Positions 1 to 64,000 of a DNA stretch of 64,000 nt are shown in pieces. Numbering within the stretch: position 1 is the first letter of the stretch; every line of letters starts with the position of its first letter. Below the pieces are notes generated by a model that was given only the letters and a program-made list of their open reading frames with translations, was not told where the DNA came from and did no database searches. The DNA comes from an uncultured delta proteobacterium. Lineage in GTDB: Bacteria > Desulfobacterota > Desulfuromonadia > Geobacterales > DSM-12255. The DNA is taken from positions 133,192 to 197,191 of the forward strand of contig CAWBBV010000004.1 of assembly GCA_963787125.1 (NCBI GenBank). Reading direction: 5' to 3'. Made by a program: the position numbers and the translations under genes.

Positions 1-287
1 TGTAAGCGCAAGTAAGTGTCTGAAGAGAGTTTTTCCTTGTTGGCTAGGTGCGCTTCAAATTCAGCTTCACGTCTGTTGTGTATGTGGCGAAGATTAGAGG
101 AAGCAAGCGTTCCTTTCTGGAGGTCGATAACATATTTGTGTTCGTCGGCATCAGTCTGGCTCTTTATAATCCAGATTCGGGTATCGATATATGACGACTG
201 CTGAGTCTCATTTATGTTGACGGCATTGGCTAGTCCGAAGGCTCCAATACACAAAAAACAACACAGTGTGAAGGTAAGACTTCTCAT
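1..287 (-). CDS. Cassette gene, exported hypothetical protein, 3' end outside window (MRSLTFTLCCFLCIGAFGLANA...)
   Basis: Hand translation open to position 1; GAAGGA RBS; signal-peptide-like N-terminus; starts just after the attC at 320. Confidence 0.7.
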   Translation of the reverse strand, partial: MRSLTFTLCCFLCIGAFGLANAVNINETQQSSYIDTRIWIIKSQTDADEHKYVIDLQKGTLASSNLRHIHNRREAEFEAHLANKEKLSSDTYLRL

Positions 288-375
288 AATTAATCCTTCA
301 GGAATCATGATGTTTTGTTGTCCAACGGCTCGGGAGATCACCGGGCGGGTTTTTGGCCCGGTGTATCTGCCTTGT

Positions 376-2275
376 GTACGCCCGTCATGGGCGTGAACTT
401 ATGGGGTGCAAGTCCCCTGTACGGTGAATCCAACACTGTCGCGATGACAGCGTAAACCAAGTACTAGCCGAAGGCAAGGGCGTCTCCGCGAGGAGGGGTC
501 TGGAGGAAGCCGGAGCGCAAAGCTATGAGCCGACGAACAGAAACAGCATACAAGGCCATCATCCGGGCAAGTCAGCACAACATGACGAAGTCCCTCGGGT
601 TCAGGAGAAATGGTAAATGCTGCGGTTGTGTAGCCACAGTTCACGTTCTTATCCGGGGAGATCTGCTCCGCATGCCATTGATTCCTGATGGCGCGGCATC
701 TGGTAACAGCTGCCGTGATGGAGCAGAAGTCAGCAGAAGCCATAGTAGGCGAAGGACGTTGCCGCAAGCGATCCGGCAACTGGAAACAAGCCCGGGAGAG
801 TCCGGGAAGCCTTACCCCGCCGAAGGGCCGAACGATAGAAAAGGGGAGGAGCCCCAATGAGCTTTCATGACATATCGAACCCGTCCGGGGGAATGCCCAT
901 GGAGCGCGTCATTGACCAGCCAACCCCGGAGCAGCACCTACTGGAGCGGATATTATCCAGTGTGAACATGGAGCAAGCGTGGAAACGGGTCAAAGCCAAT
1001 AAGGGCGCACCCGGCGTCGATGGCATCACCATCGAACAATTCCCCGACCATACCCGTTCTCACTGGAACACTATTCGCGAATCGCTAATGACAGGCAGTT
1101 ACCAACCTTTGCCGGTAAAGCGGGTAGAGATTCCCAAAGCAACGGGTGGAACCCGTCCGCTGGGGATACCCACTGTACTTGACCGGCTGATCCAACAGTC
1201 CATTGCCCAAGTGTTGACACCGATCTTCGATCCGGACTTCTCCGCATCGAGCTTCGGTTTCCGTCCCCGTCGGTCAGCAAAAGATGCTGTCCGAAAGGTG
1301 CGGGAGTACATCCAGCAGGGATACCGGATTGCCGTGGATATTGACCTTGCCAAGTTCTTCGACACGGTCAACCATGATCTGCTCATGCACCTTGTGAGCA
1401 AGAAAGTTCACGACAAGCGGGTACTAGCCCTGATCGGCAAGTACTTACGGGCAGGTGTAGAGGTAAAAGGGCGTCTTGAAAAGACCAGACTGGGTGTCCC
1501 CCAGGGTGGCCCACTCTCGCCGCTTCTAGCCAACATCCTGCTCGACACACTGGACAAAGAACTTGAGAAACGCGGTCACAAATTCGTCCGCTATGCAGAC
1601 GACTTCGTCATCCTCGTCAAAAGCCAGCGCGCCGGCGACCGGGTAATGGAAGGAATGAAAACCTTCCTGACCAGCAAACTCAAGCTCACAGTCAATGAAA
1701 CCAAGAGTGCGGTAGCAAGAACATCCCGCATCGACTTCCTTGGTTTTATCTTCAGTGGCACCCGCATCATCTGGTCTGACAAGGCATACAAGGAATTCAG
1801 ACGCCGCGTCAAACAGTATACCGGAAGAAGCTGGCGGGTCTCCATGAAGTACCGGATGTACAAACTGGCTCAATATCTCCGTGGCTGGATGGGGTACTTC
1901 GGCATCTCGGAGTATTACCGGGAAATCCCGGAAATAGACGGCTGGATACGGCGCAGGATACGGCTCTGCTACTGGAAGCAGTGGCGCTGGTGTCGTACCA
2001 AGATTCGGGAGCTGCTCAAGTTGGGGACGGAGAAATTCACCGCCATCCGAGCGGGCCTGAATAGAAGTGGCCCGTGGGCCATGTCCCGAAGACTTGCAGC
2101 CCATACCGGTTTGACCAACAAATGTCTGAAGGATCAAGGTTTATTATCTGTCAAAGAACTGTGGGTGAAGCTTCACTACCCGGCTACGGCCCGGTAATTC
2201 TATCGAACCGCCGGATGCGGACCCGCATGTCCGGTGGTGTGGGGGCTGGGGGAGAAAAACCCCCGGCTACCCGAT
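376..2275 (+). mobile_element. Group IIC (attC-targeting) intron, copy 1, 1900 bp
   Basis: 5' GTACGCCCGTCATGGG, short IIC domain V GAACCGCCGGATGCGGACCCGCATGTCCGGTGGTGT, 3' end CTACCCGAT; inserted at TTGT/T, antisense to the cassettes. Confidence 0.95.
857..2197 (+). CDS. ltrA: Group II intron reverse transcriptase/maturase, no endonuclease domain
   Basis: NKGAPGVDG, RPLGIPTVLDR, GVPQGGPLSP, YADD motifs. Confidence 0.95.
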   Translation: MSFHDISNPSGGMPMERVIDQPTPEQHLLERILSSVNMEQAWKRVKANKGAPGVDGITIEQFPDHTRSHWNTIRESLMTGSYQPLPVKRVEIPKATGGTRPLGIPTVLDRLIQQSIAQVLTPIFDPDFSASSFGFRPRRSAKDAVRKVREYIQQGYRIAVDIDLAKFFDTVNHDLLMHLVSKKVHDKRVLALIGKYLRAGVEVKGRLEKTRLGVPQGGPLSPLLANILLDTLDKELEKRGHKFVRYADDFVILVKSQRAGDRVMEGMKTFLTSKLKLTVNETKSAVARTSRIDFLGFIFSGTRIIWSDKAYKEFRRRVKQYTGRSWRVSMKYRMYKLAQYLRGWMGYFGISEYYREIPEIDGWIRRRIRLCYWKQWRWCRTKIRELLKLGTEKFTAIRAGLNRSGPWAMSRRLAAHTGLTNKCLKDQGLLSVKELWVKLHYPATAR

Positions 2276-2329
2276 TGGAACGTCACTCATTTTCATATTC
2301 AAAGGCAGCCCCGAATTTCCCCTACACTT

Positions 2330-2785
2330 CTATTTTTTCAAAACCATTCCGTGTGCATAAGCATTCTTACCTATCAACTCACACTGTTGACCATCTCTAG
2401 TTTTGATTTCAAGTTCAGCTTGCTGATCTATATTAAAATCATTAAGAAGCATCGCAGCAACCTTGTCCGTACTACTGAAAAAAGTTAAAAGTTGTCCATC
2501 ATCTAAATGCAAATCTAGTGAATTCAAAACTCCCCACGATTTGTTTTTCTTCTTCACTAAAACCTGATGCTTCCCAACTTCAAAAACATGCTTTTTGCCT
2601 TTTAATGATCTGATTGTCGAAAGAAATAAAAGGCCTGTAATGATAAACACAATTCCGAGTGGTTTGTTGAATCCGGTCAGATCAACGTCCATGGATCGGT
2701 ATCTAATAATAGGTGAAGAGAGCATATCAATGCCTAAAATGACACAAATGCCACACATTAAGATGCCGGTTAATGTTCTGCTCAT
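2330..2785 (-). CDS. Cassette gene, 2-TM membrane protein
   Basis: ORF track 2330-2815; start moved to the ATG downstream of the attC that has an AAGGA RBS; two hydrophobic segments. Confidence 0.7.
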   Translation of the reverse strand: MSRTLTGILMCGICVILGIDMLSSPIIRYRSMDVDLTGFNKPLGIVFIITGLLFLSTIRSLKGKKHVFEVGKHQVLVKKKNKSWGVLNSLDLHLDDGQLLTFFSSTDKVAAMLLNDFNIDQQAELEIKTRDGQQCELIGKNAYAHGMVLKK

Positions 2786-2803
2786 CCTATATTCCTTTTT
2801 ATT

Positions 2804-2860
2804 TTCCAACGCCATAAGCCTGACCGGCGGTTTTTGGGCCGGTCTTGGCGCTCGTTGAAC
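2804..2860 (-). repeat. attC site
   Basis: ttccaac gccataagcctgaccggc...gccggtcttggcg ctc gttgaac. Confidence 0.9.
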
Positions 2861-3246
2861 TTATTCATTCTCACTCTTTTGTTATGAATACGACTCTTTC
2901 TCCAGCGGCAAGCATACTTCGGCCACATTCTTCAGCTCTATGAATAAAGCTGGTTGAAAGACCAAATTTCATTACTGTCTCCCACTACAAAGCTGATATC
3001 TCAATATGACAGTGCCTTGTGTGCTAATAATGACTTAGCATTGCAAATTATTTTATCTAAAGATTTTTCAGCTTCTGTTTGATTATCAAGATTTTTTGCC
3101 CTGCTTGTAGCAATACTTTTATATAATTTACTAACAACTATGAAGAATGGTATATTTCCGTATATCATTACTGCTAATAGCACATCTAGAGTATGTTTAT
3201 TTATAAGTCTATTGATAGTATCTGACTTGTTGAGCGGTTCAATAAT

Positions 3247-4920
3247 CCCGAATCCGCAAATCTCTGCCGGACACATTCAGGCAGCGTGAGTTCGGGGGTA
3301 TTTTTTCAGTGAGCTCCCTTTGATGGGAGTCGAAAACACATATTTTCTCTAAAATTCAAAAAGTGACGCGCTATTTGCCTCTTCAGACGATGTTTTTTGC
3401 CGGACTGAAGACGAACTGCCCCCTTGTTCTTGCTTTTTTGTTCTTTGACAATCTCGTTTTCAGCTTTTCTTTAGCAGGTTACCGGCTGAAGCCTGCCGAT
3501 TCTTGCCTGAATCCTGTCAGGGCGAAGTTTCTCCAGCCACCAGCCGTTGACTTTCAGCAGGCTCTTGCGGGCATGATTGACCACGATTGCCGCACTACGC
3601 AGCAGATAATCCTGAATGGTCTTGATCCGCCGCCGTACCGGTGTTAAGTGACTGTCCATCTCTCCGTCACCAGCTTCATCCCGCCACTGCTGACCCAGCA
3701 GGATAAGCAGGTTGTAGGCCATGGTCCCCAAGGTAAGGAATACTTCGTTGACACTGAAGGTCTGGGAGGGGAGTCGCTCCAGATCCAGGTCGTGCTTGAG
3801 TTCCTTGTTCGCTTCTTCTGCAGCTCCACGCCCCCGATAGAGTTCGAATGCCCGCTGCGGGGTGACTTCTTTGGGTAGATTGGTGGCCAGTATGTGGTAG
3901 CGGACGTCATTGAGCAGCAGTGGCTGTCCTTTCTCGTCTACGGACTTGATCTGAACACAGAAGACGAAACGGCGGGGAGTTTTCCAGCCGCTTGGGGTGT
4001 ACTCGAATTCTCCGTAAAACTCGCCGCCGAAGTCAGTGACTTTGAGGCTCATAACATCGACATCGAGATTCTCGTTTACCACTCGATCCAATGCGCCGCT
4101 GGCTCGGGCCTTGACCAGATAGTATGCTTTAGCATCTTCGCTGGCTTGAACAGTTTTGATGCTGTAAAGCCCGGCATCGTAGCGAAACAGGAGCTTGTTC
4201 CGATCTATTTTCTCGGGGAGCAGCTCTGCCGTTTCCCTGATGAATTCGTCAATCCGTTCAACAGCTTTCTCTCTGCCTGGCAACAGCCAGTGATTGATGC
4301 AGAACCGTTCGCGCCCGAGAACTGCAAATACAGGGGTGTAGCAAAGTTTACCGTTGTAAGTGGTTTGAACCCCTTCCCGTTTGGGAGCAAATTGCTCGAA
4401 GATACTCGGGTCAATGTCGCAGGGAATATAGCCTTCAGCCCCCGGTTCAGCTGTGATGCTTGCTTGGGAAACAATCTTTGCGCCGACCCGCTTGAGACCG
4501 GTTATTTCCTCTTTGCCATATTTCTCCAGATGCATGGCAACAGCTCGCTCTTTGGGGAGTTTGCCAAAGCCGAGCGATTTCTTGAGCAGTTTCTCTTCCC
4601 GTGCCAGCCAGGCAAGATCAGTGTAGCTGGTCCGGCGTAAGGAAATGTTTAGTAACAGCGGGATTAGATGTTCCTCTTCCCGGAAGCCGTAGTCGATCTT
4701 CTTGACCCGCACTTCGTTTCTGATGGCTCGAATCAGATCGAGACGGCGTATGAGGGTGGTGAGCAGCTCCAATCCTGCTACGGAAGTTAGCGTCTGTCGG
4801 GCTGCTACATACTGAAAACCGAGATTGTCTTTCACCATTCGGGTGAGCTCCTTCACTACAATTATGTGAAGGATTATAGCATGTTACACTATATTAACCC
4901 AATAGTTTTGCGGATTGGGG
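3247..4920 (-). mobile_element. IS1380-family insertion sequence, 1674 bp
   Basis: Terminal IRs CCCGAATCCGCAAA / CCCCAATCCGCAAA; 5-bp target duplication ATAAT at 3242-3246 and 4921-4925. Confidence 0.92.
3471..4856 (-). CDS. IS1380-family DDE transposase
   Basis: DID...RYDAGLYS...YRGRGAAEEANKELK...PSQTFSVN motifs. Confidence 0.9.
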   Translation of the reverse strand: MKELTRMVKDNLGFQYVAARQTLTSVAGLELLTTLIRRLDLIRAIRNEVRVKKIDYGFREEEHLIPLLLNISLRRTSYTDLAWLAREEKLLKKSLGFGKLPKERAVAMHLEKYGKEEITGLKRVGAKIVSQASITAEPGAEGYIPCDIDPSIFEQFAPKREGVQTTYNGKLCYTPVFAVLGRERFCINHWLLPGREKAVERIDEFIRETAELLPEKIDRNKLLFRYDAGLYSIKTVQASEDAKAYYLVKARASGALDRVVNENLDVDVMSLKVTDFGGEFYGEFEYTPSGWKTPRRFVFCVQIKSVDEKGQPLLLNDVRYHILATNLPKEVTPQRAFELYRGRGAAEEANKELKHDLDLERLPSQTFSVNEVFLTLGTMAYNLLILLGQQWRDEAGDGEMDSHLTPVRRRIKTIQDYLLRSAAIVVNHARKSLLKVNGWWLEKLRPDRIQARIGRLQPVTC

Positions 4921-6552
4921 ATAATAGAACATCCACCTATTATTCCAATCCACAAAATGTAGTTTGGTAATTTAGCTGCGTTTTTGAGTGCCCTTTCTTT
5001 ATTTTCATAACGGTTATTACGGAGACGTACTAATTCTGATGCTTTATCACCGACATATGTGTCGATATTTTTCCGTATCATTCCACATATTGTATTAATA
5101 TCAGAATTTAATTTTGTGGTCGTATTATCATTGAAACACTCATAGGCATTTAATGAGTTTTTTATTTGAGCAGCTTCAATCATTTTTTTTGCATTTTCTT
5201 TAACTTCATTTATTCGGCTATCTGCATCACATTTAATGCCTAGGGAAGCGCATTTTGATGCCAACTCGTGAAGTGCATCAATCCTTGCATAAATTTCATT
5301 TTTCTTCTTAGCGAATAAGGTTCGTTGTTCTGAATTAGAACCAAATGATGTTTTGAGGGTTGAAAGATTCGTCTCAATAGCTTGAGTGAAATTAAGAATG
5401 TCAAGAAGGGGCATGTTGCTGCCGTTACTAATAAAATCTTTCCATCTACCGATTACAGTGTCATTTTCAGCCTCCGGGATTCGGTCAATAAACGGTTTAA
5501 GTTCATAAAGTGCCTTTTGCACTGTTTGTACCGCTTGACGGTACTTTTCTTTGCGAAGTGCCTCCAGAAACTCCCGTAGCTTGTTGTCATGTTTTTGAAA
5601 ATCACCATCACCAGCAGCCTTTAGGCTATAGAACCGATCAACCTCAATAGCCTTCCCAAGCACCGGAAGCGCAGTATTCACCTCACCCAATGCCATGCGT
5701 ACTTTGGCCGCCTGAAACAACGCCTCTCCCAGATTCGGATTAATGGCCAGTGCCTGCTCGGTATAAGCTAGCCCTTCTTTAAGTTTGCCTTGCCAGTAAG
5801 CAGCCCATCCAGCGGAAAGGAAAGCCTGAGCGGCATGCTCTGGATAATCGGTTCTTGCATATCGTGCAGCCAAGGCAAAAGATTCCTCGGCTGCGGCAAG
5901 GTCAACGAGTGCCATGTCGCCTTTCACGAACCCAAGACGAAGCGTTCCCTTCATCTGGTGAAAGCGCCACTCCAACTTGTAGCCGGTTGAGGTATGGTCA
6001 CCGCTGATGGCTTTTTCTAACGAATCCAAACACTCCAGATACAATTCTTGGCGAAAAGCATCACGGGCAATTTCATACTGTTCGTAAGCGGCGGTCTGTG
6101 CAGGTGTTTTTGCAATCTTGATCAACTCCGCCAATGCATCATTCATCCGTCCCATAGCGGCTATCATCTGGCCGAAACCCCAATGGAAAGTTGCATTCAG
6201 CTCTGCAATTCCGGCGGAAATTTCCTGCATTTCGTAAGTAATTTGGGAGAAACCATCTTGCATGATAGAGGAGAGTTCACCGAACCCGCTGTTCACTGCA
6301 TCGGTAATTTGTCCCGCTGCTACCTCTGTGGCCCGGATGTTTTCCCGCGACAATGCCTCATTGGAAGCAATTACGTCACGGGTTTGGCGAGAGATGTCCA
6401 TGGATATTCGTCGATTGGAAGAGGTGATGTCACCCACGAACTCATGAGCGACCAGATAGTCAACGTAACTCAGCTTACTGCCAAATATTGGATAGCCAGA
6501 AGCCATAACTCCTCCTCAATTTTGCATTTTTCTGGTGGTGGAATTTTCTGTC

Positions 6553-6623
6553 GTTCAACGTGATAAGGCACACCGGCTCTGCGGGGGCTTTTTCCCGCCG
6601 TCCGGTGCTGCCGCAAGTTGGAC
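6553..6623 (-). repeat. attC site
   Basis: gttcaac...ggcacaccgg/ccggtgctgcc stem...gttggac; R' GTTGAAC matches the R'' at 2854-2860. Confidence 0.9.
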
Positions 6624-6678
6624 ACTTTCTCTGCATCATTCCGTGTTAGACTGCTGGAGAAATGTTTTGGAATATTCC

Positions 6679-6707
6679 TTGATTCTTATCTGAATGTCTG
6701 GTAGAAA
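6679..6707 (+). promoter_or_regulatory. Putative sigma70 promoter for the convergent small RNA
   Basis: TTGATT-17bp-TAGAAA with TGn extension; -10 box is imperfect. Confidence 0.45.
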
Positions 6708-6713
6708 TTAACT

Positions 6714-6779
6714 ATAAGGATTGGGCTTTTCCCGGTCGACAGATGGGCTTTGGACTTGTTCCGAGGCCCTTTTGCTTTT
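6714..6779 (+). ncRNA. Putative DUF3800-associated small RNA, convergent with the DUF3800 gene
   Basis: TTCCCGGTCGAC core, then hairpin GGGCTTTGGA...TCCGAGGCCC and a T-tract; resembles sequences I recall next to DUF3800 genes (not searched). Confidence 0.55.
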
Positions 6780-7507
6780 CAGGGGAATTTCTTTATCTGT
6801 AGTGATTTGCCCTTGATGATGTCAAATGCCCGGTTTGGCTGTTCCGGCCGCAAGCAGTTCAGGGCAATCGGACGGGCAACGAGATCGGCCAGTTGCAGTC
6901 CGCTAGAATTGCTCCGTTTGTCTACAAAAATCAGCTCAAATCGTATTTTTGAAAAGTCCGCCGATTTATACCCCCACCTTGCCCTATTGTCGCATATCCT
7001 TCTGAATTCCAGTTCAAGCTCTCTGTCTTCCTTTGCGCCTCTGCTTTCCACGAGGATATGCGCCGTTTTTTGCGTCTGTCCAAGTTGAGTCAACTTTGCA
7101 AGCATCCGTTCCATGCAGAACAACATTGATAGTTCATAAGGATTGAACGGCTCTGAATAACGGGTGCGGAGATGATCCTTGTCGATCACCGCCGCAACAA
7201 TATTGAAAGGGGCTTCTTCGATTATCACGTTAAGTCGTTGATAAAAGCTCTCGCGCATCTCCCTGTTTGTGCGCAAGATTCCGAACGGGCCTTTTTCTTT
7301 GCGGATGTCGTGTTCGTGCAGGATTATCTGGTCATGACCCCAGAAATCGAGCTTTAGCTGCTGGATGCTCGGGACGATTCGGTTCAAATAATCATCCTTT
7401 GCTACCATGCAGAAAACGAGTGCAAACACCGGAAACTGCGGGTCAATCGTGGAAAGTCCGTGGTCGCCGCTCTCGTCGGCAAATATGAGGTAATCGCTGA
7501 ATATCAT
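6779..7507 (-). CDS. DUF3800 domain protein (RNase H-like fold), cassette gene
   Basis: N-terminal YLIFADESGD and C-terminal GLQLADLVARP motifs. Confidence 0.88.
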   Translation of the reverse strand: MIFSDYLIFADESGDHGLSTIDPQFPVFALVFCMVAKDDYLNRIVPSIQQLKLDFWGHDQIILHEHDIRKEKGPFGILRTNREMRESFYQRLNVIIEEAPFNIVAAVIDKDHLRTRYSEPFNPYELSMLFCMERMLAKLTQLGQTQKTAHILVESRGAKEDRELELEFRRICDNRARWGYKSADFSKIRFELIFVDKRSNSSGLQLADLVARPIALNCLRPEQPNRAFDIIKGKSLQIKKFP

Positions 7508-7519
7508 AGTTTCCAGAAG

Positions 7520-7591
7520 ATATAACGCTTGAAATTCAAAGACAATGGCAAAATTTGAATACTGGGAGCCTTTTGGCTCCCAGCGTTATGA
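7520..7591 (-). repeat. Atypical attC-like site with an extra GC hairpin in the spacer
   Basis: TAACGCT/AGCGTTA and ATTCAAA/TTTGAAT stems, plus inserted GGGAGCC-TTTT-GGCTCCC. Confidence 0.55.
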
Positions 7592-7592
7592 A

Positions 7593-8561
7593 TTAAGCTA
7601 ACCCAATTCCAATTTCATAGCACCTTGTCGGCTCTTCCTGATAATAACCTTCATATATGTACCCTGCTCCTTCAAAAGAATTCTTGATTGCTCCAATGGA
7701 CGGATGCTGAAGAACCCAGCCAGCAGTCTCCCGGAGGATATATGAGCAGAACAAATCTAAGTGCAGCATAGTGTCCAAAAGGCCTGCTCCGACAACACGA
7801 GCACCAGGCTTGAAGTAAGGGCGCATAATCTTTAAAAGACCAACACGCTCTTCAGTGGCAAGGCCACAGAGCACGCCAATGATGAGCCCATAATCAGCAT
7901 TTTGTTTATACATTTTGTGGAGTCTCGTCATGCTTTTCTCTACAAAATGGATGTTGTTCAGCTTGTGTTGTTTGACCAGCTGTATCCCGTAGTTAATGGC
8001 CGAAGCATCGGTATCGATGCAATGAAATTCAACACGTTCAGCAAATTCCGGATTGTCGAGTACCAGTTGAATACAATTACGTCCTGGGCCGGAACCGAGG
8101 TCAAGAACCAAGCACTTTTCTTGATGTTTCAATATGTTGTTGATGTGTTCTGCTGCCTTTTCATTGACAGCACGGAAACGTGCTTCCAGAGAAATGAACG
8201 CCGGCAGGCTGGCTTTAAAGAAAAGATCTATCGGTGTATGTACCTCTTCAAAACCATACATTTTCTCAAGCATCGTGTAAGTTCCGGGATACTCCGACAA
8301 GTCAGGAATGATGGTACTGTTATTTTGAAAATGCTGAAAAACTTCTGACTCGCCAATGTCAGCGAGGTTTTTACCTGCAAGATAGCCATTAACGAGGCCG
8401 TCACTGATATTTTTAGGCAGATTTGATAATAGAGCCTGAGCGTGTTCGGTTTTTAGATACCGTTCCTTTGCTTCAATTGGTTGTTCATAGGCTGCGACCA
8501 AATTTGGACAGGAAATTGACTTGCCTGCCATTGCATTTTCACCACGTTGATTTGCTCCCAT
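7593..8561 (-). CDS. Class I SAM-dependent methyltransferase, cassette gene
   Basis: VLDLGSGPG motif I, CIDTD motif II; GGAGG RBS before the ATG at 8561. Confidence 0.85.
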   Translation of the reverse strand: MGANQRGENAMAGKSISCPNLVAAYEQPIEAKERYLKTEHAQALLSNLPKNISDGLVNGYLAGKNLADIGESEVFQHFQNNSTIIPDLSEYPGTYTMLEKMYGFEEVHTPIDLFFKASLPAFISLEARFRAVNEKAAEHINNILKHQEKCLVLDLGSGPGRNCIQLVLDNPEFAERVEFHCIDTDASAINYGIQLVKQHKLNNIHFVEKSMTRLHKMYKQNADYGLIIGVLCGLATEERVGLLKIMRPYFKPGARVVGAGLLDTMLHLDLFCSYILRETAGWVLQHPSIGAIKNSFEGAGYIYEGYYQEEPTRCYEIGIGLA

Positions 8562-8636
8562 TTTGCCTCCCGTTGTTTTGATGTTCAACGTCATAAGCCT
8601 GACCGGCCGGTTTTTAGGGCCGGTCCTGGCGCTTGT

Positions 8637-10537
8637 GTACGCCCGTCATGGGCGTGAACTTATGGGGTGCAAGTCCCCTGTACGGTGAATCCAACACTGT
8701 CGCGAGACAGCGTAAACCAAGTACTAGCCGAAGGCAAGGGCGTCTCCGCGAGGAGGGGTCTGGAGGAAGCCGGAGCGCAAAGCTATGAGCCGACGAACAG
8801 AAACAGCATACAAGGCCATCATCCGGGCAAGTCAGCACAACATGACGAAGTCCCATGGGTTCAGGAGAAATGGTAAATGCTGCGGTTGTGTAGCCACAGT
8901 TCACGTTCTTATCCGGGGAGATCTGTCCGAATTGCCGTTCCAGATACGTGGGGCTGCGCTCTGCATGGCAACATGCCGGGTATCGGACAGAAGTCAGCAG
9001 AAGCCATAGTAGGCGCGAGACGTTGCCGCAAGCGATCCGGCAACTGGAAACAAGCCCGGCAGAGTCCGGGAAGCCTTACCCCGCCGAAGGGCCGAACGAA
9101 GAAAGGGGAGTAGCACCAATGAGCTTTCATGACATAAAGAACCCGTCCGGGGGAATGCCTATGGAGCGCGTCATTGATCAGCCAACCCCTGAGCAGCACC
9201 TACTGGAGCGGATACTCTCCAGTGCGAACATGGAGCAAGCGTGGAAACGGGTCAAAGCCAATAAGGGCGCACCCGGCGTCGATGGCATCACCATCGAACA
9301 ATTCCCCGACCATACCCGTTCTCACTGGAACACTATTCGCGAATCGCTAATGACAGGCAGTTACCAACCTTTGCCGGTAAAGCGGGTAGAGATTCCCAAA
9401 GCAACGGGTGGAACCCGTCCGCTGGGGATACCCACTGTACTTGACCGGCTGATCCAACAGTCCATTGCCCAAGTGTTGACACCGATCTTCGATCCGGACT
9501 TCTCCGCATCGAGCTTCGGTTTCCGTCCCCGTCGGTCAGCAAAAGATGCTGTCCGAAAGGTGCGGGAGTACATCCAGCAGGGATACCGGATTGCCGTGGA
9601 TATTGACCTTGCCAAGTTCTTCGACACGGTCAACCATGATCTGCTCATGCACCTTGTGAGCAAGAAAGTTCACGACAAGCGGGTACTAGCCCTGATCGGC
9701 ACGTACTTACGGGCAGGTGTAAAGGTAAACGGGCGTCTTGAAAAGACCAGACTGGGTGTTCCCCAGGGTGGCCCCCTCTCGCCGCTTCTTGCCAATATCC
9801 TGCTCGACACACTGGACAAAGAACTTGAGAAACGCGGTCACAAGTTCGTCCGCTATGCAGACGACTTCGTCATCCTCGTCAAAAGCCAGCGCGCCGGCGT
9901 CCGGGTAATGGAAGGGATGAAAACCTTCCTGACCAGCAAACTCAAGCTTAACGTCAATGAAACCAAGAGTGCGGTAGCAAGAACATCCCGCATCGACTTC
10001 CTTGGTTTTATCTTCAGTGGCACCCGCATCATCTGGTCTGACAAGGCATACAAGGAATTCAGACGCCGCGTCAAACAGTATACCGGAAGAAGCTGGCGGG
10101 TCTCCATGAAGTACCGGTTGTATAAACTGGCTCAATATCTCCGTGGCTGGATGGGGTACTTCGGAATATCGGAGTATTACCGTGAAATTCCGGAAATAGA
10201 CGGTTGGATAAGGCGCAGGATACGGCTCTGTTACTGGAAACAGTGGCGCTGGTGTCGTACCAAGATCAAGAATCTACTGGCACTTGGTACGCAACTTGGC
10301 ACCGCCATCCGAGCGGGCCTGAATAGAAGCGGCCCGTGGGCGATGTCCCGAAGATTGGCTGCTCATACCGGTTTGACCAACAAATGTCTGAAGGATCAAG
10401 GCTTATTATCTGTCAAAGAACTGTGGGTGAAGCTTCACTACCCGGCTACGGCCCGGTAATTCTATCGAACCGCCGGATGCGGACCCGCATGTCCGGTGGT
10501 GTGGGGGCTGGGGGAGAAAAACCCCCGGCTACCCGAT
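8637..10537 (+). mobile_element. Group IIC (attC-targeting) intron, copy 2, 1901 bp
   Basis: Same GTACG start, domain V/VI and CCCGAT end as copy 1; TTGT/T insertion site. Confidence 0.95.
9119..10459 (+). CDS. ltrA: Group II intron reverse transcriptase/maturase
   Basis: Near-identical to 857-2197; start set by homology with copy 1. Confidence 0.95.
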   Translation: MSFHDIKNPSGGMPMERVIDQPTPEQHLLERILSSANMEQAWKRVKANKGAPGVDGITIEQFPDHTRSHWNTIRESLMTGSYQPLPVKRVEIPKATGGTRPLGIPTVLDRLIQQSIAQVLTPIFDPDFSASSFGFRPRRSAKDAVRKVREYIQQGYRIAVDIDLAKFFDTVNHDLLMHLVSKKVHDKRVLALIGTYLRAGVKVNGRLEKTRLGVPQGGPLSPLLANILLDTLDKELEKRGHKFVRYADDFVILVKSQRAGVRVMEGMKTFLTSKLKLNVNETKSAVARTSRIDFLGFIFSGTRIIWSDKAYKEFRRRVKQYTGRSWRVSMKYRLYKLAQYLRGWMGYFGISEYYREIPEIDGWIRRRIRLCYWKQWRWCRTKIKNLLALGTQLGTAIRAGLNRSGPWAMSRRLAAHTGLTNKCLKDQGLLSVKELWVKLHYPATAR

Positions 10538-10588
10538 TGGACATTGGCCTTTTCACTCGTTAAGTTACAAAACTTGCCAGCGTTCCTT

Positions 10589-11119
10589 TCAGGTAGCGTG
10601 GCCTAGAATAAATTGCAAACGCATATTTATTGACTCTAGCTCATTATCTGAAAAGAGTGGAACATCAATTAGCCGAAATCCAAGTCTCATGTAAACCTCA
10701 CGGAGTTGCCTTGATACAGCAACAGCTTGGTCAGGGCTATCTTTTCTCTGGGCGTCGGTGCGATACTCAGGTAACATTTGTAAGAAGAATACATCTTGTT
10801 CATAATTGGCGTTATTTATATCTTGATATATCGAATCACTTATAGGGCACTGCGCAACTTCTGCGAAAGCAATGGGGTCTACCAATGATCTGTCGAGAAA
10901 TGCAACATTACCAACGAGACCTCTTTCGCGCTTCACTTGGAGCTGGCGACATGCTTCGCAGAAAATCTCTTGGTTATCCCATGGGAATATATTTTCTGCT
11001 TGAATCAACATTCTCGATGATTCTTCCAGCACTAATTGTCCTCTTTTTGATATTAATTCTATCAAAGATGACTTCCCTGAATTAGGTCCACCTGTTAAAA
11101 TGTATTTTTTTATATTCAT
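10589..11119 (-). CDS. AAA_28 / NadR-like P-loop kinase or ATPase
   Basis: YILTGGPNSGKSS Walker A, FLDRSLVD, YRTDAQRKD motifs. Confidence 0.82.
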   Translation of the reverse strand: MNIKKYILTGGPNSGKSSLIELISKRGQLVLEESSRMLIQAENIFPWDNQEIFCEACRQLQVKRERGLVGNVAFLDRSLVDPIAFAEVAQCPISDSIYQDINNANYEQDVFFLQMLPEYRTDAQRKDSPDQAVAVSRQLREVYMRLGFRLIDVPLFSDNELESINMRLQFILGHAT

Positions 11120-11168
11120 AAGTTGTAGGTTTTTGCACGTTGTTAGCAGTATATTGTCAATTTTAAAG

Positions 11169-12974
11169 TTATTTATCCTGTAGCCTATCCAATGGAGGCT
11201 TCTGAGTTAATTCATGTTGTTTCGTATCATCTTGTGGTGCTGAAACAAGTTGAGCAGGATTGAAAAAATATACAATGGCAAATACAGCTAAAGCTCCACC
11301 AGCCTTCAACCATGAACCTAAATTTAAATTTATAAAGCCAGGTATAAAAGCGGCAATGCCTGCTATTGCAAGTGCTAAAATTATTCTAAAAACATTGTAT
11401 TGAAAGTTAGTTGGATTTGGGAAGGCAATTGCAAGAACCAGCATTGTAATTATAAATACGATCCCAAATGAAAAAATTAATATTTTTTCGGTGCCCATTT
11501 TTGTATTCTCTTTTTCAGATTCCATAACTCTCCCGTCATCTGTTGATAATCCCGAATTAAAATTCGGCTGATGTCCATCCTCCATTACAACTTGATTCAA
11601 AGTAACGTTTTTTGCACTTGCATGCGAACCAACCGCTACGGCCTGTTTGACATTGTTTTGATCGCCCATAATGATATTCCTACCTATAAATATTTTTGTT
11701 CCTGCGTGAATCTTCTTGTTGGCAACAACATTACCAACCACCTCAGCTAAAACATTAGAACCAATATTTTCGATGATACGGTTATTGTCGTTTAAAGAAT
11801 CTGAACATAACGTGTCTTGTGACTCTGACATAATTGACTCATAGAATATATCAGAGATGAGTTGCGATGCATTGTCAGGCGAATTAATGGCGAATAAAAC
11901 ATTAGATGCTATCTCATTATTTAAAATATTATAGATGTTCTGTTTTTCTGATATGTCAAGTTGATCAACTAGATACATAGCGATTTTATTTTTTACATGA
12001 CTATTTTTGACTGTTTTATAGCCTGAGGAAAGTATTTCAGACATTTTAACATCGCTAATAAATGCAGATGACTTTAATAAATTATTAATAGCAGCTAAAA
12101 TTACAAGATCATCTTGGCCGCCGTTAACTGCTGACATCATTTTATCTACGACAAAACCATACTCGCTATAATTTGCCATTGCGGTAATAACTGATTCAGC
12201 ATAAAGAGGGTCTGTCTGGAAATAGGAATGCTCAACCTCATTAACTAATAAATGTGGGACATCACGATGCGTTGTGTATGGGAGGCCTTTTACAGCCCAT
12301 TCTCTTGCTCGGACATTCGTTTCTTTCTCTAAAACATAAGTATAGTTTACTAAATCTGACTCGTCTGCAAATTCTTTGACTGCATACATTGCCCATTCTC
12401 TGACAAGATAATCATCATCATGGAATGACTCCTTGAGGGCCGTTTTAATTTCAGATGTAATATCAGATTTGTTTCCGATTGATAGCGCAGCCCATTTCCG
12501 CACATGACTTTTGCTGTGCGATAGAGCTGACATAAGATACTTCATAAGTTCAGGGCTATAATCTTTATAACCCCACGATTTAATAACGCCAATATCAAAA
12601 TCATTTTTAGAACCAAGTTCCACAGGATAGATGTTACTCAAGTTATAGTTGCTTACCTCCAAACACTTCGTTGCAGCGATCAGCCATTCTCTTACATCTT
12701 CATCGAAGATTTGTTTTGTTTTTTGTAAAAGTGCATCAATGGCTGCTACGCCAGCTTCAATAATGGCAAACGTATATGCAAACCATCTGATTACTTTAGG
12801 GTGTTCTTCACTACTAAAGAGGTTAATAAGAATAAGAATCGCAGGAACATTATTTGTATAATAAACCTTTTCTGAACAAATATTCTGTAGGGCTCTGACA
12901 CGCAAAAGCGGGTCAGTGCTTGTAAGTTGGTGGAAGATGAATTTGTGGTTCCGAGTGTTATTCATTGATGGCAA
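11169..12974 (-). CDS. HEAT-repeat protein with a low-complexity linker and a C-terminal 3-TM domain
   Basis: Repeated VRxWA/VREWA HEAT-PBS-like helices; C-terminal FPNPTNFQYNVFRIILAL...AGGALAVFAIVYFFNPA hydrophobic domain. Confidence 0.8.
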   Translation of the reverse strand: MPSMNNTRNHKFIFHQLTSTDPLLRVRALQNICSEKVYYTNNVPAILILINLFSSEEHPKVIRWFAYTFAIIEAGVAAIDALLQKTKQIFDEDVREWLIAATKCLEVSNYNLSNIYPVELGSKNDFDIGVIKSWGYKDYSPELMKYLMSALSHSKSHVRKWAALSIGNKSDITSEIKTALKESFHDDDYLVREWAMYAVKEFADESDLVNYTYVLEKETNVRAREWAVKGLPYTTHRDVPHLLVNEVEHSYFQTDPLYAESVITAMANYSEYGFVVDKMMSAVNGGQDDLVILAAINNLLKSSAFISDVKMSEILSSGYKTVKNSHVKNKIAMYLVDQLDISEKQNIYNILNNEIASNVLFAINSPDNASQLISDIFYESIMSESQDTLCSDSLNDNNRIIENIGSNVLAEVVGNVVANKKIHAGTKIFIGRNIIMGDQNNVKQAVAVGSHASAKNVTLNQVVMEDGHQPNFNSGLSTDDGRVMESEKENTKMGTEKILIFSFGIVFIITMLVLAIAFPNPTNFQYNVFRIILALAIAGIAAFIPGFINLNLGSWLKAGGALAVFAIVYFFNPAQLVSAPQDDTKQHELTQKPPLDRLQDK

Positions 12975-12978
12975 ACTC

Positions 12979-14169
12979 TCATGACAAGTCTTCTAACAGC
13001 TTTTCCCAATTACTTATTATGCAATCATCGCCATAACCATTTCTGAATAAATCTTTATCATATGATTGTCCGTCTTTACGGATTCTCATTCCGTCTGGTG
13101 ATATTTCAGAAATTATTTTAATACTTCCATCAAGAGTAAATCCATATACAAAACACAAATCAATTAACTCATATCCTGCATTTTTAAGTAAATCTTGCAA
13201 CACACTAAAGGCATTGCTTGAAGTGTTTTCCAATTGTTCTGGATCAAGTCCATAGTTTATTATGTAATCTCGTGGTATCGTTATATCTTTGGGGTCGCAT
13301 CGATAATCAAATCTTACTATTGGTTTTTTAAAAGGCATATTAGGATAAAAGAGGCCTGGGCAATCAGTTATTGTTGTGCCAACAGCCGTTTTTTTAACAA
13401 TTACTTCGAAGGGTAAAGAATAACAGTAGTCGCATGAGTATGAATTTGAACTTAATCTATTGTAATCAATAACTTCAATTGAGTTGCTTTGTAATGCTCT
13501 GATGAACTTTTCGCAAATTGAGTTTCTGAGTAATTCAGTACCTACAACATTTTCGCTCCTGTGATATGTGACTGAATCTAACGAAGGCTTAAGCTCTACA
13601 ATAATATTGTTGCATTTCCGGTAAACTATTTTACTTCTACCCTCTTTGATTTTATGTTGTTTGCCTGATATTACATCTTGATATCTATTGAGTATCAACT
13701 CAACTATTTCATTTACGGTCATATTATCAGTTTGTAAATACATTGCGTTCCAATTGTCAGCCAGTCTGTAATAATGAGGTTTATAAAAACCTTCACTATC
13801 AACATCTTCAGGCTCATTTTTACTCGATAATCTTCCTCTTAAAGTTTCAATATCTGCATCAAGAGAAACAAGCAAATCCCTGTCAGATATTAGCTTCAAG
13901 AAACTTAGAGGATGGTTAATCATGGTTTGCGGCGTTAGATGATACCTGTCAAAAATACCCACGTTCGGAAGCGATTCGAGGATATCAATTGAAAGAGACA
14001 TCGCAGCGTTGGGATCTTTGAACCATAACTCATAGATATCTTTACGGCCAGCGAATGGGGCATACACTTCAGCCCCTAAGCGTTGAGAGAGTATTCTTGC
14101 AATACTTGTTTTTCCCACTCCATTTGGACCCTCCAACATTATCCTTGATTCCAGTTTTGGTAACTCCAT
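12979..14169 (-). CDS. Fusion of a thymidylate/dNMP-kinase-like domain and a divergent SAICAR synthetase (PurC)-like domain
   Basis: EGPNGVGKTS and FDRY (kinase); EGRSK, PFEVIVK, EISPDGMRI, DKDLFR (PurC-like). Confidence 0.8.
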   Translation of the reverse strand: MELPKLESRIMLEGPNGVGKTSIARILSQRLGAEVYAPFAGRKDIYELWFKDPNAAMSLSIDILESLPNVGIFDRYHLTPQTMINHPLSFLKLISDRDLLVSLDADIETLRGRLSSKNEPEDVDSEGFYKPHYYRLADNWNAMYLQTDNMTVNEIVELILNRYQDVISGKQHKIKEGRSKIVYRKCNNIIVELKPSLDSVTYHRSENVVGTELLRNSICEKFIRALQSNSIEVIDYNRLSSNSYSCDYCYSLPFEVIVKKTAVGTTITDCPGLFYPNMPFKKPIVRFDYRCDPKDITIPRDYIINYGLDPEQLENTSSNAFSVLQDLLKNAGYELIDLCFVYGFTLDGSIKIISEISPDGMRIRKDGQSYDKDLFRNGYGDDCIISNWEKLLEDLS

Positions 14170-14285
14170 GTAATTCCCCTTTTATATTAAACCGGTTTTA
14201 CCGAAATAATCGTAGTTTCATCTATGGCAACATCAGCCGCACTCCATAATCAAACAAGGTAATAGCGCATCATTTCTTTCCTCCT

Positions 14286-14354
14286 GTTCAACGGGGCTGC
14301 GCCTGACCTGCCGGGCGGGTGTTTGCCCGGTCATGGTCTTGGCGCGTGTTGGGC
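14286..14354 (-). repeat. attC site
   Basis: gttcaac...gcgcctgacctgccgggc/gcccggtcatggtcttggcgc...gttgggc. Confidence 0.92.
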
Positions 14355-14366
14355 ATTTGTTTGGCT

Positions 14367-15581
14367 TCAGTTGATTGACTGCTGCCCGCACTCTCGACAA
14401 TACTTCCCATGAACATGCATCAGACTGTTGCAATTGCTACAAGTTTTAAACTGCGAAAACCCGCAAAAGGGGCATGCCTGCGATCCGGCAGGTAGATGTT
14501 TCCCGCATTGCTGGCATTCTCCTTTCGATATCCTGCGCTCAATCAGCTTCTCGCGCGAAAAAAGCTTCTTCTGAAAGATATAGATCAGGAAAAGCGCTAC
14601 CGCTACAGCTAGCGCAATTACGAGGTAGTGCCAAACCGCAATAAGCTTGAGGGACTCCAGAAGGTCAATGAGCTTCTTCAATAATTTCTTGGGGATGATG
14701 TCGTAAACAGTTTCGATGATTTTGCAAAGGATCGGGATAAATGAGATTCCCAATAGGTGAGAGGAAACCAGAGTTTGGAGCCCCCGGCTTTTCCTGATGC
14801 TTGTGTTATTCCAGGCATAAAAAACCACAAAGAGCGGCAACAGGAAGATCATCTGCATGCCTAGCTTCTTTACCGGATACCAGTAGTTCAATGTGCGTAG
14901 TTCTGTAATTAGTTTTTGCCTGTCTTGTTCTTGTAGACCCTGTAACCTTTCCCAGAGCAGCTTAACTATTGCCTCGCTGTTAATTGTTTGTTCCAATGAT
15001 GCTATACGGGCTTTCAGGACGTTAAGGGCGCTTGTTTTCTCCTGAAAATCCTTTTTAGTTGCATCTACTTTTGTTTGGCTTTTCTGCTGTTTCGCTATTG
15101 TTTCAAGTAAAGACGTATCGTAAGCGCCTTTTAGATTATCGATTGCCCGCTGCAGCTCCTTTGCTTCGTGTTCTGATTTATTTCGGTCTTCAAAAATGCT
15201 GGTTAATGCCTTGTCGTTCTTGATTTGTTCAACTAGATCGACATAGGGAACACAGACCGGATGCCGTTCTTTTCTTTTCTCTTCATCTCTGTAAGGGCTG
15301 GTGCTGGAGGAAATTATGATCTGTGACAGGTTATCGATCCGGTTGGTGGGGTTCCATTGGCGATTGACGACGATTTCCCGACAGGTATTCGGAATGTAAG
15401 CATCTGGAGAGGAGAGTTGCCTTGTATGGGCGTCAAGCCCATCGAAAATTGAAACAAGGATGAATATGTCCAGGAAGATAATGATTAACAGCGCCGCTTT
15501 GCCCAATGGCTGTTCATCAAGGCTGGTAAGATGGGTCCTGACTTTGGCAAATTTATCCTTGAAATTTCCTCCCACACTCAT
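14367..15581 (-). CDS. Membrane protein with coiled coil and C-terminal double zinc ribbon, cassette gene
   Basis: Several TM segments; CQQC..CPFC..CSNC..CREC. Confidence 0.85.
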   Translation of the reverse strand: MSVGGNFKDKFAKVRTHLTSLDEQPLGKAALLIIIFLDIFILVSIFDGLDAHTRQLSSPDAYIPNTCREIVVNRQWNPTNRIDNLSQIIISSSTSPYRDEEKRKERHPVCVPYVDLVEQIKNDKALTSIFEDRNKSEHEAKELQRAIDNLKGAYDTSLLETIAKQQKSQTKVDATKKDFQEKTSALNVLKARIASLEQTINSEAIVKLLWERLQGLQEQDRQKLITELRTLNYWYPVKKLGMQMIFLLPLFVVFYAWNNTSIRKSRGLQTLVSSHLLGISFIPILCKIIETVYDIIPKKLLKKLIDLLESLKLIAVWHYLVIALAVAVALFLIYIFQKKLFSREKLIERRISKGECQQCGKHLPAGSQACPFCGFSQFKTCSNCNSLMHVHGKYCRECGQQSIN

Positions 15582-15626
15582 ACAGCCTCCCTTGTGAATC
15601 GACGATCATTGTATTTAATTTGATTT

Positions 15627-15701
15627 GCTCAACGGGGTGCCCGGTTGACCCGCTCCGGGGCGCTTCTCAGCCCCGGTCGGTGTCAAACCGGCTTGTTGGG
15701 C
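15627..15701 (-). repeat. attC site
   Basis: gctcaac...gccCGGTTGAC/GTCAAACCGgc...gttgggc. Confidence 0.9.
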
Positions 15702-16161
15702 CTGTGTTTTGTCGAATTGCTACTTTGGCACCTATTATAGCGCCGACAGGTAACGTCAGCCAAAAAAGCCACAATAAGCTAAGAAATAACCCTAATGCAG
15801 ATACATATACTGACTCAAACAAATTAGGCGGTGGCTCCCCGAATGAATTTGTAGGACTTCCTGTAACTAAGTAATGCAAATATGAATAGGCTAATAGCAT
15901 GTACCAACAAAGATACTGGCTAACTAGGCTAATTGCTATGCCAGCAGTCATTCCTCGATCCTCATACTTCTCTGGTTTTATTACAAAAAAATACCAAATT
16001 ACCGAACCTGATATTGTTGCCGAAAGAGATGCTCTAAGCCAAAGGTATGAAAATATGCCTCCTCCAGTACTAAAACCAGTGAAACAAGCCCCAATGATTA
16101 AGCCTGCAACTCCGCAATAACATCCCATTTCAAGTGATTTTAGCAGCCTGTTTTTTACCAT
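15667..16161 (-). CDS. Cassette gene, multi-TM membrane protein; stop codon lies inside the attC
   Basis: ORF track; four hydrophobic segments. Confidence 0.75.
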   Translation of the reverse strand: MVKNRLLKSLEMGCYCGVAGLIIGACFTGFSTGGGIFSYLWLRASLSATISGSVIWYFFVIKPEKYEDRGMTAGIAISLVSQYLCWYMLLAYSYLHYLVTGSPTNSFGEPPPNLFESVYVSALGLFLSLLWLFWLTLPVGAIIGAKVAIRQNTGPTSRFDTDRG

Positions 16162-16192
16162 TTGGCACTCATCGGAATTTGTCCATTTATTT

Positions 16193-16245
16193 GCTCAACG
16201 GGGCTGAGGGTGTGCGGGCTTCACCGCACCACCCGATGGTTGGCT
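16193..16245 (-). repeat. Short attC site (53 bp)
   Basis: gctcaac ggggctga GGGTGTGCGG gcttca CCGCACCACCC gatg gttggct. Confidence 0.85.
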
Positions 16246-16909
16246 ACTCTTGTTTCTTGAATTCCACTCTCTGCACGGTAAGAGAATCTTTGCCTGTGAC
16301 CACTGCCCAAATCTGCTCCCCTACAACCGCAAGGTGCGCGTCTGGTGGAAAATCAGCCCTTCCCTCCGCTTTTTTGTCTCGCATCAGTTCGACAACATCG
16401 AGATACTCTCGCTTACAGTCGATAGATTTGCCGTCTGCTTTTTCTTCTTCGCAATTCATAAATTGCTGATCATACCCACTTCTATCGGTTACCACGACAT
16501 ATCTATCCTTGCCATACGCAGCTATCTCTGAATAGGTTGCTTTGCCGTTGGCACCTGCGGACCATCTTTTTAATCCTGTTTTTGCGTCAACCGCAATCCA
16601 AGTAAGGTCCATTGCGATTATGTAAATTGTTTCGAGGCCTGGAACATATGCGAACCCATTGATATCTGCTTGAGCATCAAATTTCCATTTTGTCTCCCGT
16701 TGCTGGTTTAGCATGTATAGCGTGCTCCCAACGGCAACTAGGATTTTGTCACTTGAAATTTGTTGCGGTGGTATGAACCGGACGGCCCGACCCCAAGGCT
16801 CAGAAAGTGACTTCAGAATGGTTGGATTTATTTCCTTGCTATGCGCCAGAATTGGTAAAACAAACGCAAGAAGGAATCCGCCGACTAAGGCAGGCTTCAA
16901 TTTTGTCAT
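16244..16909 (-). CDS. Exported PQQ-like beta-propeller repeat protein, cassette gene
   Basis: Signal peptide; TKWKFD and AVDAKTGLKRW repeats; AAGGA RBS before the ATG at 16909. Confidence 0.7.
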   Translation of the reverse strand: MTKLKPALVGGFLLAFVLPILAHSKEINPTILKSLSEPWGRAVRFIPPQQISSDKILVAVGSTLYMLNQQRETKWKFDAQADINGFAYVPGLETIYIIAMDLTWIAVDAKTGLKRWSAGANGKATYSEIAAYGKDRYVVVTDRSGYDQQFMNCEEEKADGKSIDCKREYLDVVELMRDKKAEGRADFPPDAHLAVVGEQIWAVVTGKDSLTVQRVEFKKQE

Positions 16910-16927
16910 ACTTGTATCCTTTTCTTT

Positions 16928-16997
16928 AGACAACGTCTATGAGTGTGACCGGCGCGGCTGTCTTTTAGCCGAGACCGAGTCCACACGAGAGTTGGGA
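16928..16997 (-). repeat. attC site
   Basis: agacaac...gtgtgaccgg..cggct/agccg..ccgagtccacac...gttggga. Confidence 0.8.
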
Positions 16998-17055
16998 ACC
17001 CACTATTCCTCGATAGGTAAAATGTGCAGAGTGCCAAAGATTCCCTTGACTTAGG

Positions 17056-18105
17056 TTATTTCAGATATGCGTGCAAGCGGACAATTTTCCCACCATTTGA
17101 AATATCGAATTCATAATAATAGTGTTCAAAGTCATAGTAATGTATTGAAATATCATCTTTTTCTTCGATTTCCGACGATTCACCGATAAAATTTGTTAAT
17201 TCCTTAACTGAAGTGTTCTTATTGATTTCCATCGCGTCGCTTTTCAATTTCAAAGTCAGATCACAAGGGATATGTCCTTGATTCCACCTGTCATGAAAAA
17301 TGCACCGAAAGACAGAAACCTCTGAATCAATATCTTCGAACTCAATTCCGGAGGCAAAATAGAAGTAATCACCAGTCTTCAGCGGATCGACATTAGATGG
17401 CTTACCAAGGGTCCTGATAGAGGTGCCTGGCGACCCTAGCTTAATGCCGTTCAGACTTCCCGCATAAAAATCCAAAGTTGCTTTTGTCCGTCTGTGTTCA
17501 GGCCAGTTGGAGGAAGCATCCTGCTTGAAATAATCGAATAAACTTTTAGATAATGCGACGTTACTGCTCGGACGGCTATCATCATAAAAAAAGTTGAAGT
17601 AATTAAAACCGGTATATTTTTTCCCAAAACAGTACGTGTAGAAAAGCATCAACGACTGAATCATCATAACAAGATACAAGATTAGATCTTTATTGGCCGG
17701 TATTTTATGCATAGCAATATTATAGAAAAAAAGTCCGATTATGGCGTACAGCACAATCCGCCTAAGCATGTTGTACCTGTTTGGCCCTTTATAGAATCCT
17801 GTGATTTTATCCATTCGCTGGATTACCATGAGATGAAAGATGCCTATAAATGTTAAAGCCAAACAAAGGCCATCCATTTGCGGCTCACCATTGAGGTAGC
17901 ATCCCAGGCCAAGCAGGAATATAAACCCATAAAATACGGCAAAAGTTTTGTAAATCGAGTCGCCGTATCGACCGTCTTTGCTTGTACGTGATACATCCTT
18001 GACAGTACCATTCAAGTCGTTGTCACAGTTATGGCATCGACCTGAAATATCGTCTTCAGTTGAATTTTCCGCGCCACAGACTTTGCATATAGTGATTCTA
18101 TTCAT
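17056..18105 (-). CDS. Zinc-ribbon plus 4-TM plus soluble-domain hypothetical protein, cassette gene
   Basis: CKVC...CHNC N-terminus, hydrophobic segments. Confidence 0.75.
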   Translation of the reverse strand: MNRITICKVCGAENSTEDDISGRCHNCDNDLNGTVKDVSRTSKDGRYGDSIYKTFAVFYGFIFLLGLGCYLNGEPQMDGLCLALTFIGIFHLMVIQRMDKITGFYKGPNRYNMLRRIVLYAIIGLFFYNIAMHKIPANKDLILYLVMMIQSLMLFYTYCFGKKYTGFNYFNFFYDDSRPSSNVALSKSLFDYFKQDASSNWPEHRRTKATLDFYAGSLNGIKLGSPGTSIRTLGKPSNVDPLKTGDYFYFASGIEFEDIDSEVSVFRCIFHDRWNQGHIPCDLTLKLKSDAMEINKNTSVKELTNFIGESSEIEEKDDISIHYYDFEHYYYEFDISNGGKIVRLHAYLK

Positions 18106-18111
18106 CTTGTC

Positions 18112-18169
18112 TCTCAACGGGGTGGCAGAACAGCGGCGGTTTTAGGCCGCTGCTTCTGTCTGGTTGGAA
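18112..18169 (-). repeat. attC site
   Basis: tctcaac...GGCAGAACAGCGGC/GCCGCTGCTTCTGTC...gttggaa. Confidence 0.92.
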
Positions 18170-18267
18170 GTTTGTCTTTTCGCTTAAATGTTTTTTTGAT
18201 TTTTCCTTATTTTTCATGCTGAAAGTCTCTTCGTAATGTGAAGTAATTCCTGTGCTCGACGGGGTTC

Positions 18268-18612
18268 TTATGTCTTATTACGCATTCTTCTTTTCTTTGC
18301 AAACCACGGATAGAAAACAACGCCAGTTGTCGGCAACACGCTAAGAATAAAGGATATAAACCATCCGTTCATGCGTGTGCTTCCGATCCAGTACCAAGTC
18401 GCGTAATCGATTGCGATGAAGGTGGTTAAGGCTATAATTCGGAAGCCTTTAAGTGAATCTGATAGGAGCAAATATCCTATAAATGCCAAGTGAATCAACG
18501 CGAATGCAAAAGCACCAACAACAATCATTGGATTGCCATGAGCATATGCAACTGCAGGACACCCCAAGAGACCAAAGCACAATATCTTTGCTATGTTAAT
18601 GGTGTTCTTCAT
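18268..18612 (-). CDS. Small membrane protein, cassette gene
   Basis: ORF track with the start trimmed to the first ATG past the attC (MKNTINIAK). Confidence 0.7.
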   Translation of the reverse strand: MKNTINIAKILCFGLLGCPAVAYAHGNPMIVVGAFAFALIHLAFIGYLLLSDSLKGFRIIALTTFIAIDYATWYWIGSTRMNGWFISFILSVLPTTGVVFYPWFAKKRRMRNKT

Positions 18613-18619
18613 ATTACTC

Positions 18620-18677
18620 TTCCAACGGTTTGGCAGAACAGCGGCGGTTTTTGGCCGCTGCTTCTGTCTGGTTGGCC
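18620..18677 (-). repeat. attC site, near-identical to 18112-18169
   Basis: ttccaac...ggcagaacagcggcggtttttggccgctgcttctgtctg gttggcc. Confidence 0.92.
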
Positions 18678-18679
18678 TT

Positions 18680-19285
18680 TCATTTTCGATTGAATAAACG
18701 AGCAAAAAAGCCCTTACTACTTGCAGTTGCTGGAATCTCATCCTTTACTTTTCGCTCCAACACAATGAATTCCCCGTCAATTAACTCATCGCAATTCTCG
18801 TCATGCTTGAAACCGACAAGATCTTGAGCTACAAGCAGTGGGATCTCGAAAATGTAATCAACTTCTGCCTCACCCTGATTTTCATTTTCTTGTTCTTCTT
18901 CCATTTTTGTTCGTATTGCATGACAGCAAGCCGGAAGATCTCCTTTAGAACTTAAACCTTTTGGGCCATCTATCCCCTCATGTGACAAATGCCATTTTCT
19001 GCTCCCTCCCGACCATAGTTCTGATGAGCTGGACATGGTATGCTCTTCTACTAAACACAAAATAATGTCATAAGCAGTTGAAATTTCAGCGAGGTTCTTC
19101 TCGCCGAGAAATGGGCACGTGAACCGGTTATACCAAAGGATTCTCCATCCAGTTTTCATCTTTGCCGTAGAGATCAGAGACTCAGGGATTTCCTCCGTTT
19201 CGCCATTCGGAGTGAGGTTCAATCTTTGTATGAAATCTTCGGCATTAGTTTCCTGTACGGCACACCATGTAATCGCAAATCCCAT
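18680..19285 (-). CDS. Conserved-looking hypothetical protein, cassette gene
   Basis: ORF track; AAGGAG RBS; fills the cassette. Confidence 0.8.
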   Translation of the reverse strand: MGFAITWCAVQETNAEDFIQRLNLTPNGETEEIPESLISTAKMKTGWRILWYNRFTCPFLGEKNLAEISTAYDIILCLVEEHTMSSSSELWSGGSRKWHLSHEGIDGPKGLSSKGDLPACCHAIRTKMEEEQENENQGEAEVDYIFEIPLLVAQDLVGFKHDENCDELIDGEFIVLERKVKDEIPATASSKGFFARLFNRK

Positions 19286-19298
19286 TTCAATCTCCTTT

Positions 19299-19367
19299 GG
19301 CTAACGGTGCCGCGCTTGACCTGCCGGGCGGGTTTATGCCCGGTCATGGTCTGAGCGCGTGTTAGCT
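19299..19367 (-). repeat. attC site, same family as 14286-14354
   Basis: ggctaac...gcgcttgacctgccgggc/gcccggtcatggtctgagcgc...gttagct. Confidence 0.92.
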
Positions 19368-19368
19368 G

Positions 19369-19767
19369 TCAAAGTCCTTCTATTTTCTGAACCGTTAGCA
19401 ATACCTTTGTCATGTGGTGAGCGGTATGCGCATGGAAAAGAGTCCCTGTTGCCTTTATCTTCTTGCCATTGTATTTTTTGACAATTGCTTTTGAGGACGC
19501 TGCATCTCCCATTAAGACCAGCTGTACTAATTTCACGCCTTTTTCAGCATCTCCGAAATCATCTTTTGCGACATCTACAGCGGCATCCAGCTTGATTGCG
19601 TAATACCTACTCTTCTTGCCGGTTTCTTCGTCTTTGTGCTCTGGCTTCACGAATGTTCCAACAAGTTGCACAACTTCAGGTTCTGTTTTCAACTCCACTC
19701 CGAAAGCGAAAGAAGAAATGAGCAAGCACATGCACAAAAGTACGCATCGAAATATTTTCTGATTCAT
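19369..19767 (-). CDS. Exported DUF4431-like OB-fold protein, cassette gene
   Basis: Signal peptide; GTLFHAHTAHHMTKVLL motif. Confidence 0.75.
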   Translation of the reverse strand: MNQKIFRCVLLCMCLLISSFAFGVELKTEPEVVQLVGTFVKPEHKDEETGKKSRYYAIKLDAAVDVAKDDFGDAEKGVKLVQLVLMGDAASSKAIVKKYNGKKIKATGTLFHAHTAHHMTKVLLTVQKIEGL

Positions 19768-19785
19768 TCATTCTCCTTATTCAGC

Positions 19786-22034
19786 ACCGGGTAGGTCAGG
19801 AGCCTTTCGGCTCCTTTCCCCCCTCAGAACCGTACGTGACAGTTTCCCGTCATACGGCTCAAGCCCTCCAAAGTAATCTCCCTCTCGGGATACCCGGCTA
19901 TCTGCTTCTTTCCTCGGTGTTGTTGTCCCTTCACGCCGCTTTTCGGGCGGCGCGACCTGCTCGCCTTCTTTGTTGCTCGGCTCTTCGCGCCTTGAAGTAT
20001 GCTTCATACTCCGGGTCGAAGGGATTGGCGGCACCGCGAATCTTGATGTGTCTCTCGATCTTGGTGCTGGTAGCGTGAATGAGTGTTACCCGGCGTTTTC
20101 CTTCCGGGGTTTTCTCCATCACGGAGAAGTACGTGCTCACGGGGGTGCTGTGCCAGTATGTCTTCGTCAGCCAGCGCTTCCCCTTGTGCGGATGCCTTCT
20201 CCTTGCCCAATCCCGCAGGTAGCGGTAGATTTGGCTGTCCAGTGCGGCGAAGGTGGCTTTTGCGGCGATGTTCCGGTGATAGTTGCTCCAGCCCCGAATG
20301 ATCGGATTCAAGGCGCGGATCATATCACCGGCTTTCATTGCCGAGAATTTCCGGATCGTCTCCCTGATTCTGGTCAGGATGGTTCTGTAGTTGCTCCTGG
20401 CCGGTTTCGTTAGGAACTTCCCGCTGTACTTGCGCGGGTGTTGCCCCAGAAAGTCGAATCCGTCCTCTATCCGCGTTATCCGGGTTTTCTCCGGGGAGAG
20501 GGTGAGACCTCTTTCTTGAAGAAACCTTTCTACCGCTGGTTTGATCGTCTCTTCGAGAAGTTCTTTCGTCTTCCCGGTGATGACGAAGTCGTCGGCGTAG
20601 CGGATAACGTTGACTTTGGTGCGGTAAGGGGTGACGGCTTTTACTGCCGCTTCCAGACCGTCCAGAGTCATGTTGGCCAAGAGCGGGGAGATGATTCCCC
20701 CTTGCGGGGTTCCCGCTTTGGTCGGATAGAGTCTGCCTTCGTCGAAGTACCCTGCGTTCAGCCACTGCCGGAGCATAAGACGATCCATGGGGATATTGCT
20801 CATGAGCCAGTCATGGCCAATCTCGTCGAAACAGGCTTTGATGTCTCCTTCCAGTATCCATTGTGCCGAGTACTTCTTTGCCAGTCCGATGTAGCATTGG
20901 TGGATGGCGTCGGCGCAACTTCGATACGGGCGGAATCCGTATGAATTGGGATCACCCTTAGTCTCGGCCACCGGTAACAGTGCTTGTGCGTAAAGCGCTT
21001 GCATAGCCCTGTCATGCATGGTGGGGATACCCAAAGGGCGCATCTTGCCGTTCTTCTTCGGTATGTAGACCCGCCGTAGTGGCCGGGCTTGATAACCGCG
21101 ACGTTGCAAGGTGTGTACAGCTTTCATTCTCTGCTTCGGCGTGTACCAGATTGCTCCGTCCACGCCGGGGGTTTTTCTTCCTCGATTGGAAACAACCCGT
21201 TTGACGGCTAATGCTTTGCCGGCAAACGAGTGGGTCAGAAGCCATTGCAGGGTTTTCACTCTGCCGCGGCGACCTTCCCTGACAGCCTTTGCGATACGGA
21301 TTTGCAGTCTTCGGACTTCGCGGCGGGCTTTCTGCCAGTTTATGGCTTTCCAGTCGTTGCCGCTGGCGGAGGGTGCACCAGTCAATCTTGCGATTGCCGC
21401 CATTTGCTTTCCCTCCCAAGGAAGATTCTCCAAACGATCTCGCAATGGAGCACCGGCATTGGACGTCAGCTCCCTTTCGGGCCGAGTGATGTTTCAACCC
21501 GTATCCGTCCCATTACAGGGCGGCATTCGCTTCTTCCGGCCTCTTACTCCCGCACTCCCGACAGTGTGCCTTACGGTTTCACCTGCTCCAGTCTACCGGA
21601 GCGGAAATACGGGGTTTCCACGTTCCACGTCTCTGACGATGGGTGACTTAGGTCCATTCTGTACACCGGCAGCACTATTGTCCCCGCAGGGGCACCGTTA
21701 CATCCCCTGACCGGCTGCATACCTTTTGGTTCAAGCCTGTCAGCCTCATTTGGCTTGCTCCCCTTGACGGCGCGAGCGAACGTTCACTTGTGTTGACCAT
21801 ATCACCTTTGAATCCTAGCCCTCACCCGGATCAAGGCTTCCAGGAGGGCGGTCGCCTCACGGTTTCCGCCCCTCCCGCAACAGCGGAATTCGGCTACATT
21901 GTTGGAAGGGCTCCGCACCAGCATGGATGCACCATGGCAGCACGCCTTCCTAGGATACCCGCGGGGGAACACGGGGTCTGGTCAGAATAATCATCATTCA
22001 GCCAGACAGTCATCAACGCGACATCGTGTCGCGA
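19786..22034 (-). mobile_element. Group II intron (IIB-like, non-canonical ends TCGCG...CCGGT), 2249 bp, inserted in an attC R' box
   Basis: Full-length domain V GAGCCGTATGACGGGAAACTGTCACGTACGGTTC; removal restores GTTA|GCTG, the exact complement of the cassette's R'' CAGCTAAC. Confidence 0.88.
19931..21403 (-). CDS. ltrA: Group II intron RT/maturase with RVT_N-type N-terminus, no HNH domain
   Basis: NRGRKTPGVDG, GTPQGGIISP, YADD; GGAGG RBS before the ATG at 21403 (track start 21445). Confidence 0.93.
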   Translation of the reverse strand: MAAIARLTGAPSASGNDWKAINWQKARREVRRLQIRIAKAVREGRRGRVKTLQWLLTHSFAGKALAVKRVVSNRGRKTPGVDGAIWYTPKQRMKAVHTLQRRGYQARPLRRVYIPKKNGKMRPLGIPTMHDRAMQALYAQALLPVAETKGDPNSYGFRPYRSCADAIHQCYIGLAKKYSAQWILEGDIKACFDEIGHDWLMSNIPMDRLMLRQWLNAGYFDEGRLYPTKAGTPQGGIISPLLANMTLDGLEAAVKAVTPYRTKVNVIRYADDFVITGKTKELLEETIKPAVERFLQERGLTLSPEKTRITRIEDGFDFLGQHPRKYSGKFLTKPARSNYRTILTRIRETIRKFSAMKAGDMIRALNPIIRGWSNYHRNIAAKATFAALDSQIYRYLRDWARRRHPHKGKRWLTKTYWHSTPVSTYFSVMEKTPEGKRRVTLIHATSTKIERHIKIRGAANPFDPEYEAYFKARRAEQQRRRAGRAARKAA

Positions 22035-22095
22035 TAACGGGGCCGAGGCGCACCGGCGGAGCGTAGCGAAGACCAAGTGCCGCCCATTGTTCGGC
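22035..22095 (-). repeat. attC site whose R' box is cut by the IIB-like intron
   Basis: taac ggggccga GGCGCAC...GTGCCGCC catt gttcggc. Confidence 0.85.
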
Positions 22096-22127
22096 AATCT
22101 TTCCTTGCTAATTGCTTGCTCTCTCGC

Positions 22128-23030
22128 TCAAGGCAACACCATGGGTGTCATATCTGTCATTCTAGATCGCTCATTTGTAGAAGCAGAAATAGCTTGCACA
22201 CCATAATAATAAACCTTCAATTTCTCCGCAGTTCTATCAATATAGGTGTTCGTGCCGTTTGGCAGATCGGCAATTTTTCTTTTAATTACTCCGTCCGGGT
22301 CTTCGGTTCTGAATACCATATATCCGGTTACCCACTCTGGGTCTTGGGGTGAGAGCTTCCAATTAAGCTGGAGGCCTGTTTCTGTAGGCTTGACGAGCAA
22401 TTCTCTATCTATGTCAATATTGATGTAAACCTTAATATCTACTGATTCGCTCTTATCGTCTGCATTAATTGATACAATTGCCCTACCTAAGTTTAATGCG
22501 GTCATTACTCCATTACTATCGACAGACACTATATTTGAATCGCTGCTAGTATAAGTAGCACTAATTTCCCTTCGAACATTATCTGTGAATAGACCTTGAA
22601 CCCTTAGTTTCCTTGTATTTAATGGTTTACCAACCGCGCTTTTCAAAATTGAATCACTTTTGCCTACAATAATTTTTTCCAATTTAACATCCGATTGAAG
22701 TTGAACTGTGATACTTATTGATGATTCCACTACATCTCTGTCTTTGTTAATTTTTGAAATAGCAGTAATTTTTTCTTTACCTACATATTGATCATCTAAT
22801 TTTAGCTCAGTTTCAAAAGGAGGCCCTTCAAGAATTTCCGAACCACCTCTTGTTGTTTTAATCCACATTCCATTAAGCTTTTCTCCATGCGAAGGAAGAA
22901 CTACAACTTTTACTTTCTGCCCTGTATGAAAAACAGCATTGTTCTCAGGTTGCACGATGGTAATAGCATAACCTTTACTTACTACGTCCATTAATAGAAG
23001 CCATAAGATTACACTCGCCTTTCTATTCAT
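22128..23030 (-). CDS. Exported Ig-like (Big_2) plus fibronectin-III domain protein, cassette gene
   Basis: YTSSDSNIVSVDSNGVMTA; LNW...GYMVFR...YIDRT...YYYGVQA. Confidence 0.8.
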   Translation of the reverse strand: MNRKASVILWLLLMDVVSKGYAITIVQPENNAVFHTGQKVKVVVLPSHGEKLNGMWIKTTRGGSEILEGPPFETELKLDDQYVGKEKITAISKINKDRDVVESSISITVQLQSDVKLEKIIVGKSDSILKSAVGKPLNTRKLRVQGLFTDNVRREISATYTSSDSNIVSVDSNGVMTALNLGRAIVSINADDKSESVDIKVYINIDIDRELLVKPTETGLQLNWKLSPQDPEWVTGYMVFRTEDPDGVIKRKIADLPNGTNTYIDRTAEKLKVYYYGVQAISASTNERSRMTDMTPMVLP

Positions 23031-23049
23031 ATATATCCTTGATTGTGTT

Positions 23050-23102
23050 ACCGAACGGCTCAGAGCCTCAGCTGTGAAAACAGCTGTAGGCTCTGGTTGG
23101 GG
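23050..23102 (-). repeat. Short attC site (53 bp)
   Basis: accgaac...AGAGCCTCAGCTG/CAGCTGTAGGCTCT...gttgggg. Confidence 0.88.
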
Positions 23103-23119
23103 AATATTTGTTTATACGC

Positions 23120-23689
23120 TTAGTTGTAACAGTCAATCATATTATGTAAATCTTTATAAAGATGTATTTTTAAATAATTAGTTATTACCTCTTTACTGCC
23201 ACCATCACTCCCATGAGATATAGTCCCCATTATTCTGAAGGAACGAGCTGACTCTCTTTTTACCAAACTGACAGTCTCATCAGAGCAACAGTTGAACTTG
23301 TATTCTACTAATATAAATTTATCCTTCATATGCATCTGAGTAATAATCACCTTATTTATATTTGGATTACTATTATTGATCATAATAAACTCTTTTATTT
23401 CGTCCTCATAAGTCTTGTTATTGCATATATTTATTGAATTTACGTAAATATCATAAGGTAGCAGTAATGTGTCAAACGTAAGCGATAATGGTAAATCTAA
23501 TATTGCAGGCACAGTTGGAACAAGTTCTTTTGCAGATATAAAATCCATATCTAACCTTGTAGCAGGATAAATACCCGACTTATTGAATAACGATGAAAAA
23601 TTCCAAGGCTTATCGTCATTTTGACGTGCATAGTAAGTTGCGCACCCAGAGCAGAATAAAATGAGCAAACCGATAATTAAGTATTTCAT
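23120..23689 (-). CDS. YceK/YidQ-like lipoprotein with C-terminal extension, cassette gene
   Basis: Lipobox CSGC; IYPATRLD...LDLPLSLTFDTLLLPYD. Confidence 0.8.
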   Translation of the reverse strand: MKYLIIGLLILFCSGCATYYARQNDDKPWNFSSLFNKSGIYPATRLDMDFISAKELVPTVPAILDLPLSLTFDTLLLPYDIYVNSINICNNKTYEDEIKEFIMINNSNPNINKVIITQMHMKDKFILVEYKFNCCSDETVSLVKRESARSFRIMGTISHGSDGGSKEVITNYLKIHLYKDLHNMIDCYN

Positions 23690-23706
23690 TCTTTTCCTTT
23701 TACGAA

Positions 23707-23768
23707 TCCCAACGGCTTCGCAGTTGACCCGCCGTCTTTTTGGGCGGTGTCCAACGGCGTGGTTATAC
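23707..23768 (-). repeat. attC site
   Basis: tcccaac...GTTGACCCGCC/GGCGGTGTCCAAC...gttatac. Confidence 0.88.
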
Positions 23769-23806
23769 CTTCGGGTCACGCCGTTGGAACTGAAGAAGCC
23801 TCCATT

Positions 23807-24145
23807 TCAGGAGGTAATCCAAATTGGGAATTTTTTCAAAAATGAAGTTATGGTGGGATACCCTGCCTGTTTACATAGGTGCTGAACCTCCAGAAATTCT
23901 TTCAGCGATGTTTCTAAAGAAAACTGTAGAAGAGTTGGGGTATGCAAGACAAGGTTTTCGTAGGTGCTTATTTTGGTTTCGAGTGTTTCTAAAAAGTTGT
24001 CCCATTCGGTTTTGGAATTGGTGTTCATATTGGTTGGCTGCTTTATGGCAAGGAGGGCATAATTCATGGAGTCAATTTTCCTTTTATAATTTATTTTTAA
24101 AGATTTTCTTAATAACTGTGACTGCGGTATTTTCAACTCTGTCAT
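23807..24145 (-). CDS. Hypothetical protein
   Basis: ORF track; ATGA overlap with the upstream gene. Confidence 0.5.
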   Translation of the reverse strand: MTELKIPQSQLLRKSLKINYKRKIDSMNYALLAIKQPTNMNTNSKTEWDNFLETLETKISTYENLVLHTPTLLQFSLETSLKEFLEVQHLCKQAGYPTITSFLKKFPIWITS

Positions 24146-24444
24146 TCTACTTTTATGGACTCTTCAATGATTTGAGTCACTTTACCATCACTCAGGTTTA
24201 TTACTCTTCGGTTTATAGTTATTTGGTCGGAGCGGCATTGTTTGAATTTGTCATAAAGCCACGCCGCAACAAGGCTTGAAGGTACTCCTGTAGCAACACT
24301 AATAACAATGGTCACCGCAATATCAGCGGCGCTAAAATCCTTGTTAATGGTGATTGTAGGCAGGTTAAACGAAACACCAGAAGGAATGTTGTTATTTAGA
24401 AGAAATGCATCCTTGTTATTTGAGAGATTAACTTCAATTTGCAT
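24142..24444 (-). CDS. Small hypothetical protein with one amphipathic/hydrophobic helix (GVPSSLVAAWLYDKFK)
   Basis: AAGGAG RBS before the ATG at 24444. Confidence 0.7.
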   Translation of the reverse strand: MQIEVNLSNNKDAFLLNNNIPSGVSFNLPTITINKDFSAADIAVTIVISVATGVPSSLVAAWLYDKFKQCRSDQITINRRVINLSDGKVTQIIEESIKVE

Positions 24445-24871
24445 TTTGCTGATCTCCTTCTGTTTTATTGTTGATTCTTTTGGCGAGTACTTCTCCGGTT
24501 TCTGTGTCGTAAAGCCATATCTGCTCAATGCTTGCGCCTAAATAATGAGATGATGTACTCCACCCGTGATTATAAGGGTAGGTAGGCTCACTGTAATTGC
24601 TTGTTGATTTTAAAATGTATGGGTCAACCAATTTTACAATTACAAGAACAGCTAAATCGTCTTTTAGCCTTTTTGCCTTTTGCGGGTCAACTGTGATTGT
24701 AAATTTTGGGTCGTTTATACTGGAACAGTTTGTACCTTGTATTGAAAAACTATCACCCCTAATCATTGTTGCCCTGACAATAGCTCCGAAGCCATTAGTT
24801 GCAGTGTAAGGGGGTCTTAGGTTGTTATTCGCCTTTGTTTTAATTCGCCTTATGTCTTTGACTTTATTAGC
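24434..24871 (-). pseudogene. Probable 5'-truncated gene fragment (...YTATNGFGAIV...QIWLYDTETGEVLAK)
   Basis: Protein-like sequence extends upstream of the track start to an in-frame stop, with no RBS or start codon. Confidence 0.45.
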
Positions 24872-24896
24872 CTTTTAGCTGCCGCGAAGCGGTTTA

Positions 24897-24989
24897 GTTC
24901 AACGGCTTCGCGCATGACCTGCGTGGAGGAAGGAGTAACAATGAAAAAGGATAATGTGAAACCGCGACAGGTCGATGCGCTTGTTATGC
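24897..24989 (-). repeat. attC site (93 bp) whose loop contains an RBS and start codon
   Basis: gttcaac...GCGCATGACCTG/CAGGTCGATGCGC...gttatgc. Confidence 0.9.
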
Positions 24990-25234
24990 AAATTGGGCGA
25001 ATCGAAGTCGTAAATATTTCCCGTTCAGAGTCAAATTTAGACAAAGCGTGTGACTCCGCATATTGGCTAGCGGTAAACAAATTCGGTATTGACGAATGTG
25101 GACACTCGCAAAAGCTCACAGAATGGGAAAGGTCGTCTTGCTGGGTAGAGTTGGAATTCAGCTCCTACAAGCGGGTAGGTGAACAGCACTATTACACTTT
25201 CACGGCAACCGCTAAGAAAAATATCGAAGAATAG
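24941..25234 (+). CDS. Inverted cassette gene, 97-aa hypothetical protein
   Basis: GGAGGAAGGAG RBS and ATG at 24941; stop 4 nt before the next attC. Confidence 0.7.
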   Translation: MKKDNVKPRQVDALVMQIGRIEVVNISRSESNLDKACDSAYWLAVNKFGIDECGHSQKLTEWERSSCWVELEFSSYKRVGEQHYYTFTATAKKNIEE

Positions 25235-25238
25235 GTTT

Positions 25239-25295
25239 GCATAACGCCATAAGCCTGACCGGCGGTTTCTTGGCCGGTCTTGGCGCAAGTTGGAC
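25239..25295 (-). repeat. attC site, same family as 2804 and 8583
   Basis: gcataac gccataagcctgaccggc...gccggtcttggcg caa gttggac. Confidence 0.92.
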
Positions 25296-25355
25296 ATGTC
25301 CAGTTTCGCTCTGTTAAGTTACATCACTTACAAGCAGTTCCTCTGAATTCATTTT

Positions 25356-26078
25356 TCATGAAGTTCGCTTTTTAGAGCGTTTTGGCATATCTTCTTTTGC
25401 TTTTTCTATTTTGGGGAGCCAAACCCGAAATGATTTAGTTTCTGTCGGTGCAGAGAAAGTAATAGTGGTGATTTGGTCTGGTACAACATTCTTGACGTAT
25501 ATGTGCTGTCCACCGATAGGTTGGTCATTTACACCAAAATAATCAATGCAAACATAATTCATATCATAATTGCCAGAATGCTTCTGCGTTCTTACAAAAC
25601 TTCTAACAACAACTTCAATATGTTGTCCTGCATAGACCGCTTTTGATTCAACACCCAAAATTTTTAAAATACCATTGTTGTCAATACCCCTTTCTTCAAC
25701 CTTGCGTTGCCGGGATTCAATTCCCTTTTTTAGTGCTTGTTCAAACTTGGCAGGCTCAATGTAACCGATGATGGCTTCACAGACGGTACGGTCTTTTTCA
25801 GTGTGTTCAGTCGCCTTAACACGCTTTATGTAACCACTGGTAAGAACTTGGATAATGTCGCTGGTCAGGGCGGAATCCGTGACAATAGTAGTGGAGTCCA
25901 CAAACGCCTTGTATGATTCCACGGCATTACGTATTGCCAGAGTACGTGTAAGTTGTCGTGCCTCAGTAAGGCTTTCCTTGTCACCATAGGTATAACAATA
26001 GTGGCCATTAATGGTGTCTTCCGAAATTGCAACAGTAGCAAACAAAATTGTTGTCAACAAAAATACCAGTATTTTCAT
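25356..26078 (-). CDS. Exported hypothetical protein, cassette gene
   Basis: Signal peptide; AAGGA RBS. Confidence 0.75.
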   Translation of the reverse strand: MKILVFLLTTILFATVAISEDTINGHYCYTYGDKESLTEARQLTRTLAIRNAVESYKAFVDSTTIVTDSALTSDIIQVLTSGYIKRVKATEHTEKDRTVCEAIIGYIEPAKFEQALKKGIESRQRKVEERGIDNNGILKILGVESKAVYAGQHIEVVVRSFVRTQKHSGNYDMNYVCIDYFGVNDQPIGGQHIYVKNVVPDQITTITFSAPTETKSFRVWLPKIEKAKEDMPKRSKKRTS

Positions 26079-26167
26079 GATTCATCCTTTCGATATGGTT
26101 TTGCGAGGCTTAAAAATGTCTGGGGGGCAGACCATTGTTCTGCCTTCAGGTATGACGGAAAGGCAGT

Positions 26168-26707
26168 TCAACACGCAGTGTGGTCACAGCTACGCTCTAT
26201 CTCTTCCCTTATATATTCAAAACGGGACACAAGAAATTCCGTCTCCGCCAAGAATGATATTGGAATAAAGGCCTGGATGCCTCCCCAAGGATTGCCATAG
26301 CGATCACTGTGATATCGTCCCATTTGGTCCGTCCGATTCTTGTCCTGCTGTTCCTTTATTATAAGTTCTTCGATTTCATCTTCTTTATGCCCTAGAAACT
26401 GTGTAATGAAGGGCACCTCCAGCTGAAATTGCTCATTTGGGTACGCAGCATTATAGTCTGCAAGCAACCCTCGGATGTAATGATGGGGTGGTGTTTTTTT
26501 GCCGCTTCTTGAGATTGCATATTTCAGGAATAGTTCAATGCCGTGGTGAAGTAAGGACATGACGACGGATGCATGGCTAAATGACGTCGCAAAGGAACCA
26601 TTAATCATGTCGTTGCAAAGCCGCTGCGCTCCGTCCAGGTTAGCAACACAAAGAGCGTAATGGAGATCCGCTTCATCAAGGCCAGCAAGCTCAGAATTCG
26701 TGATCAT
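26168..26707 (-). CDS. HEPN-like domain protein, cassette gene
   Basis: LLHHGIELFLK...HYIRGLL...GRY pattern; family call by eye. Confidence 0.6.
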   Translation of the reverse strand: MITNSELAGLDEADLHYALCVANLDGAQRLCNDMINGSFATSFSHASVVMSLLHHGIELFLKYAISRSGKKTPPHHYIRGLLADYNAAYPNEQFQLEVPFITQFLGHKEDEIEELIIKEQQDKNRTDQMGRYHSDRYGNPWGGIQAFIPISFLAETEFLVSRFEYIREEIERSCDHTAC

Positions 26708-26719
26708 TTTTTCTCTCTG

Positions 26720-26780
26720 GTTCAACGGGGTGAGCCTTCACCTGCCAGGTTTTAGGGCAGGTGCAAGGCGTCGGTTATGC
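26720..26780 (-). repeat. attC site of the first cassette
   Basis: gttcaac...GCCTTCACCTGCC/GGCAGGTGCAAGGC...gttatgc. Confidence 0.92.
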
Positions 26781-26790
26781 CTCGCCGTTC

Positions 26791-27297
26791 TCATTGCAAT
26801 GGTGCGAAACTGAAGAGATTTTCAACTCTGGAGGCCATTAAATGACATTTATCTTTTTCCGCTGTTTGGTCAAAAAAAACAACTCGATATTCCGACACAA
26901 TAGACTCGGTTTTAAATTCGTTCCAATTTTCTTGTTGGCTATATTCCTTCCATGCATTGTCGAAGCTGGATCTCTGGGAACTATCAAGGAAAGCCCTGAA
27001 CAAGAGAGCCGCTTTGATTTGATCGGGAATGTCTTTGATTATAAAGTCTGCAACTTGGCTATCGGCTCCGCTCCCGGTCGGTTGGTGTTGGCAGAAAATG
27101 AGCAAGTCAAAAAAAGCAGAACGGAAATTAATGGCGGCCTTAATAAATTCTTGTCGTCTCATCAAGGCGATAGCCTTGTCATGGTTTCTTTGGGACAAGA
27201 GCACTCCGACGAAAAAAGAGCCGATGGCTCCGGTAATAACTCCCCCGAAGCCGGTAATGTAAGGGGTATAAGTCGAGATAGTATTTGCACAACACAT
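26791..27297 (-). CDS. First-position cassette gene, single-TM hypothetical protein
   Basis: GGAGGAG RBS; one N-terminal hydrophobic helix. Confidence 0.75.
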   Translation of the reverse strand: MCCANTISTYTPYITGFGGVITGAIGSFFVGVLLSQRNHDKAIALMRRQEFIKAAINFRSAFFDLLIFCQHQPTGSGADSQVADFIIKDIPDQIKAALLFRAFLDSSQRSSFDNAWKEYSQQENWNEFKTESIVSEYRVVFFDQTAEKDKCHLMASRVENLFSFAPLQ

Positions 27298-27422
27298 AAA
27301 AACTCCTCCTTTTGGCTGGGGCCTATTGGCCTCCCTTTACAATTTCTACTAGGATGCTTCTCTGGCTTATTCGTAGCTATTCGGTGGGGATTTCCTCTTG
27401 TAGAGAGATTTCTTGATTTTTT

Positions 27423-27449
27423 GCATAACTTATTATTGATCAGTTAGAG
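27423..27449 (-). other. attI site (crossover G/TTATGC at 27429)
   Basis: Minus strand CTAACTGATCAATAATAAGTTATGC; GTTATGC is the exact complement of the first cassette's R'' GCATAAC; no attC hairpin here. Confidence 0.8.
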
Positions 27450-27453
27450 CCAG

Positions 27454-27624
27454 GTTTATAATATTTGAAACTAGCTTCTATTATTGTAAACAAGTTTCTA
27501 ATAGTATAAACCTGACTTGTTTCTATTATTGCAAACTTCTACTCTTTTCGCACTTGTCCAAAGCTTCTATTATCATAAACCTTCTTGCTTTGCGTCCCTC
27601 TTTGAGGTTTCTATTACTATTAAC
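27454..27624. repeat. Six degenerate 18-bp repeats, consensus about GTTTCTATTATTGTAAAC
   Basis: Copies start at 27454, 27474, 27494, 27519, 27563 and 27607. Confidence 0.85.
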
Positions 27625-27947
27625 TTTTCCAGCTTCGTCCCAGCAATGCATCCATAACGCACAAACCATAACTGCCGTTCCCGATCCCAAGACCCACCCA
27701 ATCCTCTGGCCTGCTCCTGTAACGCTTTCTCATTGAAGCCGATTCGCAAGGGGACCAATTCACTATCAGGATACTTGGCCGGTGGTGGCGTCCAGTCTGC
27801 TTCGCTGACAATAATTTCTACGGTCTTGAACTGCTTGCGTTTTTCCACATCATAGCGATAGCGGACACAAATCAAAGCGTCGCCATATTGTGCCACCAAC
27901 TTTTTAGTTCCCTTCTGGCCAGGTTTTAATTTAGCCCGTGCTTCCAT
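27573..27947 (-). CDS. Small basic hypothetical protein between attI and intI, C-terminal DUF5710-like motif
   Basis: LKPGQKGTKKL..YGD.L.CVRYRYD; GGSWDRERQLW; GAGGG RBS. Confidence 0.8.
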   Translation of the reverse strand: MEARAKLKPGQKGTKKLVAQYGDALICVRYRYDVEKRKQFKTVEIIVSEADWTPPPAKYPDSELVPLRIGFNEKALQEQARGLGGSWDRERQLWFVRYGCIAGTKLEKLIVIETSKRDAKQEGL

Positions 27948-28031
27948 TTAACCCTCTGTCATATTTATAAGTTTTCGAAATTTATACCACGTTTGTTGCC
28001 TCCATTAAAATGATTTATTTGTTTTTTCCTA

Positions 28032-28075
28032 TTGACACATCTTCAGAAGCTAGCTAGGGTATCTATATGACTACC
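28032..28075 (+). promoter_or_regulatory. Putative intI promoter with an overlapping 18-bp imperfect palindrome (LexA-box-like)
   Basis: TTGACA-17bp-TAGGGT; GGTATCTATATGACTACC at 28058-28075. Confidence 0.6.
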
Positions 28076-28126
28076 TGATGCAAAAATACAGCACCATTCA
28101 TCTCTTCTTATGTTAGGAGGACGATC

Positions 28127-29482
28127 ATGACACCTGTGTCGAATATGATTTTTAGTCAATATGAGTTTATCCTCAAAGAACTACATATTCCGGTTGCCCT
28201 GTTTGCTGATTACAAGAAATGGCTGCGCTATTATTTGGATTACTGCGCGAAATATCTGGCGCAGGTTTCCAACAGTGAAAAGGTGCGTCTGTTTTTGGCA
28301 AAGTTACGCGAAAAGAAACAGACCGAGAAGCAGTGCCAGCAGGCAGTTCATGCAATATCACTTTATTTTGAGATGCAACGCCTTGAGATTCCGAAAGATA
28401 ATTCCTTGGAGAAACAAGATCAACAATGTCATGTCGCGCCGCCAGTACAGCAGGTCCAACCGATGTATATTCAGCGAAAATCCCAATATTGCGAGGCGGG
28501 GTATCAGGTAAAATCTTCCTCACCGGAATGGGACGCCTTGCTTGAGGTTATGGCGGGAGAGATAAAGGTCCGCCATTATTCTCGCCGGACATTAAAAACT
28601 TACGCCAACTGGTCAAGACAGTTTCAGCGCTTCCTGAAAAACAAACCGCCAGAGAGTTTATCAACCGCCGATGTGAAAGAGTACCTGACGTTTCTGGCGG
28701 TTAAGTGCAAAGTTGCCGCATCAACCCAGAACCAGGCGTTCAATTCTCTTCTTTTCCTGTATCGCCATGGACTGAAACGGGAATTCGGCCAGTTGCGCGA
28801 CGTGCCGCGGGCAAAGAAGTCACTTTACATCCCGACCGTGCTTTCCAGACCGGAAATAGACGCTATCCTGGCCCAGTTGTCACACCCTTTCAAACTCGTC
28901 GTCTACTTGCTATTCGGCTGTGGGCTTCGGAAATTCGAAGTGATGCAACTGCGGGTGAGGGATTTCAACTTCGACACTGGCAAACTAACAGTGCACGGCA
29001 AAGGCAATAAGGATCGGACCGTGCCGCTGCCGCAATCGATCATGTCTGAAATCAAGGCCCAGTTTGTGGCGGTGGGGAAGCTGCATGACCGTGATTTGGC
29101 AGCCGGGTACGACGGGGTGTTTCTGGATGATGCAGTGGAAAAGAAATATCCCAAAGCGCCGAAGGAGCTTATGCATCAATGGTTCTTTCCGCAACGGTCA
29201 TTGACGCTGGTTGAGGAGACCGGCCAGCGGAGGCGCTACCACCTCCACGCTTCCCAGTTTGAAGAGGCGCTCTATAATGCCGTCCACAAGGCAAAAATTA
29301 CAAAGCGTGTCACTGCGCATACCTTCAGACACTCCTTCGCAACCCATTTGTTGCAGGCAGGCTACGACATCCGCGTCATTCAGACTCTGTTGGGCCACGC
29401 CAGCCTGAAGACAACCATGATTTACACTCATTGTGTGCCGGTAATGACGATCAAGGAGCCGCGTAGTCCGCTGGATCTTTGA
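28127..29482 (+). CDS. intI: Integron integrase, long 451-aa form
   Basis: HYSRRTLKTY, ASTQNQAFNSLLFLY, catalytic R-K-HTFRH-LGH-Y, integron-specific insert QWFFP...RRRYHLH. Confidence 0.96.
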   Translation: MTPVSNMIFSQYEFILKELHIPVALFADYKKWLRYYLDYCAKYLAQVSNSEKVRLFLAKLREKKQTEKQCQQAVHAISLYFEMQRLEIPKDNSLEKQDQQCHVAPPVQQVQPMYIQRKSQYCEAGYQVKSSSPEWDALLEVMAGEIKVRHYSRRTLKTYANWSRQFQRFLKNKPPESLSTADVKEYLTFLAVKCKVAASTQNQAFNSLLFLYRHGLKREFGQLRDVPRAKKSLYIPTVLSRPEIDAILAQLSHPFKLVVYLLFGCGLRKFEVMQLRVRDFNFDTGKLTVHGKGNKDRTVPLPQSIMSEIKAQFVAVGKLHDRDLAAGYDGVFLDDAVEKKYPKAPKELMHQWFFPQRSLTLVEETGQRRRYHLHASQFEEALYNAVHKAKITKRVTAHTFRHSFATHLLQAGYDIRVIQTLLGHASLKTTMIYTHCVPVMTIKEPRSPLDL

Positions 29483-30054
29483 GGTGTGGATTTCGATGCA
29501 AACATTAAAGCATTCAAAAAGTTTGGCGCGCCGAAGATTTGTAACTTTACGGTATCATTCAACTGTTATGGTAAAAACCCCACCTTGTCGGCTGTTATTT
29601 CCATCCGCCAGCAGTCTCTCCTGTACTCTGTTAAAAGCAACTTTTGAGTCAACTGCCTTGTACGCAGAAAAAACGGAAACCGTGGATAAAGGCGGATTTA
29701 AAACCCTTATTACTTTTTGCCTGATCCGTTTTGATCCTCTTTTGCCGCCTGTACTGCGTCCGATCATTGCTTTAATTCGGAAATTCCGGTATGCCGGAAT
29801 TCTGTAACTTCAGGATATTATGAAACATAGTGCCCGGATTTTTGCCGGACAAGGTTTTTTGAGACCAGACAAAACTCACCAACATCTTCGCCCGCCAAAA
29901 CGTAAAAAACCGCTCTAGCAGCAGAAGCTGACAAGGAGCGGCTTTTCATCATTCACCAGTGACAACCATCAAACTCTCCAAACATGCGCGGGGTTCACCA
30001 CATTTGCCTTACAGCAGCGATTATTAGAAAATGAATGTCACTTCTTTCGAGTAA

Positions 30055-30080
30055 GTTCCCTTCGACTCCGCTCAGGGAAC
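30055..30080. repeat. REP-like hairpin GTTCCCTTCGACTCCGCTCAGGGAAC
   Basis: Short intergenic inverted repeat. Confidence 0.55.
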
Positions 30081-30198
30081 GGACGTACGCTGATTGGAGG
30101 TATCTTGTTGCACGGTCACAGCGCCTTTGTCAATGATTCTATTGACGTAAGGCGTTAAACGGAGTGGCCATAGTTACTTATGCAGAAAAAAACGCTGC

Positions 30199-32235
30199 CT
30201 ACCCCCCCAGCATCGCCCTCAAACGGGCAAAGGCATCGCCCGCCATCTTGTCATTTTCCTCGGCAGTCAATACCTGGGCCGATGCGCCTTGCTGGTGATT
30301 GAGCAGATCATCAGGGATCTCAGCCAGAAAGCGGGAGGGAACCCGCTCCAGGTTTTTACCGAACTTGCGCCGCAGGAGGCAGCGGCTGATGGTCAGATGC
30401 TTCTTGGCCCTGGTAATGCCGACGTACATGAGGCGGCGCTCTTCATCGATGGAGACACCGTCATCGATGGAGCGCTGGTGGGGAAGGATATCCTCTTCCA
30501 GACCGACCAGAAAAACATGGGGGAACTCCAGCCCTTTGCTGGAATGAAGCGACATCAGGGTGACCGCATCAAGCTCCTGCTCCTGTTTGTCTTTTTTGTC
30601 ATACTCTTCGTCCATCAGGGCGAGGCGCTCCAGAAAGCCGGTCAGAGTAGCGCCAAGGGTTTTGGCTTCATAGCCGGCCAGGGAGTTGACAACCTGCTCG
30701 ACGTTCTCCACCTTGCGCCGGGCCGCGGCCTTGTCATCAACGCTTGCCAGCAGCTCATCGGCTATCTTCAAGCGGGTGAAAAGCTCCCGCGCCTTGTCCG
30801 CCAACCGCCTGCCGTTGGCAAACAGTTCACACTGTTCTTTCAGCAGCTGGTGAAAGGCAAAGATCCGCTGGCGCGTCGTCATGGTCAGCCCCGGAACCTC
30901 CTCCACCCGTGCGAGCGTTTCATAAAGCGGCACCTTTTCCGTTATCGACCAGTCATTGACTTTGCTGATCGACGTCTCGCCGATCCCCCGCCGGGGAAAG
31001 TTGATGATGCGTAACAGAGACTGTTCGTCGTCCGGGTTGGCAATGGTCTTCAGCCAGGCAAGGGCGTCCTTGACCTCCTTGCGGTCGTAAAAGCGCATGC
31101 CGCCAACGAGAATATAGGGGATGCTTTCCGCCCGGAGCTGCTCCTCGAAAGCCCTGCTCTGGGCGTTGGTCCGGTAAAGGATGCAGAAATCCCGGTAGGG
31201 GGCATCACGGCGAAAACGCTCCGTCTGGATCCGCTCCACCACGGTGGTCGCCTCCTCCTCTTCATCCGCCGTCACCAGCAGGTCGATGGGGTTGCCGGGG
31301 CCGCTATCGGTCCAGAGAGTCTTCTCTTTGCGGGTGGGATTGTTGCGGATAACCGTATTGGCCGCAGCAAGGATGTTGCCGCTGCAGCGGTAGTTCTGCT
31401 CCAGCTTGATGGTATGGCAGCCGGCGTAATCCTCTTCAAAGGCAAGAATCTTGCGCACGTCCGCCCCGCGCCAGCCGTAGATGGACTGGTCGTCGTCCCC
31501 GACCACACAAAGATTGCGCGATCCGGCCGCCAATAGACTGATGAACAGATATTGCGCCGGGTTGGTGTCCTGGTATTCATCCACCATCAGATAACGGAAG
31601 CGCTCTTGCCAGCGGGCCAGGACGTCGGGATGCTGCTGCAGGAGTCCCACGGTCAGCATGATGATATCGTCAAAATCAATGGCGTTGCAGGCTTTGAGCT
31701 GCTGCTGGTAACGCGGATAGACACTGGCTGCCAGCAGCTCCACCCCGTCGCTGAAGCTCGGCTTGAAATCCCGCGGCCCAATCAACGCATTTTTCAGCAT
31801 GGAAATTTTCCAGTGCACCGTTTCCGGGGTGATCTTTTTGCCGTCGGCGCCGAGCTCCCGCATGGTCTGGCGGATCAGGCCGAGCTGGTCGGAGCTGGCA
31901 AAAATGGAAAAGTTCGGGCGAAAGCCGAGATGGCGGCACTCCTGACGGAGGATGCGCACGCCGAGGGAGTGAAACGTGGAGACAATCACGCCGTCGCGTC
32001 GCTCCCTGCCGACCAGCTCCTCAAGCCTCTCCCCCATCTCCCGGGCAGCCTTGTTGGTAAAGGTGACGGCAAGAATGTTTTCCGGCAGCACCCCCAGTTT
32101 CAGGAGCAGATAGGCGATCCGGCAGGTGATGACCCGGGTTTTGCCCGAGCCGGCGCCGGCCAGCACCAGCAGTGCCCCTTCGGTGTGCTTGACAGCCGTG
32201 CGCTGTTCTTTGTTGAGAGAGTCGAGGAATTTCAT
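30199..32235 (-). CDS. rep: Rep/UvrD/PcrA superfamily I DNA helicase
   Basis: AGAGSGKT, VDEYQD, GDDDQSIYGWRGA, SKGLEF, YVGITRA. Confidence 0.9.
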   Translation of the reverse strand: MKFLDSLNKEQRTAVKHTEGALLVLAGAGSGKTRVITCRIAYLLLKLGVLPENILAVTFTNKAAREMGERLEELVGRERRDGVIVSTFHSLGVRILRQECRHLGFRPNFSIFASSDQLGLIRQTMRELGADGKKITPETVHWKISMLKNALIGPRDFKPSFSDGVELLAASVYPRYQQQLKACNAIDFDDIIMLTVGLLQQHPDVLARWQERFRYLMVDEYQDTNPAQYLFISLLAAGSRNLCVVGDDDQSIYGWRGADVRKILAFEEDYAGCHTIKLEQNYRCSGNILAAANTVIRNNPTRKEKTLWTDSGPGNPIDLLVTADEEEEATTVVERIQTERFRRDAPYRDFCILYRTNAQSRAFEEQLRAESIPYILVGGMRFYDRKEVKDALAWLKTIANPDDEQSLLRIINFPRRGIGETSISKVNDWSITEKVPLYETLARVEEVPGLTMTTRQRIFAFHQLLKEQCELFANGRRLADKARELFTRLKIADELLASVDDKAAARRKVENVEQVVNSLAGYEAKTLGATLTGFLERLALMDEEYDKKDKQEQELDAVTLMSLHSSKGLEFPHVFLVGLEEDILPHQRSIDDGVSIDEERRLMYVGITRAKKHLTISRCLLRRKFGKNLERVPSRFLAEIPDDLLNHQQGASAQVLTAEENDKMAGDAFARLRAMLGG

Positions 32236-32350
32236 AGGGTGCTTGTCATAGCAGATTGGAGTGAGCGATGCAAGAGGCGAGTTTCACAGCTGAAGCGGAT
32301 TTACTGTAATATCAGGCGCTTTCGGATTTGACGTGGCAGGTTGGTAGCAG

Positions 32351-35300
32351 CTACGTCACAATCATCATCGCGCCATTGAGGAAATTGGTAAATTCGGCGA
32401 CCGATAGCGGCGCAGAGAGCAGAAACCCCTGGATTTCATCGCAGCTGCGGGAAGCGAGAAACTCCAGCTGCTCCTGAAGCTCCACCCCTTCAGCGGTTAC
32501 CTTCAGATTCAGGCTGTGGGACATGGCGATGATTGCTGCGGCAATGGCAGCGTCGTCAGGGTTGCTGCTGATATCTCTGACGAAGGAGCGGTCAATCTTG
32601 ACCCGATTGATGGGGAAATGTTTCAGGTAGCTCAGGGATGAGTAGCCGGTGCCGAAATCGTCGATCGAGAGGCTCACGCCCATGGCTTTCAAGCGGTGCA
32701 GGAGCGTGACCGTGGCGGCTGCATTGGTCATCAGGATGCTTTCTGTCAGCTCTAATTCAAGAAGCGCGGCATCAGTTCCGGTCTCAGCGAGTATGCCGGC
32801 CACCATCTCGGTGAAATTCAACTGTCTGAACTGGCAGCCGGAGATGTTGACCGCCACTCTGAGTGGCATGTAACCGCTACGTTGCCAGGCTCTGTTCTGG
32901 AGACAGGCAGTTCTTATTACCCATTCGCCAATCGGGATAATCAGCCCTGTCTCCTCGGCAACCGGAATGAATGTTGCGGGGGCAATGATGCCCAGGTCAG
33001 GATGCTGCCAACGCAGCAGCGCTTCCATTCCTACCACCATGCCGCTTTGCAGATCCATCTGCGGCTGATAGACAAGAAACAGCTCCTCCCGTTCCAGTGC
33101 CCGGCGCAGACTCGTCTCCAGCAGCAGATGTTCCAGTGTTTTGACATTCATCTCTTGCGAGAAGTACTGGAAATTATTTCGCCCCTGCTCTTTGGCCTGG
33201 TACATGGCGATATCGGCGTTTTTCATCAAAATGTTGTTGTCGGCGCCATCATTGGGGAAAATTGCGATGCCGATGCTGACGGTGGTATAGATCTCCCGAT
33301 TATCCAGCAGAATTGCGCCGGAAACCGCAGTGAGGATCTTTTCCGCCACCCTGCTGATATCTTCATCATGGTCAAAGGCAGAAAGGACCACGATAAATTC
33401 ATCGCCACCAAGCCGCGATACCGTGTCACATTCACGCACAGTTGCTGAAATCCTGTCAGCAACGCTTTTCAACAGTTGATCGCCGATGACGTGGCCAAGA
33501 GTGTCATTAACCCATTTGAACCGGTCCAGATCGAGAAACAGCACAGCTACATGCCGACCATCGCGATTCGCCAGGGCTGTGGCCTGGCTCAAGCGGTCAT
33601 GGAGCAGCACCCGATTGGGCAGGCCTGTGAGGCTGTCGTAGTATGCCAGTTGCTGAATCTCTTCCTCAGCCCTTTTCCGGTCGGTTATGTCCCGGCCCAT
33701 GCCAACTATCGCCTCTATCCGGTTCGCATCGTCAAGGATCGCTTTTTCTGACCAGCCGAGCCAGCGCACCCCTTCCCTGGTCAAGGCACGCTGCTCGTAG
33801 TAGCAGCTGTAGGGGGGGTGATAAAGCTCTTGACGGCTCTCCAGGGTCGCCTTTTGGTCGTCGGCAAAGACCAGCGGCATGAACGGTTCACCGAGCAGCT
33901 CATCTTCACGTTTCCCGAAAATTTCACAGAAGGAAGGACTTACAAACAGGAGGCTGCCGGCAGCATCGGTCTTTATTACCAGATCGCTCTGGTTCTCCAC
34001 CAGCATGCGGTAGCGCTCCTCACTGGCCTTGAGGGCTTTTTCGGTCTCCTTTCTCTCGGTTATATCGCGGAGGATAACAAGCTCGGCAGATTGCCCTTCC
34101 CAATCAGTTCTGGCGCTTGTCACTTCGACCGGAACATGGCAGCCATTCCTGGTAACGAAGAGGGTCTCGAATTGCCGTGGGACCTGCTCCCTGCGGGCAA
34201 CTGCAGCGTAGCGGGCCTCAATCATCACCTGATATTCGGAATGTATCAGGTCAGTAACAGCAAGGCCGAGAAGCTCATTAAGGGAATAACCGGTGATTTC
34301 TGCAGCACGACGATTAGCGTAGGCAAAAGTTTTTCTGTCGACAATTATCAGCATGCCGTCATTGGCGTTATCAGCCAACGCCCTGAAGTTGCTCTCGCTC
34401 TCCCTGAGCGCCCGTTGCTGCTGCTCAAGAGTTTTGACCATACTATTAAAAGCTTTGCCAAGAGTTTCGATTTCGTCTCCCGTCGAAATCTCGATTAACT
34501 GCTGCAGCTCCGGGTTAACCGCCAGAGACTCTACATGACTGGTAATCGTCAGCAGCGGTTTGGTTAGATGTCTCATCAGCAACCAGACAAGCGCCAGGAT
34601 GACAGCCGTGCCGAAGATAATCCCGCTGATGAAATAGCTTTTTACCTTCAAAAGTGGCGCATAAGCTTCGGCGACAGGAAAGTTTGCGCCGAGAATCCAG
34701 TCAACAGTTTCCAGATGCTTGAAAGAAGCCAGAGTGGCAAGACCGCGGGAATTGACGGTTTCGCCGCTCCCCTCAAAGCCGGCAAGGGCGCTGTCCAACA
34801 GGGTGTTGGTGCCGGCCGGGACGTCCTTTTGCATGATCCGGGATTTGTCGGAATGAATGATCATGGTGCGATTGCTATCGAAGAGAAAAAGGTAACCGGT
34901 TTTGCCGATCTTTGTCCGGGAGAACTCTTCCATAAAATTACTTCCCAACAGGTCAAAACTGCCGGCAAAAACCGCCACCAGATTGTGCTGCGCATCGAAC
35001 AGTGGCGCAGTCAGCATGATCGCCGGATGGCCATGACGATGTGAAGAGGTGTAGGGACTGGAGATGTACGGTTTGCCGCTGGCAACGGTTTTCCGGAAAT
35101 AGTCGCGAAAGGAGAAGTCTTTGCCGCGCCGCTTCGATTGGAAAGGGGTTTCGGCAATGAGCCTGCCGTCTTTGCCAAAGAGAAAGAGGCCATTGTCAAA
35201 CATTGTCAGCAGCGCAGAGTTAGCGTCGAGGAAGCGCTGGGCACCGGCGGAATCGGCAAAAGTATTCGGGGAGATGTTTGCTGCGACGGCAATCAGTGAT

Positions 35301-35515
35301 TTATGGGCCAGCCTGAGTTTGCCATCAATATTTTCTGCCTCGGAAGTCACCAGAGAGAACTGCTGAAGGGAGATGCTCGCCTTGAACTCGCGCGCAAAGC
35401 AGGTCAGGGAAAAATACGCAAGAACTGCAACCGCGCCTGTAAACAGGAGCGAAATGGCGACTGCCATTTTGGTTTTCAGGCTTACTTTGCTGATAGAAAT
35501 CCCCGGGAAGCGCAT
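32351..35515 (-). CDS. Cache-HAMP-PAS-PAS-GGDEF-EAL diguanylate cyclase/phosphodiesterase
   Basis: GGDEF, MEALLRW, DDFGTGYSSL; two TM segments. Confidence 0.95.
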   Translation of the reverse strand: MRFPGISISKVSLKTKMAVAISLLFTGAVAVLAYFSLTCFAREFKASISLQQFSLVTSEAENIDGKLRLAHKSLIAVAANISPNTFADSAGAQRFLDANSALLTMFDNGLFLFGKDGRLIAETPFQSKRRGKDFSFRDYFRKTVASGKPYISSPYTSSHRHGHPAIMLTAPLFDAQHNLVAVFAGSFDLLGSNFMEEFSRTKIGKTGYLFLFDSNRTMIIHSDKSRIMQKDVPAGTNTLLDSALAGFEGSGETVNSRGLATLASFKHLETVDWILGANFPVAEAYAPLLKVKSYFISGIIFGTAVILALVWLLMRHLTKPLLTITSHVESLAVNPELQQLIEISTGDEIETLGKAFNSMVKTLEQQQRALRESESNFRALADNANDGMLIIVDRKTFAYANRRAAEITGYSLNELLGLAVTDLIHSEYQVMIEARYAAVARREQVPRQFETLFVTRNGCHVPVEVTSARTDWEGQSAELVILRDITERKETEKALKASEERYRMLVENQSDLVIKTDAAGSLLFVSPSFCEIFGKREDELLGEPFMPLVFADDQKATLESRQELYHPPYSCYYEQRALTREGVRWLGWSEKAILDDANRIEAIVGMGRDITDRKRAEEEIQQLAYYDSLTGLPNRVLLHDRLSQATALANRDGRHVAVLFLDLDRFKWVNDTLGHVIGDQLLKSVADRISATVRECDTVSRLGGDEFIVVLSAFDHDEDISRVAEKILTAVSGAILLDNREIYTTVSIGIAIFPNDGADNNILMKNADIAMYQAKEQGRNNFQYFSQEMNVKTLEHLLLETSLRRALEREELFLVYQPQMDLQSGMVVGMEALLRWQHPDLGIIAPATFIPVAEETGLIIPIGEWVIRTACLQNRAWQRSGYMPLRVAVNISGCQFRQLNFTEMVAGILAETGTDAALLELELTESILMTNAAATVTLLHRLKAMGVSLSIDDFGTGYSSLSYLKHFPINRVKIDRSFVRDISSNPDDAAIAAAIIAMSHSLNLKVTAEGVELQEQLEFLASRSCDEIQGFLLSAPLSVAEFTNFLNGAMMIVT

Positions 35516-35630
35516 GAACTCACGCTCAGATTAAATCGACAGTGGAATAGTATATCAGGTTAAATGTAATTGTGTTTTATTTATGGCAACAATATCTTTT
35601 TGTTGTCATGAAAGGCAGGTCTAAAGCAAA

Positions 35631-35662
35631 AAAATGGTTACAGCTTTACGCTGTAACCATTT
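35631..35662 (-). terminator. Intrinsic terminator after the lipoprotein gene
   Basis: AAATGGTTACAGC/GCTGTAACCATTT inverted repeat with an A-tract on the + strand. Confidence 0.65.
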
Positions 35663-35690
35663 GATATTATACGGTATATGTGCAAGCTGC

Positions 35691-35984
35691 TCACTCCTGC
35701 ATTTGCATGTATACCCCGGCAGAGCCGGCGCCGGCAGCAGCAGAGCTTGACAGTATGGCCCCGCCAATCCCTTTCAGGGAGAGCTGCTCACCTTTGACAC
35801 GGCAGATACAGCCGTTGGTATACTCACCCATGGCCACCATCCCGGCTAAATCCATCCCCCAGTTATCACAGATTTTGCGACAATCCTTCGGGCCGTCCAG
35901 TTTGGCGCTTCCAGAGAAACTGGTTGCGCAGCCGCTGGCAGTAGCCAGCAAACCCAGTAGTCCAACTGTAACCAATCTTTTCAT
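35691..35984 (-). CDS. Small Cys-containing lipoprotein
   Basis: Lipobox ASGC; AAGGAGG RBS. Confidence 0.8.
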   Translation of the reverse strand: MKRLVTVGLLGLLATASGCATSFSGSAKLDGPKDCRKICDNWGMDLAGMVAMGEYTNGCICRVKGEQLSLKGIGGAILSSSAAAGAGSAGVYMQMQE

Positions 35985-36090
35985 AGCACACCTCCTTGTA
36001 GTTAAAGCACAGTTACCATCAATTCGGGTATCTTAGCACAAACCCGCCCACAGTAAATTGCATATTTCGCGCTGATTTTATGGCTGGAAT

Positions 36091-36927
36091 TCATGAATTC
36101 AGGTTTCCATCCTCAGGTTGACAGCCGGGACACCAACAGGTGGCGCGACCTCCAAGGCGGCTCTGGTGTAAAAGGGCGCCGCAATCTAAACAGTTTTTGC
36201 CTTCGCGACCGTAGACTTTAAGCTCCAGGCGGAAATAGCCCGGTTTACCTTCTGAATTGAAGTAATCCTGTAAAGTTGTGCCACCGAGGACAATCGCCTC
36301 CTCCAGCACCGTTCTTACTGACGCAACCAGACGCTCGCAATCACTTGCAGTTAACTTTCCAGCGGCTCGTGATGGCGCAATCCCGGCACGGAAAAGCGCC
36401 TCATTGGCGTAGATATTCCCCACTCCTACAACAAGCCGACTGTTCATCAGCAGCTGCTTTACTGCCACCCGGCGGTTACGGGAAATTTTATCCAGATACG
36501 CAGCGGAAAAATCGTCTTCCAGCGGTTCAGGTCCAAGTCCCGACAGAAGCGGGTGAAGGTGTGGATCACCAGTCAAGCGGAGAACGATACCGAACTTGCG
36601 GGGATCATGCAGGCGCAGCAGGCTGTTATTGTCGAGCGTCAGTTCAAAATGGTTGTGCTTGCCAGGCGGTGTGCCGGCCGCTGCCAGATGCAAATGGCCG
36701 GTCATTCCCAGATGTATCAGCAACGTGTCGCTGTCAAACGACAGGAGCAGATATTTCCCCCGCCTTGTCACCGCTTGTATCCGGTGGCCGACAAGGTTGT
36801 CAGCGAGGTCGGCAGTGAGAGGGAGACGGAGTTTAGCCGTTCGCACCGTGACGGCAATGACACTGTGACCGATCAGGTGGGGCAAAATACCCCGGAGGGT
36901 GGTTTCGACTTCCGGGAGTTCCGGCAT
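36091..36927 (-). CDS. mutM: Formamidopyrimidine-DNA glycosylase
   Basis: MPELPEVE, HLGMTG, GVGNIYANE, C-terminal zinc finger. Confidence 0.97.
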   Translation of the reverse strand: MPELPEVETTLRGILPHLIGHSVIAVTVRTAKLRLPLTADLADNLVGHRIQAVTRRGKYLLLSFDSDTLLIHLGMTGHLHLAAAGTPPGKHNHFELTLDNNSLLRLHDPRKFGIVLRLTGDPHLHPLLSGLGPEPLEDDFSAAYLDKISRNRRVAVKQLLMNSRLVVGVGNIYANEALFRAGIAPSRAAGKLTASDCERLVASVRTVLEEAIVLGGTTLQDYFNSEGKPGYFRLELKVYGREGKNCLDCGALLHQSRLGGRATCWCPGCQPEDGNLNS

Positions 36928-36990
36928 TGCTGCTCCTCTTCATGCAAAAATATCCAAATCTGCAGCAATACTGCCGCAGGAGTTCGCATC

Positions 36991-37664
36991 TCAGGCCAAC
37001 TCTTCAAACTTGTAGCCGACACCATACACCGAGTGAATCAGCTCCTTTAGCGCAGAGACATCGCTAATTTTCCGGCGCAGTTTCTTGATGTGGCTGTCAA
37101 TGGTCCGGTCAGATACGATCCGCTCATCAGGATAAATTCTGTCCATCAGCTGCTGGCGATTGTAGATCCGTCCGGGATTGACGGCAAGGAACTGCAGCAG
37201 TTTGAACTCAACTGCGGTCAGGTCAAGTTCAACGCTGTCAAGTGTTGCCCGGTAGCAGGCTTCGTCCAGCTGCAGTCCGGTCAGCTGACTTGCCGAATTT
37301 TTTTCACTCCGGCGCAGCACCGCTTTTACGCGGGCAACAACTTCCCGCGGGCTGAACGGCTTGCAGATGTAGTCGTCAGCGCCCAGTTCAAGCCCGAGCA
37401 GACGGTCGATCTCTTCAATTCGCGCCGTAACCATGATGATCGGCACGCTGGAAAACGTTCGTATCTCCCGGCAGATTTCCAGACCGTCCCTACCCGGCAG
37501 CATCAGGTCGAGCAGGATCAGGTCCGGAGAGTGCTGCCGCACAAGAGCGACAACCTCTGCGCCGTCAGCAACGTCAGGGTCTCGAATCCTGACTGCTGCA
37601 GGTATTCAAGCAGCAGCTGGGCCAGTTTCTGCTCATCCTCAACGACCAGAATCTTTCTGTTCAT
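36991..37664 (-). pseudogene. baeR: BaeR/OmpR-family response regulator with an apparent 1-nt deletion near 37573
   Basis: MNRKILVVEDE begins at 37664 in one frame; DGAEVVALVRQHSPDLILLD continues in another. Confidence 0.8.
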
Positions 37665-39113
37665 CCTCTCCCCTCCGCCAGCGGCAGTGAAACTATTATC
37701 CTGACCCCTCCAAGGGAACGAGTGTTCTGCAGTGATACTGCCGTCATGAGCAGCAACGATATTTCTGCAGATTGCCAGGCCGAGACCGGCGCCGCCGCTG
37801 TTACGGCTGCGGGATGTTTCAACCCGGAAGAGCCGGTCGAAAAGTCTTTCGATGTCGCTGTCAGCAACTCCGGGAGCAGAGTCTTCCAGCACAATCTCGG
37901 CAACGCCGGCGGCACAGGTCATGGTCAAAACTACTGTTCCGCCCGGATCGGTATACTGCCGCGAGTTGGCGAGCAGGTTGCCAAAGAGCTGCTGAAGGCG
38001 GGCAGCATCAGCAAAAAGGATCACTTTTTTGTTCTCGGGGAAGTGGACCGCAATGTTGATGCTCCTGGCAGCAAACTCATGCCTGTATGAAGCGAGCAGT
38101 GCTGTTAAAAGGTGAGACAGGTCAAGTTCTTCTTTGCGGTAGGTGAGCGCACCGAGATCTGAAAGCGAGAGCTGGTAAAGGTCGTCGACCAGCCGGCTGA
38201 GGCGCATTACCTCATAATGCAGCGAATTAATCGCTTCCGGATTCAGCGACCGTACCCCGTCCTGCAGCGCTTCGATCTCCCCTTGGAGAATCGCCAGCGG
38301 CGTGCGGAGCTCATGGGAGATGTCCGCCACCCATTGCCGCCGTGACAGTTCGTTCTTGCCTAGAGTCAGAGCCAGTGAATTGAAGTCACGGGCCAACTGT
38401 CCCAGTTCATCGGTGGATGTCACCGGCAGTCTGCCGGCGTAATCACCGCCAGCAAGGCGGCCATGGGCATCTGCCAGAGCGCGTAGCGGCCGGATCAGTC
38501 TGGTGGCGAGCGGCAAAGAGAGCCCCGCTGCCAGCAGGATGATTATGGCCGCAATAATGGCAAAGGCGGTTTTCTGTTCCTGCAGAAAGCGGAGCTGGCG
38601 CTCGTCCGAGAGCCGCTTGTGAGGTAACAGACCGACATAGCCGATAACTGTTTCACCCTGTTTAAGAACCCGGCATTCGGCGTTGGCAGGGATAGTCACA
38701 GCTGCTGTCAGCGAATTTTTAGACGCATCGAGAAGGAAGACTCTGGAGGCAAAGCCACGCCCCATGCGAGGCGGCAGCGGTGGCGGCCGGTCCGGTCCCC
38801 GCTGCGGATGGCGGCCCGCATCTCTTCCCGGTGAGGGGGCAAAAGGGCCGGAATCCATCTCTGCCTGGGATGCGTCAAGAAGGCTTTGCCAACCGCCGGG
38901 AGTGCGCTGCAGAAAATCCCAGCTCCCCTCTCTGGCGTAGCTTTTCTCCAGAACTTCGGCCAGAGTGGCGATTCTGCTCTGTTCAAGACTATTGGCATAG
39001 CGGAGAAACCCCCTGTCCAGGCTCCATTGCAACACCAGGAACATACTGATGACCGAAAGGAGTGATGCTGCCACTATTGCCAGGAAAAGCCGCTGTTTTA
39101 TGCCAATTTTCAT
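37661..39113 (-). pseudogene. baeS: BaeS-like sensor histidine kinase with an apparent 1-nt insertion near 37719
   Basis: SHELRTPL and GAGLGLAI; expected C-terminus LGGVRIIVSLPL is out of frame and ends in an ATGA overlap with the regulator. Confidence 0.8.
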
Positions 39114-39296
39114 ACTGATACCTTTATTTGTGCTGTCTTCTTTTTAGCATATCTGCATCCTTCGAGTTCACAATCTTTCTGCAGAGGACCATATTTCCTT
39201 ATTTCTTCCACATTTCCGTCACATTTGCCTGCTATACCTTGTTTTACACAAACGGCAGCTTCGCCAGTTGCCGAAAAACGAAAAGGGGGAACTATC

Positions 39297-39815
39297 ATGA
39301 AAAGGAAGATTTTGTTTGGTGCCTTACTGCTGACAATCATAACGGTCGGCAGCCACACTCAGGCTGCTGCGGGCACAGGGAAAAAGTCGAATTGTGACAA
39401 GGGGTGTGATTGTCGTTCGAATGAGCCCGAGAAGCGAGGTGAAGGTTTTTTGAAGAAAATGGCCAAGGAACTCAACCTGACGGCGACGCAACAGGAGCAG
39501 ATCAAGTCGATTATCACTGCTGACCGGGAAAAGAGCGCCCCGTCACGGGAGAAGCTGCATGAAGCAGGAAAGCAGCTCCACGAAGCCGCCTCAGCCGAAA
39601 AGTTTGACGAAGCCGCAGTGAGGGCTATCGCCGTAAAGAAAGCAGAACTTGAAATTGAGCTGACGGTCTCCCGGGCAAAAATCAGAAACAGCATCAATGC
39701 TCTCCTGACCCCGGAGCAACGGCTAAAAGCCGAAAAAATGCGACCTCAAGGGAAGGCTGGTCGGGGGATGATGCCGCCGCCTGAAGATATGCCGCGGTTT
39801 GGGCTCCAGGAGTAG
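39297..39815 (+). CDS. Spy/CpxP-family periplasmic chaperone
   Basis: LNLTATQQEQI and LLTPEQR (LTXXQ) motifs; signal peptide. Confidence 0.9.
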   Translation: MKRKILFGALLLTIITVGSHTQAAAGTGKKSNCDKGCDCRSNEPEKRGEGFLKKMAKELNLTATQQEQIKSIITADREKSAPSREKLHEAGKQLHEAASAEKFDEAAVRAIAVKKAELEIELTVSRAKIRNSINALLTPEQRLKAEKMRPQGKAGRGMMPPPEDMPRFGLQE

Positions 39816-39841
39816 ACGGTTTTTTTATGAGCATCATAAAG

Positions 39842-39880
39842 CAGCCCACCGAAAAAGTCGGCGGGCTGTTTCTTGTTTTT
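39842..39880 (+). terminator. Intrinsic terminator
   Basis: CAGCCCACCGA/TCGGCGGGCTG stem followed by a T-rich tract. Confidence 0.6.
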
Positions 39881-40029
39881 GGCCACCACAAATGCATTGC
39901 AAAGTCCAATGCAAGCTGGCCGGGTGTCCAGTCTGCCCCGGATTTCGCACAATAGCCTGGTAGAAGTTTTCATTTGAGTTGAGAATATGTCGGTGTCGAT
40001 TGTTTTATGAATTACAGCCTGCAGCAGTA

Positions 40030-40290
40030 CTATGGGTGATAATGCCGCACTAAAAAATCTATCAGCGTTGCCTTCTCGGCTGCATTTAAGCTGGCACCTT
40101 TTCCCATCATATTATTTACGGTCTGCCCCCACTCCTCTTTCGTTGCATGTGCTTTCTTAACTCCAGTTGGATGACATCGACCACATCTGGATTGCAACAG
40201 ATCATACCCCGGTTCACCTTTACCAATATTGTCTTTGCACCCTGTCATTGCTACGGCAGTAATTGCCATCACCATAATAACTTTATTCAT
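40030..40290 (-). CDS. Monoheme cytochrome c lipoprotein
   Basis: Lipobox MTGC; CGRCH heme motif. Confidence 0.85.
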   Translation of the reverse strand: MNKVIMVMAITAVAMTGCKDNIGKGEPGYDLLQSRCGRCHPTGVKKAHATKEEWGQTVNNMMGKGASLNAAEKATLIDFLVRHYHP

Positions 40291-40554
40291 CTCAAGCTCC
40301 TTTTGAAGTAATTATCAAATATAGCATCTATCATATGTGATAATTCAATGCCACAAAAAAGACCTTATAAGTCTTTTTTGTGGCAACGCAGTATCTATGT
40401 ACTGTGGTGTGCTAACGAAGAAGCTCTGCTGACTCCATAACAGGTACTTATTTGCCCCAGCTTTGGTTCCTGTGGGGATGAATCTGGTCTGTTTTATGCG
40501 CCAGGGCAGAGTTAGTAAGCGGACCACAAGTATATGTGTCTGCGTCAGGAAATA

Positions 40555-40585
40555 AAAAAAGCACTTACGAGTGAACGTAAGTGCT
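40555..40585 (-). terminator. Terminator after tRNA-Arg
   Basis: AGCACTTACG/CGTAAGTGCT stem with a T-tract on the minus strand. Confidence 0.75.
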
Positions 40586-40592
40586 CTAAAAT

Positions 40593-40669
40593 TGGCGCGC
40601 TTGGAGAGATTCGAACTCCCGACCTACGGATTCGTAGTCCGTTGCTCTATCCAGCTGAGCTACAAGCGC
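40593..40669 (-). tRNA. tRNA-Arg (ACG)
   Basis: GCGCTTGTAGCTCAGCTGGATAGAGC...CTACGAA...GTTCGAATC...CGCGCCA, 77 nt. Confidence 0.98.
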
Positions 40670-40877
40670 GTATTTACTTGATATTGTCCGTTTAGGTTGA
40701 CATTCTGCCAGAATAGCCATTAATCTGTCACAAACAGAACGATATAATTAACAGACTGCTGACTGAAATGCAATACTCTTTTAGCAGGCCGGAAGATATT
40801 TTCTGTGGTTTTGGGGCAGGAAATGACTGTTTAAAGTAATATTCCTGTTTATCATGGTTCGGAATGTGGGTGGCAAA

Positions 40878-41549
40878 ATGGGATATCTCTCTTTCAATAT
40901 ACAGATTGAAGGCAAATTAATAATTGTGGTGGGCGGCGGCAGGGTTGCAGAAAGAAAAGTCTGTAACATTATACCTGCCGGAGCTTTACTGACGATCATC
41001 TCTCCGACGTTGACCTTCGAATTGCAGCAGCTCCGTGACAAAGGCATTATCAACCATTTAGCAAGAAAATATCAGTCCGGCGATCTTGCTGGCGCGTTCA
41101 TGGCAATTGCCACAACCGATGATCGGGAGATAAACCGCTGCATTGCTGTTGAAGCGGAGAGTCTCGGTATTCTTGCTGAAATCACCGACAATCCGGCAGC
41201 GGGCAATGTTACCTCCCCGGCAATAATCCGCCAGGGAGATCTCTCCATAGCAATTTCCACCAACAATCTTGCGCCGGCGCTCTCCGCAGTTATAAAACGG
41301 GAACTTCTCCCGCTTTTTGGCCCGGAATACGCGCAGAGTCTCAGGTTGTTGGGTCTTGTCCGTGAAAAGCTGTTGACGAATGGCGGGGGCAGTACGTACA
41401 ATAAGCGGGTTTTGAGCGAATTGGCTGAAACTCTTCCGGCGCTGTTTGTATCCGGAGCAAAAGAAGAGATCAACAGCCTGCTGCAAAAACATTTTGGTAA
41501 AGATTTCACGCTGTCAGCCTTTGAATCAGGATTCGGAGATAATCAATGA
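40878..41549 (+). CDS. sirC: Precorrin-2 dehydrogenase/sirohydrochlorin ferrochelatase (SirC/CysG N-terminal type)
   Basis: VVGGGRVAERK; start uncertain (40854 or 40878). Confidence 0.88.
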   Translation: MGYLSFNIQIEGKLIIVVGGGRVAERKVCNIIPAGALLTIISPTLTFELQQLRDKGIINHLARKYQSGDLAGAFMAIATTDDREINRCIAVEAESLGILAEITDNPAAGNVTSPAIIRQGDLSIAISTNNLAPALSAVIKRELLPLFGPEYAQSLRLLGLVREKLLTNGGGSTYNKRVLSELAETLPALFVSGAKEEINSLLQKHFGKDFTLSAFESGFGDNQ

Positions 41550-42361
41550 ATGTCTCTCTTTTTTATATCACTTTCGGGATCTACATGGCAGCCACAGTCT
41601 GTTATCTGATCTATCTCGCCAAACCTGCCGATCTTCTGGGAAAGATCGCCCGCCGGCTTATTATTGGCGGGTTTACCGTCCATATCGTCTTTACCGTATT
41701 TCGCTATATCGAGGCCGGGCACACGCCGATCACGAATCTTCATGAATCACTCTCTTTTTTCAGTATGGCAGTTGTCGGCGTCTTCATCTTTATTGAGCGT
41801 CGCTTCAAAATCACTGTCCTCGGCTCTTTTGTTGCCCCGGTCGCGCTGCTGCTCTTGGCAGTTTCGTCGCTGTTCCCTTCAGCCTTAACGCCACTCAATC
41901 CGGCCCTCAAAAGCAAATGGCTCGTCATTCACACTGTTGTGGCGTTTCTCGGTTATGCCAGCTTTGCCGTGGCCTTTGGCGCGGCAATCATCTATCTGAT
42001 GCAGGAGCGGTTTCTCAAGAAAAGGAGGCTCGGTGGGCTTTTTCAGCGACTCCCTTCTCTGGATACGCTTGATGAGATCAACTACCGCTGCCTGACTTTC
42101 GGTTTTCCGCTCCTGACCGTTGCCATCATCTCCGGGGCGATCTGGGCGGAAACAGCCTGGGGAACCTACTGGAGCTGGGATCCGAAAGAAACCTGGTCGC
42201 TCATCACCTGGTTTGTCTATGCAGCACTGCTTCATGGCAGACTCACTACCGGTTGGCGGGGTAAAAAGGCTGCAATTCTGGCCATTATCGGTTTTTTTGT
42301 CATGCTGTTTACCTTCCTTGGGGTTAATCTGCTGATGCCGGGACTCCACAGCTACAAATAG
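41546..42361 (+). CDS. ccsA: Cytochrome c biogenesis protein, CcsA/ResC family
   Basis: [13 protein letters not shown] (WWD) motif. Confidence 0.92.
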
Positions 42362-42374
42362 GGGCAGAATTGAC

Positions 42375-43676
42375 ATGAATATAGTAGTTGTCGGACTTTC
42401 ACATAAAACTGCAAACGTTGAGATTCGGGAAAAGCTGGCATTTTCCCCGACCCAGATGGAAAAACCGCTGAAAGCCCTTTTGGCGCTGGACGGCATTACC
42501 GAAGGGATCATCGTCTCTACCTGCAACCGTGTCGAAATCTACGTCACGACCCGTGACATTGCCGGCAGCATCGCCCGGGTAAAACGTTTTCTGGCCGATT
42601 ATCACAGCTTTCCCCTTGAAACCCTTGAGCAGCATGTCTACTCCCTGCACGGCGAGGATGCCATTCGCCATGTCTTCCGGGTGGCATCTTCGCTTGACTC
42701 CATGGTTGTCGGCGAGCCGCAGATTCTCGGCCAGATCAAAACCTCCTACGGTTATGCCGCCGAGTACCGCTCATCCGGCATTATCCTTAACCGCTTCCTC
42801 CATAAAGCATTTTCCGTTGCCAAACGTGTCCGGACCGAGACCAAAATAGCCTCGTCGGCAGTTTCCGTCGCTTTTGCGGCGGTCGAACTGGCCAAAAAGA
42901 TCTTCAATGACCTTTCGGATAAAACCGTCATGCTGATCGGTGCCGGCGAAATGTGCGAGCTTGCGGCCAAACACTTTCTCAACAGCGGCGTCAGGGCGCT
43001 GATGGTCACCAACCGTACCTTCGAGCGGGCTGAGAAGCTTGCCGAGGAGTTTGACGGCAAGGCGATCCGCTTTGATGATCTCTTCGACCAGCTGCACAAG
43101 GCAGACATAGTGCTCTCGTCAACCGGCGCACCCCACACAATCATCGGCGCAGGCGATCTTGACGAAGTCATGCGCCGCCGCAGGCAGAAGCCGATGTTCT
43201 TCATTGATATCGCCATCCCCCGGGATATCGACCCGGCGGTAAATGATGTGGAAAATGTTTACCTTTATACCGTCGATGATCTGCAGGAAGTCGTCGCTTC
43301 GAACCTGCAGCAGCGCGGCGAAGAGGCAAAAAAGGCGGAGAACATCGTCAACGAAGAGATCGGCCAGTATTTCAAATGGCTCTCCTCCCTGGAAGTAACC
43401 CCGACGATTGTCGCCCTGAGAAACAGATTCGATGAGATCCGCCGGGCGGAACTGGACAAGACCCTTTCCAGCTGGAAGGATATCCCGCCGGACGGCCAGA
43501 AAAGGCTGGAAGCCCTCACCAACGCCATCATGAACAAACTGCTCCACCCCCCGACGACACTTATCAAGCAGAGCGGTCAGGGCGGGAGAACAGATCTTTA
43601 CGTTGATGCAGTCAGAGCGTTATACGGGCTGGAGATCGGCGGCGGTCAGGATGAAGAGCTGGAACTGGACGAATAA
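42375..43676 (+). CDS. hemA: Glutamyl-tRNA reductase
   Basis: [27 protein letters not shown]. Confidence 0.98.
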
Positions 43677-43729
43677 AAACTGCAATTTTTTTTGTGAATT
43701 CATATCAACTGTTTAAAGGAGTTTATTAA

Positions 43730-44671
43730 ATGGCATTGTCGCAACTGAGAATAGGCACCCGCGCCAGTCAACTGGCACTCTGGCAGGCAAACTGGGTAAA
43801 AGCGGAACTGGAGAGCAGATACCCCGGCATGGAAGTGACTCTCACCAAGATAAAGACCATTGGGGACAAGATTCTCGATGTGCCGCTGGCACAGGTCGGC
43901 GGTAAAGGGCTGTTCGTGAAGGAGATTGAAGAGGCGATGCTGCGCGGTGAGATTGATATTGCCGTGCACAGCATGAAAGATGTGCCGACCGAATTTCCTG
44001 AAGGGCTGGGCCTGCACTGTATCACCGAGCGTGAAGATCCCCGTGATGCCCTGATATCCAACGGCGTGAAATTTGCCGATCTCCCCAAAGGGGCTAAAAT
44101 CGGCACGTCGGCGCTGCGACGTCAGGCACAGCTCTTAAAGGTTCGTCCCGACCTGGAGATGGTAGTTATCCGTGGCAATGTGGAAACCAGGATGAACAAG
44201 CTTGAAACCGAAGGCCTTGACGGGGTCATCCTCGCTGCTGCCGGTCTTAACCGGCTCGGTTTTGCCGACCGGATCACCGAACTGCTCCCGGTCGACCTGT
44301 CCCTGCCCGCAATCGGCCAGGGGGCGCTCGGTATCGAGTGTGACTTGAGCAATGAAGCGGTAAAAGAGACCATCGCCTTTTTCAATCATGCGGACACCAG
44401 TTATGCGGTCAAAGCGGAACGCGCCCTGCTGAAGCGCTGTGAAGGCGGCTGCCAGGTGCCGATCGCCGCTTTTGGCGAAGTGACCGGCGACCAGATGAAA
44501 CTGACCGGCTTCATCGCCTCGGTTGACGGTACCCGTACCCTCAAGGAGAGCATCATCGGTCCGGTTCACTCCTGCGAGCATCTCGGCTGTGAATTGGCAG
44601 AAAGGCTGCTGCGCAATGGCGGCAAGGAAATTCTCGAAGAAGTTTACCAACGGGAAATCGGCAGCAAGTAG
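43730..44671 (+). CDS. hemC: Hydroxymethylbilane synthase
   Basis: GTRASQLALWQ, AVHSMKD, GGCQVPI. Confidence 0.98.
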   Translation: MALSQLRIGTRASQLALWQANWVKAELESRYPGMEVTLTKIKTIGDKILDVPLAQVGGKGLFVKEIEEAMLRGEIDIAVHSMKDVPTEFPEGLGLHCITEREDPRDALISNGVKFADLPKGAKIGTSALRRQAQLLKVRPDLEMVVIRGNVETRMNKLETEGLDGVILAAAGLNRLGFADRITELLPVDLSLPAIGQGALGIECDLSNEAVKETIAFFNHADTSYAVKAERALLKRCEGGCQVPIAAFGEVTGDQMKLTGFIASVDGTRTLKESIIGPVHSCEHLGCELAERLLRNGGKEILEEVYQREIGSK

Positions 44672-44688
44672 CCGTTTCAGCTTAAGCA

Positions 44689-44721
44689 GACGCCGCCCTT
44701 TTCCGGCGGCGTTTTTGTTTT
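44689..44721 (+). terminator. Intrinsic terminator after hemC
   Basis: ACGCCGCC/GGCGGCGT stem plus T-tract. Confidence 0.7.
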
Positions 44722-44881
44722 AACTCAAAAACCAGGCAAAATCTTAACGGAACACGGTACAAGCGGAAAAATCGGATAAAAGCGGATCAAGACTAACAAG
44801 AAATTGAATCTTTTAAAGCCGGTTTTATCCGTAGGTTCTGATTTTATCAGTGTCCACTTAGGCTTTCAGGGTGCTCAATCT

Positions 44882-46420
44882 ATGAAACAGGGAATCGTAT
44901 ATCTCGTCGGCGCCGGTCCCGGTGACCCGGGCCTGATAACCGTCAGAGGAAAAGAATGCATCTCCCTGGCAGATGTGGTCGTTTACGATTACCTCGCCAG
45001 TGAACAGCTCCTTGATTTTGCCCCCCCTCATGCAGAACTCATCTATGCCGGTAAAATCGGCGGGCTTCACAATCACGAGCAGTGGCAGATCAACGCGCTG
45101 TTGGTGGACAAGGCTCTGGCCGGCAAGACCGTGGCACGGCTTAAAGGGGGTGACCCGTTCATCTTCGGTCGTGGCGGCGAAGAGTGCGAAGCGCTTCTAG
45201 CCGCCGGAATCCCCTTTGAAATAATCCCCGGGGTAACTGCCGGGATCGGTGCTGCCGCCTATGCCGGGATTCCGCTGACCCATCGCCACGTGACCACCTC
45301 GGTCGCTTTTGTCACCGGCCATGAGAATCCTGATAAAGAGAGCAGCGAGATTGACTGGGAGCGCCTCTCCCTGGGGAGCGGCACCATTGTCTTCTATATG
45401 GGGGTCAAGAACCTGCCCCAGATAACCCGCTCGCTCATGGAGCACGGCAGAGCGCCAGACACCCCGGTGGCCCTTGTCCGCTGGGGAACCAGGCCGGAGC
45501 AGCAGGTTCTTGAAGGGACTCTGCTTGACATCTCCGAAAAGGCCCGTAAAGCTGAATTCAAGGCGCCGGCAATCACGATTGTCGGCGAAGTCGTCAAGCT
45601 GCGCGACAAGCTGCGCTGGTTCGATGCCCGCCCGCTCTTCGGCAAAAGAATTGTTGTCACCCGTGCGGCTGATCAGGCCGGTGCGTTTTCCGGACTCCTC
45701 GGAGCAAGGGGCGCTACCGTTCTTGAATGTCCCACCATCAGACTCCAGCCGCCTGAATCCTGGTCAGAGCTTGACGCTGAAATTGATAACCTCGGCTCCT
45801 TTGACTGGACAATCTTCACCTCGGCAAACGCAGTCAACTTCTTTTTCGGCAGATTAGCTGCCAAAGGGTGCGACAGTCGTGCTTTTGGCCGCTGCAAGGT
45901 GTGCGCCGTCGGCCCGAAAACAGCCGCCCTGCTTGCCGCCAAAGGTATAACAGCGGATATGATTCCTGCCGATTATAAGGCTGAAGGGGTAGTAGCTGAG
46001 TTTCACCGTATGGAGATGAACGGCCAAAGAGTCCTTTTCCCGAGAGCTGACAAGGCCCGTGAGCTTATCCCGCTGGCGTTGACGGCAATGGGCGCAACAG
46101 TGAACGCTCCCGTAACCTACCGGAATACGCTTCCTGACGCTCTCCCCAAAAATGTCCTCCAGTCGCTTGAAGAACAACGGCTTGACTGCATAACCTTTAC
46201 CTCTTCTTCAACTGCCGAAAATCTGGCGGCAATGCTGGGGGAAAACAGGATGCTGCGGCTTCTCCACGGGGTTACTATTGCGGCAATCGGTCCGGTCACC
46301 GCCGCAACCTGCCGGGACCTTGGCCTCAAAGTCCATATCGAACCGGACAGGTACACCCTGGAAAATATGACCGACGAGATAGTTAAGTTTTTTAACCCAC
46401 ATAAACAGGATAATTTCTAG
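44882..46420 (+). CDS. hemD: Uroporphyrinogen-III C-methyltransferase/uroporphyrinogen-III synthase fusion (CobA-HemD)
   Basis: VYLVGAGPGDPGL, RLKGGDPFIFGRGGEE, FTSANAV, FTSSST. Confidence 0.95.
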   Translation: MKQGIVYLVGAGPGDPGLITVRGKECISLADVVVYDYLASEQLLDFAPPHAELIYAGKIGGLHNHEQWQINALLVDKALAGKTVARLKGGDPFIFGRGGEECEALLAAGIPFEIIPGVTAGIGAAAYAGIPLTHRHVTTSVAFVTGHENPDKESSEIDWERLSLGSGTIVFYMGVKNLPQITRSLMEHGRAPDTPVALVRWGTRPEQQVLEGTLLDISEKARKAEFKAPAITIVGEVVKLRDKLRWFDARPLFGKRIVVTRAADQAGAFSGLLGARGATVLECPTIRLQPPESWSELDAEIDNLGSFDWTIFTSANAVNFFFGRLAAKGCDSRAFGRCKVCAVGPKTAALLAAKGITADMIPADYKAEGVVAEFHRMEMNGQRVLFPRADKARELIPLALTAMGATVNAPVTYRNTLPDALPKNVLQSLEEQRLDCITFTSSSTAENLAAMLGENRMLRLLHGVTIAAIGPVTAATCRDLGLKVHIEPDRYTLENMTDEIVKFFNPHKQDNF

Positions 46421-46438
46421 CTTACCAAGGAGCCTATC

Positions 46439-47425
46439 ATGTTCTACCCGACATTTCGCGCCCGCCGCCTCAGAGGTAAAGAGGTTTTCAGGAAAATGGT
46501 GAGAGAAACCTCCCTCTCTGCCAATGATCTGATCTATCCGATGTTCTCCGCCTTTGGCACAGGGATCAAAAAAGAGATCTCCTCAATGCCCGGCATCTAC
46601 CAGCAGTCCATCGAAAACATCGTCGCCGAGGCCCAGGAAGCTTTTGAACTCGGCGTCCCGGCGGTGATTCTCTTCGGTATTCCCGAGTGCAAGGACGCTG
46701 TCGGCAGCGATGCCTACTCGGATACCGGCATCATTCAGGAGACGATCCGGGCGCTGAAAAAAGGTGTCCCCGGACTGGCCGTCATAACCGATGTCTGCCT
46801 GTGTGAATACACCGATCATGGCCACTGCGGCATCATCAAGAATGGCGACGTGGACAACGATTCCACTCTGGAACTCCTGGCAAAAGAGGCGCTCTCCCAC
46901 TGCCAGGCCGGCGCCGACATGGTCGCCCCGTCGGACATGATGGACGGCCGGGTCGCAGCCATCAGGGATATGCTTGACGACAACGGCTTTGACCATATCC
47001 CGCTGATGAGTTATGCCGTCAAATACGCCTCCGGTTACTACGGCCCGTTCCGTGAAGCGGCCGAGTCCACCCCCCAGTTCGGCGACCGCCGCTCCTACCA
47101 GATGGATCCGGCCAACCGCCTTGAAGGGCTGCGTGAAGCACGGATGGATGTGGAAGAGGGGGCGGACATCATCATGGTCAAGCCGGGACTCCCCTACCTC
47201 GACATCGTCCGCGACCTGCGCAATGAATTCGACCTCCCCATCGCGGTCTACAATGTATCCGGCGAATACAGCATGATCAAGGCTGCGGCGCGAAACGGCT
47301 GGATCGATGAAGAGCGGGTCATCATGGAAACCATGACCTCGTTCAAGCGGGCCGGTGCCGACATCATCCTCACCTATCATGCCAAGGAAGTCGCCAAAAT
47401 GCTGAAAAGCGGCAACTTTGCGTAA
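46439..47425 (+). CDS. hemB: Porphobilinogen synthase
   Basis: [29 protein letters not shown]. Confidence 0.98.
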
Positions 47426-47442
47426 AGCGGGCTTAATTTAAA

Positions 47443-47811
47443 GTGAATAAGCACCTGCAGCTACAACGGCGACTGAACATCTCCGCAGTTCTGACCCTTG
47501 CCTGCGGAGCAGTCGCCTCAGCCGCAATCTATCTGACGGCTTCAGTTCAAGAACAGAACTCCCTGGTCAGTGAATTCCGGAATTCAAAGGCTTACCGCCA
47601 CGAGCTTGAAGCCTATGGTGGCAAGCTGAGCGTCGTTTCAGATGAGTTGACCAGCTGGTTCAGCTCCCTCTGGTAAGGGGAGGAACTTGCCGTCACCGTT
47701 GCAGCTATCGCAGCAGTGATCGCCCTGCTGCTTTTCTGGCTTGCCAGGAATGTTCCCGCAGCTCTGCCGGCTGAAACTGATGAGATCCCGGATACGAAAG
47801 TAAAAGGTTGA
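47443..47811 (+). pseudogene. Small 2-TM membrane protein with a premature TAA at 47674-47676
   Basis: Frame continues after the TAA with a second TM helix (GEELAVTVAAIAAVIALLLFW) to TGA at 47811. Confidence 0.6.
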
Positions 47812-47816
47812 AATTG

Positions 47817-49454
47817 ATGCAGAGTGAAGATTTTGTCAATATAGCCACCCCCCTTACCGAGATGGCACAACTCCATCCGGGCAATGCCGCCATTATCTTT
47901 CCCGAAAAAGAGCGGACGCTGACGTTTCGGGAACTCGACCTCTGGAGCAGCAGAGTTGCCGCGGGTCTAGAACAAAGCGGCATTACCGTAGGGGTCAGGG
48001 TCGCGCTCCTGGTCCCCCCTTCGCCTGAACTCTTCGCCGTCACCTTCGCGCTGTTCAAGGCAGGCGCCGTGCCGGTGTTCATCGATCCGGGCATTGGCGC
48101 CCGCAATATGAAAGGCTGTCTTGCCGAAGCAGCCCCGACCGCCTTTATCGGTATCCCCAGAGCCCAGGTTGCCAGACGCCTGCTCGGCTGGGGAAAAGCA
48201 ACGCTCAAGATCATCATCACTGTGGGGGGAGGCAGTATCTGGGGTGGTATCCCCCTGGAAGAGATCGAGCGCCGGGGGGGCGCAGACGGCTATTCCCCGG
48301 CCATGACCAGACGGGACGAAACCGCGGCGATTCTTTTCACCAGCGGCAGCACCGGCCCTCCCAAGGGGGTCGTTTATACTCACGGCAACTTTGCCGCCCA
48401 GATTCAGGCGCTCAAGGACATCTACGGCATAAAACCGGGAGAGATCGACCTGCCGACCTTCCCGCTCTTTGCGCTCTTCGCTCCGGCCCTTGGCATGACT
48501 GCCGTTATCCCGCAGATGGATTTCACCCGGCCGGGCATGGTCGATCCGCAGAAAATCATCGCCACCGCCCTGAAGTACCGGGCAACCACCATGTTCGGCT
48601 CCCCGGCGCTCCTTAACCGGGTCGGCAGATACGGCGTTGCCAAAGGCTGCACCCTGCCTGACATGAAACGGGTCATTTCTGCCGGAGCCCCTGTTCCGGC
48701 CGCTACCCTGGAGCGTTTTACCAAAATTCTTCCGGCTGATGCCGAAATTTTCACCCCCTACGGCGCGACCGAAGGTCTGCCGGTCTGCTCCATCGGCAGT
48801 CGCGAGATCCTCGCCGAAACGGCCGCCGCTGCCGGGCAGGGGCGTGGCGTCTGTATCGGCAGGCCGGTTGCTGGTCTGACCTTGGCGATCATCGGCATCA
48901 GTGATGAGCCGATAAGCGGATGGACGGAGAGCCTCAAGGTTGCAAGCGGCGAGATCGGCGAGATCGTGGTGCGTGCCCCCCAGGTGACCGCAGCCTATTT
49001 CAACCGGCCGGCAGCGACCGGCAGCGCCAAGATTGTCGATCCTGGCGGTGGTTTCTGGCACCGGATGGGGGATCTGGGTTATCTTGATAACAAGGGGCGC
49101 GTCTGGTTTTGCGGCAGGAAGAGTCATCGGGTCATAACTCCTGATGTTACCCTCTACACTATCCCGGTAGAGGGGGTTTTTAATACCCATCCGGAGGTTT
49201 TTCGCAGCGCTCTGGTCGGCTTGGGCGCACCCGGCAGACAGCGGCCGGTGCTTTGTGTTGAGCTGGAGAAAGGTGTCAGCAGCTCCCGCAAAAAAGCAAT
49301 ATTGAGCGAGCTGCTGGAGATCGGCGCAGCATATCCGCACACTTTAGGGGTCAGAGAGATTCTCTACCATGCAGCTTTTCCGGTCGATATTCGCCACAAC
49401 GCCAAGATCTTCAGGGAGAAGCTGGCAATCTGGGCTGCGGGTAAACTAAAATGA
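47817..49454 (+). CDS. oleC: OleC-like AMP-forming fatty acid ligase (olefin beta-lactone synthetase family)
   Basis: FTSGSTGPPKG, PYGATE, FPVDIRHNAKIFREKL. Confidence 0.85.
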   Translation: MQSEDFVNIATPLTEMAQLHPGNAAIIFPEKERTLTFRELDLWSSRVAAGLEQSGITVGVRVALLVPPSPELFAVTFALFKAGAVPVFIDPGIGARNMKGCLAEAAPTAFIGIPRAQVARRLLGWGKATLKIIITVGGGSIWGGIPLEEIERRGGADGYSPAMTRRDETAAILFTSGSTGPPKGVVYTHGNFAAQIQALKDIYGIKPGEIDLPTFPLFALFAPALGMTAVIPQMDFTRPGMVDPQKIIATALKYRATTMFGSPALLNRVGRYGVAKGCTLPDMKRVISAGAPVPAATLERFTKILPADAEIFTPYGATEGLPVCSIGSREILAETAAAAGQGRGVCIGRPVAGLTLAIIGISDEPISGWTESLKVASGEIGEIVVRAPQVTAAYFNRPAATGSAKIVDPGGGFWHRMGDLGYLDNKGRVWFCGRKSHRVITPDVTLYTIPVEGVFNTHPEVFRSALVGLGAPGRQRPVLCVELEKGVSSSRKKAILSELLEIGAAYPHTLGVREILYHAAFPVDIRHNAKIFREKLAIWAAGKLK

Positions 49455-49470
49455 AGTTGTGGAGACGCAA

Positions 49471-49941
49471 ATGAACAAAATTACCAGAAACATGGTCGTC
49501 ACGCTTGACTACAAAGCGGTTGACTTCGAAGGGAACCTGCTCGATGAAGGCAACGAGCCTCTTGAATATCTGCATGGCGGCTACGAGGGGATTTTTCTGC
49601 CCATAGAGGTCGCTCTTAACGGGAAAACCGTTGGTGACTCAGTCACGGTAAAGCTGCAGCCGGCAGATGCATTTGGCGAATATGATCCGGAACTGGTTGA
49701 TGTCGTCCCTCTTGAGCAACTGCCTCAGCCGTTGTCGGTCGGGATGCAGATAGAGGGCAACTCTGAAGAGGGTGGCGAAGAGGACAGGTTCTTTTTGACC
49801 GTTACCGACATTGCCGATGGTAAGGCGGTTCTTGATGGTAACCACCCATTGGCAGGCGTGGCCCTGGTATTTGCCTGTACTGTCACTGCAATTCGTCCGG
49901 CGACAGCCGCGGAGATTGCGGCAGCTACAAACGGAGCCTAA
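49471..49941 (+). CDS. slyD: SlyD-type FKBP peptidyl-prolyl isomerase
   Basis: PLEYLHGG, DAFGEYD, DGNHPLAG. Confidence 0.92.
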   Translation: MNKITRNMVVTLDYKAVDFEGNLLDEGNEPLEYLHGGYEGIFLPIEVALNGKTVGDSVTVKLQPADAFGEYDPELVDVVPLEQLPQPLSVGMQIEGNSEEGGEEDRFFLTVTDIADGKAVLDGNHPLAGVALVFACTVTAIRPATAAEIAAATNGA

Positions 49942-49943
49942 CA

Positions 49944-50237
49944 TTGGCGAAATCTGTTGAAGTCATAGCGATAGCGGACGACGACTCTTCGCAGCACCAG
50001 CACCCCGAATTCATGGAAGAAGGGGTGGAGGTTCCGTTTGAAAGACTCGATCCGGGTACGCTTAATAGCCTTATCAGCGAGTTTGTCACCAGAGAATGGG
50101 AAGAGGCGGGGGACTCGGCTTATACCCTTGCCGACAAGATCAGTCAGGTGCACGGGCAGCTGAAAAATAAGCGGGCCAGAGTTGTTTTCGACCTGAGAAG
50201 TGAAACCTGCAATATAGTGATTGCCGAGGGAAGCTGA
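49944..50237 (+). CDS. YheU family protein
   Basis: TLNSLISEFVTRE...VVFDLRSETCNIV; start may be 50013. Confidence 0.8.
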   Translation: MAKSVEVIAIADDDSSQHQHPEFMEEGVEVPFERLDPGTLNSLISEFVTREWEEAGDSAYTLADKISQVHGQLKNKRARVVFDLRSETCNIVIAEGS

Positions 50238-50401
50238 TGTTTGATAACCAGTACAACGAAGAGATGGTGCAGGAAGTGCTGCGCCTTGAAGCAAAGAACC
50301 GGGCTGCCCTTTTTGGCCATCCCGAATGGGAAAATGCCTGCACTGTTTGTGGTTGCAGGCTGCTGAGAACAGATGTTACAAGTTGTGAAGTTTGTAGATA
50401 A
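50237..50401 (+). CDS. 54-aa zinc-ribbon-like small protein (below ORF-track cutoff)
   Basis: TGATG overlap with the YheU gene; CTVC...CEVC. Confidence 0.65.
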   Translation: MFDNQYNEEMVQEVLRLEAKNRAALFGHPEWENACTVCGCRLLRTDVTSCEVCR

Positions 50402-50429
50402 CTTCTAACTTACTAAAAGGAGCCACACC

Positions 50430-51128
50430 ATGAATGAATGGAACAACAGCGCCCCCGGAAGCAGCGCGCAGGTAATCGTCAGACAGAACACCCTCATCAG
50501 GCAGGTTTACGCCTGGATGGGCGCCGGTCTTGCCATAACCGCCTTTATGGCAATCGTTACCCTCTCTACGCCGGCGTTACTGCAGGCAATTGCCGGCAAC
50601 CGGATGATCTTCTTCGGTCTCATGATTGGCGAGCTGGCACTGGTATTTACCCTCTCGGGAGCCATCAACCGCCTGAGTGAATTCAACGCCACTGCCATCT
50701 TCATTGCCTACTCGGCGCTCAACGGTGTCACTCTTTCCGTACTGGCGCTGGTCTACACCGCCAGCTCGATCTCCTCCACCTTTGTCACGACTGCCGGGAT
50801 GTTCGGCGCCATGAGTCTCTACGGCTATCTGACCAAGCGCGACCTCACTTCCTGGGGGAGCTTCCTTTTTATGGGGCTGATCGGCGTGGTGATCGCCTCC
50901 GTTGTCAATATTTTTGTCGGCAGCAGCGCGGTCTCCTGGGTAATTTCCGCCATCGGCGTGATCGTTTTTACCGGACTGACCGCCTACGATACCTGGAAAA
51001 TAAAGGATTTGGCCGCTCAAGGGGTCGAAGGGCGCAAGCCCGCCATCCTCGGCGCTCTCACCCTCTATCTCGACTTCATCAACCTCTTTCTCATGCTCCT
51101 CAGGTTTACCGGCAACCGCCGCGACTAG
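50430..51128 (+). CDS. Bax inhibitor-1/YccA family membrane protein
   Basis: GALTLYLDFINLFL; seven TM segments. Confidence 0.93.
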   Translation: MNEWNNSAPGSSAQVIVRQNTLIRQVYAWMGAGLAITAFMAIVTLSTPALLQAIAGNRMIFFGLMIGELALVFTLSGAINRLSEFNATAIFIAYSALNGVTLSVLALVYTASSISSTFVTTAGMFGAMSLYGYLTKRDLTSWGSFLFMGLIGVVIASVVNIFVGSSAVSWVISAIGVIVFTGLTAYDTWKIKDLAAQGVEGRKPAILGALTLYLDFINLFLMLLRFTGNRRD

Positions 51129-51154
51129 TGTATAACGCTTATTCTTTCGCACCA

Positions 51155-51229
51155 AACCCCTCCAAACCTCCCCTTGACAGGGGAGGCTTAAAAGCTTCCC
51201 CCCTGTCAAGGGGGGATCAGAGGGGGGTT
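51155..51229. repeat. Intergenic palindromic REP-like element
   Basis: CCCCTTGACAGGGG/CCCCTGTCAAGGGG inverted repeat inside AACCCC...GGGGTT. Confidence 0.65.
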
Positions 51230-51425
51230 GGTTTTAGGTGTTCCATCCCCCCGTTTCCTTCCGCTTTATCCGGATAAATCCAGCAGTCTAAGCGAATAAT
51301 ATCAGCAAGTTGCCGCTAATTCCGCCACGGCGGAATTTTGTATATTCTAATATTTCAGGGTATGGTACAAAGTGTGGCGGAGTATGGTAGCCCCTGGCTC
51401 CGGACGCCCTTCACAGGAAATAATC

Positions 51426-54400
51426 ATGCCCCTTAAAATCTACACCGGCAACCGGATGGAAAACCTTGTCACTGCCCTGGCAGGCGTCCTTGCAACGCCG
51501 CTGGCTTCACCGTTCACCCCGGAACTGATCGTGGTGCAGAGCAAGGGGATGCAGCGCTGGCTGGCCATGGAGCTGGCTAAAAAGCTCGGTATCTGGGCCA
51601 ACTGTAAATATCCTTTCCCCAATAAGATGGTCTGGCAGCTGTTCTGCAGCACGCTTAAAGAGATGCCTGACATCTCCTCTTTCTCGCCGGAAGTCATGAC
51701 CTGGAAGATCATGGCACGGCTGCCCGGTTTTTTGCACCGGGCCGAGTTTGCCCCTTTGCGGCACTATCTGACTGTTGATAGTGACGGTCTGAAGCTGTTT
51801 CAGCTTGCCGGCAAGATCGCCGATACCTTCGACCAGTACACCCTGTTTCGGCCGGAAATGATCCTTGGGTGGGAAGAGGGGAGGGGCGGCGAATGGCAGG
51901 AAATCCTCTGGCGGGATCTGGCGAAAAATGCCACGGAACAGCATCGCGCCAGGCTCAAAAAAGATTTTGCCACCCTCCTGGCCCAGGGGTCGCCCGAAAA
52001 AGAAAAACTGCCGGAACGGATCACCGTGTTCGGTATATCCTATCTTCCCCAGTATCATCTGGATATTTTCGCGGCAATGGCAGAATACATGGAGATAAAC
52101 CTGTTCCTCCTCAGCCCCTGCCGCGAGTACTGGGGCGACATTGTCAGCGCCAGGGAAAAGGCGCGCCAGAGACCTGTTGCCGCCGATTATCTGCTGGAGG
52201 GGAACCCGCTGCTGGCTTCCCTTGGCAAGCTTGCCCGGGACTTTTCCAATATGGTTATTAACAGCGAGTCCATAGCCGTTGATGAAAGTGATCTTTACGC
52301 GGATTGCGGCGAAGGGTCGTTGTTGACATCAATCCAGTCTGACATCCTTAACCTGCGCGGCGCCGAGGGCCTGGAGGGGAAGCGGTCGATCAGTGCCGCC
52401 GACCGGTCGGTGCAGATTCACTCCTGTCACAGCCCTCTGCGGGAAATAGAGGTACTGCACGACAACCTGCTCGCCCTGCTGGAAACAGCAAACGAGCTGG
52501 CGCCCCGGGATATCGTTGTCATGACCCCTGATATCGAAGCGTACGCTCCGTACATCTCCATGGTTTTCGGCTCCAGTCAGGATACGGCCGGTAAAATTCC
52601 TTACTCCATAGCCGACCGCAGCCTGGCCAGCGAAGGTTTGGTTGCCGGTCTGCTCCTCAAGCTGCTGGCTGTTCCGGGGAGCCGGCTGACTGCCACGAGC
52701 GTCTTCGACATCCTCGAAGCGCTGCCGGTCAGGGGACGCTTTGGCCTTGATGGGTCGGAACTGGAAGCAGTTCGGGGGTGGATCGAGGCGACGCGCATCC
52801 GCTGGGGGGCTGATGAAGAGCATCGGGCCGGTTTCGGCCTGCCCGCCTACCGGGAGAATTCGTGGGGAGCCGGCCTTGAGCGGTTGCTGCTCGGTTACGC
52901 CATGCCGGAAGAAGGTGGGCGTCTCTACCACGGCATACTGCCGTTCGACGAAATGGAAGGCTCAATGACGGCGGCACTCGGCAAGTTTGCCGAGTTTGTC
53001 CAAAAAATTGTCAGTCTCAAAGACGACCTTGCCGGCAGTCGGCCCCTGGTAGAGTGGCGTGATGCACTTCGCGCTACCCTGTCTGACTTTATTGCCCAGG
53101 ATGACGAGCTGGCCTTTGAACTGGCAGCGGTTACCGCCGTGGTGGACTCGCTCGAAAGCCTGAGCACAAAAGCCGGGTTCAGCGAAAAGGTCGAACTCGG
53201 CCTGATCCGTTCCTGGCTCTTGGCCCGCCTTGCTGAAGAGGAAAAAGGACTCGGTTTCCTGACCGGCGGTGTTACCTTTTGCGCCATGCTCCCCATGCGC
53301 AGCATCCCGTTCCGGGTGGTTGCCCTGGTGGGGATGAACGACAACTCTTTCCCCCGGCAGAGCCGCCCGCCCGGGTTTGATCTGATCGCCCGCAACCCCA
53401 GGGCCGGTGACCGGTCGCTCCGTGACGAGGATCGCTACCTGTTTCTCGAAGCGCTCCTCTCTGCCAGGGACTATCTTTACATCAGTTACGTCGGCCAGAG
53501 TATCAAGGACAACAGCCATATCCCGCCATCAGTGCTGGTAAGTGAATTTATCGATACCATCGACCGTGGTTTCACCGCTGCAGGTGCGCCTGTTGAAGAC
53601 AGGCTCGTCAGCAGGCATCGCCTCCAGGCGTTCAGCCGGAGCTATTTTGATAACAGCTCACCCCTTTTCAGCTATTCCCGGGAGAACTGCGCCGCGCAGC
53701 TTGAAGCCGGTGGCGTCAGGCGCAAGCCGGCCATGTTCATGGCCAGACCGCTGCCAGAGCCGCCCCAGGAGATGCGTGACGTTTCCCTGCCCCAGCTGCT
53801 GCGTTTTTTCACCAATCCGGCCCGCTATCTTCTTGAGAACCGGCTGCAGCTAAGGCTTGAGGAGGTGTCGACGCCTCTTTCCGAGCGCGAACCCTTTGCT
53901 GTCGAAGGCCTCGATGCCTACAGCCTGAGTCAGGAACTGCTGGAAATACGTTTGGCGGGAGAGAGCGCTGCAGATTATCTGGCCATAGCAAAGTGCCGGG
54001 GGCTGCTGCCGCCTGCCCGCCATGGCGAGGCGGTATTTGCCCGGGCAAGCGCTGAAGTCGCTGCGCTTGCTGCCCGGATAGAGGCGGACTGCGCCGGGCA
54101 GACTCAGCTGGAGCCGCTGCATTTTGCCCAAACTTTCGGGGAATTCAAGCTGTCGGGCAGAGTTGACAACATCCGCCCGGGGCGAAAGATAGCCTACCGC
54201 TGCGCCACACTGAAGGCGAAAGATGAAATCCGGACCTGGCTTGAGCATCTGGTCCTGAACGCCTGTGCGCCGGCCGGCTATCCCCGGGAGAGTCTCCTGA
54301 TCATGAAGGATGCGACCGTGACCTACGCCCCGGTGGACAACGCTCCACAGCTCCTGGAAGCCTTTCTTGACCGCTACTGGCAGGGAATGACCATGCCCCT

Positions 54401-54626
54401 CAGATTTTTTCCGGCAACATCCCTGGAGTTCGCCGCGACCGACGCCAATTTTGATAAGGCCCGCAGGAAATATGAAAGCGGCTTCAAGTATACGGGCGAG
54501 GGGGAGGATCCCTTTGTGCGGCTCTGCTTTGGCCGGGAAGATGATCCCCTGAGCGGCGATTTCGCGGCAATAGCCCTGGAGCTGCTCACCCCCCTGCTGG
54601 CCGGCAGCTCAAAGGAAAAGGCATGA
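51426..54626 (+). CDS. recC: Exodeoxyribonuclease V gamma subunit
   Basis: GNRMENL, VVQSKGMQRWL, PMRSIPFRVV. Confidence 0.96.
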   Translation: MPLKIYTGNRMENLVTALAGVLATPLASPFTPELIVVQSKGMQRWLAMELAKKLGIWANCKYPFPNKMVWQLFCSTLKEMPDISSFSPEVMTWKIMARLPGFLHRAEFAPLRHYLTVDSDGLKLFQLAGKIADTFDQYTLFRPEMILGWEEGRGGEWQEILWRDLAKNATEQHRARLKKDFATLLAQGSPEKEKLPERITVFGISYLPQYHLDIFAAMAEYMEINLFLLSPCREYWGDIVSAREKARQRPVAADYLLEGNPLLASLGKLARDFSNMVINSESIAVDESDLYADCGEGSLLTSIQSDILNLRGAEGLEGKRSISAADRSVQIHSCHSPLREIEVLHDNLLALLETANELAPRDIVVMTPDIEAYAPYISMVFGSSQDTAGKIPYSIADRSLASEGLVAGLLLKLLAVPGSRLTATSVFDILEALPVRGRFGLDGSELEAVRGWIEATRIRWGADEEHRAGFGLPAYRENSWGAGLERLLLGYAMPEEGGRLYHGILPFDEMEGSMTAALGKFAEFVQKIVSLKDDLAGSRPLVEWRDALRATLSDFIAQDDELAFELAAVTAVVDSLESLSTKAGFSEKVELGLIRSWLLARLAEEEKGLGFLTGGVTFCAMLPMRSIPFRVVALVGMNDNSFPRQSRPPGFDLIARNPRAGDRSLRDEDRYLFLEALLSARDYLYISYVGQSIKDNSHIPPSVLVSEFIDTIDRGFTAAGAPVEDRLVSRHRLQAFSRSYFDNSSPLFSYSRENCAAQLEAGGVRRKPAMFMARPLPEPPQEMRDVSLPQLLRFFTNPARYLLENRLQLRLEEVSTPLSEREPFAVEGLDAYSLSQELLEIRLAGESAADYLAIAKCRGLLPPARHGEAVFARASAEVAALAARIEADCAGQTQLEPLHFAQTFGEFKLSGRVDNIRPGRKIAYRCATLKAKDEIRTWLEHLVLNACAPAGYPRESLLIMKDATVTYAPVDNAPQLLEAFLDRYWQGMTMPLRFFPATSLEFAATDANFDKARRKYESGFKYTGEGEDPFVRLCFGREDDPLSGDFAAIALELLTPLLAGSSKEKA

Positions 54627-57600
54627 GCGAAGGAAAAAACATCAACGAACTCGATCATCTCCGCATTGAACTGAGCGGCAGAAATCTGATCGAAGCCAGC
54701 GCCGGCACCGGGAAAACCTACGCTATCGCCTGTCTTTACCTGCGGCTGCTGATAGAAAGTGACCTCTCCCCGGAGCAGATTCTGGTGGTGACCTATACCG
54801 AGGCGGCAACGGAGGAGTTGCGCGGCAGAATCCGCAATCGCATCCGCGAGGCGCTGGCCGTTTTTGAAGGTGGGGAGACCGGGGACGCCTTCCTGACAGG
54901 ACTGTATGCCAATGTCAACGGCAGCGGACCCGCAGCGGTAGAAGCGCGCCACCGGCTCGACCGGGCGCTCAAATCATTTGATCTTGCCTCGATTTTCACT
55001 ATCCACGGTTTCTGCCTGCGGGCCTTGCAGGACAACGCCTTTGAGAGCGGTTCCCTCTACGATACAGAACTGGTCACGGATCAGGCTGATCTGCTCCAGG
55101 AGGTTGTGGATGACTTCTGGCGGCGGCATTTTTTCAGCACCGACTCGCCCCTGCTCGACTATGTCCTCAGTAACCGCTTGACGCCTGCCTATTTTGCCGG
55201 TTTTCTCAAGCAGCTGCTGGGCAACCCCCAACTGCAGATCCTCCCTGCTTTCGATCTCAGTCGGCTGCCGGAGCTTGAAGCCGAAGCCGAGGCGATGTTT
55301 GCCCGGGTGGGGCAGCTGTGGCAGGAGCTTAAAAGTGAAATTACCGGGCTGATCGAGACAGATAAGGGGCTGGCGCGGAGCAAGGACCATTACCGCTCGG
55401 ATCTTCTCCCGGCGCTTTTTGCGGCAATGGACGACTATGTTGCCGGCGGCAATCTTTACGCGCTCTTCCCTGATTTTGACAAATTCTGCTCTTCCGGAAT
55501 TCTTGCGGGTAAAAAGCCGAAAGGGGAGCCTGTCTCGCACCAGTTCTTTGAGCTGTGTGAAGAGCTGCAGCAGCAGGTCGCAACCCGTTTCCTGGCGCTG
55601 CGGGCGGAACTGATCGCTTTTGCCAATGAACGCCTGCCGAACAGCAAGCGGGAGCGCAACATCCGCTTTTTCGACGACCTGTTGACTGATCTGCATGCCG
55701 CTCTCCACGGGGCACGCGGGGCCGAGCTTGCCGCCGCTCTCGGGCAAAAGTACCAGGCCGCCCTCATCGACGAATTTCAGGATACCGATCCGCTCCAGTA
55801 TGACATCTTCCGCAGGATTTATGCGGAAGAGGCCCGGCCGCTGTTTCTGATCGGTGATCCGAAACAGGCCATCTACAGCTTCCGGGGGGCGGATATTTTT
55901 GCCTACCTCCAGGCCGCGCAGGATGTGAACAGTGACAGGACCTTCACCCTCACGGACAACTATCGCTCCACTCCCCGGCTTCTGGCGGCCTTCAACAGTG
56001 TTTTCGATAATGAGCGGAACCCCTTTGTCTACGGGCAGATCGCGTACCGGCAGGTGCAGTCCGGCAAGGGGGCGGATTACGACCCCTTGAGTGCGACGGG
56101 TACCGACAGCGCCCCCCTGCAGCTCTGGTACCTGCCTGCGGGAGAGGATGGCAAGGATAGCAGCGTCGGCAGGGCCAATGTGGAGATCCCGGCGGCAGTC
56201 GCCGCTGAAATAGCCCGCATCCTGCAGGCCGGGCAGGAAGGGGTTTTTCTTATCGATGACCGCCCGGTGCAGCCGGAAGATATGGCGGTTATTGTCCGCA
56301 GCCATCGCCAGGCCGGCTACATTCAGGATGCCCTGGGAAAACTCGGCATCCCGAGTGTGCTGCGCAGCGATAAAAGCATCTTTACCACCGCCGAGGCCCG
56401 CGAACTTTGTACCCTGCTGGCGGCGTTGGCAGACCCGGGCAGCGAACATAAAATCCGCGCCGCCCTGGTGACGGCCATTCTTGGCCTCTGCGGGGATGAT
56501 ATCGCGACCCTCCTGGAGAACGAGACCCTCTGGGAAGTCTGGCTGGCCAAATTCCACGACTATCATCAGCTTTGGCTGGAGCAGGGCTTCATGGTCATGG
56601 TCCAGACACTCATGTCCCGCGAAGGGGTGCGGGGGCGGCTGCTGCAACGGCCTGACGGCGAGCGCTGCCTCACCAATCTGCTCCACTGTTTTGAAATCCT
56701 CCACGCCGCGATTCAAGGCAGGCGACTGGGGATCGAGGGGCTTGTTACCTGGCTGGGGGAGCGGGTAAGCGGCGAGGATGCCGCCGAAGAGTACCAACTC
56801 AGACTGGAGACCGACGAGAAGGCGGTGAAGATCCTGACGGTCCATGTCAGCAAGGGGCTGGAGTATCCGCTGGTCTTTTGTCCCTTCCTTTGGGGCGGGA
56901 TCAGGCCTGATGACGAAGTTGTCACCTTTCATGATGATTTCCGGATCTGCAAGGATTTCGGCTCCAGCGACAAAGAGGCCCACAAAATTATCGCCCAGAA
57001 AGAGACCCTGGCCGAAAATTTGCGGCTCCTGTATGTCGCCCTCACCCGGGCCAAGTTCAGATGCTATCTGGTCGCGGGGAAAATCGCTGATAGCACCGGC
57101 CGCAACCGGCCCGAAACTTCGCCGCTGGCGTACCTGTTTCACTCTTCAGAAGAGACCAAAGCTGATCCTGATCTGGTCGGCGCCCTGGCAAAGGAGGTGA
57201 AAAAACTCCCGGCGGATAAAATGCTACAGCAGCTGGAGGAGCTGGCGGCTCAAGGGGACGGGAGTATCGCCATCGTGCCACTGCCTGAAGCTGCGGTTGC
57301 GCCGTCCTATCTGCCGGCCGCTGCTGAAGGTGCGCCGCTCCAATGTAGAATTTTCACCGGCCTGATTGAGCGCAGCTGGCGGGTGTCAAGCTTCACCTCG
57401 TTTGCGGCTCACGACGCTGCCGCCCCGGAGCTGCCGGACAGAGACGGCAGCAGTTCCGCCGCTGCTGCGCTGCCGGTGGCAGTCGCTGAGCAAAAGCCCC
57501 ACGGTATGAATATCTTCACGTTCCCCCGTGGCGCCAACGCCGGAATCTTTCTCCATGAACTGTTTGAAAAGCTCGATTTCAGCAAGGCTCTGGCGGAAAA

Positions 57601-58255
57601 AAATGATGATACCCTGGCTGCATCCCTTGATAAACACGGCTACAGTAGGGATTGGCTTCCACATATGCGCACGCTGCTCGATAACGTCCTGAGTACATCT
57701 CTGACGGCACCGGAGGGGAGCTTCTCCCTTGCCGATCTGCGCCCGGGGAGCTGGCTTACCGAGCTGGAATTTTTCTTCCCGCTCAAATTCGTAACCTCCA
57801 CCTCTCTGGCGGCAACGTTGAGTAAATGGAGCGGTCACCATAGCGCCGTGGATCTGGCGACTCTCTGCCGCGCCCTCAGATTCAATCCGGCTAAAGGGAT
57901 GGTCAGGGGGTTCATGGATATGGTTTTTGAGCAGGACGGTCGCTATTATCTGCTGGACTGGAAGTCGAACCATCTCGGCTACCGCCTTGAAGATTACAGT
58001 CAGGAGGCGCTTAAAACAGCCATGGGGCAGAATCTTTACGCCCTCCAGTATCTTCTTTATACGGTTGCCCTCAACAGATACCTGTCTCTGCGGGTCAGGG
58101 GTTATGATTATTCAACCCATTTCGGCGGAGTGCTTTACTTTTTCCTCCGCGGAGTGAATAGCGAACGGGGGGAAGAGTGCGGTATTTTCCGGGATACCCC
58201 CCCCAAAGAGATGATTGCTGACTTGACCGCATGCCTGCTTCAGACCGGAGGATAG
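54623..58255 (+). CDS. recB: Exodeoxyribonuclease V beta subunit
   Basis: EASAGTGKT, DEFQDTD, DWKSN nuclease motif. Confidence 0.97.
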   Translation: MSEGKNINELDHLRIELSGRNLIEASAGTGKTYAIACLYLRLLIESDLSPEQILVVTYTEAATEELRGRIRNRIREALAVFEGGETGDAFLTGLYANVNGSGPAAVEARHRLDRALKSFDLASIFTIHGFCLRALQDNAFESGSLYDTELVTDQADLLQEVVDDFWRRHFFSTDSPLLDYVLSNRLTPAYFAGFLKQLLGNPQLQILPAFDLSRLPELEAEAEAMFARVGQLWQELKSEITGLIETDKGLARSKDHYRSDLLPALFAAMDDYVAGGNLYALFPDFDKFCSSGILAGKKPKGEPVSHQFFELCEELQQQVATRFLALRAELIAFANERLPNSKRERNIRFFDDLLTDLHAALHGARGAELAAALGQKYQAALIDEFQDTDPLQYDIFRRIYAEEARPLFLIGDPKQAIYSFRGADIFAYLQAAQDVNSDRTFTLTDNYRSTPRLLAAFNSVFDNERNPFVYGQIAYRQVQSGKGADYDPLSATGTDSAPLQLWYLPAGEDGKDSSVGRANVEIPAAVAAEIARILQAGQEGVFLIDDRPVQPEDMAVIVRSHRQAGYIQDALGKLGIPSVLRSDKSIFTTAEARELCTLLAALADPGSEHKIRAALVTAILGLCGDDIATLLENETLWEVWLAKFHDYHQLWLEQGFMVMVQTLMSREGVRGRLLQRPDGERCLTNLLHCFEILHAAIQGRRLGIEGLVTWLGERVSGEDAAEEYQLRLETDEKAVKILTVHVSKGLEYPLVFCPFLWGGIRPDDEVVTFHDDFRICKDFGSSDKEAHKIIAQKETLAENLRLLYVALTRAKFRCYLVAGKIADSTGRNRPETSPLAYLFHSSEETKADPDLVGALAKEVKKLPADKMLQQLEELAAQGDGSIAIVPLPEAAVAPSYLPAAAEGAPLQCRIFTGLIERSWRVSSFTSFAAHDAAAPELPDRDGSSSAAAALPVAVAEQKPHGMNIFTFPRGANAGIFLHELFEKLDFSKALAEKNDDTLAASLDKHGYSRDWLPHMRTLLDNVLSTSLTAPEGSFSLADLRPGSWLTELEFFFPLKFVTSTSLAATLSKWSGHHSAVDLATLCRALRFNPAKGMVRGFMDMVFEQDGRYYLLDWKSNHLGYRLEDYSQEALKTAMGQNLYALQYLLYTVALNRYLSLRVRGYDYSTHFGGVLYFFLRGVNSERGEECGIFRDTPPKEMIADLTACLLQTGG

Positions 58256-58258
58256 AGG

Positions 58259-60097
58259 GTGATGAGCGTTTTTGAACTGACTGCAACTGACCGGCATTTT
58301 GCCGCCTTCATCAAACGGGAAGCGGGCGTCAGCCCGCCCTGGCTGGAGCTGGTTGTCGCCCTGGCAAGCAGTGCCATCGCCAGTGGCAATATCTGCCTGA
58401 ATCTGGCCGATATTGCCGCGACGGAAATCCTGGTGGACGACGCGCCCGAGCGGCTTCCACCCCTGGGAGAGTTGCTGGTGCAGCTGGCCGGAACAGCGGT
58501 CGTCGGGGCGCCGGGCGAGTTCAAACCGCTGATCCTCGATGGTGATGGCCGGCTTTACCTGTACCGCTACTGGCACTACGAGCGGGAACTGGGGCGAATC
58601 ATTCTGGAAAAAGCCGGAGCGGCGGGCGGCGAACTTGCTGAAGAGCTCCTCGAAAACGGCCTGCAGCGGCTCTTTCCGGCAGGAAAAGGCAAAGAATGCG
58701 ACTGGCAAAAGATCGCCGCCTTGGCGGCGCTGCAGAAAAAGTTCTGTGTTATCTCCGGAGGGCCTGGAACCGGTAAAACTACAACGGTCGTGAAGATCCT
58801 GGCCCTCTTGCTGGAACAGGCCGGGGAGCGGCCGCTGCGCATCGCCCTGGCTGCCCCTACCGGCAAGGCGGCAGCGCGCTTAAAGGAAGCAATCCAGACC
58901 ATGAAGGCCGGACTTGATTGCAGCGAGGCCGTTAAAGTTCTGATTCCGAATGAGGTGACAACGATCCACCGGCTGCTGGGTGTCAAAAGCGGCTCGCACC
59001 GTTTCCGCCATTCGGCCGGGAACCTCCTCCCCCATGATCTGGTCATAATTGATGAAGCCTCAATGGTAGCGCTGCCGCTCATGGCCAAGCTGGTGACGGC
59101 TCTAAAGAGTGACGCCCGTCTGATTCTACTCGGAGACAGGGATCAGCTTGCGTCGGTAGAGGCGGGGGCGGTTCTCGGTGATATCTGCGGCAGGGGCCGC
59201 CAGGAACCTTTTTCTTCCGGTTTTGCCGACTTTGTTGCCAGGGTAACAGGTGGGAAGCTCCCGGTCGATCCAGCAGCTGGTGACAAGGCGCCCCTTGCCG
59301 ACTCGCTGGTGGTGCTGAAGAAAAACTATCGCTTCGGGGAAGCTAGCGGTATCGGCGCGGTCGCACGCGCCGTGAACAGCGGCGCCGGGGATGAAGCTCT
59401 GGCGCTGCTCAGGGCTAAGGGGGGCACAGGCTGCAGCTGGTATGACGCCCCCAGGCAGGCCACTCTTAAAAAAGAGCTGACAGCACTGGTAGTCAGTGAA
59501 TACGGCGCATATCTGGCGGCAAAAACGCCTGCCGAGGCACTGCGGCTCTTTGACAACTTCAGGATTCTTTGTGCCGTGCGGCAGGGAGTTTATGGCGTGA
59601 CCGGGATAAATGCCGCTGTTGAAGAGATTCTCACGGAAAAAGGGCTGATCGAGCCCCGTAACCGCTGGTACGCCGGCAGGCCGGTGCTGATCACCGTCAA
59701 CGATTACCAGCAAAAGTTGTTCAACGGTGACATCGGCATTGTCCTGCCAGACCAGGCCGCTGCCGGTGCGCCGCGGGTCTGGTTTCCCGCCGCTGAAGGG
59801 GGACTGCGCAGTGTCTCCCCGCTGCGCCTCCCGGCTCACGAGACGGTCTATGCCATGACGGTTCACAAAAGCCAGGGGTCCGAGTTTGGCCGGGTGCTGC
59901 TGCTCCTGCCCGATAGCGATTTGGAACTCTTGGCGCGGGAGCTGATCTACACCGGGATTACCAGAGCGAAAAGCGCAGTTGCCGTCTGGGGGGACAAGGA
60001 GGTTTTTGTTGCCGCCGTAGCCAGAAGAATCGAGCGGAAGTCGGGGCTGAGAGCTGCCCTCTGGGAGAATCCTGATGATTTAAATTTTTCTGAATAA
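58259..60097 (+). CDS. recD: Exodeoxyribonuclease V alpha subunit
   Basis: GGPGTGKTT, DEASM, TVHKSQGSEF. Confidence 0.97.
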   Translation: MMSVFELTATDRHFAAFIKREAGVSPPWLELVVALASSAIASGNICLNLADIAATEILVDDAPERLPPLGELLVQLAGTAVVGAPGEFKPLILDGDGRLYLYRYWHYERELGRIILEKAGAAGGELAEELLENGLQRLFPAGKGKECDWQKIAALAALQKKFCVISGGPGTGKTTTVVKILALLLEQAGERPLRIALAAPTGKAAARLKEAIQTMKAGLDCSEAVKVLIPNEVTTIHRLLGVKSGSHRFRHSAGNLLPHDLVIIDEASMVALPLMAKLVTALKSDARLILLGDRDQLASVEAGAVLGDICGRGRQEPFSSGFADFVARVTGGKLPVDPAAGDKAPLADSLVVLKKNYRFGEASGIGAVARAVNSGAGDEALALLRAKGGTGCSWYDAPRQATLKKELTALVVSEYGAYLAAKTPAEALRLFDNFRILCAVRQGVYGVTGINAAVEEILTEKGLIEPRNRWYAGRPVLITVNDYQQKLFNGDIGIVLPDQAAAGAPRVWFPAAEGGLRSVSPLRLPAHETVYAMTVHKSQGSEFGRVLLLLPDSDLELLARELIYTGITRAKSAVAVWGDKEVFVAAVARRIERKSGLRAALWENPDDLNFSE

Positions 60098-60405
60098 GAA
60101 GTTGCGGCAGATATTCGGTTACTAATTCCTCGACCAGGTTTGCTTGAAGAAGATCCCTTGATCGTTTCATAGTCTCCCTATCCGCCTGTTCTGCCAGCCA
60201 TCTTTTGAACTGAATGAATGTTAAGGGGGAGATAGTATTCATTCTGGCCATATGCCCAGAGGCAGAAACGATCATTGTTGAAAAAGACGGCCCCTCCAGA
60301 AGAACACCTGCATTTCTTGCGGGCACTACATAAAACTCATCACCTTCATCGTCAGTGATTCGCATCGAATGAGGGTCGCCATCCTTTTGCCTCTTCTCTA
60401 CCTGC
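60098..60405 (-). pseudogene. C-terminal fragment of a GSU2403-like nucleotidyltransferase-fold protein
   Basis: GHMARMNTISP..FKRWLA..R..KRSRDLLQA..EYLP; the N-terminal part is replaced by an attC; family call by recall. Confidence 0.6.
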
Positions 60406-60474
60406 GACCAACGTTCATAAGGCTGACCCGTCCGACCGGTTCCTCGGGCGGCCTGGTCGTGTTGCAAGTTGGAA
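60406..60474 (-). repeat. attC site (satellite cluster)
   Basis: gaccaac gttcataaggctgacc...ggcctggtcgtgttgcaa gttggaa; resembles the 2804/8583/25239 family, somewhat degenerate. Confidence 0.65.
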
Positions 60475-60506
60475 GTTCGGTTTTCAGCACTCTTTTTCTT
60501 TAGGAC

Positions 60507-60535
60507 TTGACCTGTGTAAACAAATTGTTTATATT
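60507..60535 (+). promoter_or_regulatory. higBA promoter with palindromic operator
   Basis: TTGACC-17bp-TATATT; TAAACAAATTGTTTA; ATG 7 nt downstream suggests a leaderless mRNA. Confidence 0.7.
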
Positions 60536-60541
60536 GTGTCC

Positions 60542-60823
60542 ATGATCACATCATTCGCGAACAAAGAAGCTGAAAAACTCTTTGCCACGGGGAAATCTAA
60601 AAAACATCCAACTGAAATCATAACCCGTGCGATCATGCGATTAACGCAGTTGGACAATGCACGCGAGGTTGCTGATTTGCTAATGCCCCCGTCAAACCGC
60701 CTTGAAAACCTTTCCGGTGATAGAGCGGGACAGTGGAGCATCAGAATTAATGACCAGTGGCGCGTATGCTTTCAGTTTGCCAATGGTGATGCTACTGATG
60801 TCGAAATTACTGATTACCATTAA
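60542..60823 (+). CDS. higB: HigB (RelE/ParE-like) toxin
   Basis: PPSNRLENLSGDRAGQWSIRINDQWRVCF...DYH. Confidence 0.93.
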   Translation: MITSFANKEAEKLFATGKSKKHPTEIITRAIMRLTQLDNAREVADLLMPPSNRLENLSGDRAGQWSIRINDQWRVCFQFANGDATDVEITDYH

Positions 60824-60835
60824 AGGAGAAATCTT

Positions 60836-61138
60836 ATGGCTATCAAAAATGGGCTTCCCCCCATACATCCTGGAGTCTTCTTGAAGGAAATACTTGGTGA
60901 GCTTGGCATGTCTCAAAACGCATTTGCTCATGCAATTGGCGTTTCACCCATGCGAATATCTCATGTGATCAAAGGCTCACGACCTGTTACGGCAGAGCTG
61001 GCTGTTCTTTTCGGCAAAGTATTCGGTCAGACACCCACCTATTGGATGAACTTGCAAACCAGCTATGACCTCAAGACTGCTCAAAAAGCGATGGTACAGA
61101 GGGTACAACAAGTACAGCCACTTTTGATGGCTGCATAG
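60836..61138 (+). CDS. higA: HigA antitoxin
   Basis: PPIHPGVFLKE...WMNLQTSYDL. Confidence 0.93.
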   Translation: MAIKNGLPPIHPGVFLKEILGELGMSQNAFAHAIGVSPMRISHVIKGSRPVTAELAVLFGKVFGQTPTYWMNLQTSYDLKTAQKAMVQRVQQVQPLLMAA

Positions 61139-61457
61139 AGGTTTGTTCACCAAGATAATTTCCTGTGTTCAAGATTAATGACTAATCTTGCGGCAGAATC
61201 CACCGTTCCATCTGGTCTCAATTTCTCCTCGCATATGCACGCTTCACCGATACCAACCCTATTTGCTGGAACATAATTACCATGCAGATATATGCCCACC
61301 CAGCAACGCTGTACGGCAGGCGGTGATTCGCTCCGCCGCCCGCCACATGTGCGGAGGCAGTGGCTTGCCGCCAAATTTGTTCTTTAAACCGCACTCTATG
61401 ATCTGCTGCAGGCTCACTCTATGTCTCCGTAAAGTGGCGTAACATCCTTGAATTATT

Positions 61458-61527
61458 ATTCAACGTGGTCGAGGCGCAGCGGCGGCGCGGTCATCCGCGC
61501 CGACCTGCTGCCGCCGAGTGGTTGGAT
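61458..61527 (-). repeat. attC site (satellite cluster)
   Basis: attcaac...GGCGCAGC..CGGCGCGG/CCGCGCCG..GCTGCCGCC...gttggat. Confidence 0.88.
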
Positions 61528-61533
61528 GATCCG

Positions 61534-61800
61534 TTACTCGTAATGCGTCCACATGCGGATTACTTTTATTGTTTTGATATCTTCTAGCACCTCATAAACC
61601 AGTCGATGCTGAATATTGATTCTACGGGAATATGCACCTGACAGATCGCCGACAAGTTTTTCGTATGGTGGGGGATTTTTGAAGGGATTTTCTTTGATGA
61701 TTTCAAGTAGTCGTTCGGCTTGCGGCTTTAACCCGGAGTGCGCGATCTTTTTTGCATCTTTTTGCGCTTGCTTGGTAAATACAAGTTGCCAGATTACCAT
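61534..61800 (-). CDS. yoeB: Txe/YoeB toxin
   Basis: PPYEKLVGDLSGAYSRRINIQHRLVY...MWTHYE. Confidence 0.94.
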   Translation of the reverse strand: MVIWQLVFTKQAQKDAKKIAHSGLKPQAERLLEIIKENPFKNPPPYEKLVGDLSGAYSRRINIQHRLVYEVLEDIKTIKVIRMWTHYE

Positions 61801-62042
61801 GCAAGTTCCTCACTGCACTCGGATACCGGGGTTTTGAGACCTTTCTTGATGGATTCTCGCATTAAGGGAATTGAAGTGAGATACAAAGTTTCCTGAATAG
61901 CACGCCAATCGTCTTCTGAGATGAGAACTGCTGAATGACGTTTGCCAACAATCTGGATTGGGTCATGCGATAAAGCGACATCATCGACAAGGTTATATAG
62001 GGATTTTCTTGCTTCTGTTGCTGATAGTGTTGTCATTTTCAA
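61794..62042 (-). CDS. yefM: Phd/YefM antitoxin
   Basis: SATEARKSLYNLVD...IQETLYL; start TTG 62042 or ATG 62036. Confidence 0.93.
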   Translation of the reverse strand: MKMTTLSATEARKSLYNLVDDVALSHDPIQIVGKRHSAVLISEDDWRAIQETLYLTSIPLMRESIKKGLKTPVSECSEELAW

Positions 62043-62054
62043 TCACCTCCCTTT

Positions 62055-62093
62055 CGTACGTTAAATCGTACGCTGGTGGCAGTGTTAAGTCAA
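62055..62093 (-). promoter_or_regulatory. yefM-yoeB promoter and operator
   Basis: TTGACT-17bp-TACGAT; two CGTACG palindromes 12 bp apart. Confidence 0.75.
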
Positions 62094-62103
62094 TTTATTT
62101 CTC

Positions 62104-62161
62104 ATCTAACGGATCGGGAGAACAGCGGCGGTCTTTGGCCGGTGCATCTTCCTGGTTGAAA
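62104..62161 (-). repeat. attC site (satellite cluster)
   Basis: atctaac ggatcgggagaacagcggc...gccggtgcatcttcctg gttgaaa; resembles the attC sites at 320 and 18112. Confidence 0.82.
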
Positions 62162-62236
62162 GATTTACCGTATTCTTTTTGTGACCATAGGGGGACATTC
62201 TATAGTCCACCTGTCAACTGAAAATGGGACCATGGG

Positions 62237-62296
62237 GGGACATTGCTTGCTAATCAACTATTATCATAATTAGCTAAATAGCAAGCAACGTACCCC
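62237..62296. repeat. REP-like inverted repeat GGGACATTGCTTGCTA...TAGCAAGCAACGTACCC
   Basis: Imperfect palindrome, preceded by a partial direct copy GACCATAGGGGGACATT near 62183. Confidence 0.5.
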
Positions 62297-62513
62297 AAAG
62301 GTTCGTAAGGCTTGAAAAAACCTTTTTTCATTGCATAAGGAACGTTTTTGCCGGTGACAGCAGCCTTTTAATGGGTGCCCCCACCAGCATTCCCTGCACC
62401 TCTACTGCAACAGGCACAGTGTCAATATTTGGAATAAATTACCAAAAAGTGGTATTATGTAGACAGGCAATGAAGATATTGTAAGCTGAGTGAATAGAGA
62501 AGGAGGTAAGGTT

Positions 62514-62999
62514 ATGAACATCATCGATTGCACAATAAAAATGAGAAAAGAGGCGCAGGCTAACTATGCAAATCTTTCACTGGCGGCTGCCGATAAGGAA
62601 CTGAAAAGAATATTCTCTTTGTTGGCACTGGCAGAGGATGAGCATATAGATAAATTGACGGCGATCAGGGCTGAGACCACAACTTCCATGGCTACTGAGT
62701 ACCGGCTTGACAACAGTGTCTGTGCCTACAGAACGCAGCTTAAGCCGGACAGGCTGGGAGAAACGCTCCGCTCTGATCCGGATGCTTATCTGCATGTATT
62801 GAAAGACGAAGAAAAAAGTATCAAATTCTTCGACAGCCTGGCAGCCAATGCCGAGAGCGAAACTGTGCGCAGAGTCTGCGCGGCTGTTGCAGAGAAGGAG
62901 CGGGAACATCTCAAGGTAGTAGAAAATATCTACGCGTTTGTAGAAGAGCCGCGGACCTATCTGGAATGGGGTGAATTCAGCAACCTCAGAAGCCTGTAG
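62514..62999 (+). CDS. Rubrerythrin/ferritin-like protein
   Basis: Two ExxH motifs (EDEH, EREH); AGGAGG RBS. Confidence 0.85.
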   Translation: MNIIDCTIKMRKEAQANYANLSLAAADKELKRIFSLLALAEDEHIDKLTAIRAETTTSMATEYRLDNSVCAYRTQLKPDRLGETLRSDPDAYLHVLKDEEKSIKFFDSLAANAESETVRRVCAAVAEKEREHLKVVENIYAFVEEPRTYLEWGEFSNLRSL

Positions 63000-63313
63000 G
63001 TCATAGTGTGGGGGGGTGGCATTATGAATACCGGAAAATATGAAAACGTATGTTACCGGACAGAACAGCGTGAGGAGAACGTTCTCCTGTGTAATCTGAG
63101 GAACGGCTCGACGGGCTATACTTTCGGCTGCACCTCAGCTGGAAGAGACACTGCAGGTAAAAATGCCGGATGGTAGTTTGGACTCCTGGCAGCGCGAGGA
63201 GTGCACGGAAGTAAGCTCCGGATTGTGAAGCGGCCCGAACAGGCCATGCTTCAGCGATAATGAGCTGATATACATAAGCAGTTTAAAACGGCAGAAGAAA
63301 GGAGGTGCAGATC

Positions 63314-63469
63314 ATGACGACGAGAAATGACAAGGTGTGCGCCGTGAGCGATGAAGTTCTGCTCAAGGAACTGAGCCGAAAGCCTGAAGTCATTTGTGCA
63401 CGTTGCGGCGCCAAAGCGCACAATAGGAATAGTGTCTGTGAGCCGATTGCCATAGAAGCAGATCATTAA
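63314..63469 (+). CDS. 51-aa Cys-containing small protein (below ORF-track cutoff)
   Basis: AAGGAGG RBS; CARCGAKA...VCEP; terminator-like hairpin near 63500. Confidence 0.65.
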   Translation: MTTRNDKVCAVSDEVLLKELSRKPEVICARCGAKAHNRNSVCEPIAIEADH

Positions 63470-63670
63470 TTGCCTCGGCAGTTTGCAAAAATAAAGGTGA
63501 GGCCGGAGAAAGTTTCCGGCCTTTTTCTTGTCTGTGCTGCAAGAGGCTGGGTTGGAGAAGCTGGTGCAAGCTTGGTCCAATACCCCTACTCTGGCTATGT
63601 AATGATTGGTGCGGGGTTGAGTCTGTCTCGTTGGCTTATTTTGCAGCTAAGAACGCCATAATTATCGCTG

Positions 63671-63973
63671 TTACTTCAAGCTCTCCAGCGCTTCCCAGCG
63701 GCTGTAAACCGTCTTTAACTCCTCTTCCAGAGCGGCAAGCCGATCATTGATGACCGTAAACTGGGCGACGGCATTTTTGTAGAAATCCGGGTCTGCCAGG
63801 CGAGCGTGCAGTCCGGCCTGCTCAGCTTCCAGGGTGGCAATCTTTTCGGGGAGCGCGGCCAACTCCCGCTCTTCCTTGAAGGAGAGCTGGCGTGATTTCT
63901 CTTTTTCCGCTCTCGCCTGCTCCTTGGGGGTCTTCACTTCGCTTAGCTGCGTAGCCTGAGGGGACGTTGGTGA
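63671..63973 (-). pseudogene. C-terminal (Uup-type CTD) fragment of an ABC-F ATPase
   Basis: LSFKEERELAALPEKIATLE...DPDFYK...RWEALE; in-frame TAA upstream at 63974-63976. Confidence 0.65.
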
Positions 63974-64000
63974 TTAGTCAACTAAGCACCGAGTTAGTCA

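Follow-up and report, generated by a model that had tools for sequence, protein, structure and literature searches.

The window analysed here is a stretch of 64,000 nucleotides from an uncultured delta proteobacterium. It carries a chromosomal integron, a single cassette of which (10542-14292) holds three genes on the minus strand, designated g1 (12979..14169), g2 (11169..12974) and g3 (10589..11119). The product of g1 has 396 aa and joins a P-loop NMP kinase (residues ~1-165) to a SAICAR-synthetase fold (~170-396), g2 encodes a HEAT-repeat protein and g3 a protein of 176 aa with an AAA_28 domain. These domain calls had been made in an earlier note on this DNA (kinase-PurC-fold fusion, HEAT/TM protein, AAA_28) and they agree with Pfam and with a transmembrane scan.

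The cassette and its boundaries

The putative intI gene of the integron (28127-29482) encodes a tyrosine recombinase (Phage_integrase and Phage_int_SAM_4 domains) and reads divergently from the array. We made a sequence profile from 13 of the array's attCs, holding out two intron-split ones, and it gave 15 matches at E<1e-3 in the window, all in a single orientation. Its top match (36.2 bits) is the attC of the preceding cassette at 14286..14354, a 69-nt hairpin of -39.3 kcal/mol, and on the minus strand the GTTGAAC box of this site (14292-14286) forms the upstream limit of the cassette studied here. Directly behind the box an AGGAGG Shine-Dalgarno box and a 7-codon ORF, MMRYYLV (14250..14273, minus strand), can be read; the counterpart MMLYYLD is found at the same position in locus L001, and the ORF is possibly a leader or a translation-coupling ORF.

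At the other end a group II intron (8637..10541, +/-2 nt, plus strand), antisense to the cassette genes, interrupts the attC that belongs to the cassette itself. The main part of this attC lies at 8583..8636 and shares 82% identity with another at 2797-2835. It was recovered by the profile though held out (8584-8636, 26.7 bits), as was the other intron-split site (321-362, 20.7 bits). The cassette-proximal end (10542..10548, TTGGAC on the plus strand) is parted from the rest by the intron. The latter was recognised by Rfam (RF02001 at 127 bits, plus RF01998 and RF00029) and contains an ORF for a reverse transcriptase/maturase (8948-10459; RVT_1 at 2.1e-41 and GIIM in Pfam), and a second copy, 97-100% identical, sits in another attC at about 371-2279. 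Joining the exons across the intron gives GCGCTTGTTGGAC, the same as in the intact attCs 2804-2860 and 25239-25295. Moreover, one RNA-library contig passes from 10537 directly into attC letters, the intron being absent.

No internal attC was matched at E<=10 in 10549-14285 on either strand by the profile, which models no base pairs, so that it could miss an attC of strongly deviating sequence. A hairpin scan inside the cassette also found no hairpin more stable than about -0.25 kcal/mol per nt, compared with -0.37 to -0.63 for the listed real attCs. In addition, the intergenic gaps (4 nt between g1 and g2, or 13 nt with the ATG start of g2, and 49 nt between g2 and g3) leave no room for an attC because they are shorter than the attCs of the array (53-75 nt). 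The GC content is 0.339, 0.375 and 0.337 in the successive 1-kb bins of 11001-14000, and most core bins (30001-39000, 43001-60000) have 0.50-0.63. A copy on another contig (L001/L052) is 94% identical to window positions 10538-14299 by blastn, with homology ending there, at both cassette ends; its GC content, 0.36, is lower than that of the L001 flanks (0.48-0.49). The unit is thus bounded by attCs, placed in an array next to an integrase gene, foreign and mobile. The earlier description of a single AT-rich integron cassette with three packed co-oriented genes and no attC between them is borne out on each of these points.

Defence systems have been reported to be stored in integron cassettes (10.1101/2024.07.02.601686). 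Of the 15 ORFs in the other cassettes here, none matched PADLOC at 1e-4, so the array does not visibly serve as such a store.

The proteins encoded by g1, g2 and g3

In g1 Pfam recognised SAICAR_synt at residues 174-382 (1.5e-20) and gave weak, sub-threshold P-loop kinase matches at residues 9-121, and the PHROGs matches were to thymidylate kinase (7.7e-08) and PurC (8.8e-25). The AF2 model (pLDDT 86.9) matched bacterial and archaeal PurC structures in Foldseek with TM-scores of 0.83-0.87 (target-length normalised), further matches being shikimate, adenylate and dN kinases. The family is very small: 19 matches, 12 of them full-length members, were found in 5.8 billion proteins, and at 50% identity it is one representative among 1.84 billion. 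The Walker A motif and the motifs DR(Y/F)H, EGRSK, SEISPD and DKDLFR, which span both domains, do not vary among the 12 members. The protein thus has the SAICAR-synthetase fold, and the ATP and phosphate motifs of this fold are conserved in it. As a canonical PurC it was rejected, with 26.7 bits against the equivalog cut-off of 189.9 of TIGR00081, and a canonical PurC (257 bits) is present elsewhere in the host genome.

The enzymes PenC, CofB and AdeA of the pentostatin, coformycin and adechlorin clusters resemble the C-terminal domain of g1 in fold, in tree clade and in sequence (40-46% identity, a level that does not settle the reaction of g1). CofB reportedly (Ren et al. 2020) carries out the ATP-dependent cyclisation to 8-ketocoformycin 5'-phosphate. 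PenB (SDR) and PenC (SAICAR-synthetase homologue) are described as key pentostatin enzymes, with CofA and CofB as the coformycin counterparts (10.1101/728154, PMC12648386, PMC13055916). In a tree of 43 rows, from which characterised PenC and CofB sequences are absent, the g1 domain nests among homologues of two kinds. Some adjoin a short-chain dehydrogenase and a HAD phosphatase, to which an MFS pump may be added, and others are adenosine deaminase fusions. A branch 3.93 long with 100/100 support splits the canonical PurC rows from g1 and the PenC/CofB-type rows, and the exact sister group of g1 has moderate support (82/70, 93/83). One row is from Streptomyces resistomycificus, of which strain NRRL 2290 is a named formycin/coformycin producer (PMC8724604). 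The SAICAR-synthetase-fold domain of g1 thus belongs to the PenC/CofB clade, apart from canonical PurC. The ATP-dependent amide-ligase fold that the earlier note had proposed holds as to the SAICAR-synthetase fold; the branch is not that of ordinary PurC, and is the one associated with the histidine pathway and 1,3-diazepine nucleotides.

The distant full-length relatives of g1 include fusions of HisG, kinase and SAICAR_synt (P0066), of HisG and SAICAR_synt (P0063, P0051) and of HisA, HisI, HisE, HisG and SAICAR_synt (P0102, P0175), and such fusions hint at a histidine-pathway substrate. PenC is linked to the HisG homologue PenA (PMC12648386). No HisG or other His-pathway domain is found in g1 itself, and the host genome has HisG (2 matches) and HisI, so that the host could provide a substrate of this kind. 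In three further loci (L006, hhalign probability 95%; L050; L051) the gene for the kinase part lies next to a separate one for the PurC-like part. Unlike PenC, CofB and AdeA, which lie in actinomycete antibiotic clusters, g1 is fused to an NMP-kinase-like domain, is partnered with a HEAT-effector protein and lies on mobile AT-rich DNA.

The gene g2 encodes 601 aa when read from a TTG, and its start is probably the ATG at 12965, which gives the 598 aa form of the protein collection (P0020). The protein consists of a HEAT N-terminus (~1-370; HEAT_2 at 1.2e-10 in Pfam), a conserved linker GDQxNVxQAxAVG and, by hydropathy, three TM segments at residues 493-579. Among the nine members found in 5.8 billion proteins the HEAT part is conserved and the C-terminus varies, being three TM helices in the window copy, a Cap17/CBASS-like PNP in three and a short helical tail of 120 aa in five. 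The PNP_UDP_1 variants match the PADLOC candidate PDC-M60C (2.7e-70, 4.6e-20, 2.2e-21) and the CBASS model 'Effector PN-superfamily' (3.4e-16 to 4e-12). The TM module matches phrog_5814 (5.6e-30) and has 37% identity to a hypothetical protein of phage P2 whose gene lies between tail-fibre-assembly and sheath genes. The swapping of C-termini on a constant HEAT domain is the pattern of a defence effector. Of the HEAT protein with a membrane effector put forward earlier, the effector-like C-terminus remains, as a variable part, and the TM module is not conserved, only the HEAT part being so. The sensor role that the earlier note saw in the HEAT repeats and its idea of nucleotide signalling are still inferences; HEAT repeats are generic, and this domain could be a mere scaffold. 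Relative to L001, the window g2 carries a private in-frame deletion of 474 nt behind the TM region (junction 11188-11197); this loss of 158 residues sets it apart from every other copy seen and may impair it.

The match of g3 to AAA_28 (5.9e-23) has 82.3 bits against a cut-off of 27, its Walker A motif GGPNSGK is invariant and its AF2 model (pLDDT 91) gave dCK, dAK and TMPK in Foldseek. It also superposes on the kinase domain of NadR (8x7f; TMq 0.77, rmsd 3.1, 14% identity). Pfam match, fold and Walker A together make g3 an AAA_28 protein with a NadR-type kinase fold, which unlike NadR stands alone, without an NMN adenylyltransferase or HTH part.

Linkage of g1 and g2

The conserved unit consists of two genes, g1 and g2, and not of three. 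They are adjacent in every context with a readable flank, and six of the eight g2 matches outside the window are on contigs of the same sizes as contigs with g1 matches (5639, 3925, 5063, 3666, 3921, 8320). In four of the five retrieved loci that contain a full-length g1, g2 follows 6-13 nt behind it (L001 and L052, which are one element, L054 and L055), and the contig of the fifth, L053, stops 227 nt past g1. Order and spacing are kept down to 33-37% g2 identity, and the PNP-tailed forms of g2 accompany basal g1 branches. Apart from the window, g3 is beside the pair only in the 94% copy. Co-conservation of the trio, as suggested at first, therefore stands for g1 and g2, and g3 is an accessory outside the conserved unit.

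Could the genes have no joint function, having been captured together by chance, or g1 being a divergent PurC or purine-salvage enzyme? The distance of the cassette from the integron promoter region (~14 kb) and the lack of a standout promoter (11 sigma-70 promoters in the region, 14.1 expected, no excess) fit this explanation. Nevertheless the order and spacing kept over such divergence, the invariant catalytic motifs of g1 and the presence of a canonical PurC in a host whose g1 falls below the purC cut-off all argue against it, and we hold it to be very improbable. RNA-library contigs of a 94-96% relative also cover 28 of 30 bins (two runs, one study), a weak point on the same side because DNA carry-over is possible.

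Defence or toxin genes are nearby in three of the four independent contexts seen outside the window, which are too few for a statistical test of enrichment. They are Lamassu genes (LmuA, LmuC and LmuB, the last at 1.4e-96) 1.5 kb downstream in L001, a gene for a TIR-NACHT-HD protein in L055 and a PemK/MazF toxin gene in L054, preceded by a small ORF read as the antitoxin (MazEF). In L053 the g1 relative lies behind housekeeping genes (PBP1, SelB). With PADLOC-DB 2.0.0, g1 gave only P-loop noise (E>=4.8e-4) and g2 and g3 matched no family, so the earlier impression that no named system has this composition is unchanged.

Comparison with known systems and possible function

Rousset et al. state that Cap17-like PNP domains predict immune function and that in a minority of Detocs operons TM or nuclease effectors replace the PNP (10.1101/2023.01.24.525353). 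The PNP_UDP_1 tail of three of the nine g2 members resembles these CBASS and Detocs effectors and PDC-M60C, and the replacement of PNP by TM modules is common to Detocs and the g2 family. The window g2 differs from Cap17-like effectors in having TM helices, not a PNP, and HEAT as N-terminal partner domain. Moreover, unlike CBASS and Detocs the cassette has no CD-NTase, SAVED, histidine kinase or receiver, and g1 and g3 match neither component A nor B of PDC-M60 in PADLOC.

The cassette might instead be a compact biosynthetic or metabolic unit for a coformycin-like nucleoside analogue, directed against competitors or serving purine economy and not phages. In such a unit g1 would make the nucleotide, g3 and the kinase domain would set its phosphorylation state, and g2 would be a scaffold, membrane anchor, exporter or, in the PNP forms, a processing nucleosidase. 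The nesting of g1 among antibiotic-cluster enzymes, the fusions to histidine-pathway enzymes, the repeated association with a kinase in L006, L050 and L051, where no HEAT partner is present, and the housekeeping neighbours in L053 are all consistent with it. However, antibiotic clusters dephosphorylate and export their nucleotide, and the SDR, HAD phosphatase and MFS exporter found with the stand-alone homologues are absent from the cassette and from beside the g1-g2 pair in the four contexts seen (including L001, L054 and L055). A kinase in place of a phosphatase also argues for an intracellular product. Furthermore, a processing enzyme is not expected to give way, behind one and the same HEAT domain, to either a helical tail or three TM helices, and the PNP variants are closer to immune effectors than to metabolic PNPs. 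We therefore consider this explanation unlikely.

Prokaryotic viperins can adjoin nucleotide kinases, which keep the analogue phosphorylated, and the cassette resembles them in combining a nucleotide-modifying enzyme with such kinases. Viperin is a radical SAM enzyme, whereas g1 has the SAICAR-synthetase fold, and we know of no viperin operon with a HEAT-effector partner. By a viperin-like logic the g1 product, aided by g3, could be a phosphorylated analogue that acts against the virus itself, as a poison of its polymerase, of a deaminase or of another phage nucleotide enzyme, g2 being an independent sensor-effector whose HEAT repeats bind a phage protein. The model for such a one-protein system would be DSR2, in which the HEAT-repeat region is the sensor. 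Like g2, DSR2 has both HEAT-type repeats and a cell-stopping effector in one polypeptide. A phage tail-tube protein activates it, and the paper describing this uses the term 'HEAT repeat' 11 times (PMC11263360). The two kinase folds alongside a nucleotide-modifying domain, a product kept as di- or triphosphate and the lack of a host deaminase to harm are compatible with this idea: the host genome (99.96% complete) has no match to PF00962 (adenosine/AMP deaminase), so that any deaminase targeted is not evidently one of the host's. Yet DSR2 is a Sir2 NADase that acts alone, whereas g2 always occurs with g1. Independent systems would be expected to separate, but g1 and g2 adjoin in all readable contexts, PNP-tailed g2 tracks basal g1 branches and g3 is dispensable in most members. 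This makes the viperin-like explanation distinctly unlikely.

The best explanation, to which we give about an even chance, is that g1 and g2 form a conflict system of two genes that has not been described before, most likely anti-phage, with g3 as an accessory. Counting against it are the lack of PADLOC matches for the three genes and for the other cassette ORFs, the generic nature of HEAT repeats, the housekeeping neighbours in L053, the few contexts seen, the residues lost from the window g2, the lack of a PF00962 deaminase in the host and the lack of a sigma-70 promoter excess. Judged by its relatives, g1 would be a bifunctional nucleotide enzyme, a maker of a coformycin-like nucleotide coupled to g2. 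Its C-terminal domain would form a 1,3-diazepine nucleotide from a histidine-pathway intermediate, as this branch of the fold does together with histidine-pathway enzymes where pentostatin and coformycin are produced. The thymidylate-kinase-like N-terminal domain would phosphorylate the resulting 5'-monophosphate, and by this step the product would be retained in the cell in di- or triphosphate form. The product may differ from coformycin-type compounds since the cassette lacks the SDR (PenB/CofA) that partners every close stand-alone homologue examined. With its NadR-type nucleoside/nucleotide kinase fold, g3 could feed the same route. In the partner g2 a HEAT domain specific to the family would be followed by an exchangeable killing module, be it a three-helix membrane module, a Cap17-like PNP of the ATP-nucleosidase type or a short helical tail. 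Either the g1 product or g1 itself would control g2, or the HEAT domain would sense infection, and with either trigger the effector of g2 would stop the infected cell.

The integron and its three-gene cassette

The window carries a chromosomal integron. A tyrosine recombinase with Phage_integrase and Phage_int_SAM_4 domain matches is encoded at 28127-29482 (+), and to its left lies an array of minus-strand genes spaced by GC-rich imperfect palindromes of the RYYYAAC...GTTRRRY type. A profile built from 13 attCs of this array gave 15 matches at E<1e-3 between 321 and 26777, in one orientation throughout. The profile is based on sequence only, as RNAalifold gave no consensus pair on the MAFFT alignment (a structural covariance model was dropped for the same reason), and held-out attCs served as positive control; both held-out intron-split attCs were recovered, with 26.7 and 20.7 bits. 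Two partial matches to the first half of the model only, at 23708-23748 (12.6 bits) and 24898-24923 (11.8 bits), are possibly decayed attCs.

The integron also contains three group II introns. Those at 371-2279 (+) and 8637-10541 (+) are 97-100% identical, occupy the same insertion point in different attCs and run antisense to the cassettes, while that at 19786-21976 (-), of a different Rfam class (D1D4-7), shares the strand of the cassettes and is found next to the attC at 22032-22095. At 3471-4856 (-), among the cassettes and flanked by the attCs at 2804 and 6553, a DDE transposase is encoded (DDE_Tnp_1_4, 2.3e-29); its neighbour is a TPR-like protein of 540 aa. PADLOC found no family among 15 other cassette ORFs of the array, the one exception being the adjoining cassette at 7593-8594 (-), which encodes a SAM methyltransferase matching mad2 (1.3e-11), a component of the MADS system.

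The cassette under study holds three minus-strand genes, g1 (12979-14169, 396 aa), g2 (11169-12974, 601 aa from a TTG start, or 598 aa if the ATG at 12965 is used, as in the protein collection) and g3 (10589-11119, 176 aa), separated by gaps of 4 nt (13 nt with the ATG start) and 49 nt, respectively. GC content is 0.34-0.38 in the three 1-kb bins of 11001-14000 versus 0.50-0.63 in most core bins. The upstream boundary attC lies at 14286-14354. Rfam matches, an RT/maturase ORF and the sequence itself place the main part of the downstream attC at 8583-8636 and its last bases, TTGGAC, at 10542-10548 after the group II intron. When the exon ends are joined they read GCGCTTGTTGGAC, the same as in the intact attCs of the array. 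Moreover, a contig of one RNA-library run (X2) goes from the cassette end at 10537 directly into the attC letters with the intron absent; it can represent an allele that lacks the intron or else an antisense transcript that crosses the attC and has been spliced, which contigs cannot separate.

No internal attC was matched at E<=10 on either strand of 10549-14285 by this pairless profile, which a very divergent attC could escape, and a hairpin scan inside the cassette gave only weak structures, weaker than about -0.25 kcal/mol per nt versus -0.37 to -0.63 for the listed real attCs. The two intergenic gaps are too short for an attC and thus also count against an internal one. The strongest evidence for a single cassette is the comparison with L001, a contig of a Planctomycetes MAG (the same sequence occurs as L052), which has the same three genes at 94% nucleotide identity and whose homology spans window positions 10538-14299, ending at both cassette ends. 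The earlier note had described an AT-rich cassette of three co-oriented genes with no internal attC, and this description is confirmed by the GC content, the ORFs, the profile, the hairpins and L001. The trio in L001 has 35.8% GC versus 48-49% in its flanks, and at its 5' end only a weak half-attC remnant is seen (6.5 bits, E 0.6). Downstream of the trio L001 has unrelated sequence (5620-5700) where the window has an array-type attC (10538-10548 and 8583-8636), so that the gene block is common to both but the attC is not; the 14 bases upstream of the block, CAGCCCCGTTGAAC, are also common to both. The differing downstream ends of one gene block are relevant to the gain and loss of attCs by cassettes.

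Immediately after the attC box, at 14250-14273 (-), comes a seven-codon ORF that has a strong AGGAGG box and precedes g1 by about 80 nt. L001 retains this ORF (about 1414-1437) with two residues changed, and in other cassettes of the array the gene starts at this position. The promoter and terminator scan gave no excess. In three runs of a single study most of the cassette is covered by RNA-library contigs that belong to a 94-96% relative, which is a weak hint of expression. In all nine sequencing runs less than 0.2 of the sampled words were present, and therefore no claim on habitat is made.

The g1-g2 pair and its swappable C-terminus

In L001, L052, L054 and L055 g2 is found 6-13 nt after g1, with g2 identity down to 33-37%, and in L053, also with a full-length g1, the contig ends 227 nt past this gene. 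Moreover, six of the eight g2 matches from outside the window sit on contigs equal in size to contigs of g1 matches, and one g2 relative, P0028, is the g2 protein of L055. The basal g1 branches (P0012, P0007/P0008 and P0005) pair with g2 proteins of the PNP type and the derived branches with helical- or TM-tailed ones. That these genes came together by chance seems to us very improbable. The third gene follows the pair solely in L001/L052 (96% identity); none of the 11 other g3 homologues is on a contig equal in size to those of the pair, and g3 is present in 1 of 400 other genomes sampled from the phylum. It carries the AAA_28 signature, its fold is that of a nucleoside/nucleotide kinase with the NadR kinase domain as the best superposition, and the data fit an optional helper kinase. 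The earlier interpretation is supported in part: the candidate defence-type cassette stands, with the pair instead of the trio as its unit, and so does the statement that no named system matches, since PADLOC had no model for g1, g2 or g3.

In L001 the Lamassu genes LmuA, LmuC and LmuB are found about 1.5 kb downstream, with ParB and ParA-like genes on either side. The neighbours in L055 are a Ser/Thr kinase and a TIR-NACHT-HD protein, and those in L053 are PBP1 and SelB. L054 has a MazF gene, and we read the small ORF in front of it as the antitoxin. No attC-like hairpins were seen around the pair in L053-L055. The GC content of these loci (0.35-0.39) is like that of the pair itself, so the module probably comes from low-GC bacteria. 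On viral contigs no relative of the pair was found, nor any g2 relative among 19 pattern matches.

The g2 family has nine members. Their first ~370 residues are HEAT repeats with the family-specific invariant motifs HPKVxRW, RxWAxLS, LVREW and RxxEWxVK, apart from which this part is generic HEAT according to ESM Atlas clusters. Behind a shared motif, GDQxNVxQAxAVG, the C-terminus varies: the window and L001 have three TM helices; P0023, P0025 and P0026 have a PNP_UDP_1 domain; and P0021, P0022, P0024, P0027 and P0028 have a helical tail of ~120 aa of no known family. The three PNP forms match the PADLOC candidate PDC-M60C (2.7e-70, 4.6e-20 and 2.2e-21, respectively) and also the CBASS 'Effector PN-superfamily' model. 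Pfam gave nothing above noise on the C-terminal modules of the g2 forms, and in the ESM Atlas the TM part fell into unnamed clusters of 125-138 aa, below 0.9. The HEAT assignment made earlier is thus retained, while the membrane effector proposed with it is one of several swappable C-termini and not a fixed part. A precedent for this variation is effector replacement in Detocs, where a minority of operons have TM or nuclease effectors in place of PNP; Cap17-like PNP domains are reported to cleave ATP and to predict immune function (both from Rousset et al., 10.1101/2023.01.24.525353).

The TM module of the window g2 matches phrog_5814 (5.6e-30) and, over 81 residues, shares 37% identity with the C-terminal end of a hypothetical protein (233 aa) from a P2 phage; viral contigs gave no close relative of the module. 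In the P2 record NC_070905.1 (L217, 2290-3252) a two-gene insert, gp23-gp22, lies between the tail-fibre-assembly and sheath genes, and the 233-aa protein of this insert ends in the three-helix membrane module of g2. PADLOC found no family in gp22 or gp23. The position between these genes in P2 is presumably Z/fun. PMC13586616 cites the P2 Z/fun locus as a defence locus.

Compared with L001, the window g2 is without 158 residues behind the TM helices owing to an in-frame 474-nt deletion at 11188-11197, flanked by the 8-nt near-repeats CCATTAGA and CTATTAGA. Contigs from four runs all break at 11191-11193 with loose ends of the long form, which is found in every other copy seen (L001, L052 and the contigs of these runs), so the deletion is private to the genome of the window.

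The enzyme encoded by g1

Pfam places SAICAR_synt at residues 174-382 of g1, with weak P-loop kinase matches at the N-terminus, and PHROGs gives thymidylate kinase (7.7e-08). In the AlphaFold model (pLDDT 86.9, pTM 0.83) the C-terminal half superposes on bacterial and archaeal SAICAR synthetases with TM-scores of 0.83-0.87, normalised by target length, and the N-terminal half on shikimate, adenylate and deoxynucleoside kinases. The Walker A motif (GxNxVGK), DR(Y/F)H, EGRSK, SEISPD and DKDLFR are invariant in all 12 family members; DR(Y/F)H we take to be the counterpart of the thymidylate-kinase DRY motif. An identity as PurC was ruled out, the score being 26.7 bits versus an equivalog cut-off of 189.9; a canonical PurC (257 bits) is encoded elsewhere in the host genome. 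A profile search of 1.84 billion representatives returned 784 matches, 191 of them at E<=1e-10, the g1 family itself being one representative. On viral contigs canonical PurC alone was seen, at 25-33% identity (best 80 of 175 relatives).

The closest relatives outside the family are proteins of ~240 aa with 39-46% identity over the PurC-like half, from Streptomyces, Kitasatospora, Nonomuraea, Micromonospora, Flavobacteriaceae and Fodinibius. In four loci (L005, L002, L019 and L021) the PurC-like gene is directly beside a short-chain dehydrogenase (SDR) gene, and genes for a Cof-type HAD phosphatase, for an MFS pump or for both are in the vicinity. An SDR neighbour was seen in most loci examined; the gene in L008 has an MFS pump and an HD-domain protein as neighbours. 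This neighbourhood is the gene signature of pentostatin and coformycin clusters. CofB is reportedly (Ren et al. 2020) the enzyme that makes 8-ketocoformycin 5'-phosphate. PenB (an SDR) and PenC (a SAICAR-synthetase homologue) are the key pentostatin enzymes, with CofA and CofB as coformycin counterparts (10.1101/728154), PenA is a HisG homologue (PMC12648386), and AdeA is the SAICAR-synthetase core gene for tracing pentostatin, coformycin, adechlorin and pyrazomycin clusters (PMC13055916).

A maximum-likelihood tree of 43 rows, none of them an experimentally characterised PenC or CofB, nests the g1 domain in the PenC/CofB-like clade as sister to Bacteroidota/Balneolota members with moderate support (82/70, 93/83). 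The canonical PurC rows (viral and the genome's own, the latter on a very long end branch of 8.7) split off on a 100/100 branch of length 3.93. The amide-ligase fold proposed earlier holds as a SAICAR-synthetase fold, while the tree and the equivalog cut-off speak for PenC/CofB-like instead of ordinary PurC chemistry.

Two loci, from Kitasatospora and Streptomyces, encode an adenosine deaminase fused to a PenC/CofB-like domain (L049, 6822-8666; L024, 7110-8927), a presumed target-type enzyme and an inhibitor-making enzyme in a single protein. The operons of PurC-like, SDR and HAD phosphatase genes in Flavobacteriaceae and Balneolaceae are predicted to be coformycin-type producers outside the actinomycetes; L003, L004, L005, L007, L011 and L013 (Fodinibius, Flavivirga, Aureisphaera and Snuella) were grouped as one such set. 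In L005, the single locus of this set scanned with Pfam, the operon encodes unannotated proteins of ~135 and ~488 aa, the PenC/CofB-like protein, the SDR, the Cof-type HAD and a 331-aa protein with a weak TCAD9 match; in L003, L007 and L013 the ORFs agree with these in size and order. When the g2 family was compared by hhalign with unannotated neighbours of stand-alone PurC-like genes (488 aa in L005, 386 and 227 aa in L006) probabilities were 0.1-0.2, and no HEAT partner was found there.

Fifteen matches of the profile search were scanned with Pfam. P0066 combines HisG, kinase and SAICAR_synt; P0063 and P0051 combine HisG and SAICAR_synt, and in both the profile match also spans the kinase region; P0102 (1118 aa) and P0175 (999 aa) combine His_biosynth (HisA), PRA-CH (HisI), PRA-PH (HisE), HisG and SAICAR_synt. 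Such fusions point to a link between the kinase-PurC-like module and the very reactions that supply PenC/CofB. In P0102 and P0175 the whole route from the early histidine pathway to a diazepine would lie in one polypeptide. In an alphaproteobacterial MAG (L006) the two halves are encoded by neighbouring, unfused genes (hhalign probability 95%), and in L050 and L051 a PurC-like gene adjoins a thymidylate-kinase-like gene. The host genome has two HisG-family matches, one adjoining HisI, so the presumed substrate would be available; no PF00962 adenosine/AMP deaminase was found in this genome, which is 99.96% complete. We infer that the substrate of g1 is an intermediate of the histidine pathway, which the enzyme would convert to a diazepine-type nucleoside 5'-phosphate and then phosphorylate further. 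The antibiotic clusters, in contrast, reduce, dephosphorylate and export their product. A small biosynthetic or metabolic cassette is in our view unlikely.

Possible role of the pair

The pair looks like a modular operon of the defence type, with at its centre an enzyme family that is not known from immunity. The literature search found no link between SAICAR-synthetase homologues and anti-phage systems, the sole co-mention of SAICAR and anti-phage being unrelated. We give an even chance to a conflict module of two genes, one for an enzyme that makes a nucleotide analogue and the other for a HEAT protein, coupled to it, whose killing domains are swappable; g3 would be optional. The product of g1 may signal to g2, restrain it or act alone, among which sequence cannot tell. 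A complex prediction for g1 with g2 residues 1-380 scored 0.00 and 0.00, a 'no answer' that is neither for nor against binding. That g1 is a viperin-like antimetabolite maker standing beside an independent sensor-effector appears rather improbable.

More specifically, and with considerable doubt, the conflict module might belong to a new class of immune system whose controlling molecule is a 1,3-diazepine (coformycin-like) nucleotide from a histidine-pathway intermediate, with g1 as maker and phosphorylator and the HEAT part of g2 as receptor. Such a molecule could be an alarm signal switching on a membrane or ATP-nucleosidase effector; alternatively it could be a metabolite 'antitoxin' that holds the effector off until infection cuts the supply. 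The concrete prediction is an intracellular phosphorylated diazepine nucleotide. If this is true, mobile immune modules possess a counterpart to the coformycin/pentostatin chemistry known from actinomycetes.

The cassette is a clear case of several genes that move together as a single integron cassette, and the same block with a different downstream end, together with an attC struck by a group II intron, is relevant to the making and movement of cassettes. Should the pair be a defence system, it would add to immunity the ring-expanding SAICAR-synthetase homologues of nucleoside-antibiotic pathways, never linked to it, and HEAT repeats as the constant partner of swappable effectors, and would thus join two fields, nucleoside-antibiotic biosynthesis and anti-phage immunity.

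Follow-up and report, generated by a model that had tools for sequence, protein, structure and literature searches.

Many bacteria capture genes chiefly through integrons. Among the introns that invade these, to our knowledge only the IIC-attC introns have been well studied, and they enter in antisense orientation and cannot splice from cassette transcripts. The question raised by the locus described here is how an intron of another class came to lie, in sense orientation, within the R' box of an attC, and whether this position is a rule or a chance hit. The window analyzed is a stretch of 64,000 nucleotides from an uncultured delta proteobacterium, and the host locus in it is a complete integron, with an integrase gene and attC-bounded cassettes. 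The attC sites were located with a covariance model, used in place of crude hairpin-energy scans, which were too noisy. Its training set consisted of 13 other attCs from the window, and the structure was drawn by hand, since RNAalifold gave a poor consensus for the attC alignment. It gave 17 minus-strand matches between 320 and 26780, 11 of them being training sequences. Two IIC introns are found in the same window, both on the plus strand (376-2275 and 8637-10537). The intron studied here is on the minus strand, co-oriented with the cassettes, and the first-pass annotation had rightly placed it on the cassette (top) strand. The array around it is organized as follows.

28127 to 29482, plus strand: integron integrase gene, divergent from the cassette array (TIGR02249, 348.7 bits, cut-off 265)
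22128 to 23030, minus strand: upstream cassette gene, 300 aa with a Big_2 domain, owner of the interrupted attC
22035 to 22095, minus strand: 5' part of the interrupted attC (attC model match and sequence)
22089 to 22095, minus strand: R'' of the interrupted attC, GCCGAAC (sequence)
22035 to 22038, minus strand: first four bases of R', GTTA (sequence)
19786 to 22034, minus strand: full group II intron of 2249 nt, from 5' UCGCGAC to CCCGGU 3' (two identical copies, Rfam matches and homologue junctions)
19782 to 19785, minus strand: start of the 3' exon, GCTG, which completes R' and begins the downstream cassette (complement of R'' CAGCTAAC)
19369 to 19767, minus strand: gene of the downstream cassette (DUF4431; 132 aa), its RBS AAGGAG lying 7 nt before the ATG
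19299 to 19368, minus strand: attC of the downstream cassette (attC model, 46.5 bits, the site being a training sequence; sequence)

Group II introns are recognized by a domain V with the catalytic AGC and a 2-nt bulge and by an RT/maturase ORF in domain IV, and their boundary consensus is 5' GUGYG and AY 3'. The intron has such a domain V, a domain VI with a bulged A and an RT/maturase ORF, and the full-length domain V and RVT_N-type RT claimed at first reading were borne out by the 34-nt fold and by the Rfam and Pfam matches.

22017 to 22033, minus strand: 5'-terminal hairpin, intron nt 2-18, CGCGAC paired with GUCGCG (fold and alignment)
19931 to 21403, minus strand: intron-encoded RT/maturase of 490 aa with YADD (Pfam RVT_N, RVT_1 and GIIM)
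19827 to 19860, minus strand: domain V, 34 nt, with the AGC triad (Rfam and fold)
19789 to 19823, minus strand: domain VI, bulged branch A at 19792, seven nt from the intron end (fold)

Domains V and VI together gave a fold z of -6.8, and Rfam matched group-II-D1D4-7 (RF02012, 91.3 bits at 21818-21976, minus strand) and domain V/VI (RF00029, 69.8 bits at 19786-19862, minus strand). The ends depart from the consensus, being UCGCG and GU in every copy of the lineage. Both of them are set by the two matches in the genome itself, which are identical (100%) over nt 1-2249 and whose flanks diverge exactly outside the intron (GTTA|UCGCG against GTTG|UCGCG on one side, GGU|GCUG against GGU|GAGC on the other). 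In the same way, all 14 of the 3' junctions collected end in CCGGU, and any of the four bases may come next. The UCGCG and GGU ends read at first are thus correct.

The encoded protein scored 368 bits against TIGR04416, and no endonuclease family was found among the Pfam matches of the ORF. The closest solved chain was 6ME0_C, the T.el4h RT (548 bits), while IIC and IIA RTs reached at most 140 bits. The GsI-IIC RT scored only 134 bits against this protein, versus 470 bits against the other introns of the window. T.el4h (Th.e.I3), with an RT of 562 aa, is described as a IIB1 intron with a CL1 RT (PMC8643678), and by similarity the present intron would be of the same chloroplast-like 1 (CL1)/IIB1 type, in an endonuclease-less form. 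These scores sustain the earlier view that it is not a IIC intron. In a tree of 20 RTs, whose backbone was weak (65/99, with several open forks) and in which three rows were labelled from a single intron end, the introns with UC and GU ends were set apart on one branch.

The interrupted site is only weakly recognizable as an attC. The model matched 22032-22095 at 12.7 bits, with an E of 0.033 when 2 kb were searched, and the site is a poor hairpin, with a fold z of 0.49 and an energy not above that of shuffles. We call it an attC because of this match, its place behind a cassette ORF and the agreement of R'' with the cassette start (GCCGAAC and GTTCGGT, 6 of 7 positions). Removing the intron joins GTTA to GCTG, and the restored R' is complementary, as had been claimed, to the next R'' at all eight positions (CAGCTAAC at 19368-19361, immediately past the stop codon of the DUF4431 gene). 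The same excision in the homologous locus L009 gave an 11-nt match to R'', this being the only one of eight homologue loci where an exact complement to the restored R' occurs downstream. In L005 the fit was 7/8, judged by eye, and the remaining six had no R'' match inside the fetched flank. The junction sequences agree with an insertion 3 nt past the G/TT crossover point, as first proposed, so that GTT is retained and intron sequence takes the place of the distal R box. Two further suggestions, the TA|G triplet and a link to translation stop/start signals, were not supported. Among 28 sites, 11 have A and 17 have G at position -1, any base can stand at +1, and the nearby RBS is just where the next cassette begins. 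No empty copy of the site was found among 239 genomes of the order with the downstream cassette DNA as query, which matched only via its attC part (query 414-490), barring one weak 75-nt match to the gene. That a group II intron occupies the top-strand R' box of an attC is confirmed.

The flanks of close homologues were collected, as had been proposed, and they indicate that the attC R' is a recurrent target. The second copy in the genome lies at GTTG| of another attC, with both the attC and the cassettes unrelated to those of the first. The full 5' junctions of the two own copies and of eight other genomes all follow GTT (GTTR| in 8 and GTT| in 2). In a scan of the whole order, 24 of 239 genomes had a match, the control pattern having none, and the 30 loci were all at GTT plus 0-2 nt (25, 2 and 3 loci per register). 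Metagenome junctions, for which at least 80 nt upstream were required, had GTT 0-2 nt before the intron in 60 of 78, 2 were behind the 3' end of another intron and 16 were otherwise placed. The GTTNN| register accounted for 38 metagenome copies. The attC model matched exactly at the junction in six of the eight foreign genome loci, and in L001. Two homologue sites scored weakly, with an E of 0.36-0.48. For the metagenome loci, 21 of the 22 model matches with E of 0.1 or below adjoined the junction.

A pattern like this could also arise if one old insertion had been spread by cassette shuffling and attC duplication, with no site-specific homing. The intron is on the cassette side of the crossover, and it could in principle move together with a cassette. 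Against this, the 60-mers upstream of the metagenome junctions were distinct in 78 of 78 cases, attC sequences and downstream cassettes differed at every site collected, identical copies sit at unrelated attCs within one genome, and there are three registers, each with an EBS1 to match. This explanation is already largely contradicted, and we consider it extremely improbable.

For IIB1/CL1 introns an EBS1-IBS1 pairing of about 6 bp is expected, with EBS2-IBS2 two nt further upstream and an EBS3-IBS3 pair with the first base of the 3' exon. The mapping of these elements onto the attC exon that had been recommended gave the following.

21695 to 21700, minus strand: EBS1, UAACGG, in the loop of a hairpin CAGGGG...CCCCUG (six pairs with the exon CCGUUA)
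22035 to 22040, minus strand: IBS1, CCGTTA (sequence)
21743 to 21749, minus strand: candidate EBS2, AUGAGGC, in a hairpin loop (pairs with GCCUYRU)
22043 to 22049, minus strand: candidate IBS2 (sequence)

The EBS1 loop tracks the insertion register, with UAACGG at GTTR|, AACGGG at GTT| and UYAACG at GTTGA|. The survey covered 38 loci, including the two own copies and several that are the same DNA as other homologue loci; 8 ended before the loop and 11 had no EBS1-like loop there. Among the others, every GTTR| row extending to the loop, 13 in number, had AUGUAACGGUG, all four GTT| rows had AUGAACGGGUU, and the two GTTGA| copies had UCAACG or UUAACG. The logo of the group (n=28) was invariant at C-5, G-4, T-3 and T-2, with R at -1. 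The candidate EBS2, a loop seen in the genome copies only, pairs in at least 6 of 7 positions with GCCUYRU at 15 of 28 GTTN| sites, the motif lying at -15..-9 or -14..-8 (control offsets gave about 0.5% per offset). The pairing was poor at the other 13, with 4/7 at the second own copy, and the paired motif may simply be a conserved feature of attCs. No convincing covarying column for an EBS3 partner was found in domain I, the best being a weak one (7/8) in the 5' hairpin loop. It appears that RNA-DNA base pairing guides the relatives to the same spot of the attC.

A targeting similar to that of class C introns has also to be considered, in which the RNP or its protein mainly recognizes the attC hairpin structure and the short EBS1 pairing sets the exact nucleotide only. 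Sonbol and Siam raised this possibility for the intron UHB.I2 (PMC7923331). Every site does follow an imperfect hairpin, and the EBS2 pairing is weak or absent at nearly half of the sites. However, IBS1 and the candidate IBS2 are within the 3' arm of the hairpin, and pairing with the intron therefore needs this arm unfolded. Besides, the register follows EBS1, and the five to six EBS1 pairs have the length of IIB introns, versus the 3-4 bp that are described in IIC-attC introns together with stem-loop recognition (PMC7923331). We regard hairpin recognition as unlikely, and guidance by base pairing as the better account of the target.

The unusual ends could indicate that this copy is a relic, dead for splicing or mobility, whose ends have decayed, and related genomes do have many 3'-deleted stubs of the intron family. 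Comparison with the relatives points elsewhere. The more distant ones, at 49-59% RT identity, retain GUGCG...AC, with a start of GUGCGACACGA and an apparent end of CGAC, and have other targets. Reading nt 1-12 as a 5' extension before a degenerate GUCGCG was ruled out, because the relatives begin with GUGCGACACGA at the homologous position; the 5' end has been substituted and not extended. The homology to GUGCGACACGA covers the first 11 nt, with G1U and U2C as the substitutions, and the 5'-terminal hairpin was kept in 9 of 9 aligned copies, with variation confined to its loop. All copies compared, which span 72-88% RT identity, share UCGCG...CCGGU, and the changed ends would represent paired substitutions of the canonical GU...AC, giving U1 and C2 at the 5' end and G and U at the 3' end.

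No spliced junction was seen in sequencing data. No run contained half of the query words, and in the four runs analyzed no contig joined across 19786-22034; this says nothing on splicing either way. RNA contigs 90-95% alike, derived from relatives, cover parts of the ribozyme and the ORF. Decay is hard to reconcile with two full identical copies at different attCs, an intact ORF with YADD and well-folded domains V and VI, and we judge a dead relic very unlikely. The same observations support mobility. The intron is very probably intact and recently mobile, a CL1/IIB1 element without endonuclease, of a lineage that homes to the R' core of the attC top strand.

The RNP would reverse-splice into single-stranded DNA of the top strand, positioned by EBS1 and probably helped at about half of the sites by the second pairing, between the candidate EBS2 and the L'-R' spacer, which would lie at the canonical IIB1 distance. 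The cDNA synthesis may be primed by a strand of the replication fork, as in other endonuclease-less introns; the GC skew of the window was uninformative on the direction of replication. Being co-transcribed with the cassettes, the intron would be able to splice from the array transcript and should then restore GUUA|GCUG upstream of the RBS of the next gene.

The first-pass annotation held that the described attC introns are IIC and use the bottom-strand TTGT/T. This is correct for the IIC-attC type, but omits UHB.I2 and a top-strand IIC case (PMC7923331). Like our intron, the IIC-attC introns (S.ma.I2 type) are described as endonuclease-less and homing to attC beside the post-hairpin GTT of the strand entered (PMC7923331, PMC4424553), but they have a class C RT and ribozyme and enter the bottom strand in antisense, at TTGT/T in the complement of R''. 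Here the RT and ribozyme are not of class C, and the insertion is in the top strand, in sense, at GTTR| of R'. The route into integrons is, as anticipated, different in class, strand and site, and the IIC copies on the plus strand of the window show the contrast directly. The top-strand IIC intron, from a class 1 integron of Enterobacter cloacae, shares the sense orientation and the attC top strand, but is of class C and reported as an isolated oddity (as cited in PMC7923331). In Th.e.I3/T.el4h and EcI5, IBS1 likewise occupies -1..-6, and IBS2 extends upstream from -9 after a gap of two nt, as the candidate IBS2 does here; they differ in their GUGYG...AY ends, endonuclease domain and long double-stranded homing sites (PMC8643678).

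Sense-strand IIB introns of attCs are barely described, with one published precedent. UHB.I2 is a single metagenomic IIB1/CL1 intron found directly after an attC (Sonbol and Siam, 2021, Mob DNA 12:8, PMC7923331). It resembles ours in its IIB1 ribozyme, endonuclease-less CL1 RT (a similarity of the two RTs judged by eye), cassette-sense orientation and U-start/GU-end (UUGCG..GU), although position 2 is U in UHB.I2 and C here. In Table S1 of that paper the predicted attC overlaps the intron start by 2 nt, which we read as GTTNN|. Its authors report no conserved target, whereas here the target is recurrent, EBS1-paired and shifting in register; a homing logic of this kind for attC was not found in print. 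Among the best 5000 records of a plasmid collection none exceeded 80% identity, which gives no evidence either way on mobile integrons (full-length matches were at about 55%, and 13 records had 60-80% at their best place).

Integrons are thus invaded by a second intron lineage, of IIB type, which goes into the sense strand at one defined base within the recombination core and appears to select this base by programmable base pairing. A broader reading can be offered only tentatively, as somewhat less probable than its opposite. The sub-lineage could be an integron specialist, common in sediment, groundwater and soil metagenomes, with ends re-tuned together (U1C2...G-2U-1), an EBS1 sliding over at least three registers, and a life as a sense, self-splicing passenger on the cassette side of the G/TT crossover, spread by retrohoming and by integrase carriage of cassettes. 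If so, cassette excision could be modulated through the exchange of the distal R box for intron sequence. The findings bear on the tolerance of cassette arrays to mobile introns and on intron effects on cassette excision, on the extent to which the two splice-site ends of group II introns can drift jointly, and on the aiming of IIB1 targetron-like RNPs at single-stranded, hairpin-prone DNA. Since both intron types share one array, the window is a natural system for their comparison.

The intron (2249 nt, 19786-22034, minus strand) contains the following parts:

21818-21976, minus strand: group II D1-D4 core (Rfam RF02012, 91.3 bits)
19931-21403, minus strand: reverse transcriptase (RT)/maturase ORF of 490 aa from an ATG behind GGGAGG, with RVT_N, RVT_1 and GIIM maturase domains
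19786-19862, minus strand: domain V/VI (Rfam RF00029, 69.8 bits)
19792, minus strand: bulged A of domain VI, seven nt from the intron end

Domain V has 34 nt with the AGC triad, and domains V and VI fold at -42.5 kcal/mol (z = -6.8). The ORF gave 368 bits on TIGR04416 and no endonuclease family was found among its domain matches. The closest solved relative of the RT was that of T.el4h (6ME0_C, 548 bits, residues 3-478), against 134 and 140 bits for the class C RTs GsI-IIC and 7UIM and 133 bits for LtrA. PMC8643678 places T.el4h (Th.e.I3) among the IIB1 introns, with an RT of the chloroplast-like 1 type; the T.el4h RT has 562 aa versus 490 aa in ours, which lacks the endonuclease domain. Because of this large difference in scores we classify the intron as CL1/IIB1-like without endonuclease domain, a predicted class given by similarity to solved RTs. 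The first-pass annotation had already considered it non-IIC, and the scores bear this out. The window also holds two near-identical class C introns (376-2275 and 8637-10537, plus strand; RT with 470 bits on GsI-IIC), antisense to the cassettes, each inserted at TTGT|T on the bottom strand of an attC (model matches 320-379 and 8583-8640, minus strand). These two follow the textbook arrangement of IIC-attC introns and share the array with the sense-strand IIB intron.

Another contig of the genome carries a second copy of the IIB intron, identical over 2249/2249 nt (100% identity). The flanks of the two copies diverged at the 5' side (...CCCCGTTA|TCGCGAC versus ...AGCCGTTG|TCGCGAC) and at the 3' side (CCCGGT|GCTGAAT versus CCCGGT|GAGCAAA). 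The intron ended in CCGGT in 14/14 3' junctions, two of the own copies and twelve of foreign genomes; the next bases were G, G, A, T, A, T, A, A, G, G, C, G, T and A. The 3' end is therefore fixed.

The integron elements to which the insertion refers are:

28127-29482, plus strand: integron integrase, divergent from the cassettes (TIGR02249, 348.7 bits, cut-off 265)
19369-19767, minus strand: downstream cassette gene, DUF4431
19299-19368, minus strand: attC of the downstream cassette

When the intron was taken out of the window, GTTA+GCTG was restored, and this R' matched at 8/8 positions the R'' CAGCTAAC of the downstream cassette's own attC, located directly after the DUF4431 gene. In the same way, removal of the intron at L009, a related locus, left an 11-nt match (GTTATAAACCC versus GGGTTTATAAC). 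Therefore, the description of an intron inside the R' box of an attC, restored by its removal, was correct. A covariance model trained on 13 attCs of the window, the interrupted one excluded, detected 16 minus-strand sites between 320 and 26780, 11 of them training sequences. The interrupted attC (22032-22095) gave 12.7 bits (E 0.033, filters off, 2-kb search), the weakest of the array, with a fold no better than shuffles. It stands behind a Big_2 cassette gene (22128-23030), and its R'' GCCGAAC matches the cassette start GTTCGGT at 6/7 positions. Gene placement and the matches of both its R'' and its restored R' support its assignment as a probable attC, if the weakest in the array.

Other features of the integron deserve mention. 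CGTTR was present in 10 of the 12 unoccupied attCs listed for the array (320-26780), yet only one site holds the intron. Two overlapping AAC...GTT hairpins (23707-23789, minus strand), possibly a doubled or nested attC, were kept out of the training set. About 30 kb beyond intI and outside the main array, clear matches at 61458-61527 and 62104-62161 and a weak one at 60406-60474 may form a small integrase-less cluster (60406-62161, minus strand). A second integron integrase is encoded on another contig of the genome (G000:C23:106715-107650, 337.8 bits). A third contig carries the second intron copy (G000:C5:24933-27181) with attCs around it; no integrase match was found on that contig.

The attC R' is a recurrent target in three data sets, as proposed from the single site. 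An RT-based scan with one genome per species (set a) yielded 32 loci, 8 with full 5' junctions. Together with the two own copies, 10/10 were at GTTR| (8) or GTT| (2), the vertical line marking the insertion point, each behind a different attC-like hairpin. These 8 foreign sites were absent from the model training, and in 6 of them the attC match ended 2-3 nt inside the intron (E 6e-5 to 0.03), as did that of the second own copy (23.5 bits); the remaining two were weak (E 0.36 and 0.48). Searching the first 20 nt of the intron in 239 genomes of the same order (set b, which includes the two own copies and several loci of set a) gave 34 occurrences in 24 genomes and 0 for the reversed control pattern, with 30/30 among the matches listed at GTT| (2), GTTN| (25) or GTTNN| (3). 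The same 20 nt were found in at least 80 loci of metagenome contigs (set c), 78 of them with at least 80 nt upstream. Among the matches listed, all 78 upstream 60-mers were distinct and 60/78 were at GTTN| (20), GTTNN| (38) or GTT| (2), when we estimate that about 5% would be expected by chance for a given trinucleotide at three positions; 2/78 came directly after the CCGGT end of another intron and 16/78 were placed otherwise. Also among the matches listed, 21 of 22 attC-model matches at E <=0.1 abutted the junction, covering 17/20 GTTN| loci but 3/38 GTTNN| loci, whose attCs are of a type absent from the training. At L061 and L106 the intron starts directly after the CCGGT end of another copy, i.e. 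tandem introns.

The 28 GTTN| sites had invariant C-5, G-4, T-3 and T-2, with A (11) or G (17) at -1 and C at -6 in 17. The TA|G triplet pointed out in the first-pass annotation is thus a coincidence of one site. Two intron loops can pair with these exons:

21695-21700, minus strand: EBS1 UAACGG, loop of the hairpin CAGGGG-AUGUAACGGUG-CCCCUG, complementary to CCGUUR
21743-21749, minus strand: candidate EBS2 AUGAGGC, able to pair with GCCUYRU at -15..-9 or -14..-8

We examined 38 loci for EBS1 (two are the own copies and several the same DNA as set a), 8 of them too short for the loop. An EBS1-like loop was not at the expected place in 11/38, 9 of these being cut-down stubs. UAACGG was found in 13/13 GTTR| rows reaching the loop, and AUGAACGGGUU in 4/4 GTT| rows (L005, L178, L006 and L184; the first two look like the same DNA), where AACGGG pairs with CCCGUU. 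The GTTGA| copies L171 and L177 had UCAACG or UUAACG. This shift of the loop with the insertion register confirms, at the level of sequence covariation, the predicted EBS1-IBS1 pairing and the 5' splice site. The offset of GCCUYRU agrees with the canonical distance given for IIB1 introns in PMC8643678, and at least 6/7 pairs could form in 15/28 sites, compared with about 0.5% for each control offset. AUGAGGC is only a candidate EBS2 because the second own copy had 4/7 pairs, the loop was seen in genome copies only, and the exon motif is also common in these attCs. No EBS3 partner emerged from the search. Since both IBS1 and IBS2 are on the 3' arm of the attC hairpin, the arm has to be unfolded for pairing. 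This favours recognition of the sequence over recognition of a stem-loop as in class IIC.

Relatives at 49-59% RT identity had GUGCGACACGA... at the homologous 5' place and appear to end in ...CGAC, judging by position after domain VI. The attC lineage thus carries G1U and U2C at the 5' end, and its two final positions have changed from A to G and from C to U. In group II introns the first nucleotide interacts with the penultimate one, and a joint change of both ends would fit this. In a tree of 20 RTs, a single branch (support 65/99) separated the UC..GU rows from the others, and one change was needed in 100% of bootstrap trees; the backbone had open forks and long branches. The tree excluded L002 (own duplicate), L003, L012, L024 and L032 (in-frame stops in the matched stretch) and the partial matches L010, L017, L022, L025, L026, L028, L030, L031 and L033; ends were labelled from the 3' end only in L011 and L013 and from the 5' end only in L018. 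The canonical relatives used other targets, namely a non-attC site that is repeated in a Planctomycetaceae genome, and a motif of an RT gene. The relative at this motif (L027, ~1854-1884) is inserted directly behind the codons for IEDGFDFLGQ in another RT gene, having homed into an intron ORF much like a twintron. At L007 (~5185-5198) the downstream attC ends in ...CCCCGT followed directly by GTGCGCC, and this resembles the start of a canonical group II intron inserted on the same strand at GT| of R'.

In a full-text search of papers outside subscription journals, only (Sonbol and Siam, 2021) was found to link IIB introns with integrons. Their UHB.I2 is IIB1/CL1, without endonuclease, co-oriented with the cassettes and located 'immediately after an attC', with UUGCG..GU ends. 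They reported no conserved target and speculated on a top-strand hairpin. In their Table S1 the predicted attC overlaps the UHB.I2 start by 2 nt, which we read as the GTTNN| register. Our intron is a new member of this kind, published once; the earlier observation is confirmed, and its interpretation was largely right. Within the same search, no publication was found that describes how homing works across the family (EBS1 on the R' core, sliding registers and paired end substitutions).

No contig from the examined sequencing runs joined across 19786-22034, nor was an empty copy of the site found among the 239 genomes. The intron-bearing R' reads GTTA+UCG and retains GTT, but in an excised circle of the downstream cassette the R''/R' match, 8 bp when restored, would shrink to 4 bp. 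Related genomes contain many stubs (L172, L173, L175, L176, L182, L194, L199 and others) with the first 23-260 nt of the intron at an attC followed by unrelated DNA. Incomplete reverse transcription would produce the opposite of such a retained 5' end. In L172, ~28 nt from the 5' end run into the final 9 nt of the intron (ACCCGGT end).
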